In this document: in pieces, positions 1-34,682 of the stretch | Numbering within the stretch: position 1 is the first letter of the stretch | How the letters are laid out: each line of letters begins with the position of its first letter | Sequence record: SRR20825019_439 | Direction: 5' to 3' (one strand) | Length of the DNA: 34,682 nt | The notes under the pieces: model-generated | What the model was told of the DNA's origin: nothing | Databases searched by the model: none | What the model saw: the letters and a program-made list of their open reading frames with translations, nothing else | Made by a program: the position numbers and the translations under genes

Positions 1-54
1 CGGTCGCGCCATCCCTGGCGCTCCACGGTTCTGAATAACCTGACCGGCCTCGCT
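1..54 (-). repeat. Partial intergenic repeat-like element with a GGGA-loop hairpin, truncated by the window start
   Basis: Minus strand of 6-21 reads GCGCCA-GGGA-TGGCGC (6-bp stem). It resembles the element at 34613-34682 (AGCG...AAC[C/T]GT...GCCA[G/T]GGA[T/C]GGCG). Confidence 0.55.
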
Positions 55-205
55 TATTTTGGCTTTGTAGACATCTCCTGTTTTCTTACCGACTTGTATG
101 TCACCGCAACTGGTGCGGCATTCCGGCCAATGCAGCCATTCTGTTTACTCGCCATGATCGGATCTCGTCCTTGGAAAATTCCAGGCATCCTACGGAGACC
201 GATCA

Positions 206-1462
206 ATGAATCCTGCCGAACTGCTTTCCCAGCCTCTAGCCCTGAAAAACGGGGCGGTGATACCCAATCGATTTGCCAAATCGGCCATGAGCGAAACTCT
301 TGGAACCATGGATAACCGTGTGACGCGGGATCTGCCACGGCTTTATGGCACTTGGGCGGATGGCGGGATCGGGTTGTCGATCACCGGGAATGTGATGATT
401 GATCGGCGACATATTGGTGAACCAGGGAATGTGGTGCTGGAGGATGAGCGGGATCTGGACCTGTTGCGGGAATGGGCGAGGGCTGGTTCACGCAATGGGT
501 GCCAGCTGTGGATGCAGCTCAACCATCCCGGTAAGCAGAGCCCGAAAATGCTGAACAAGGCGCCGGTGTCGCCCAGTGCGGTTCCGTTCCGCAAGGAGTT
601 GCAGGCTATGTTTGCGACGCCCCGGGCGCTGGAAGTGTCGGAGATTGAAGACATTATCCAGCGGTTCGCCAGCAGTGCAGCGATTGCAGTGAAGGCGGGC
701 TTTTCCGGGGTGCAGATTCACGGCGCGCACGGCTATCTGGTGAGTCAGTTTTTGTCGCCCCACCATAACGTTCGGGAGGATGAGTGGGGTGGTAGTCCCG
801 AGAATCGGATGCGGTTTGTGGTGGAGGTGTACAAAGCCATCCGCGCGGCGACCGGCGAGCAGTTCAGTGTGGGCATCAAGCTGAATTCGGCGGATTTCCA
901 GCGGGGCGGTTTTACCGAGGAAGAGTCGTTAAAGGTTATCGAGACCCTGGCGGAGCTCGGCATTGATCTGGTGGAGATTTCCGGTGGCAATTACGAAAAC
1001 CCGGCGATGGCGAAAGGTGCCAAGGGTGTGAATGGCGCGAAGGCCAGCACCGTCGCCCGGGAGGCGTATTTCCTGGAATTTGCGGAGAAGGTGCGCAAGC
1101 GGGTGGACGTGCCGTTGATGGTAACCGGTGGTTTCCGCACCGAGTCAGGCATGGCGGAAGCTGTGGCATCGCGGGCTACGGATCTGGTGGGCCTGGCGCG
1201 GCCACTGGCGGTGGAGCCGGACTTCCCGCGACGCATTATGGCAGGGCAGGCATTTACCAGTTCCGTGAAGCCCATTCGCACCGGCATTCGCTTGATTGAT
1301 GAGATGGCGCTGATGGAAGTGAGCTGGTACACCCGGCAACTCGGGCGCATGGGTAAGGGTAAGGCACCAAAGAAGCACGACCGGGGTGTGCTGTCTTTGA
1401 TGGAGGTGCTGGCGGTGATGACGTCGCGGGGCGTGCGTACCCGGCTACGGGCCGGCGAGTGA
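206..1462 (+). CDS. NADH:flavin oxidoreductase / old yellow enzyme family protein
   Basis: 418 aa with PNRFAKSAMSE, QLNHPG, GFSGVQIHGAHGYLVSQFLSP, DEWGGSPENRMRF and GLARP motifs. RBS GGAG lies upstream of the ATG. Confidence 0.9.
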   Translation: MNPAELLSQPLALKNGAVIPNRFAKSAMSETLGTMDNRVTRDLPRLYGTWADGGIGLSITGNVMIDRRHIGEPGNVVLEDERDLDLLREWARAGSRNGCQLWMQLNHPGKQSPKMLNKAPVSPSAVPFRKELQAMFATPRALEVSEIEDIIQRFASSAAIAVKAGFSGVQIHGAHGYLVSQFLSPHHNVREDEWGGSPENRMRFVVEVYKAIRAATGEQFSVGIKLNSADFQRGGFTEEESLKVIETLAELGIDLVEISGGNYENPAMAKGAKGVNGAKASTVAREAYFLEFAEKVRKRVDVPLMVTGGFRTESGMAEAVASRATDLVGLARPLAVEPDFPRRIMAGQAFTSSVKPIRTGIRLIDEMALMEVSWYTRQLGRMGKGKAPKKHDRGVLSLMEVLAVMTSRGVRTRLRAGE

Positions 1463-2389
1463 TGGTTTGAAGGTTTCCAGCTTGTGGTTGAAAATCGCGC
1501 GTTGGGCTTCGGCCTCTGCGACGTCCGCAAGGTAAAAACGGATTCGTGTCCCGGGCCCACGTTGCGCCAGTCGGCCAGCATCCAGGGCGCTCAGGCAGCC
1601 TATTTTTGGGTAGCCACCGATCGTTTGCCGGTCTTTCATCAGGACGATCGGCTGGCCGTCACTGGGCACCTGAATGGCACCATAGGCGATGCCTTCGGAG
1701 ATGATGCCGTCCAGCTCAGAGTGTATAGGGTCGCCGGTTAACCGATAGCCCATGCGATCGATTCGCTGGCTGACCTCGTAACAGCCCGTGAAAAATTTCA
1801 TACGCTCACCAGCAGAAAAGTGCGCGTATTGGTAGCTGGGTATCACACCGATGTGGAGGTCCTGGTTATAGTCCGGAATTTCCCCGGCTGGCAGGCTTGC
1901 CATGGTCTTTGGATGGCTGCGGTCAAACCCGATGCAGTCGCCTTTGGCCAGCTTTTGCCCGCGTCCATCCAGTCCTCCAAGGCCTTCGCGCACGACGGTG
2001 GCGCAGCTACCCAGTTTCACGGTGGGCTTCAGTCCCCCGGCGACGGCAAGGTAGGCCCTTAGTCCGGCCACCGGCATGCCGAATTCGATACGGTCTCCCC
2101 GGTGGATTTGATAGGTATGCCAGGGTGCTGCCGCCTCTCCATTGATCTGCGCTCCGAGGTCCGCACCCGTGAGCGCGATGCAGGTATCCTCATGGGCCAG
2201 CAGGCTCAGTTTTCCAATATTGATCTCGATCTGCGCTGCCTCCGGTGGATTGGCGAGCAGGCGATTGGCCCAGCGAAAGGCATGCTCGTCCATGGGGCCG
2301 CCGGTGGTCACGCCAATGTGCTGATAGCCGTACCGGCCTTGGTCCTGCAGCAAGGCCAGCATACCGCCATCCAGAACTTCAAAACTCAT
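1445..2389 (-). CDS. pxpC: 5-oxoprolinase subunit C (KipA/AHS2 family)
   Basis: LQDQGRYG, GGPMD, GLRAYLAVAGG, DRMGYRL and GAIQVP..GQPIVLMKDRQTIGGYPKI motifs. Start reset to the ATG at 2389 (MSFEV), which overlaps the end of pxpB. Confidence 0.9.
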   Translation of the reverse strand: MSFEVLDGGMLALLQDQGRYGYQHIGVTTGGPMDEHAFRWANRLLANPPEAAQIEINIGKLSLLAHEDTCIALTGADLGAQINGEAAAPWHTYQIHRGDRIEFGMPVAGLRAYLAVAGGLKPTVKLGSCATVVREGLGGLDGRGQKLAKGDCIGFDRSHPKTMASLPAGEIPDYNQDLHIGVIPSYQYAHFSAGERMKFFTGCYEVSQRIDRMGYRLTGDPIHSELDGIISEGIAYGAIQVPSDGQPIVLMKDRQTIGGYPKIGCLSALDAGRLAQRGPGTRIRFYLADVAEAEAQRAIFNHKLETFKPSLAGP

Positions 2390-3071
2390 CGAGGTTGCCT
2401 CCGAGGTCCAGATACTCCTGGCGGTCAATCGATCGGAACCGCACCCTATCCCCTACTGATACCAGTGCCAGGGAATCGCTGTCCCAATCGATCATTCTTT
2501 GAGGTGTGCGACCGACTATCTGCCACCCGCCCGGCGTGGCGCTGGGATAGATGGCGGTCTGCGAGCCGGCAATGCCAACGCTCCCGGTGGGTATTTTCTG
2601 TCGGGGCGTGGCTTTGCGGGGCAGGGCAATTCGTTGGTCGGTAATGCCAAGGTAAGCGAACCCCGGGCTGAATCCGATGGCGTAAACGCGGTAGGTCTGC
2701 TCACTGTGGATGCGCACCACTTCGTCCCGGCTCAGGCCTGAATAGTCACACACCTCGTCCAGGTCCAGGCCTACTTCGTCGCCGTAGTAGACCGGCAACT
2801 CAATGGTGCTGGAAGCGCTTTCATCCGGCGCCTCCTGTTCTTCCTCGCTCAATGCCTTGCGCAGCCGGGACGCGATGCCGAAGCGGTCGGTCCTGTCGGC
2901 GTCATAGCAAACCAGCACGGAGGTATATGAAGGCACCAGGTCAATCACCAGATCCGACAGGTTCTGGCGAATGGCCTCAGTGGCCCACTTGACCTGGCCG
3001 GCGATGTCATCGCTGATACGGTCACCAAAATAGACGATGCACGTACTTTCGTTGACGGCTTCAATGATCAT
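2379..3071 (-). CDS. pxpB: 5-oxoprolinase subunit B (KipI/AHS1 family)
   Basis: LVPSYTS, ELPVYYG, IGFSPGFAYLG and GSVGIAG.QTAIYP..TPGGWQIVGRT motifs. 4-bp overlap with the pxpA stop. Confidence 0.92.
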   Translation of the reverse strand: MIIEAVNESTCIVYFGDRISDDIAGQVKWATEAIRQNLSDLVIDLVPSYTSVLVCYDADRTDRFGIASRLRKALSEEEQEAPDESASSTIELPVYYGDEVGLDLDEVCDYSGLSRDEVVRIHSEQTYRVYAIGFSPGFAYLGITDQRIALPRKATPRQKIPTGSVGIAGSQTAIYPSATPGGWQIVGRTPQRMIDWDSDSLALVSVGDRVRFRSIDRQEYLDLGGNLDEF

Positions 3072-3802
3072 AGTGACTCGACGACCTGCCGCATGTGCCT
3101 GGCCGCCTCTACAGCATGCTGGCTGTCGCCATGAATGCAGAGGGTGTCGGCCTTTATCGGGATACGTTTGCCGGAAATCGACGTGACGCTGCCTTCGGTG
3201 ATGATCTGTGTTACCTGCCTTTCTATGGCTTCTGGCGTGTCATGAACCGCGTTCTTCACCGAGCGTTTAACCAGAAGGCCTTCGTCGCTGTAGGCACGGT
3301 CGGAAAACGCCTCGAACCACACGTTGATGCCAGCGTCGGCGGCCAGCGCCAGAACTTCGTCGGCATCAGGTGTTGCCATGACCACCAGGGGGCAGTGGGC
3401 TGCATAGTTGCGTACCGCAGCCATCACCGCTGCCAGGGTTGTGCGGTCTACTGCCATTTTGTTGTAGAGCGCGCCGTGGGGCTTAATGTATTCGATGGCT
3501 GTGCCGTGGGTGCGGCAGATGCCGTCCAGCGCAGCGATCTGATACACCAGCAGGGCCTGGAGTTCCTCGGGCGCAAACTCCATGTCACGCCGGCCGAAAC
3601 CCAGCAGGTCCGGATAGCCGGGGTGCGCGCCGATGGTGACCTTCTCGGCAATCGCGGTTCTAACGGTGCGGTCCATGGTCAGCGGGTCTGAGGCATGGAA
3701 GCCGCAGGCTATATTGGCCATATCAATGTAGGGCATGACCTCGGCATCCATGCCTTTGGTCCAGCTACCGAAGCTCTCGCCCATATCGCAGTTGAGTTTC
3801 AT
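3068..3802 (-). CDS. pxpA: 5-oxoprolinase subunit A (LamB/YcsF family)
   Basis: LNCDMGESFG, ANIACGFHA, IGAHPGYPD, YIKPHGALYN and TLCIHGD motifs. Confidence 0.95.
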   Translation of the reverse strand: MKLNCDMGESFGSWTKGMDAEVMPYIDMANIACGFHASDPLTMDRTVRTAIAEKVTIGAHPGYPDLLGFGRRDMEFAPEELQALLVYQIAALDGICRTHGTAIEYIKPHGALYNKMAVDRTTLAAVMAAVRNYAAHCPLVVMATPDADEVLALAADAGINVWFEAFSDRAYSDEGLLVKRSVKNAVHDTPEAIERQVTQIITEGSVTSISGKRIPIKADTLCIHGDSQHAVEAARHMRQVVESL

Positions 3803-3832
3803 TGGTTGTCTCCAGAAACAAGTGAATGTGCG

Positions 3833-5140
3833 CTAGCCTCGGCTCATGGTCTGAGGGAGGTAGGTGACAATTTCCGGGAACCAGCCGATCAGAAACAGTG
3901 CTGCCATGATCAGCAGGAAAAAGGGTAGCGCGGCCCGGGCAACGTAGAGAATGTCTTTCCCGGTCAATGCCTGGATCACGAACAGGTTGAAGCCCACCGG
4001 TGGTGTAATTTGCGCCATCTCAACAACCAGAACGATAAAAATGCCAAACCAGAGCATGTCGATGCCGGCCTGCTGGACCATGGGCATGACCACAGCGACG
4101 GTAAGAACCACCACGGAAATGCCATCCAGGAAACAGCCCAGTAGAACGAAGAGGGCAGTCAGGCAGACAAGCAGTTCGAAAGAAGAGAGCGACATGCTGC
4201 CAATCCATTCCGCCAACTCTCTTGGAATGCCGAGAAAGCCCATGGACAAGGTGAGAAAATGCGCGCCCACCAGAATCAGGCCAATCATGCAGGAGCTCTT
4301 GACCGCGCCCAGCAGGCTTGCCTTGAAACTGTCGGCGTTCAGGGATCCGGTGACAGCCGCCAGCAACAGGGCGCCAAAAACGCCGAGTGCGGCAGCCTCG
4401 GTGGGTGTGGTAAAGCCGGCATAAATCGAACCAAGCACAAATACAATCAGGCCCACAATCGGCAGCAGCATTCGCAGCGCCTTGATCTTGGCTGAGAACG
4501 AGATGTGCTCTTTCTTATGCTTGGGCATCTCATCCTTGTTCAATGCCGCCCACACCATGGTGTAACCCATGAACATGGCCACCAGCATGAGGCCGGGCAG
4601 GGCGCCGGCGATAAACAGTCGGCCGATGGACACTTCAGCCGCCACGCCGTAAACAATCAGAATGATGGACGGCGGTATCAGCAGCCCAAGGGTGCCGGAA
4701 CCGGCAAGGGTGCCGACAGCCATGCGGTCGCTGTAACCCTGAGCCTTGAGCTCGGGCAGAGTCATGCGGCCAATGGTGGCCGCCGTGGCGGCCGACGAAC
4801 CAGACACCGCCGCGAATATACCGCAGCTGAGAATGTTTACGTGCAGCAGTTTGCCCGGTAAACCACCCATCCAGGGTGACAGTCCCTTAAACAGGTCCTC
4901 GGACAAGCGAGTACGGAACAGAACCTCGCCCATCCAGATGAACATAGGCAGTGCGGTCAGAGACCAGCCGGTGCTTGCGCCCCAGCTGGAGGTTGCGAAC
5001 AGAAGGCCGATCTGGTCGTTGCCGGACAACAGTAGCCCGAGGACGCCAATGCCAACCAAGGTCAGTGATACCCAAACGCCAAGCGCGAGCATCAATACCA
5101 TGGAGGCAGCGAGGGCGATGGAAAGCAGCGTGGTATCCAT
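3833..5140 (-). CDS. dctM: TRAP transporter large permease (DctM)
   Basis: 435 aa, hydrophobic, with FAAVSGSSAATAA, GTLGLLIPPSI, TPTEAA and ITPPVGFNLFV motifs. Confidence 0.93.
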   Translation of the reverse strand: MDTTLLSIALAASMVLMLALGVWVSLTLVGIGVLGLLLSGNDQIGLLFATSSWGASTGWSLTALPMFIWMGEVLFRTRLSEDLFKGLSPWMGGLPGKLLHVNILSCGIFAAVSGSSAATAATIGRMTLPELKAQGYSDRMAVGTLAGSGTLGLLIPPSIILIVYGVAAEVSIGRLFIAGALPGLMLVAMFMGYTMVWAALNKDEMPKHKKEHISFSAKIKALRMLLPIVGLIVFVLGSIYAGFTTPTEAAALGVFGALLLAAVTGSLNADSFKASLLGAVKSSCMIGLILVGAHFLTLSMGFLGIPRELAEWIGSMSLSSFELLVCLTALFVLLGCFLDGISVVVLTVAVVMPMVQQAGIDMLWFGIFIVLVVEMAQITPPVGFNLFVIQALTGKDILYVARAALPFFLLIMAALFLIGWFPEIVTYLPQTMSRG

Positions 5141-5658
5141 CAGATTTCCTCCAGATTGACGTCACTTTCGTGTTGTTGGTAAGAAGGCTCACGTTTCCGC
5201 AGCACCGCGATCAGGTCGTCCAGGATCGCGATAGTAAGCGCTAACGTGCCCAGCCCAACCGGGATCTGAGGGATCCAGATCGGAATGGGGATGTAGCCGT
5301 GTGAGACCTCCTCAAAAACGTAGGATTCCCACACCATGTGCCAGCAGTAGAAGGTCATGAAGCACGCAAGGCCGAGGCCAAGGATGAGTACCGCCAGTTC
5401 CTGAACGAACCGCGCCCGGGCCGGCCACTTCTGGATAACCAGGGTCACCCTGATGTGGCCACCTTCGTGAAAGGTGTAGGCAAGCCCGAAAAACGTGGAG
5501 GCGGCGAGAGCATACCCGGACACGTTTTCAGCAGAAGGGATGATAAAGCCGAACAGCCGGCCGACAATCTGCACCAGAATCACGACCATGATCAACGCAA
5601 TGCAGAACCCCGCTGCGTAACCAGACGCCAGGTAAAACTTGTCTCGAAGGGTACTCAT
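5140..5658 (-). CDS. dctQ: TRAP transporter small permease (DctQ)
   Basis: 172 aa, four predicted TM segments, GGHIRVT motif. Stop overlaps the dctM start by 1 bp. Confidence 0.9.
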   Translation of the reverse strand: MSTLRDKFYLASGYAAGFCIALIMVVILVQIVGRLFGFIIPSAENVSGYALAASTFFGLAYTFHEGGHIRVTLVIQKWPARARFVQELAVLILGLGLACFMTFYCWHMVWESYVFEEVSHGYIPIPIWIPQIPVGLGTLALTIAILDDLIAVLRKREPSYQQHESDVNLEEI

Positions 5659-5678
5659 GGAAGATGCCTCCCAAGCCG

Positions 5679-5707
5679 GCTTTCCCGCTGGAATGCCAGG
5701 GGAAAGC
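5679..5707 (-). other. Intergenic stem-loop directly after dctP, without a U-tract
   Basis: GCTTTCCC-G-CTGG AATG CCAG-GGGAAAGC inverted repeat. Confidence 0.6.
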
Positions 5708-5724
5708 GTCTTGTGAATGGACCG

Positions 5725-6690
5725 TTAACGGTAGTTTTGCAGAATAGTGCCGACTTCCTTCGGAGCTTCTTCTTCCCATTCCTGGATCATGATGTCGCCG
5801 ATCTTCTGAAATTCCTGCATCAACTGCTCTGACGGCTCAGACACTGTGATGCCATTCTCGGCCAGCGTTGCGGTGTCTTCGGCAGCGGTTACACGAACGC
5901 CCTCCCAGCCCTTCATTTCGGCTGCCGCGGCGGCGTCGAGAATGACCTGCTGTTGTTCTTCGCTCAGGCGGCGAAAGGCGCGCTTGTTGACGACGACAAC
6001 GTTCTTGGGAATCCAGGCTTTGATGTCAGTGTAGTGAGAGAGGTAATCCCAGGCCTGGCCGTTGGCGCCGGTGGATGGCGAGGTAATCATCGCGTCAATG
6101 ATGCCGGTACTGAATGCCTGGGGGATCTCAGGTACCTGAACGGTGGTCGGGGTGGTGTTCATGAGATCAGCCAGCCGTGAAGTGGACGGGCTGTAAGCGC
6201 GCATCTTCAGACCTTCCAGGTCGCTCATGGTGTTGACCGGAGCCTTTGTATACAGGCTCTGGGCGGGCCATGGCACCGTGTAAAGCAGCTTCATGCCCTC
6301 TTTATCGAGTTGTTTTTCCACCTCGGGTTTTGCGGCTTCCCAGAGCCGTTTTGCATCCTCAAAGCTAGTTGCCAGAAACGGAATGTTGTCGTGTTTGAAC
6401 ACCGGATGGGTGTTGCCCATGATGCCGATGAAGATCTCCCCCAGCTGAACCTGTCCTGTGCGGACGGCCCTCGGGATTTCCGGATGTTTAACCAGTGAGG
6501 CGCCGGAGTGGACGGTGATGGCTATGTCGCCGTCGGTGCCTGCCTTGATGTCTTCAGCAAACTCATAGGCGATTTTGGTTGGCAGGTTCGCATCGCCGTA
6601 GGGCGTTGGCATGTGCCATTGGGCAGCGTTGACTGCGGTGGTGAAGAAAACCCCTGCCATCAGGGTGGCTGTCGCAAGTTGTTTGAACAT
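5725..6690 (-). CDS. dctP: TRAP solute-binding protein (DctP), likely pyroglutamate/glutamate-type
   Basis: Sec signal peptide (..TAVNA), GLKMRAY with the carboxylate-binding Arg, and AFSTGIIDA. Substrate inferred from the pxpABC context. Confidence 0.88.
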   Translation of the reverse strand: MFKQLATATLMAGVFFTTAVNAAQWHMPTPYGDANLPTKIAYEFAEDIKAGTDGDIAITVHSGASLVKHPEIPRAVRTGQVQLGEIFIGIMGNTHPVFKHDNIPFLATSFEDAKRLWEAAKPEVEKQLDKEGMKLLYTVPWPAQSLYTKAPVNTMSDLEGLKMRAYSPSTSRLADLMNTTPTTVQVPEIPQAFSTGIIDAMITSPSTGANGQAWDYLSHYTDIKAWIPKNVVVVNKRAFRRLSEEQQQVILDAAAAAEMKGWEGVRVTAAEDTATLAENGITVSEPSEQLMQEFQKIGDIMIQEWEEEAPKEVGTILQNYR

Positions 6691-6743
6691 ATCGATTCTC
6701 CCGTTCTTTTGTTGTTGTTGCTTTGGTCATCAATTGGCAGTTG

Positions 6744-7559
6744 CTACAGCACCGCCAGTTCTTCGTTAAGCCGCTCGGTGAGCAGCATTTTTCCCGGTAC
6801 GTGAGTGATCGCGATCGGGGGGCGTGCGTTCTCCAGGGCAACCTGCGGCGTCACGCCACAGGCCCAGAAGACGGGTATCTCGTCACGGCGGATGGTGACG
6901 GCGTCGCCAAAATCCGGAGCGTGGATATCGTTGATTCCGATCAGGGCCGGATCCCCGATGTGCACCGGCGCCCCGTGCGCTTTGGGTAGCCGGGTGGTGA
7001 TCTGAATCGCCCGGATAGCATCGGCAGCTTTGAACGGCCTCATGGAGACCACCATGTCGCCGTGGAACCGGCCGGCCGATTGGGTGGCAATGTTCGAGCG
7101 ATACATGGATACGTTCTGCCCCTGCTCGACGTTCCTGATGGACAGGCCGGCACGGACCAGCGCATCTTCGAACGAGAAGGAGCAGCCGAGTACAAACGTC
7201 ACAAAATCGTTGCGCCACACATCGCGAATGTCAGTGGCAGTCTCAGCCCGTTCACCATTGCGGAAGATCTGGTACTCGGGGATGTCGGTTCGGATGTCCA
7301 GATCACGCCCAAGGCCCGGCAGCATGGGGTCACCGGTCTGGGAGACGCCAATCAGGGGGCAGGCGACAGGATTGTTCTGGCAAAACAGAAGAAAATCGTT
7401 CGCCCAGTCGGCCGGCAGGATGACGACATTGCCCTGAACCAGGCTCTGTGCCTTGCCGCTGGTGGTTCCGGTATGGGTACCGGAACGTATGTGTGCGCGT
7501 AGTTCAGATACCTGGTCAAGCAGGCCTGTTTTGAAGTCTGAATAATCGCCGGTCTGCAT
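6744..7559 (-). CDS. DUF1445 putative hydro-lyase / D-glutamate cyclase-like protein (YcsI family)
   Basis: [66 protein letters not shown] and ITHVPGKM motifs. Confidence 0.88.
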
Positions 7560-7600
7560 CTCGGCTACCCCTGATTGAATTTGTTATGTGGTTATGGATC

Positions 7601-7666
7601 AGGTTATTCCTATTGGCGAAAAAGTCTAATTATGGTTTTTTACGTTTGGTGATAAGTTTCGGTGAT
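7601..7666 (-). promoter_or_regulatory. Candidate sigma70 promoter with a LysR recognition box for the DUF1445-TRAP-pxp operon
   Basis: Minus strand TTAGAC-17bp-TAACCT (7601-7629). ATAA-N7-TGAT (T-N11-A) at 7652-7666 is centred about 65 bp upstream of the implied TSS. Confidence 0.45.
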
Positions 7667-8557
7667 GTCAGGTTCCACGTACTGTTTCGAAACGTTGACC
7701 GCCAGGTTGGCGGCCAGTTCGGCTATCGGGTTAAACGGCACGCTGGGGTACGAGGCTGTGAATGCCAGTTGTGATGGTGTCCAGGCGGCATCCAGAGTGA
7801 TCAGGCGCCCGCTTTTCAGGCCGTCAGATATCACGCTCATCGGTAGTGCCGACACACCAATGCCATCCAGCGTCAGCCGGCGACATGCTGCCAGTGAACT
7901 GGATGAATAGAAGCGTGCGGGCAGTTCGTCCAGTTCGCTGAATTTCTGGCTGATTTCGGCAAACGGCTTGGTGTTTCTGGCGTAGGTAATGATGGGCCAC
8001 TGGGCCAGTTCCTCGAGCTCCAGTTTTCGGTCTGGCAGTTTCAGCGCGGGACTTGCGACCCAGATCAGGGGGAAGCTGCACAGGTCCAGGTTTTCAATTT
8101 TGGGTTCGGAAACCGGACCCATCAGGAAAGCGAGATCGAAGGTGCGGTCCATCAGGCCGGTGCGGAGGTTCCCGGTGACGTCGACCGTGATCTCCACGTC
8201 CAGGTTTGGCGTGTTTTCGTTCAGCTTGCGGAAAAAGTATGGCAGCCAGGAGTGAACGATGGTCTCGGAAACGCCAAGCCTCAAGATGCCGGACAGCAAC
8301 GCGACCCTGTCGGCTCGTTTGCGCAGCTGCTGCGACATGGAGACGATTTTTTCGGCGTAGGGCAACAGCTCCTGCCCCCTGGTCGTCAACATGGTGCGGC
8401 CGGAATCCCGCTCAAAGAGCTGAACGCCCAGTTCTTCTTCAAGCGCTGCTATTCGATTGGATATCGCGGGTTGCGTGGTGTTTTGCCGCTCTGCCGCCTT
8501 GCGAAAACTTCCGAGGGTGGCTACCCAGATAAAAGTTTCCAGACGTTTAAAGTTCAT
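7640..8557 (-). CDS. LysR-family transcriptional regulator
   Basis: N-terminal HTH (GSFRKAAERQNTTQPAISNRIAALEEELGVQLFER) and LRLGVSETIVHSWLP. 305 aa. Confidence 0.95.
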   Translation of the reverse strand: MNFKRLETFIWVATLGSFRKAAERQNTTQPAISNRIAALEEELGVQLFERDSGRTMLTTRGQELLPYAEKIVSMSQQLRKRADRVALLSGILRLGVSETIVHSWLPYFFRKLNENTPNLDVEITVDVTGNLRTGLMDRTFDLAFLMGPVSEPKIENLDLCSFPLIWVASPALKLPDRKLELEELAQWPIITYARNTKPFAEISQKFSELDELPARFYSSSSLAACRRLTLDGIGVSALPMSVISDGLKSGRLITLDAAWTPSQLAFTASYPSVPFNPIAELAANLAVNVSKQYVEPDITETYHQT

Positions 8558-8643
8558 GGGCGCCCTTTGTGTTGGATAGCGGAATACCTTTCGACGTTGA
8601 GTGGGGCTGCTAGCTGAAGTTTAGTTCAGGATACGAAAGGCAT

Positions 8644-8674
8644 AAAAAAAACCCCGGCACGTGGCCGGGGTTTT
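8644..8674 (-). terminator. Rho-independent terminator of the porin gene
   Basis: AAAAAAAACCCCGGC-ACGTG-GCCGGGGTTTT: a GC stem followed by U8 on the minus strand, 23 bp after the porin stop. Confidence 0.9.
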
Positions 8675-8697
8675 CGTGTTGCTGACTTCTAATTCGA

Positions 8698-9840
8698 TTA
8701 GAAGTTGTACTGTGCTGCGAACAGGATGCGGCTTGCGTCGCCGTCGTCGCCGCTAACGTTTTCACGCTTCAGGAACGCGTATTCAACGCCCATCATCACG
8801 TTATTGACCGGAGTCCACTGGTAGTTAGCCATTACAGCTGAGTTGGATTCGCTCTGGCCCGCAACGGCAACGCCATCATCTTCGGCATCGTCCCAATCTA
8901 CTTCGACAATACCATAGCCAACGTTGATGCTACGTCCGCCGCCCAGATTGAAGCCTGCGCCAACAGTTCCACCGTAACCAGAAATGGTTTCTACGTCACC
9001 AGACGCGGGATCAACGTAGGCGCTTGCGGCACCGAAGTTTTCGCCGGAACGATAGAGGTAGCTGTTAGCACCGTTCGTGTAGCTCAGGGAGCCCTGAACA
9101 GTGATCATGTCACTGAGTGCCATCTTGGCAGCGACAAAGGTAGCAAAGCCCATTGCGCTTTCGTCTTCAGTTCCGGTGTCATAGCCAACTTGGTGAGCCA
9201 GAACAGCGGCTGAGTATGACAGGCCGCCAGCAGAGTCTTGCAGGCGAGCTGTGAGTGCTGGCAACGAATCTTTCTGCGCAGCATTAGCTGGCGCTGTTAC
9301 GAAAGAGCTCTGTGGATCTTCCAGAGAGAGGGAGAGAGGGCCCGTAGTGTAACGCGCTTGTGTAGTACGTGACTGATAGCCTGCAACGCCCGGGAGAGAG
9401 TCGAAGTCCAGAGTTGAGGTGTTGCCGACAAAACTGGTGAAGTTCGACCAGGTTTGTCCCATCAGTACGCCATTGTATTCACCATAGGCATGGCGCAGGC
9501 GCAGTGAACCGCCGCCGCTGCCGCGGAAGTCGCCTTCAACGTTAATTTTGACGCCCTCGGGTGATACGGTTTTCACGCCGATCCGGCTCTGAAAAGCGTC
9601 AGCGCCGAAGTGGCCATCTGGCGCGTCGTCATTGTTGACAAGCCCGCTGTAGGAGCCTGACCGCGTGCTCAGAGCCTGGTTGCTGTCAATGTCGTAGGAA
9701 GCGTTTAAGCGAGCATAGCCATAGATATCGGTCTGGTAACCACCTGTTTCAAAGCTGACCGCTTGTGCCTGCGCAGCTACCCCCAAAATTGCTACCGCAG
9801 CCGTTGAACGAATTGCCATTCTTAATTTGTTGCTTTGCAT
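8698..9840 (-). CDS. DcaP-family trimeric outer-membrane porin
   Basis: Signal peptide (AQAQA), IYGYARLNASYD, QSRIG, LRLRHAYGEY, GQTWSNF and C-terminal QYNF. Start reset to MQSNK (ATG 9840, GGAG 9 nt upstream). Confidence 0.85.
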   Translation of the reverse strand: MQSNKLRMAIRSTAAVAILGVAAQAQAVSFETGGYQTDIYGYARLNASYDIDSNQALSTRSGSYSGLVNNDDAPDGHFGADAFQSRIGVKTVSPEGVKINVEGDFRGSGGGSLRLRHAYGEYNGVLMGQTWSNFTSFVGNTSTLDFDSLPGVAGYQSRTTQARYTTGPLSLSLEDPQSSFVTAPANAAQKDSLPALTARLQDSAGGLSYSAAVLAHQVGYDTGTEDESAMGFATFVAAKMALSDMITVQGSLSYTNGANSYLYRSGENFGAASAYVDPASGDVETISGYGGTVGAGFNLGGGRSINVGYGIVEVDWDDAEDDGVAVAGQSESNSAVMANYQWTPVNNVMMGVEYAFLKRENVSGDDGDASRILFAAQYNF

Positions 9841-9880
9841 CTTTGTTGTCTCCACACATTATTTTTGTTGGACCCACTTC

Positions 9881-9941
9881 AAAGTAGTTACGAATTCATG
9901 ACATTTCAAATAAATTCTTGCATTAATTAGACGAATGTCTA
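9881..9941 (-). promoter_or_regulatory. Porin sigma70 promoter with an upstream palindromic activator site
   Basis: TTGAAA (9904-9909)-17bp-TACTTT (9881-9886) on the minus strand. TAGAC-GAAT-GTCTA palindrome at 9928-9941. Confidence 0.6.
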
Positions 9942-10046
9942 TGCAACGAAATCGCCGGTTTAGGGGAACTTTTTGAGGGTTGTGTTTATTTCCTTCTTCC
10001 AGTAAAGCGGAACATCGGTTATTTCCAGCGGTGCGTACCTGGTGCT

Positions 10047-11498
10047 ATGACGAAAAATACTCAGATTCTCGGCTCGGCCACGTTTGCCTTTCTCGATATT
10101 GAAACCACGGGCGGCAACTCCTCCCACGATCGAATCACGGAAATTGGTATCCGTTTCTGGCGAGCGGGGGAGGTGGTTGGCGAGTGGCAAACCCTGATCA
10201 ATCCGGAAACCCGGATTTCACCCTTCATAGAGAGCCTGACCGGTATTTCCGACGCCATGGTGGCGGATGCGCCAGTGTTTGAAGACATTGCCGGGGTGTT
10301 AGAAGAGCAGCTGAAAGACACCATTTTCGTGGCCCATAATGCGCGGTTTGATTACGGATTTATCAAGGCCGAGTTCCGGCGGCTGGGCTTGCTGTTCTCA
10401 GCGAAAGTGCTCTGTACCGTTAAATTGTCCCGCACGCTGTACCCTGGTTTTCGACGCCACAATATGGATGCATTGATTGAGCGTCATCATCTGGAACAGG
10501 TGCAGCGACATCGCGCGCTGGGGGATGTCTCCGCGATGATGGCGTTTTTCGAGCATGCCTTGGCTGAGAAAGGAAACGATGCCATGGAAGCGGCCATCCG
10601 CAATTTACTCCAGAGGCCCAGCATTCCGTCCAACCTGCCCACCGATGTGCTTCAGGATCTTCCGCGTGGGCCGGGAGTGTATCGATTCTACGGTGAAAAC
10701 GACGCTCTTCTGTACGTAGGTAAAAGTACTAACATTGCCCAGCGTGTGGCCTCTCACTTCTCTGGTGACCACAATTCCAGCCGCGGCATCCGCATGTCTG
10801 AGAGTCTGCGACGGGTGGACTGGACCGAAACCGCTGGCGAGCTGGGCGCGTTACTGCTTGAATTGAAGCAAATAAAGCAGTTGAAGCCACTGTTTAACCG
10901 GCGTTCCCGGGCAGCGAAGAATCTGGTGAGCATTGAGCTGGCGGAGAATTCGTCGGGGTATCTGCAGGCGCGCCTGGTGTGGGAGATTGAACCGCACCGG
11001 CTGGGTGACTATTTTGGTTTGTTTCGCAGCAAGAAAGACGCCGAAAAGGCACTCAGTGGCATCGCCGCGAAGAACGATCTTTGCAACAAGTTACTGGGGC
11101 TGGAACCCGACGGTGATGGCCCTTGTTTTCAGCGTAGCCTGGGTCGCTGTAGAGGCGCCTGTGACGGCGGTGAGGATGTTGTCCGCTACAATTTGAGAAC
11201 CCAGATTGCCTTCCACGGACTACGGCTGAAAACCTGGCCCTGGAAAGGGCCGGTCGGAGTTGTGGAGCACAATGTCAGAACCGGCAGGACCGATATCCTG
11301 GTGGTTTACAACTGGATGCACGTGGCCACGCTGCGGGGGATGGACGAGATTGACGGACTTTCTTTGCGCGACCAGGCCGTCAATTTCGACCTGGATTCCT
11401 ACAAGCTGGTGGTCAAAGCCCTGATGGGGCAGGATGGGCGCTCGCTGAAAGTGATAGAGCTGGATGCGGTGGGCGCGCCGGATGTGCTCATGCCCTGA
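10047..11498 (+). CDS. DEDDh 3'-5' exonuclease (DnaQ/epsilon-like) fused to a GIY-YIG (Cho/UvrC-like) endonuclease
   Basis: FLDIETTG, VAHNARFD, LCT and HRALGD, then PGVYRFYG..LLYVGKS..QRVASHF, and a Cys cluster (LCN...PCFQRSLGRCRGAC). Confidence 0.88.
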   Translation: MTKNTQILGSATFAFLDIETTGGNSSHDRITEIGIRFWRAGEVVGEWQTLINPETRISPFIESLTGISDAMVADAPVFEDIAGVLEEQLKDTIFVAHNARFDYGFIKAEFRRLGLLFSAKVLCTVKLSRTLYPGFRRHNMDALIERHHLEQVQRHRALGDVSAMMAFFEHALAEKGNDAMEAAIRNLLQRPSIPSNLPTDVLQDLPRGPGVYRFYGENDALLYVGKSTNIAQRVASHFSGDHNSSRGIRMSESLRRVDWTETAGELGALLLELKQIKQLKPLFNRRSRAAKNLVSIELAENSSGYLQARLVWEIEPHRLGDYFGLFRSKKDAEKALSGIAAKNDLCNKLLGLEPDGDGPCFQRSLGRCRGACDGGEDVVRYNLRTQIAFHGLRLKTWPWKGPVGVVEHNVRTGRTDILVVYNWMHVATLRGMDEIDGLSLRDQAVNFDLDSYKLVVKALMGQDGRSLKVIELDAVGAPDVLMP

Positions 11499-11538
11499 GT
11501 GGCGTATGATTAACTGTATCTTTTCACGTTTTGTTTGA

Positions 11539-12765
<1,227 letters not shown>

Positions 12766-12815
12766 CAGACGTTAATCCGCGACAGTAACCACAAGCATGA
12801 TGACAGGAGCCGCCT

Positions 12816-13832
12816 ATGTGGCTGGTACGTCCGGCTCAGCCGGGTGACCTGAACGACATACTCGACATCGCCGGGGGCCAGGGCCCCCGGATGTCATCCA
12901 CCCTGCCCAAAAAAGAGGACGCACTGTCCACCAAGATTGATCAATCCACCCGCTCCTTTGCCGGCACAAACAAACCCGACGAACCCAAGCGGTTCCTGTT
13001 CGTACTGGAAGACACCCGTACAGGTAAGGTGCAGGGCGTATCGGGTATCGATGCCCGGGCGGGTAATGGGCAGCCGTTCTACAATTACCGTCAGGACGCA
13101 CTTATCCATGCCTCCCATGAGCTGGGCGTTTCGCGCCGGGTGGAGGTTCTGTACCCATCCCATGCGCTGACCGACCACACGCTGTTGTGCTCTTTCGCCA
13201 TCAGGCCGGAGCTGCGTGGTACTGACGCCTTCGAGCTGCTGTCCCGTGCCAGGATGCTGTTTATCGCCAGCCATCGCTCGCTGTTCACGGATAAGGTGGT
13301 TGTGGAGATACAGGGTGTGCAGACGGAAGACGGCGAGGTGCCGTTCTGGGACAGTCTGGGGCGGCATTTCTTTAATATGGATTTTGAAACCGCAGACCAA
13401 TATTCCGGGTTGTTGAGCAAAACCTTTATTGCAGAACTGATGCCGCCCAACCCGATCTACGTCACGCTGCTCAGCCAAGCCGCTCAGGATGCGCTAGGGC
13501 AGCCTCACTCTCAAACCCAGGCGACGTACGAGTTACTTCAGCGCGAAGGGTTCCGGGCGGGATGCTATCTCGATATCTTCGATGCCGGGCCGGTACTGGA
13601 AGCTCGCACCGATGCGCTCAGGTCTGTTGTGACCAGTCATCCGAAAACCCTGCATGCCGCCCATACTGACGATGGCGAAACCTGCCTGATTTGTGGTGGT
13701 GAGGGCGGGGATTTTCGTAGCACACTGACCCCGCTCGCGGAGAGCCTGCAGGACCAAGTGAAAGTGTCGCCGAAAACCTGGGAATACCTGGGCCTGAGCT
13801 CCGGTAACACGGTACGGGTGACACCATTATGA
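12816..13832 (+). CDS. aruF: Arginine N-succinyltransferase alpha subunit
   Basis: AstA-family motifs (FLFVLED, PFYNYR, LLSRARMLFIA, PFWDSLGRHFF, FIAELMP, DIFDAGP). Precedes the second paralog. Confidence 0.85.
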   Translation: MWLVRPAQPGDLNDILDIAGGQGPRMSSTLPKKEDALSTKIDQSTRSFAGTNKPDEPKRFLFVLEDTRTGKVQGVSGIDARAGNGQPFYNYRQDALIHASHELGVSRRVEVLYPSHALTDHTLLCSFAIRPELRGTDAFELLSRARMLFIASHRSLFTDKVVVEIQGVQTEDGEVPFWDSLGRHFFNMDFETADQYSGLLSKTFIAELMPPNPIYVTLLSQAAQDALGQPHSQTQATYELLQREGFRAGCYLDIFDAGPVLEARTDALRSVVTSHPKTLHAAHTDDGETCLICGGEGGDFRSTLTPLAESLQDQVKVSPKTWEYLGLSSGNTVRVTPL

Positions 13833-13869
13833 ACAGGGCAAGCACAGCAAGCACAGACAGGAGGCCGGA

Positions 13870-16397
<2,528 letters not shown>

Positions 16398-16410
16398 CGG
16401 AAGACGAGTC

Positions 16411-17751
16411 ATGGCCAAGCACGCAGTAGAAGCCAATTTTGATGGCCTGGTAGGGCCTACCCATAACTACGCCGGGCTTTCGTGGGGCAATGTGGCGTCC
16501 AAGTCCAACGTTCGCTCGGTGTCCAATCCGAAGGAAGCCGCCCTGCAGGGACTGGCGAAAATGAAGCGTCTGGCGGATCGCGGTTTTGTCCAGGGTGTTC
16601 TGCCGCCCCATGAACGCCCGCATATTCCGACCTTGCGGGCATTGGGGTTTACCGGTTCGGACCGCGACGTTCTCAGCGCGGCCGCCAAACAGAGCCCGTC
16701 TATCCTGGCTGCTGCCTCGTCGGCGTCTACCATGTGGACGGCCAATGCCGCTACGGTTTCGCCGAGTGCGGATACCTCCGATCACCGCGTACATTTTACG
16801 CCGGCGAACCTAAGCGCCAAGTTCCATCGCTCTATTGAGCATGTGGTCACCGGCCGGGCACTGAAATCCATCTTCGCGGACGACGCCTGGTTTGCACACC
16901 ATCCGGCGCTGCCGTCGGTCAGCCAGTTTGGTGACGAAGGCGCCGCCAACCACACCCGTCTGTGCGGCGGGTATGGTGAGCCGGGCGTTGAACTGTTCGT
17001 TTACGGCCAGATCGCCTTCAACGAACAGGCCCCGGCCCCGAAGCTGTATCCTGCACGCCAGACACTGGAGGCCTCCCAGGCCATCGCCCGCCTGCATGGC
17101 CTGAAAGACAGCCATGTGGTGTTCGCCCAGCAAAACCCGGCCGCGATTGATGCCGGGGTGTTCCACAACGACGTTATCGCCGTCGGTAATGGCAACGCCC
17201 TGTTCTACCACGAGCTGGCGTTTCTGGATGAAGAAACCGTGTTGGCTGATATCCGCTCGCGCCTGACAGGTGCAGAACTGGAAGCCGTGCGTGTCACCAG
17301 TGAGCAGGTGCCGCTGGAGGACGCTGTGGCCTCCTACCTGTTCAACAGTCAGTTGCTGAATACGCCCGATGGCATGATGCTGGCGGTGCCGGGTGAATGC
17401 CGTGAAATTGCGTCGGTCAGCCGCTATCTGGACGAGTTGGTGAACGACTCGGGGCCGATTACGTCGGTGGAGGTTTTCGACGTCAAACAGTCCATGCGCA
17501 ACGGTGGCGGTCCGGCATGTTTGCGTTTGCGGGTGGTACTGAACGACGACGAACTCAAGGCCATGCACCACGGCGTATTGCTAACCGACTCCCTGTATGA
17601 ACGCCTGACTACCTGGGTCGAGGCGCATTACCGGGAGGAGTTGTCGCAGGAGGATCTGGGCGACCCGATGCTGCTTGACGAAGTCCGTAAGGCTCTGGAT
17701 GAGCTGACCGGGATTCTTGGGCTTGGGTCTATCTACGATTTTCAGCTCTGA
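16411..17751 (+). CDS. astB: N-succinylarginine dihydrolase
   Basis: [38 protein letters not shown] and [15 protein letters not shown] motifs. Confidence 0.97.
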
Positions 17752-17772
17752 TCCGGTTATCGTCCTCTTTTC

Positions 17773-18414
17773 TCAGGACGAGATAGAGGACGTCAGCATC
17801 TCCATAGTATGACGGATCAGTGATTCCTCAGAAAAGTTGTCCTCCAGGTCGCTCTCAGTTATTTCGCTCTGGCATAGCATGATGACGCCATGGAGGGCGC
17901 CACGGAGGTAGAGCGCGGTTTCAACCGGATTGTGGATACGCTCGCGGTTCATGGTGCCGTCTTCCAGCCCCAGGTGTATCGCACCGACCATCAGTTCCAT
18001 GGTTTCTGCCTTGCAGCCAAACATCTCGCCTGCCAGTTCATCATCTGCGTCTGCCATCGTCGTGGAGGCTGTTGTCAGTGCGGAGAAGTAATCCGGCTGC
18101 TCGCGGTAGAAGTTGTAATAGGCCACTCCCATGGCGGATATCTGAGCCAGCCCGGTATCCGCCGTCTGGCGAGCCTCCTCAAAGCGGCGGCACAGGCTGT
18201 GGCCGGCACGAAGCACGATGCCGCGCTGGATCGCCGCCTTGTCCTTGAAGTACACGTACAGCAATGCACGGCTGAGCGCGGCCGTGCGGGCGATGTCGTC
18301 CATGGATGTGCGCTCGTAGCCCTTCTCCGAAAACACCAGTTCCGCAGCATCCAGAATGCTTTCGTACCTGGCCTGCTTCTCTTTCTCTCTACGGGTTTTT
18401 AACGGCTCACTCAT
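17773..18414 (-). CDS. TetR/AcrR-family transcriptional regulator
   Basis: ILDAAELVFSEKGYERTSMDDIA..ALSRALLYVYFKDK HTH. Divergent from the RND operon. Confidence 0.93.
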   Translation of the reverse strand: MSEPLKTRREKEKQARYESILDAAELVFSEKGYERTSMDDIARTAALSRALLYVYFKDKAAIQRGIVLRAGHSLCRRFEEARQTADTGLAQISAMGVAYYNFYREQPDYFSALTTASTTMADADDELAGEMFGCKAETMELMVGAIHLGLEDGTMNRERIHNPVETALYLRGALHGVIMLCQSEITESDLEDNFSEESLIRHTMEMLTSSISS

Positions 18415-18477
18415 AGGGGGTTCCGGGTAATGGAGACTGCCATCTCATGATACATGGTTAGGGATGAAATCCGATTA

Positions 18478-18526
18478 TTGACAAATTGTCAAAGAATGAC
18501 ATTATGTCTGATAATGAACTTTTGTC
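18478..18526. promoter_or_regulatory. Three tandem GACA-N3-TGTC operators, candidate TetR sites overlapping the promoter
   Basis: TTGACAAATTGTCAA (18478-18492), GACATTATGTC (18498-18508) and GAACTTTTGTC (18516-18526) at an exact 18-bp period. A perfect -35 TTGACA lies in the first site. Confidence 0.7.
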
Positions 18527-18579
18527 CACCGGATGGATGATCAAAAACACCGTGACCATGGAAGAGAGAGGACTTCTCA

Positions 18580-19659
18580 ATGAACATCGCCCGGCGCTCC
18601 GCCATCGTTTCCCTCCTGGCCGCTGCAAGCCTCCTTGTCAGCGCCTGTAAATCCAGTGAACCGGCGCCTGAACAGGGTGCTGCCCCGGTAACAGTGCGTG
18701 CTGCCGAGGTGACGGGCGGCCAGACGGAGGGCGTTTCGCTGCGCTTTTCCGGTATCGTCCGGGCGGCCCAGCGGGCAACGCTGACGTTCCAGGTGAGTGG
18801 CACCCTTCGAGAACGCGCGGTTGAACTGGGGCAGACCGTCAAGACCGGTGACCTTCTGGCGCGGGTATATAACCCTGCACTGGAACCGGCGCGGGATTCC
18901 GCAGCCGCCCGGCTGGACGAACTGAGAACCCAATATGATCAGGCCAAACGGGAGTGGGAACGCTCCCGCCAACTGCACGAACGCGGGGTCGTTTCGGAGC
19001 AGGGGCTTGAACAACTGGCTTCCCGGCGGGACAGCCTGAAAGCCAGTATGGCAACGGCCGAAGCATCTCTTGCCGAGGCCACACGCTTACTGCGAGAGAG
19101 TGAACTGAGGGCGCCGTTCGACGGCCGGGTTGAAGCCTTGCTGGTGGAACGGGATGAGTTTGTGGCCTCCGGCCAGCCGGTGATGCGCCTGTCGTCCCCA
19201 GAGGGGCGCGAAGTGGAAGTGCGGGTACCGGCGTACATGCTCAACCATGTGTCGCTGTCGCAACTGCTGCCGGTCTGGTCGGTGCAGGATCGTAACCGTG
19301 CGCCAGTCACCGGCTCCATTGTGGAAATTGCCCAGCCCGGAGGTGTTCGCGGCGAGCTCCATCCGGTATTGGTCAGCCTGCCGGCAGATACCCTCGAACC
19401 CGGGGAGCCGGTGGAAGTGGGTATTACACCCCGTGAAACCGTGGCCACGACGGTGCCGTTGTTGTCAGTGATGAAATCCAACGGAGGCGCCAGCGTGTTC
19501 CGCATTTCCGATGGCGTTGCCCGCCGTGTGCCGGTGACGGTGCAGCGGATCATCGGTGAGCGTGTGGTGGTGGATGCCACCAATCTTAGTGCTGGTGATC
19601 AGGTGGTCTTTGCCGGCATGACCCGTATTTCCGACGGTGATGCCGTGGAGGTGCGCTGA
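18580..19659 (+). CDS. RND efflux periplasmic adaptor (MFP), lipoprotein
   Basis: Lipobox LVSAC, FQVSG..VELGQTVKTGDLLA lipoyl half, coiled hairpin and LRAPFDGRV. Confidence 0.9.
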   Translation: MNIARRSAIVSLLAAASLLVSACKSSEPAPEQGAAPVTVRAAEVTGGQTEGVSLRFSGIVRAAQRATLTFQVSGTLRERAVELGQTVKTGDLLARVYNPALEPARDSAAARLDELRTQYDQAKREWERSRQLHERGVVSEQGLEQLASRRDSLKASMATAEASLAEATRLLRESELRAPFDGRVEALLVERDEFVASGQPVMRLSSPEGREVEVRVPAYMLNHVSLSQLLPVWSVQDRNRAPVTGSIVEIAQPGGVRGELHPVLVSLPADTLEPGEPVEVGITPRETVATTVPLLSVMKSNGGASVFRISDGVARRVPVTVQRIIGERVVVDATNLSAGDQVVFAGMTRISDGDAVEVR

Positions 19660-22600
19660 TGTCACTGCGCCTGCTGAACTTTCAACGCTTGCTGGGCATG
19701 GTGGTGACCATGCTGTGCCTCCTGGGGATTGCGGCCTACAGCACCATGCCGCGCCAGGAAGACCCTTCATTTCCCTATCGCGCCGGTCTGATTAGCATCA
19801 ACTACCCAGGCGCCAGCGCCGAAGCCGTTGAGCGGCTGGTGCTGCAGCCATTGTCGGACGAGTTGCGCCAGGTGGAGGAGGTCGATTACACCCAGGCCAC
19901 TGCCCGCACTGGTGTGGCGATTTTCAACGTGCGCCTGAATGACACCATCTACGATACCGACTCCGCCTGGGATCGTGTCCGCCAGGCCATGGAGCGGGCG
20001 CGCCTGGATTTTCCCGATGACGTTGGCCAGATGGTGCTGGACGACCGCCTGATTGATATTCCTGCCATTATTCTTGCGGTCAGCGGTTCTGGTTCGGTTA
20101 CCGAACTGAGCGACGTGGCAGAGCGCCTGAAACAGAATCTGGCGGACATTTCCGGCGTGTCCCGTATTGAGCTGGAGGGTGACGCGGACGAACAGATCAC
20201 CCTGGCGCTGGACGACGCAGCCATGTACCGGCTGGGCATTTCTCCCGCACGCGTGCTGGACACGTTGGCGCGCCGCAACCAGACCACGCCGGGCGGTTTT
20301 GTTATCGCCGACGGTCGTCGTCTGTCGGTGTTGCCAAACAGCGAATTCACCAGTGTGGATGCCATTCGCGCGACGCCCATTGAACTGCCGGACGGCTCCC
20401 AGGTGCCCCTCGCTGCTGCCGCTGAAGTCTGGCGCGGCCCGGCGGAACCTCGACAGCCTGAGGCTTGGTACGACGGTGAACGGGTGGTGCTGGTTTCCAT
20501 GATCATGGAGGAGGGCAGTACCGACGCCATTCGGTTTGGCGAACGTGTGCGGGAACGGCTATCGACGATCCGTGACGAGTTCGCTCCCTACGAAATCCGC
20601 GAGATGTTCTTCCAGCCCGATAAGGTGGAAGAGCGGCTCGACAACCTGGCCTGGAGCCTGGTGATGTCCGTTATCATCATTGTGGCCGTGGTGTTCACCG
20701 GTATGGGCATCCGCATGGGGCTGCTGGTGGCGTCGATCCTGCCGATGGTGGCGCTGATCAGTATCGGCCTTTATGACTTGGGTGGTGGTGTACTGCACCA
20801 GATTGCTGTCATCGGCATGGTGATTTCCCTCGGTATCCTGATCGACAATGCCATTGTGATTGTCGAGAGCATTCAGGGATACCTGGATGACGGCATGCGA
20901 CGGTTGGACGCCCTGAAGCAATCTGTGAAAGAGCTGGCGGGGCCGTTGGGAGCCTCCACAGGTACTACCATTGCGGCGTTCATGCCGTTGTTGCTGTCCA
21001 AGGGTGGGACGGCGGATTTCACCCGTGGTGTGCCAGTGATGATCATGCTCACCCTCTCCGTCAGTTACCTGCTCGCGGTGTCTGCCGTACCACTGCTGGC
21101 GGCCCGCTTCCTGAAACCCCGCAAGACAGACGCGCGCGAAGACAAGCTGGTTGGGCTTTCCCGTTTTCTCGGCACCCTGGTGGCGAGGCGTCCGGGCACT
21201 TTGATCCTTGCGGGTACGGCGCTGGTGGTGTTCAGCCTGTCACTCACGCCATTCATGAAACAGCAGTTTTTCCCCAACGCGGATCGTCCCCAGGTGGTGG
21301 TTGAGCTTTACATGCCCGAAGGCACGGACCAGGAGCGCACGTCCAGTGTGGCGGCCGACCTTGAGCGTGCGATCCGCACCCGACCGGAGGCCCTGGAGGT
21401 GCATCGGTTTGTTGGTTTTACCGGGCCCAGTTTCTATTACAATCTGCAGCGCGAGCCCCAGGCGCCGAACCGCGGGCGAATCGTAATATCAACACCCACC
21501 CTGGAAGACACCACCGGCCTGGTACAGTGGATTCGCGACTACGCCGGGCACGAAATGCCGGAGTTGCAGCTAACGGCGGGAATCTTGGGGCAGGGGCCGC
21601 CACGGGCAGCGCCGGTGGAAGTGAGGGTTTATCATGCCAACGACGACACCCGCGCGCGTGCCGTGGAACAGGTGTTCTCGGCGCTACGCAGCGTTAAGGG
21701 CACAGTAGATGTGCGCCACAACCTGGATATCGGCGTACCGAGCATTGCCATCAATGTGGACGATGCCAGCGCGGCCCGTTACGGCCTGAACCGTGCCGAT
21801 GTTGCCCAAAGCCTCTATGGTCAGAGCTTTGGTGTGGTGGCTGAACAGTATCGCCAGGAGGAGGACCCGATTCCCCTGGTGTTGCGCTCCCGGGAAGGCA
21901 CCAGCCTGTCATTACCACGCCTGTTGTCGGTGAATATCTACAACGATCGGGGTGACGCGGTGCCTCTCTCCGCTATTGCCTCGGTGGAAACGTCCTGGCA
22001 ATCGGCGGCCCTGTTCCAGCGTAATGGCACCCGAATGAACACCGTCTGGTCCAACCTGATGGCAGGTTACAGCTTCAGTCAGGCCCTGGAAGGGCTGGAA
22101 GCAAGGCTTGCGGAAAACCCCCTGCCACCGGGTACACGGCTGGACATGGGCGGTGACGCCGAGGGCTCCGGCGATGCCAACAACGCCTTGCTGACCACGG
22201 CGCCTATTGGTGTGCTGTTGCTGCTGTTCTTTCTGTTAATTCAGTTCAATTCCTTCCGACGTGTCGGCATCATCCTGCTCACCGTGCCACTGGCCACCGT
22301 GGGTATCTTCCCGGGGTTGGTGTTCTCCGGCTCGCCGTTTGGTTTCCAGTCACTGCTGGGCGTTATCGCCCTGGTGGGGATTGTGGTGAACAACGCCATC
22401 GTATTGCTGGATGTGATGGATCGGCAGTTGGAGAAGGGGGATGGCATTCGGGATGCGGTTCGCAAGGCGGTGGAGCAGCGCACACGGCCTATCCTGCTGA
22501 CCACTGCGACCACCGTTGCCGGCTTGTTGCCGTTGGCGTTCTCCAGCTCCACCCTGTGGCCACCAATGGCCTGGGCCATTATCTCGGGCCTGCTGGCCTC

Positions 22601-22688
22601 TACGGTACTGACGTTACTGGTGGTACCGTCGGTCTGCACCCACGTGATCAGCTGCAAGGTGGCAGAGCCAGAGAACGCTCCGGCCTGA
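19659..22688 (+). CDS. AcrB/AcrD/AcrF-family RND transporter
   Basis: 1009 aa with MPRQEDPSF, YPGAS, GILIDNAIV, QFNSF, GIVVNNAIVL and RTRPILLT motifs. Confidence 0.92.
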   Translation: MSLRLLNFQRLLGMVVTMLCLLGIAAYSTMPRQEDPSFPYRAGLISINYPGASAEAVERLVLQPLSDELRQVEEVDYTQATARTGVAIFNVRLNDTIYDTDSAWDRVRQAMERARLDFPDDVGQMVLDDRLIDIPAIILAVSGSGSVTELSDVAERLKQNLADISGVSRIELEGDADEQITLALDDAAMYRLGISPARVLDTLARRNQTTPGGFVIADGRRLSVLPNSEFTSVDAIRATPIELPDGSQVPLAAAAEVWRGPAEPRQPEAWYDGERVVLVSMIMEEGSTDAIRFGERVRERLSTIRDEFAPYEIREMFFQPDKVEERLDNLAWSLVMSVIIIVAVVFTGMGIRMGLLVASILPMVALISIGLYDLGGGVLHQIAVIGMVISLGILIDNAIVIVESIQGYLDDGMRRLDALKQSVKELAGPLGASTGTTIAAFMPLLLSKGGTADFTRGVPVMIMLTLSVSYLLAVSAVPLLAARFLKPRKTDAREDKLVGLSRFLGTLVARRPGTLILAGTALVVFSLSLTPFMKQQFFPNADRPQVVVELYMPEGTDQERTSSVAADLERAIRTRPEALEVHRFVGFTGPSFYYNLQREPQAPNRGRIVISTPTLEDTTGLVQWIRDYAGHEMPELQLTAGILGQGPPRAAPVEVRVYHANDDTRARAVEQVFSALRSVKGTVDVRHNLDIGVPSIAINVDDASAARYGLNRADVAQSLYGQSFGVVAEQYRQEEDPIPLVLRSREGTSLSLPRLLSVNIYNDRGDAVPLSAIASVETSWQSAALFQRNGTRMNTVWSNLMAGYSFSQALEGLEARLAENPLPPGTRLDMGGDAEGSGDANNALLTTAPIGVLLLLFFLLIQFNSFRRVGIILLTVPLATVGIFPGLVFSGSPFGFQSLLGVIALVGIVVNNAIVLLDVMDRQLEKGDGIRDAVRKAVEQRTRPILLTTATTVAGLLPLAFSSSTLWPPMAWAIISGLLASTVLTLLVVPSVCTHVISCKVAEPENAPA

Positions 22689-22690
22689 CG

Positions 22691-23710
22691 CTAGCGGGTG
22701 GGTCTGATCATCAGGCCTACCCGCTGGCCAACGGGTACGTCGCGGTTCGGGAACACAATGCCTTCGGGTGTGTCGCCTACCGTGTATCGGGTGTTACTGT
22801 CTTCCCAGATGACCGTGCCCGGGTCGTACATGGTGAAGTTGGCGACGTCGTCTGGCACGTGGAACTGGAAGCTGTCACCGGTGTTCAGGATTTCATGCAC
22901 CACTTCAAACACTGTTATCGGTGCTGCCCCCTTATCCCTTTTCGGCGGTTCCTCGCCTTTCAGTCGGCGCCGCAAGGCATTGGCAATGCCCGTGAAGCGG
23001 CTGAGGTCGTTCTGCCCGAAAGGCCGTACCTTGCCAAGTTCCACAGTGAAGCTTTCTGCTCCCAGTTCGGACGAGGAAAACGAGGCGAAGGTGGTGCCTT
23101 CACGATGCTGCAATAGCAGGGTTTCCACCTCTGCCTCCAGCAGGAAATCAATCTGCCCATCCGGAATGTCCCGTCCCTCCACAAACGGATAGAGGGCGAA
23201 CTTCTCCCGCAATGACGGGCGAATGGCGGTGTGCAGGTCGTAGTGGCACACATTGGCAGAGTGTTTGGTGGCGAAGGCCCTGCAGGCGTCCTCCAGCAAC
23301 CGGGCTCGTTCCGCCTCGGGAAAGTTCCGGTATTCCGGTTTACGGTGGGCACCACCGAACAGGCGGTTGAGGTTCACGTCAATAAAGCGCTGGTCAGCAT
23401 CCATCGCCATTGGGTTGCCAAGAATCAGCAGCGCCGGGCAGGCCAGTTGCCATTGGCCGTCGATCAGCTCATTCAATAGATGGTTCAGAACCTCAATGGG
23501 GGCGGTTTCATTCCCATGGATGCCAGCGGAAACAATCAGCGACTCATTGTTGGGGTTGGGGCGCCCAGTAGGGGGTTCCAGATAGAGGAGCCCGGAGTCC
23601 TGCAACTGCAACCCCGTGCCGTCGTCCAGAACAACAATCTTTTCCGATGTTGCGTGCTCTGTTCGCGTGAGCGTGTGAGAAAGCCAATCAAGGCCAGGAC
23701 CAAAAATCAT
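22691..23710 (-). CDS. astE: Succinylglutamate desuccinylase
   Basis: SAGIHGNETAPIE, NLNRLF, HYDLHTAIR, FTVELGKVRPFGQNDL and IVFPN..VPVGQRVGL motifs. Confidence 0.92.
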   Translation of the reverse strand: MIFGPGLDWLSHTLTRTEHATSEKIVVLDDGTGLQLQDSGLLYLEPPTGRPNPNNESLIVSAGIHGNETAPIEVLNHLLNELIDGQWQLACPALLILGNPMAMDADQRFIDVNLNRLFGGAHRKPEYRNFPEAERARLLEDACRAFATKHSANVCHYDLHTAIRPSLREKFALYPFVEGRDIPDGQIDFLLEAEVETLLLQHREGTTFASFSSSELGAESFTVELGKVRPFGQNDLSRFTGIANALRRRLKGEEPPKRDKGAAPITVFEVVHEILNTGDSFQFHVPDDVANFTMYDPGTVIWEDSNTRYTVGDTPEGIVFPNRDVPVGQRVGLMIRPTR

Positions 23711-23748
23711 TTCAGCTGCGCTCCGGACTTCCCTGCACTGTGGATTTG

Positions 23749-24471
23749 TCAGCCACTCACCGGCCGTTGATGTTGCAACAGATAGTTTTCCAGCTTGCGG
23801 AAGGCGAACACCAACATGAACGTCAAAACCATGTAGAGCAGCGCCACAAAGATAAATGCATCAAAGGGGGCGTAGAATCGGGAATAAATGTTCCGCGCCG
23901 CCCCGGTCAGGTCCACCAGGGTCACCACGCTGGCAATGGCACTGGCGTGAAGCATGAAAATGACTTCGTTGGAGTATGCCTGCACACCCCGTCTCGCCGC
24001 GCTCGGCAGAATAATCCGACGCATCCGCAGTGCCCAGCTCATGCCATAGGCCTTTGCCGCCTCAATCTCCCCACTGGGTGTGGCTACAATGGCACCACGG
24101 ATAATCTCCGTGGTGTAGGCGGCAGTATTCAGCGTGAACGCCAGCAGGGCCGGGTAGAAAGCTTCACGGAAGATGTCCCACCAGAAGGTTTGCTGGATAC
24201 CCTCTATCTGGGCCAGGCCGTAGTAAATGATGTACAGCTGGATCAACAACGGTGTGCCCCGGAAAATATAGGTATAGAACCAGACCGGGCCGTTGATCAG
24301 TGGGTTCTTCGAGGTGCGCATGATCGCCAGGGGAACCGCAACCAGCAGGCCCAGGATCAGCGACAGAAATACCAGTTGAACAGTGGTGACCAGCCCGCCC
24401 CAGTATTCCATGATGGTGGGGGCGGTGAAGATATCGTTTTGGTTAAGCAGTTCAGCAAGAAATTCAGGCAT
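23749..24471 (-). CDS. aotM: Basic amino acid (Arg/Orn) ABC permease, HisM/AotM-like
   Basis: FRGTPLLIQLY, LNTAAYTTEIIRG, EIEAAKAYG and AYSNEVIFMLH motifs. Confidence 0.8.
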   Translation of the reverse strand: MPEFLAELLNQNDIFTAPTIMEYWGGLVTTVQLVFLSLILGLLVAVPLAIMRTSKNPLINGPVWFYTYIFRGTPLLIQLYIIYYGLAQIEGIQQTFWWDIFREAFYPALLAFTLNTAAYTTEIIRGAIVATPSGEIEAAKAYGMSWALRMRRIILPSAARRGVQAYSNEVIFMLHASAIASVVTLVDLTGAARNIYSRFYAPFDAFIFVALLYMVLTFMLVFAFRKLENYLLQHQRPVSG

Positions 24472-24474
24472 GGT

Positions 24475-25179
24475 TCAGCTCCCCTGTACCACGCCAATAT
24501 TGGCGCGCTTGTTGAGCCACTTGATAAACAGCTCGGAACCGGCTGTCAGGCTGAGGTAAACAAACGCCACCGGAATAAAGAAATGGAACGGCATGCGCTC
24601 GGCCTTGGCGGCTTCTTCGGCGACCCGCACCATATCGGTCAGACCGATGATGGAGACCAGTGCGGTGGTTTTGAGCAGTACTTGCCAGTTATTGCCGATG
24701 CCAGGAAGGGCATGGCGCAGCATCTGCGGCAATATGATTCGGTGAAACGTGCGCCAGCGGCTGAAACCGTAGGCACGGGCCGCCTCAATCTGTCCGCTCT
24801 CCACGGCGAGAAAGGCACCACGGAACGTCTCCGCCATGTAGGCACCGAAGATTAGGCCAATGGTGATGACACCGGAGATAAAAGGGTCAAACTGGAAGAA
24901 GAAGTCTATGTCGTAGGCGTCGTAGAGGTAATCCGACAGGTTATTAACCGCGACCTGGCCGCCATAATAAAACAGCAGCATCATGACCAGATCCGGTACG
25001 CCACGGATCAGGGTGGTATACGTGGTCGCAATCCCAATAGCTACCCGGCTTTTGGACAGTTTGGCGGAAGCGCCAATCAGCCCCAGAACCAGCGCGAGAG
25101 CAAGGGAAAAGAAGGCCAGTTCAATGGTGACCACAGCCCCTTCCAGCAGGGCCGGGCCGTAGCCTTTCAAGTCAATCAT
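24475..25179 (-). CDS. aotQ: Basic amino acid ABC permease, HisQ/AotQ-like
   Basis: YTTLIRGVPDLV, GAYMAETFRGA, GQIEAA and GNNWQVLLKTTALVS motifs. Confidence 0.82.
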   Translation of the reverse strand: MIDLKGYGPALLEGAVVTIELAFFSLALALVLGLIGASAKLSKSRVAIGIATTYTTLIRGVPDLVMMLLFYYGGQVAVNNLSDYLYDAYDIDFFFQFDPFISGVITIGLIFGAYMAETFRGAFLAVESGQIEAARAYGFSRWRTFHRIILPQMLRHALPGIGNNWQVLLKTTALVSIIGLTDMVRVAEEAAKAERMPFHFFIPVAFVYLSLTAGSELFIKWLNKRANIGVVQGS

Positions 25180-25196
25180 GGGTACATCCGGTAAGC

Positions 25197-25221
25197 GGGG
25201 GCAGCAACAAACGCTGCCCCC
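25197..25221 (-). other. GC-rich stem-loop directly after the binding-protein gene
   Basis: GGGGGCAGC-AACAAAC-GCTGCCCCC, a 9-bp stem with no U-tract. Confidence 0.6.
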
Positions 25222-25230
25222 CGGCCATTT

Positions 25231-25983
25231 TTACATCTTGATGTCGTAAGCGAAGTACTTGTCCATGATGGTGTTGTAGGTACCATCTTCCTTCAGGGTG
25301 GCAAGTGCCTCGTTGACTTCCTGCGCCAGCTCCTCGTCACGCTTGCGCATGGCAACGCCCACGCCCTGGCCGAGTTTGACCGGCTCGCCAACTTCCTTGA
25401 AGCCATCCTTGCTCAGGACGGTCTGCTCGCCAACCGGGTAGTCCACAAAGACCACGTCCAGGCGCTGGCCTTCCAGGTCAAGGACCATGTCGTCAGCGGT
25501 GGTGTAGCGCTTGATGGTCACAACGCCACCCATTTCTTCCGTCACAAAGGTGTCCATGGTGGTGCCGCGCTGTACGCCAACGGTCATTCCTTCCATGGCG
25601 GCCATGTCAGTGACGTCGGTGTTGAAGCTCTCGGGGCCGAACCAGCCACCCGGAGTGTTGTAGTACGGCTCGGAGAACAGCACACGCTCAGCACGCTCGG
25701 GCGTAATGGACATGGAGGACATGATCAGGTCGAACTTGCGCGCCAGCAGGCCCGGAATCATACCGTCCCATGCCTGGATGACGAATTCGCAGTTGGCGTT
25801 CATCTCTTCACACATGGCTTCGGCCAGTTCCACTTCAAAACCGGTCAGCTCGCCGTTTTCATCCTTGTATTCAAACGGCTCGTAGGGCACGTCGAAGGCG
25901 ATGCGAAGGTTACGTTCCTGGGCGTGGGCGACACCGGCCATCATGGCCAGGGCGACGCTTGCTGCAACAATCAGTTTTCTCAT
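25231..25983 (-). CDS. aotJ: Basic amino acid ABC substrate-binding protein (family 3, AotJ/ArgT-like)
   Basis: Signal peptide, YEPFEY, WDGMIPGL, SSMSITPER and VGVQRGT motifs. Confidence 0.78.
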   Translation of the reverse strand: MRKLIVAASVALAMMAGVAHAQERNLRIAFDVPYEPFEYKDENGELTGFEVELAEAMCEEMNANCEFVIQAWDGMIPGLLARKFDLIMSSMSITPERAERVLFSEPYYNTPGGWFGPESFNTDVTDMAAMEGMTVGVQRGTTMDTFVTEEMGGVVTIKRYTTADDMVLDLEGQRLDVVFVDYPVGEQTVLSKDGFKEVGEPVKLGQGVGVAMRKRDEELAQEVNEALATLKEDGTYNTIMDKYFAYDIKM

Positions 25984-26120
25984 GAGTCACTTCTCCAGTA
26001 GTCAGCCTTGTGGGCATTATTATCGGCAATGATTTGCCTTATTTTGCTGGTTTTGGCGTTTTCTTCCGGGGCGGATATATGCCCCGATAAGGAAACATGG
26101 TTTCAAGATAGCACTGCACG

Positions 26121-26891
26121 TCAGAACTTGGGAGCCAGAAACTGCTTCATCCGTTCCGAGTCCGGATTGTCGAAGACTTTGTCCGGTGTGCCTTGCTCCT
26201 CGATCACGCCCTGATGCAAAAACAGGACCTGGGATGACACGTCCCGCGCAAACGACATCTCATGGGTCACCACGATCATGGTTCTGCCTTCTTCCGCGAG
26301 GTTCTGCATAACCTTCAGCACTTCGCCAACGAGTTCGGGATCAAGGGCGGAGGTGGGTTCGTCGAACAGCATCACTTCCGGTTCCATGGCCAGGGCCCGG
26401 GCAATGGCCGCCCGCTGCTGCTGCCCGCCTGACATCTGGGCCGGGTAGTAATCCTTGCGCTCATAGATGCCCACCTTCTCAAGATAGGCTTCGGCCCTTT
26501 CGATGGCTTCTTTCTTGGGCACCTTGAGCACGTGAATAGGAGCTTCAATGATGTTTTCCAGAACGGTCATGTGGGACCAGAGATTGAAGCTTTGGAAGAC
26601 CATGGAGAGCCGGGCGCGAATCAGTTCCACCTGCTTGTTGTCCGCCGGAATGCGCTCGCCTTTGCGATTGGTGGTGAACCGAATCGGGTCGCCATGCACG
26701 ATAATGTCGCCGGAGGTGGGCGTTTCGAGCATGTTGATACAGCGCAGAAACGTACTCTTACCGGAGCCGGAGCTGCCGATCAGGGAAACGACATCCCCTT
26801 TCTTTGTTTCCAGTGAAATGCCCTTGAGGACTTCCAGTTGATCAAAGGTCTTGTGGATGTCCTTGCAGATCAGAGGCGCTGAATCCGCCAT
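26121..26891 (-). CDS. aotP: Basic amino acid ABC ATP-binding protein (HisP/AotP-like)
   Basis: Walker [10 protein letters not shown], signature [21 protein letters not shown] and VVTHEM. Confidence 0.85.
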
Positions 26892-27027
26892 AGGTGGCTC
26901 CCGAGGCTATATAACAAAGGCGCAAGTTTTACGGGCTGTGGATGCGGAAATCAATCCCCCTAAAGCGGGGTTTTGCCGTTTTTTACCACACATACCGCGT
27001 GTTAATTGTGGATTATTGAACGTTTGA

Positions 27028-27043
27028 TGCAAGCTTTTTGCCG
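27028..27043 (-). promoter_or_regulatory. Candidate sigma54 (-24/-12) promoter for aotPJQM-astE
   Basis: Minus strand CGGCAAAAAGCTTGCA has GG-N10-GC with TTGCA and two mismatches to TGGCAC-N5-TTGCW. Confidence 0.4.
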
Positions 27044-27044
27044 T

Positions 27045-27803
27045 TTACGCCCGTTGTGAGGGTTTTTCCGGTGTTGCCGATGCGTGCAGGGAAACCCGGA
27101 TGATGGCCGTTCCCTGTTGCTCGATCGTGCGCATGGCGTCACTGACAAAACGCACATGGGCCATGGCGATGCGCTTTGCCGCCTCGGGCTTTCCCGCCAT
27201 CACTGCCTGATAGATTCTCTTGTGCTGCCGGGAAATCTTGTTGCGCATTTCTTCACGCGGGTTCAGATTGGCCACGGAGGCTTCCACGGTTAACAGCATG
27301 AGGTTCTTCAACCCGTTCAGTACATGCACCAGGACCGGATTGTGGGACGCTTCCACGATGGCCTGATGGAAACTGTGGTCTGGCCGGGCGTTGGTGAGTG
27401 GGTCGGTCTGTTCGAGTGCCGAGTAAGCCTTGGTGATGCGATGAAGGTCCAATGCGGTCGCCCGTTGTGCGGCCAGGTAGGCGGCCTGGCCCTCCAGCTG
27501 CTCTCTTACTTCCAGCAGGTCATACAGGGTCCGTGGGTGGCCGGTAAACATCTGTAGCAGCGGGCTGTCCTCGCCGTCCTCTTCACCGCCAGGCACAATT
27601 CGGGCCACGAAAGAGCCCTTGCCATGCCGGGTCTCAATCACGCCCCGCCCCTGCAACTCGTGCAGGGCCTCGCGGATGATGGCGCGGGACACACCAAGCC
27701 GGGTAGCCAGTTGTCGTTCCGACGGCATTTTCTGTTCCGGCGCCAGCCCGCCGTCGAGAATGAGCCGTTCGAGTCGATAGGAAATTTCCTGTGCGATTGC
27801 CAT
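27045..27803 (-). CDS. glcC: GntR/FadR-family regulator of the glycolate locus
   Basis: MPSERQLATRLGVSRAIIREAL HTH, then FCD domain (LYDLLEVR..LEG, DHSFHQAIVEASHN). Start reset to MAIAQ (ATG 27803). Divergent from the glc operon. Confidence 0.8.
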   Translation of the reverse strand: MAIAQEISYRLERLILDGGLAPEQKMPSERQLATRLGVSRAIIREALHELQGRGVIETRHGKGSFVARIVPGGEEDGEDSPLLQMFTGHPRTLYDLLEVREQLEGQAAYLAAQRATALDLHRITKAYSALEQTDPLTNARPDHSFHQAIVEASHNPVLVHVLNGLKNLMLLTVEASVANLNPREEMRNKISRQHKRIYQAVMAGKPEAAKRIAMAHVRFVSDAMRTIEQQGTAIIRVSLHASATPEKPSQRA

Positions 27804-27823
27804 GATGTTTCCTGCCAGGAGCC

Positions 27824-27838
27824 ACTGGTCGGACCAGT
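27824..27838. promoter_or_regulatory. FadR-subfamily operator 1
   Basis: ACTGGTC-G-GACCAGT palindrome 20 bp upstream of the glcC start. Confidence 0.8.
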
Positions 27839-27927
27839 TGTTTTTATCGTGCCTTGAATTAAAGAAACCCTTTCGGGACCAGTAAATATGGCTCATTACA
27901 GCGTTTTCGTCTATCTGGCATTTACAA

Positions 27928-27944
27928 AACTGGTCTGACCAGTT
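27928..27944. promoter_or_regulatory. FadR-subfamily operator 2
   Basis: AACTGGTC-T-GACCAGTT perfect palindrome matching the TGGT-N3-ACCA consensus of PdhR/LldR-type regulators. Confidence 0.85.
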
Positions 27945-28053
27945 GGCAATCTTCTGGACTAAACCCGGCAGGACTACGAATATCGATTTAATGCCAGCTG
28001 TTGCTGGTGTTGACGTGACCCCCGATAAAAACAATGTCAACGGAGATGTGGCG

Positions 28054-29193
28054 ATGAATACCAACAAGAACAGCGAGCAATTAAGCGCTCCGGATACTCA
28101 GGCTGGAAACGTTGCCCCGCGGCGAGGTTTCCTGAAGTCATTCGCACTTGCCGCTGCCTTCTGCGGTGTGGCCATTGCAGGCGCTGGCCAGGCCCAGGCT
28201 GCAACCACCTGGAAGATTCAGTCAGTATGGGATGCTGGCACTGTAGGCTATGACCTGTTCGAGGAATGGGCCAACAGCATGGAGGAGAAATCCGGTGGCG
28301 AGCTGATCATCAAGCCGTACCCGGCCAAGTCGGTTGCCGCGGATAACAACGCCCTTTTCGAGGCGGTGCGCAACGGCGTTCTGCAGGGTATGAATCCCTT
28401 TACCCTGTACTGGTCCGGAAAGATTCCGGCCTCCGTTTTCCTGTCGTCCTACCCAGCCGGTCCTGATCAGCCGCACCAGTGGGACATCATGTTCTATTCC
28501 ATGGGCATGCTGGAAAAGACCCGTGAGATCTACAAGAAATTCGGTCTGTTTTACGTGGGCCCAATCCAACACGACGCCAACATCATTCACTCCAAGAAGC
28601 CGGTGAACAGCCTGGCAGATATGGAAGGCATGAAGATGCGTGTGCCTGGTGGCATGGTCGCTGAGGTGTTCCAGCAGTTTGGCGTGTCCACGGTGAGCCT
28701 GCCGGGTTCGGATATCTTCCCGGCGTTGGAGAAGGGCACCATCGACGCTGCTGACTACGTCGGCCCTGCCGTGAACTACGAGCTGGGTTTCTCCCAGGTG
28801 ACCGACTACATCATGTTCGGGCCTCCTGGTGTTATGTCCATCTACCAGCCGGTGGACCTGATGGACCTGACCGTCAACCTGCGTGCGTGGAATGCGCTGG
28901 ACCCAGAGCTTCAGCAATTGGTTGAGGACGAGGTTCGTATCTACTCACAGAAGCACTACCTGACCATTCAGAAGCGCAACATTGAAGCGATGGAGAAGTT
29001 CAAAGAGGATGGCTCGAAGGTGACACGTCTGAGCCAGGAAGACCTGGAAAAGTTCCGGAAGGCTGCGATCCCGATCTGGTTCAACTGGGCCGGAAAGAAC
29101 GAGGATGCCAGGGCGATTCTGGATATCCAGCTTGAGTACATGATGAACGAGACCGTTGGCTACCTCAACGAGGAAGACATCAAAGGCATGTAA
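28054..29193 (+). CDS. dctP: TRAP solute-binding protein with a Tat signal (TakP/lactate-binding type), probable glycolate binder
   Basis: PRRGFLK twin-arginine signal with AQA cleavage site, WKIQSVW, MKMRVPGG and ALEKGTIDAADY. Start reset to ATG 28054 after GGAG. Confidence 0.85.
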   Translation: MNTNKNSEQLSAPDTQAGNVAPRRGFLKSFALAAAFCGVAIAGAGQAQAATTWKIQSVWDAGTVGYDLFEEWANSMEEKSGGELIIKPYPAKSVAADNNALFEAVRNGVLQGMNPFTLYWSGKIPASVFLSSYPAGPDQPHQWDIMFYSMGMLEKTREIYKKFGLFYVGPIQHDANIIHSKKPVNSLADMEGMKMRVPGGMVAEVFQQFGVSTVSLPGSDIFPALEKGTIDAADYVGPAVNYELGFSQVTDYIMFGPPGVMSIYQPVDLMDLTVNLRAWNALDPELQQLVEDEVRIYSQKHYLTIQKRNIEAMEKFKEDGSKVTRLSQEDLEKFRKAAIPIWFNWAGKNEDARAILDIQLEYMMNETVGYLNEEDIKGM

Positions 29194-29220
29194 GCCGGCA
29201 TAACCATAATAAACCGATCA

Positions 29221-29267
29221 CGGGGAAGGCAGGGAGTGCGCCGATGGCACGCTCGCTGCCTTCCCCG
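29221..29267 (+). other. Long intergenic stem-loop between dctP and dctQ
   Basis: CGGGGAAGGCAG...CTGCCTTCCCCG, a 12-bp perfect outer stem with an imperfect inner stem and no U-tract. Confidence 0.7.
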
Positions 29268-29291
29268 CTCTGTGATTAAAGGTGATAAAAC

Positions 29292-30005
29292 ATGTCTGAC
29301 CTGAGTGCGTTCGGCTTTGTATTGCCTCACTGGTTCTACTGGGGCTGGCTGGCGGTCATGCCGCTGATCATGATGGCGCTGGACCGTTGGTTGTCCCAAC
29401 GGGGTGTGAAAGCCATCGACAAAAATGCCGAGGCCAACCAGAAGCTTCAACAGATTGAAGCGGAACTGAAAAAAAGCGTTGATTACAGTGATGCGAGTAA
29501 CTGGTTCACCAAGGCGGTGGACTGGATCAGCGAGAAATCCGGTGTCTTTATTTCCTTCTGGACCGTGAACGCGGTGGTGTTCTATTTCTTCGAAGTGGTG
29601 ATGCGCTATCTGTTCAACCAGCCCACCATCTGGGTACACGAGGCCAGTTTTCTACTGTTCGGCATGCAGTATCTGATGGCGGGTGCGTTTGCATTGCTTC
29701 ACGGTGCCCATGTGCGGGTTGACGTGGTTTACAACTTCCTGCCACTTCGGGGCCGCGTGGGCATGGATATTTTCACGTCCATGTTCTTCTTCATGTTCGC
29801 GATTGCGTTGATGATTACCTCCTGGACCTTCCTTGAGAACTCTTATTCCATGGACGAACGAACCGTTGAGACATGGGGCATTCAGTACTGGCCGGTGAAG
29901 GGCGTTATGCTCCTCGGGTCGACGCTGCTGTTCCTGGCGGGCCTGTCCAAACTGCTCAAGGACATCACTATCTTCATTAAACTCGGCCGGGAGCAACACG
30001 CATGA
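29292..30005 (+). CDS. dctQ: TRAP small permease (DctQ) with an N-terminal extension
   Basis: EVVMRYLFNQPTIWVHE and GAHVRVDV motifs. 237 aa. Confidence 0.87.
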   Translation: MSDLSAFGFVLPHWFYWGWLAVMPLIMMALDRWLSQRGVKAIDKNAEANQKLQQIEAELKKSVDYSDASNWFTKAVDWISEKSGVFISFWTVNAVVFYFFEVVMRYLFNQPTIWVHEASFLLFGMQYLMAGAFALLHGAHVRVDVVYNFLPLRGRVGMDIFTSMFFFMFAIALMITSWTFLENSYSMDERTVETWGIQYWPVKGVMLLGSTLLFLAGLSKLLKDITIFIKLGREQHA

Positions 30006-31540
30006 GCACAGAAACCATGACCAACCAGGGCACGGGTTCGCTGATCGGCAAGCTCGGCACCTGGCTGATGATCATCGCCACGATTGCCCTTGCTTTTGTC
30101 GTGTTGGTGGAAGTCATCAATATCCTGTTTTATGACCCCTGGAGCGACGAAAAATTCCTGTTCAAGCTCTCCGGCCTGCTGTCGGATGTGAAGATTGGTC
30201 CGCTGACCTACATCATGTTTGGCTCCCTGGCGGTGCTGTTGATGATGGGGCTGCCGCTGGCCTTTGTGACCGGTGGCCTGGGCGTGGCGTTTATCTATCT
30301 GGTGGGCGACTCGATGATGCTGAACATCATCCCCAGTCGAATCTTCCCGATGATGACCAACTCGGACCTTGCAGCGATCCCCCTGTTCATCTTCATGGCC
30401 TCCATGCTGGAACGGGCCGGCCTGATCGAAGAGATGTTCAACGTGGTCTACAAGTGGATGGGCGGCCTGGGTGGCGGCCTGGCCATTGCCACCATACTGG
30501 CCTCCACGATTCTGGCCGCCATGGTCGGGGTTATTGGTGCGGCCGTGGTGACCATGGGCATTATTGCGCTACCGGCGATGCTCAAACGCGGGTACGACCA
30601 GAAGATCGCGTTGGGCTCGATCATGGCCGGGGGCACACTGGGCATCCTGATCCCGCCTTCCATCCTGGCGATCCTTTATGCGGTTGTGGCGCAGCAGTCA
30701 GTAGGTGAGTTGTACCTGGGCTCAGTGATTCCGGGGCTGATTCTGGCTGGCCTGTACGTGATTTATGTGGGTACCCGCGCGTGGCTCAATCCGGAACTCG
30801 GGCCGCCAGTGCCGGAGGAAGAGCGGATTGGCCTCAAGGAAAAACTCCTGCTGCTGAAAGACCTGATCGCCCCACTGGTACTGGTATTCCTGGTGCTGGG
30901 CTTGCTGTTTGGCGGTGTTGCGACTCCCGTTGAGGCGGCCGGTATCGGTTCTTTCGGGGCGATCCTGGTGGCCATGAAACACAAGGTATTCTCTGTCGCC
31001 ACACTGCGTGATGCGTCGGTCACCACCGCCAAGGCTTCGGCGATGGTGCTGTGGATCATGTTTGGTGCATCGGTGTTTGTCGGGTTCTACATCCTGCAGG
31101 GTGGTCAGGACTTCATTACCGAAACCATCCTCGGTATTGGTCTGTCGCCTTACGCCGTTCTGCTGTTGTTGATGGTGTTGCTGGTGGTGCTGGGCATGTT
31201 CCTCGACTGGGTGGGTATTCTGCTGCTGGCTGTGCCCATTTTCATTCCGATTGTCGAGGCGCTGGAATTCCCTGGCCTGCTGGGTTTCCCGGCCGTGCCC
31301 GGTGAAGACGTGGTGCTGTGGTTTGGTGTGCTCTATCTGGTGAACATGCAGATGTCGTTCCTGAGCCCGCCGTTCGGCTACGCACTCTTCTACATTCGGG
31401 GCGTGTGTCCGCCGGACATCACCATGGGCACAATCTTCAAGTCGTCACTGGTATTTCTTGCTATTCAGGCATTCGGTTTGTTTATCTGTGTGCTCATTCC
31501 GGGCGTCGTTACCTGGCTGCCCAATCTGGTTTATGGCTAA
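30002..31540 (+). CDS. dctM: TRAP large permease (DctM)
   Basis: AIPLFIFMA, GGTLGILIPPSI, ATPVEAA and FLSPPFGYALFY motifs. 4-bp overlap with dctQ. Confidence 0.92.
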   Translation: MSTETMTNQGTGSLIGKLGTWLMIIATIALAFVVLVEVINILFYDPWSDEKFLFKLSGLLSDVKIGPLTYIMFGSLAVLLMMGLPLAFVTGGLGVAFIYLVGDSMMLNIIPSRIFPMMTNSDLAAIPLFIFMASMLERAGLIEEMFNVVYKWMGGLGGGLAIATILASTILAAMVGVIGAAVVTMGIIALPAMLKRGYDQKIALGSIMAGGTLGILIPPSILAILYAVVAQQSVGELYLGSVIPGLILAGLYVIYVGTRAWLNPELGPPVPEEERIGLKEKLLLLKDLIAPLVLVFLVLGLLFGGVATPVEAAGIGSFGAILVAMKHKVFSVATLRDASVTTAKASAMVLWIMFGASVFVGFYILQGGQDFITETILGIGLSPYAVLLLLMVLLVVLGMFLDWVGILLLAVPIFIPIVEALEFPGLLGFPAVPGEDVVLWFGVLYLVNMQMSFLSPPFGYALFYIRGVCPPDITMGTIFKSSLVFLAIQAFGLFICVLIPGVVTWLPNLVYG

Positions 31541-31559
31541 TAAAGAGGAGTAATTGCTC

Positions 31560-31985
31560 ATGTTGACTGTTAAACGACTTGATCTGGCGGATGCCAGAAT
31601 ACTCATCGAAGGCGCGGCGGAGAAGGCGCGCGAGATTGGCGTACCTATGTGCATCGCCATCACCGACGAGTCCGGCAATTTGATCGCGTTCGAACGCATG
31701 GACGGCGGCAAGATCACCAGCGTGACCATTGCCCAGGACAAGTCCTTCACCGCATCAGCGGCGAAAAAGGCGACACACGATTACAACGCCGTGAACGTAC
31801 CCGGCAAGCTGGCTTTCGGCATTCATACCGAAGTGGGTGGGCGTATCAGTTCTGTCGGTGGTGGCCTGCCGGTGATGGTCGATGGCGAGGTTGTTGGCGG
31901 TATCGGTATCAGCTCTGGCACCCCCCAACAGGATATGGACTGTGCCCAGGCAGGGATTGATCACTTTGAAACCAAACGCGGTTGA
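31560..31985 (+). CDS. glcG: GlcG/HbpS-family (putative heme-binding) protein
   Basis: IAITDESGNLIAFERMDG, AQDKSFTA and GGGLPV..DGEVVGGIGISSG..QQD motifs. RBS GAGGAG spacing favours ATG 31560 over TTG 31554. Confidence 0.85.
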   Translation: MLTVKRLDLADARILIEGAAEKAREIGVPMCIAITDESGNLIAFERMDGGKITSVTIAQDKSFTASAAKKATHDYNAVNVPGKLAFGIHTEVGGRISSVGGGLPVMVDGEVVGGIGISSGTPQQDMDCAQAGIDHFETKRG

Positions 31986-32024
31986 TGGCTGTCTCACTGA
32001 AAGCCATGACTCCCAGAGAATGAT

Positions 32025-33497
32025 ATGAACAGCAAACCGAAAATCAGCGCAGCGGAGCTGGCAGAACAGTTCCGTGCGTTCATAGACCCGGACTTCGTCA
32101 TTACCGATGACGAAACCATGAAGCCCTATGAATGCGACGGTATGTCGATGTACTGCGAGATGCCGATGCTCGTGGTGCTACCGGAGACCGCCGAACAGGT
32201 GCAACGGGTGATGCGCATCTGCAACGAGCACGAAGTGCCCGTTGTGGCCCGTGGTGCCGGAACCGGCCTGAGTGCCGGTGCCATGCCGCACAAGGAAGGC
32301 GTGGTGTTGTCGCTGGCCAAGTTCAACCGCATCCTGGACATCGATCCGTTGGCGCGAACGGCCTTACTGCAACCGGGTGTGCGTAACCTGGCGATCAGCG
32401 AGGAGGTTGCCCAGTACGGTCTCTATTACGGGCCGGATCCTTCCTCCCAGATTGCCTGTACCATTGGCGGCAACGTGGCGGAAAACTCCGGCGGCGTGCA
32501 TTGCCTGAAATACGGTTTGACCGTTCACAACATTCTCAGCGTGGAAATGATCACCGCCGAGGGAGACCGGGTGACCGTCGGCAACGACGCTCTGGACGCC
32601 TGTGGAATGGATCTGCTGGCGTTGATGACCGGCTCTGAAGGGTTGCTGGGCATCGTCACCAAAGTGAAAGTAAAACTGCTGCCGAAACCGGAGATAGCCC
32701 AGGTGGTGATGGCCGGCTTCGACAGTGTGCAGAAAGCCGGCGATGCCGTCGGCGGAATTATCTCCCATGGCATCATCCCCGGCGGCCTGGAAATGATGGA
32801 TGGTCATGCGATTATCGCGGCTGACGATTTTGCCCAGGCAGGTTACCCGCGCGAGGCGAAAGCATTGCTTCTGTGCGAGGTGGACGGCACCGAGGAAGAA
32901 GTCCATGAACACATCGAACAGGCCGAGAATGTGTTCCGAAAACTGGGCGCTACCTCGGTCAAAACCTCCCAGAGCGAAGAGGAGAGGGCGCTGCTCTGGA
33001 AAGGCCGTAAATCGGCCTTCCCGGCAGTGGGTCGTATCTCGCCGGATTACTACTGCATGGACGGCACCATTCCGCGTCGGCATCTGGCGCACGTGTTGCT
33101 GGAAATGGAGAGAATGTCCGAAGAATTCGGCCTGCGGGTAGCCAACGTATTCCACGCCGGCGACGGCAACCTGCACCCGCTGATCCTGTTTGATGCCAAC
33201 GTGCCCGGCGAATTTGAGCGCACTGAGGCCTTTGGCAGCAGCATTCTCAACCTTTGCGTGGAAGTGGGGGGCTGCATCACCGGTGAACACGGCGTGGGTG
33301 TGGAAAAAATCCGCCAGATGGCCGTGCAGTTCAACGACGAGGAACTGCAGCAGTTCCACGACGTCAAATCGGCGTTCGATCCGGCTGGCATTCTCAACCC
33401 TGGCAAGGGCGTCCCGGCCCTGCGTTTCTGTCAGGAATACCGCTCACTCGAGCACAAACAACACAAGCACGACACGGTGGACGCGGCGCATGGCTGA
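32025..33497 (+). CDS. glcD: Glycolate oxidase/dehydrogenase FAD subunit
   Basis: ARGAGTGLSAG, PDPSSQIACTIGGNVAENSGGVHCLKYGLT, YYCMDGTIP, FHAGDGNLHPL, ITGEHGVG and LNPGK motifs. Confidence 0.93.
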   Translation: MNSKPKISAAELAEQFRAFIDPDFVITDDETMKPYECDGMSMYCEMPMLVVLPETAEQVQRVMRICNEHEVPVVARGAGTGLSAGAMPHKEGVVLSLAKFNRILDIDPLARTALLQPGVRNLAISEEVAQYGLYYGPDPSSQIACTIGGNVAENSGGVHCLKYGLTVHNILSVEMITAEGDRVTVGNDALDACGMDLLALMTGSEGLLGIVTKVKVKLLPKPEIAQVVMAGFDSVQKAGDAVGGIISHGIIPGGLEMMDGHAIIAADDFAQAGYPREAKALLLCEVDGTEEEVHEHIEQAENVFRKLGATSVKTSQSEEERALLWKGRKSAFPAVGRISPDYYCMDGTIPRRHLAHVLLEMERMSEEFGLRVANVFHAGDGNLHPLILFDANVPGEFERTEAFGSSILNLCVEVGGCITGEHGVGVEKIRQMAVQFNDEELQQFHDVKSAFDPAGILNPGKGVPALRFCQEYRSLEHKQHKHDTVDAAHG

Positions 33498-34554
33498 TCT
33501 GTCTCAAAAGCTGCAGGAGCAGGTTCTCCAGGCCCGCAAGACGGGCCAGAAACTGAATATCGAAGGCGGTGGCACCAAGGCCTTCATGGGGCGGGCCGCC
33601 GACGCCGATGCAGGCTCTCTGAACATGGGCGAGCACACAGGCATCGTTGAATACCATCCTGTGGAACTGATATTGACCGCACGTGCCGGCACCACCCTTG
33701 CGGAAATCGAAGCCACCCTGGCCGAAGAAGGCCAGTGCCTGCACTTCGAACCGCCCAGGTTTGGTGATGGTTCCACGCTCGGTGGCACGCTCGCGTGCAA
33801 CCTCTCCGGCCCCGCACGGCCCTGGTCCGGCTCGGTACGGGACCAGGTGCTGGGCATCCGCCTGCTCAACGGCAAAGGTGAACACCTGCGCTTTGGCGGC
33901 CAGGTAATGAAAAACGTGGCCGGCTACGACACCTCCCGGCTACAGGCCGGTGCCATGGGCACATTGGGCGCGATCACCGAGATCAGCCTCAAAGTCATGC
34001 CCAAACCGGCGATGTCTCTCACCCTGGTGCAGGACATGGCGATGGACGAAGTCATCCACTACATGAACAGCCGCGCCAAAGAGCCCAAGCCCATCACCGG
34101 TGCTGCCTGGGTGGACGGCAAAGTCTATCTGCGCCTCGCTGGCGCCAAATCCGCCGTGGAGGCCACCGCCGAAAAGTGGTCCGGTGAAGTCATGGAGCAG
34201 GGTGACCAGTTCTGGCAACAGCTACAACACATGCAGCACAAATTCTTTGCCGGTGATGAACCGCTTTGGCGCTTCTCCGTCGGCTCCACCGCCGAAAACC
34301 CGGACCTCGACGGCCCCTGGCTGATCGACTGGGCTGGCTCCCAGCGCTGGTATCGGGGCGAAGCCGACATCGCCAAACTGGAAACCATGGCGCAACGCGC
34401 CGGCGGCCAGGTAAGCCTGTTCCGCGGCGGGGATCGCACTGATGAGGTAATGCACCACCAGCCGAGGGCGCTAAAAGAAATTCAGCAACGGCTGAAAAAG
34501 TCGTTTGATCCCGACGGTATTTTTAACCCCGGGCGACTGTACAGCTGGCTTTAA
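33490..34554 (+). CDS. glcE: Glycolate oxidase FAD-binding subunit
   Basis: GGGTKAFMG, FEPP, TLGGT, FGGQVMKNVAGYD and FDPDGIFNPGR motifs. Start reset to MADLS (ATG 33490), overlapping the end of glcD. Confidence 0.92.
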   Translation: MADLSQKLQEQVLQARKTGQKLNIEGGGTKAFMGRAADADAGSLNMGEHTGIVEYHPVELILTARAGTTLAEIEATLAEEGQCLHFEPPRFGDGSTLGGTLACNLSGPARPWSGSVRDQVLGIRLLNGKGEHLRFGGQVMKNVAGYDTSRLQAGAMGTLGAITEISLKVMPKPAMSLTLVQDMAMDEVIHYMNSRAKEPKPITGAAWVDGKVYLRLAGAKSAVEATAEKWSGEVMEQGDQFWQQLQHMQHKFFAGDEPLWRFSVGSTAENPDLDGPWLIDWAGSQRWYRGEADIAKLETMAQRAGGQVSLFRGGDRTDEVMHHQPRALKEIQQRLKKSFDPDGIFNPGRLYSWL

Positions 34555-34612
34555 TAATTTAGTCCGGAATCTGATATGTGGCTGTGAGGGCTACGAAGAT
34601 ACCGGGGAAGTG

Positions 34613-34682
34613 AGCGGGTAGGGCGTCTCTGAAACTGTACGGAGCCATGGACGGCGGAGTCCAAGCGTCACATGGATGTGCC
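34613..34682 (+). repeat. Partial intergenic repeat-like element with two ANGGA-loop hairpins, truncated by the window end
   Basis: GCC-ATGGAC-GGC (34644-34655) and CACA-TGGA-TGTG (34669-34680). Similar to the reverse complement of 1-54. Confidence 0.55.

Follow-up and report, generated by a model that had tools for sequence, protein, structure and literature searches.

A Marinobacter-like bacterium most likely hosts a regulated cluster for the import of pyroglutamate (5-oxoproline) and the opening of its ring to glutamate, encoded in the window analysed here (the whole stretch of 34,682 nucleotides from record SRR20825019_439). The cluster consists of eight minus-strand open reading frames between positions 1445 and 8557, for which the ORF list, Pfam and NCBIfam agree with the names given in an earlier sequence-only reading: a LysR-type regulator, a DUF1445 protein, the TRAP transporter subunits DctP, DctQ and DctM, and PxpA, PxpB and PxpC. 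Gaps of 80 nt separate lysR from the DUF1445 gene, 53 nt the latter from dctP, 66 nt dctP from dctQ and 30 nt dctM from pxpA, while dctQ and dctM overlap by 1 nt and pxpA and pxpB by 4 nt. The same eight-gene order recurs in five of 80 related loci (L001, L002, L004, L005 and L009, from Marinobacter, Enterovibrio and Marinomonas) and in two same-genus genomes (L089 and L090), and given this recurrence it is beyond chance. The genes that flank the cluster in the window, a convergent OYE flavin oxidoreductase gene downstream (206-1462) and a co-oriented DcaP-like porin gene upstream (8698-9855), were found in none of the 80 loci. The porin gene ends in a terminator-like hairpin with a U-run (8643-8675, minus strand; -23.1 kcal/mol, z -4.17, with none of 200 shuffles equally stable) and is therefore a unit separate from the cluster, so that the hairpin, which lies outside the eight genes, marks their upstream boundary.

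It is quite probable that the eight genes form a LysR-controlled operon for pyroglutamate acquisition. In the proposed route, 5-oxo-L-proline would be taken up by a periplasmic, DctP7-type DctP and moved over the inner membrane by DctQM, presumably driven by an ion gradient as in known TRAP transporters; PxpABC would then open the lactam to L-glutamate with consumption of ATP, and the resulting glutamate could enter carbon and nitrogen metabolism. On sensing substrate or product, LysR would probably activate a promoter in the conserved spacer directly downstream of the lysR stop codon. What the sequences themselves show is gene content, homology, conserved synteny and fusions; ligand, flux direction, regulation and all enzymatic activities are deduced from these. 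Loci for pyroglutamate uptake and ring opening are of an already known kind, of which the cluster is a further example; the extra DUF1445 enzyme alone is unexplained, and its role is left unaccounted for by this model.

The binding protein gives an indication of what is imported. DctP (321 aa, 5725-6690, minus strand, PF03480), whose signal peptide ends VNA-AQ, matches DctP7 (2pfy) with an E-value of 1.1e-94 and 320 bits, DctP6 (2pfz) with 2.2e-70 and 6wgm with 8.2e-60, whereas the next best chain reaches 4.9e-21. Its resemblance to DctP6 and DctP7 thus far exceeds that to the other TRAP binding proteins. It is 40% identical to Bordetella-type DctP6 and is adjoined by DctQ (172 aa, 5140-5658, minus strand, PF04290 9.5e-23) and DctM (435 aa, 3833-5140, minus strand, PF06808 3.5e-84, and TIGR00786 above cut-off at 365.7 bits). 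The structures of Bordetella DctP7 and DctP6 both contain bound pyroglutamate, and membership of this subfamily makes pyroglutamate the predicted ligand of DctP by homology. An R-A-Y-S stretch, which may correspond to the conserved TRAP arginine, is common to DctP and both aligned structures. The affinity of DctP7 for 5-oxoproline is described by a KD of 0.3 uM (PMC13274462). Of 400 scored gammaproteobacterial genomes drawn evenly, 16 had DctP matches at E <= 1e-60, and among the 15 of these whose neighbourhoods were counted within <=20 kb (G001 being left out), a 5-oxoprolinase lay beside the DctP7-like TRAP genes in nine, PxpABC in four and the OplAH type in five, with neither enzyme found in the other six, where several contigs are short. 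Since DctP is near DctP7 and DctP6 and a 5-oxoprolinase adjoins the TRAP genes in most of these genomes, the scavenging role that the sequence-only reading assigned to the cluster, with its PxpABC and dedicated LysR, is well supported.

Ring opening would be the task of three adjoining genes of the LamB/YcsF, CT_C_D (KipI) and CT_A_B (KipA) families, the combination that characterizes PxpABC. PxpA (244 aa, 3068-3802, minus strand, PF03746 4.6e-95) scores 351 bits against a cut-off of 213 for NF003816, PxpB (230 aa, 2379-3071, minus strand, PF02682 2.2e-69) 177 against 145.6 for TIGR00370, and PxpC (1445-2389, minus strand, PF02626 3.8e-85) 253.6 against 230.2 for TIGR00724, while the PxpC equivalog NF045499 stays under its cut-off (218 against 500). 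The open frame of pxpC extends to a TTG at 2428; its start is most likely the ATG at 2389, which has GGAGG ahead of it and gives a protein of 314 aa and an 11-nt overlap with pxpB. PxpABC is accordingly predicted to hydrolyze 5-oxo-L-proline to L-glutamate in an ATP-dependent manner. G001 and G006 each have one copy of PxpB, which lies within this cluster; as the sole complete set in the nearest genomes, PxpABC would also perform the housekeeping repair of spontaneous 5-oxoproline. Five same-genus genomes without DUF1445 have a plain pxpABC without TRAP genes, and thus importer, regulator and DUF1445 can be regarded as additions to a basic ring-opening set.

The regulator (305 aa, 7640-8557, minus strand) combines an N-terminal HTH_1 domain (PF00126, 4.9e-21) with a LysR substrate-binding domain (PF03466, 6.7e-34), all NCBIfam equivalogs being under cut-off, and a LysR gene lies <=400 bp from DUF1445 in 27 of the 80 related loci. 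The motif AAAAAACCATAATTAGAC (7624-7641, minus strand) overlaps the lysR stop codon, includes a -10-like CATAAT at 7629-7634, and is almost unchanged between the window and L001, L002, L004 and L005 (Marinobacter, Enterovibrio and Marinomonas), the remaining spacer having diverged. It represents a candidate promoter or operator for the seven structural genes, a function that we infer from its conservation because a consensus promoter scan made no call in the spacer between lysR and DUF1445; across 10.2 kb, the same scan found two promoter-like sites against 4.0 +/- 1.9 expected. Most of the cluster is represented in contigs from the RNA libraries of three studies, including one that spans 5328-8571 (dctQ to lysR); this evidence consists of contigs only, and as one contig crosses the convergent OYE and pxpC genes, DNA carry-over is possible.

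The first structural gene encodes a DUF1445/UPF0317/YcsI-family "putative hydro-lyase" (271 aa, 6744-7559, minus strand, PF07286 2.4e-65), which scores 405 bits against a cut-off of 324 for NF003969 and matches the solved chains 2pif (5.5e-79) and 3db9 (4.2e-73), neither with an assigned function. In a gene-neighbourhood survey of the kind that the sequence-only reading had suggested, PxpABC or the non-homologous OplAH-type 5-oxoprolinase lay <=9 kb from DUF1445 in 43 of the 80 related loci, and OplAH carried DUF1445 at its C-terminus in five of 35 long relatives scanned. Two independent lines, neighbourhood and fusion, therefore tie DUF1445 to ring opening, and the connection with 5-oxoproline metabolism claimed earlier extends beyond Pxp. 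It is nevertheless an optional fourth enzyme, found with both unrelated kinds of 5-oxoprolinase: just one of the 15 DctP7-like TRAP loci has it, so that the idea of DUF1445 as an integral part of the TRAP and 5-oxoprolinase module does not hold for most genomes. Most likely, DUF1445 is a hydro-lyase acting on glutamate or a 5-oxoproline-type substrate.

One explanation for its presence, which appears rather unlikely in spite of several favourable observations, is that both enantiomers are handled: the TRAP system would import 5-oxoproline or D-glutamate, PxpABC would open the L-lactam, DUF1445 would serve as a D-glutamate cyclase for the D-form, derived for instance from peptidoglycan, and an enzyme encoded elsewhere would provide the link to L-glutamate. 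Its optional occurrence in the TRAP loci would fit such an added capability, as would its ties to both kinds of 5-oxoprolinase and a D-amino-acid-dehydrogenase-like gene beside DUF1445 in L060, though this gene scores below the model cut-off. The hypothetical D-branch meets a chemical difficulty. The equilibrium between glutamate and 5-oxoproline lies toward the lactam, so that a cyclase would make 5-oxo-D-proline from D-glutamate rather than consume it or open its ring. The substrate described for ATP-dependent 5-oxoprolinases is the L-form, so that the cyclase step and L-specific ring opening would not add up to a productive route. The cluster contains no racemase gene, as had been remarked, and nothing in it joins the D-form to the L-specific route. 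Likewise, the affinity recorded for DctP7 in a supplement table of PMC11485210 is for L-pyroglutamate only.

Homology speaks for the D-glutamate cyclase explanation and also limits it. PF07286 is the family of one domain of the mouse D-glutamate cyclase (PMC5339696), and the vertebrate mitochondrial enzyme (DGLUCY, 9030617O03Rik, EC 4.2.1.48), which converts D-glutamate to 5-oxo-D-proline (PMC5339696), shares this DUF1445 domain and its conserved residues with the protein in the window, which is homologous to this one domain. The likeness to the mammalian enzyme drawn in the sequence-only reading thus stands as regards the family, whereas the activity is recorded, in the part of Ariyoshi 2017 (PMC5339696) consulted, only for the whole mouse protein with both DUF1445 and DUF4392 (PF14336), neither domain being named there as the catalytic one. 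DUF4392 is absent from the eight-gene cluster and was not found in any of 25 same-genus genomes, while among 16 further genomes from the same order two have it, adjoining DUF1445 and pxpABC; in 15 of the 80 loci the order is DUF1445-PxpA-PxpB-PxpC-DUF4392, with both halves of the animal enzyme flanking pxpABC. The 13 DUF4392-fused and five OplAH-fused representatives that were examined retain the residues near-invariant in stand-alone DUF1445 (Q42, N63, D88, Y96, R174, H195, C234 and T237), and this suggests a common chemistry.

An auxiliary role in ring opening, as an extra subunit, an enzyme for an intermediate or side product of lactam hydrolysis, or a 5-oxoproline epimerase feeding the L-specific enzyme, is improbable. 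The covalent union with OplAH would be in line with it, as would the placement of DUF1445 immediately ahead of pxpA where loci have the order DUF1445-PxpABC(-DUF4392), the name pxpI given to the B. subtilis gene in one preprint (10.1101/2024.05.01.592088) and the two conserved cysteines, C67 and C234. On the other hand, since DUF1445 is missing from 14 of the 15 TRAP loci and from the five same-genus genomes with pxpABC, it is not needed for the core reaction. Moreover, in 24 of the 80 loci no gene for an oxoprolinase, a TRAP system or DUF4392 lies <=9 kb from DUF1445, fusion to a Pxp subunit occurs in none of the 35 long representatives, and C67 is replaced by Leu in three of the 13 DUF4392-fused representatives. 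Fold searches (AF2 model, pLDDT 94.8) listed the structures of the family itself and, as the sole neighbour outside it, an NrpR-like domain (3nek; Foldseek E 6.7e-07, VIA-align Z 9.9); the listed matches included no racemase, a weak argument against an epimerase, for instance one of the cofactor-independent two-cysteine type (Asp/Glu/hydantoin racemases).

DUF1445 also heads operons in which a different type of TRAP binding protein, DUF2848 and an amidase-signature enzyme precede PxpABC or OplAH (L010, L041, L046, L050, L061, L067, L071, L073 and L088), and the family therefore also occurs in pathways that do not start from free pyroglutamate. That the true substrate is another lactam or C5 compound (a substituted pyroglutamate or the 2-oxoglutaramate lactam) or glutamate, with pyroglutamate a mere look-alike, is suggested by these operons and the NrpR-like neighbour but is highly improbable, as the DctP in the window is of DctP7 type, the second type reaches only 33-85 bits with it, and the cluster has neither DUF2848 nor an amidase.

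The pyroglutamate acquisition operon can be compared with several known systems. In B. pertussis, DctP6 and DctP7 (BP1887 and BP1891; PDB 2PFZ and 2PFY) have a eukaryote-type 5-oxoprolinase nearby (PMC13274462); this locus shares the DctP subfamily and the association with a 5-oxoprolinase, but its ring opener is OplAH instead of PxpABC, and its QM membrane components seem non-functional according to a review (PMC5812351), whereas QM is intact here. In a Bordetella-labelled contig (L014), DUF1445 lies 1.9 kb from an ORF scoring 470 bits to 2pfz, with OplAH on its other side. Growth on 5-oxoproline via a transporter and PxpABC is established for C. glutamicum (pxpTABC/PxpR; PMC13274462), and in SAR11 the pyroglutamate ABC importer SAR11_0655 adjoins pxpABC (PMC11485210); both pair an importer with PxpABC for external L-pyroglutamate, as proposed here, with different transporter families, and DUF1445 is not mentioned in the searched text of PMC13274462 or the SAR11 supplements of PMC11485210.

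DUF1445 is also present in the B. subtilis operon ycsF-ycsG-ycsI-kipI-kipA-kipR (pxpA-mntG-pxpI-pxpB-pxpC; PMC10448178), whose DUF1445 gene lies within the pxpABC operon as in this cluster; the B. subtilis control genome indeed matches PF07286. The grouping of ycsI with pxp genes noted in the sequence-only reading is thus correct, but the "different transporter class" found alongside them is the Nramp protein YcsG, which imports Mn2+ and whose role in 5-oxoproline uptake has been questioned (PMC10448178), in contrast to the binding-protein-dependent TRAP system here. Regulation differs as well, relying on KipR and global regulators rather than on LysR. In Acinetobacter baumannii, the co-regulated genes A1S_1266-1270 encode Nramp, LamB/YcsF, DUF1445, allophanate-hydrolase-like and carboxylase proteins (PMC2848557), so that DUF1445 is again co-regulated with LamB/YcsF and KipI/KipA-like genes, in an operon that has Nramp and a biotin-carboxylase-type gene where this cluster has TRAP.

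Between positions 1445 and 8557 of the window lie eight co-oriented open reading frames on the minus strand, and comparison with Pfam and NCBIfam confirmed the names given to them in the sequence-only reading: a LysR-type regulator, a DUF1445 protein (6744-7559), the DctP, DctQ and DctM subunits of a TRAP transporter, and the PxpA, PxpB and PxpC subunits of a 5-oxoprolinase. The DUF1445 protein, annotated as "putative hydro-lyase", matches PF07286 (2.4e-65) and NF003969 (405 bits). In cluster order, the intergenic distances are gaps of 80, 53 and 66 nt, a 1-nt overlap, a gap of 30 nt and a 4-nt overlap; PxpC most likely starts at the ATG at 2389, which has GGAGG ahead of it, rather than at the TTG at 2428 chosen in the list of open reading frames. 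Downstream, a convergent gene for an OYE-type flavin oxidoreductase overlaps the end of pxpC. Upstream, on the same strand as the cluster, lies a DcaP-like porin gene whose end is marked by a strong hairpin with a trailing U-run (-23.1 kcal/mol, z -4.17, 0 of 200 shuffles as stable), and the porin gene is therefore a unit apart from the cluster. A scan for consensus promoters and terminators gave nothing above expectation, and the porin-end hairpin was not called by it. The porin was rejected as a component of the system, as this terminator-like hairpin parts it from lysR and it lies 4 kb off in G001, the nearest genome examined, and is missing from the other related loci. A single contig in each of three RNA-library runs, which come from two studies, matches the porin gene almost exactly in extent and breaks off close to the gene ends (8732-9854/9855 in runs X14 and X15, 8677-9726 in X18), which is consistent with a separate porin transcript. 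Contigs from RNA libraries of three studies cover most of the cluster, one of them reaching from dctQ to lysR; such contigs neither rank expression nor prove transcription or a single transcript, and the cluster stretches uncovered in X14, X15 and X18 are not a sign of silence.

The window DctP matches 2pfy (DctP7) with E 1.1e-94 and 2pfz (DctP6) with 2.2e-70, two Bordetella pertussis binding proteins crystallised with pyroglutamate, followed by 6wgm at 8.2e-60, while the next TRAP binding protein reaches only 4.9e-21. For DctP7, a KD of 0.3 uM for 5-oxoproline is given in PMC13274462, and a supplement table of PMC11485210 lists L-pyroglutamate as the ligand. As an independent test, the window DctP was searched in 400 genomes drawn evenly from its class, 16 of which contained a match at the threshold of E <= 1e-60. 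With G001 left out, PxpABC adjoins the TRAP genes in 4 of the 15 DctP7-like loci and the unrelated OplAH-type 5-oxoprolinase in 5, and the other 6 carry neither enzyme in the stretch fetched, some of these contigs being short. The DctP7-like transporter subfamily is repeatedly wired to ring-opening enzymes of two origins, and pairing with two kinds of 5-oxoprolinase is what would be expected of a pyroglutamate importer.

We consider it quite probable that the operon imports pyroglutamate and opens its ring to L-glutamate, with the adjacent LysR protein as its regulator. Pyroglutamate would enter through the DctP7-type TRAP system and would be converted to L-glutamate by PxpABC, and the LysR protein would control the operon, for which the motif AAAAAACCATAATTAGAC, directly after the lysR stop codon, is a candidate promoter region. 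This motif contains a -10-like CATAAT; it is conserved across Marinobacter, Enterovibrio and Marinomonas, and the remaining spacer diverges. Pyroglutamate arises spontaneously from glutamate and glutamine, and the SAR11 transporter study (PMC11485210) concluded that it has to be broadly available in the ocean as a carbon or nitrogen source; the locus is predicted to be a TRAP-based, regulated capability for its use in a marine heterotroph.

A locus that combines an importer with a 5-oxoprolinase is of a known kind, and the remaining interest lies in the putative DUF1445 enzyme. Published accounts describe 5-oxoprolinase genes with a neighbouring TRAP or ABC importer in Bordetella, SAR11 and C. 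glutamicum, and place DUF1445 inside pxp operons in B. subtilis (ycsI/pxpI) and A. baumannii. The B. subtilis Nramp protein, which the earlier reading had treated as an alternative class of 5-oxoproline transporter, has meanwhile proved to be an importer of Mn2+. On a Bordetella-labelled contig (L014), DUF1445 is flanked on one side, at 1.9 kb, by a reading frame that scores 470 bits against 2pfz and on the opposite side by OplAH, so that the classical DctP6 locus contains DUF1445 too.

Among named relatives, Marinobacter proteins come closest to the DUF1445 protein (about 80-83% identity), and the DctP of G001 is 93% identical to that of the window. PxpA is present in 24 of 25 same-genus genomes and DUF1445 in 19; five DUF1445-free genomes (L081-L085) have plain pxpABC without TRAP genes. 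The eight-gene cluster is almost unchanged in G001 and G006 (L089, L090), each of which has one copy of PxpB, inside the cluster; any housekeeping repair in these two genomes must therefore fall to this set as well. PxpA and DUF1445 share a contig in 15 of the 19 DUF1445-bearing genomes, at a distance of about 3-4 kb in five of them (the window type) and of 5.6-7.2 kb in ten. The longer type, as found at L088, has the order LysR, DUF1445, a different TRAP system, DUF2848, an amidase-signature enzyme, an unknown gene and pxpABC. In another genome of the genus, G007, a DctP7-like TRAP system adjoins an intact pxpABC without DUF1445 (L094). The same genome carries at L095 (7385-11165) a LysR gene, a truncated DUF1445, and fragments of DctM, PxpB and PxpC, apparently a decayed copy of the window-type cluster. 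Among the 15 sampled DctP7-like TRAP loci, DUF1445 occurs in just one, and it is therefore an add-on to the module of uptake and ring opening, not a required part.

Partner domains of DUF1445 were looked for among its longer relatives. A search over 1.84 billion representatives returned 3423 clusters at a cut-off of E <= 1e-3, and all 35 proteins of at least 398 aa among the best 150 of these were scanned with Pfam for fusions. DUF1445 is joined, in either order, to PF14336 (DUF4392), the second domain of animal D-glutamate cyclase, in 20 of the 35, and to OplAH-type hydantoinase/oxoprolinase domains in 5, two of which are full-length fusions (1477 and 1480 aa); an Ogt DNA-binding domain accounts for 4, a PLP enzyme, a NUDIX domain and an FKBP domain for 1 each, and 3 have no partner domain. 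The proteins with the Ogt-type (6-O-methylguanine methyltransferase) domain (P0126, P0156, P0163 and P0193) and the one with a serine/threonine-dehydratase-like PLP domain (P0136) are apparent fusions that may be gene-calling artefacts.

The sequence-only reading had also suggested a gene-neighbourhood survey. An alignment of 44 family members gave at least 598 confirmed DUF1445 loci in species genomes; the best 80 were analysed by searching their reading frames with the window proteins and two partner domains, and features were counted within 9 kb of DUF1445. Several gene architectures are represented among these loci, which come from Gamma-, Beta- and Alphaproteobacteria as well as a few further phyla. 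Among the 80, which are best-scoring and mutually related so that the counts are not independent, a 5-oxoprolinase of either kind lies near DUF1445 in 43 (31 of the 50 loci with at least 6 kb on both sides), namely at least two subunits of PxpABC in 28 (22 of 50) and OplAH in 16 (10 of 50). Any TRAP system is found in 30 (19 of 50), a DctP7-like one in 19 (10 of 50), DUF4392 in 17 (12 of 50), and a LysR gene no more than 400 bp from DUF1445 in 27 (20 of 50); 24 (12 of 50) have no PxpABC, OplAH, TRAP or DUF4392. As a negative control, the window neighbours OYE and DcaP appear in none of the 80. DUF1445 in loci without an oxoprolinase is often next to a divergent LysR gene and a branched-chain-type ABC importer.

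Two arrangements recur in these loci. The order DUF1445-PxpA-PxpB-PxpC-DUF4392 is present in 15 of the 17 loci with DUF4392, in many gammaproteobacteria (L012, L015-L017, L028, L029, L032, L034, L038, L051, L053, L054, L056, L068 and L072; also L099 and L100), and both domains of the animal cyclase stand there as separate genes on either side of pxpABC. None of these loci contains a TRAP system, and none of the TRAP-bearing pxp loci contains DUF4392. The DUF4392 protein, which resembles TON_0340-type proteins (1.2e-29), turned up in none of the 25 same-genus genomes and in 2 of 16 other genomes of the order, directly behind pxpABC. The second operon type comprises LysR, DUF1445, a different TRAP binding protein with QM, DUF2848, often an amidase-signature enzyme, and then PxpABC or OplAH (L088:7584-14293 in genome G003; also L010, L041, L046, L050, L061, L067, L071 and L073). 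DUF2848 has a weak sequence match only (E = 1) to the solved chain 1nkq, and no paper on it was found in the literature library searched. The associations of DUF1445 take in two unrelated ATP-dependent ring-opening enzymes, both kinds of TRAP importer, and DUF4392, DUF2848 and an amidase; this reduces the candidate substrates to a small number and bears on the division of work between the two domains of animal D-glutamate cyclase.

The family has two solved structures. The AlphaFold model of the window DUF1445 (pLDDT 94.8) has as structural neighbours only these own-family structures (2pif and 3db9, no assigned function) and an NrpR-like domain, 3nek (Foldseek E 6.7e-07; VIA-align Z 9.9 over 166 residues, rmsd 4.2). 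Among the matches listed, no racemase-like fold was returned by Foldseek against the PDB or by VIA-align against 48,161 chains, where the remaining rows fall below Z 5, and a profile search of PDB sequences gave 3db9 and 2pif only. The near-invariant residues of stand-alone DUF1445 are retained in the fused forms with the exception of C67, which is Leu in 3 of 13 DUF4392-fused representatives; this conservation pattern makes it probable that both forms share their chemistry and unlikely that a strict two-cysteine mechanism is universal. In a prediction of the DUF1445-PxpA complex, made without controls, both scores were 0.00, with the mark at 0.32; this result tells neither way.

The leading single hypothesis for DUF1445, still a rather improbable one, is the D-glutamate cyclase of the sequence-only reading. 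DUF1445 is homologous to one domain of the animal enzyme; against this reading, the second domain is missing from the cluster, as is a racemase. The equilibrium between glutamate and 5-oxoproline favours the lactam, so that such an enzyme would make 5-oxo-D-proline, not consume it. In the account of Ariyoshi 2017, the activity of the mouse cyclase belongs to the whole two-domain protein and is not assigned to DUF1445, and the other domain is the one stressed as racemase-like. In the literature library searched, no functional study of any bacterial DUF1445 protein was found. A more doubtful idea is that bacteria owe their access to the D-series to DUF1445, acting as either a stand-alone D-glutamate cyclase or a 5-oxoproline epimerase, in operons that would turn peptidoglycan-derived D-glutamate or D-pyroglutamate into L-glutamate via the lactam at the expense of ATP. 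If true, this would be a salvage route for D-glutamate distinct from the other two, through glutamate racemase and through N-acetylation. An auxiliary or epimerase role as such seems unlikely, and a different primary substrate is very improbable.

The remaining genes of the window are not obviously tied to the cluster. The plus-strand gene at 10047-11498 encodes a protein of 483 aa with a DnaQ-type 3'-5' exonuclease domain and a GIY-YIG, Cho-like excinuclease part (PF00929, PF01541; NF007833 with 207 bits, below cut-off). A complete arginine succinyltransferase pathway (astC/argD-like, two AstA-family genes, aldehyde dehydrogenase, AstB and AstE) and an amino-acid ABC importer occupy 11548-17751 on the plus strand and 22691-26891 on the minus strand, with a TetR gene and an RND efflux pair lying in between (17773-22688); this pathway likewise ends in glutamate. 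A second TRAP system, within 27045-33497, consists of a DctP-family reading frame (27943-29193), DctQ (29292-30005) and DctM (30002-31540), and adjoins a gene for a GntR/FCD regulator and genes for FAD-linked oxidases.
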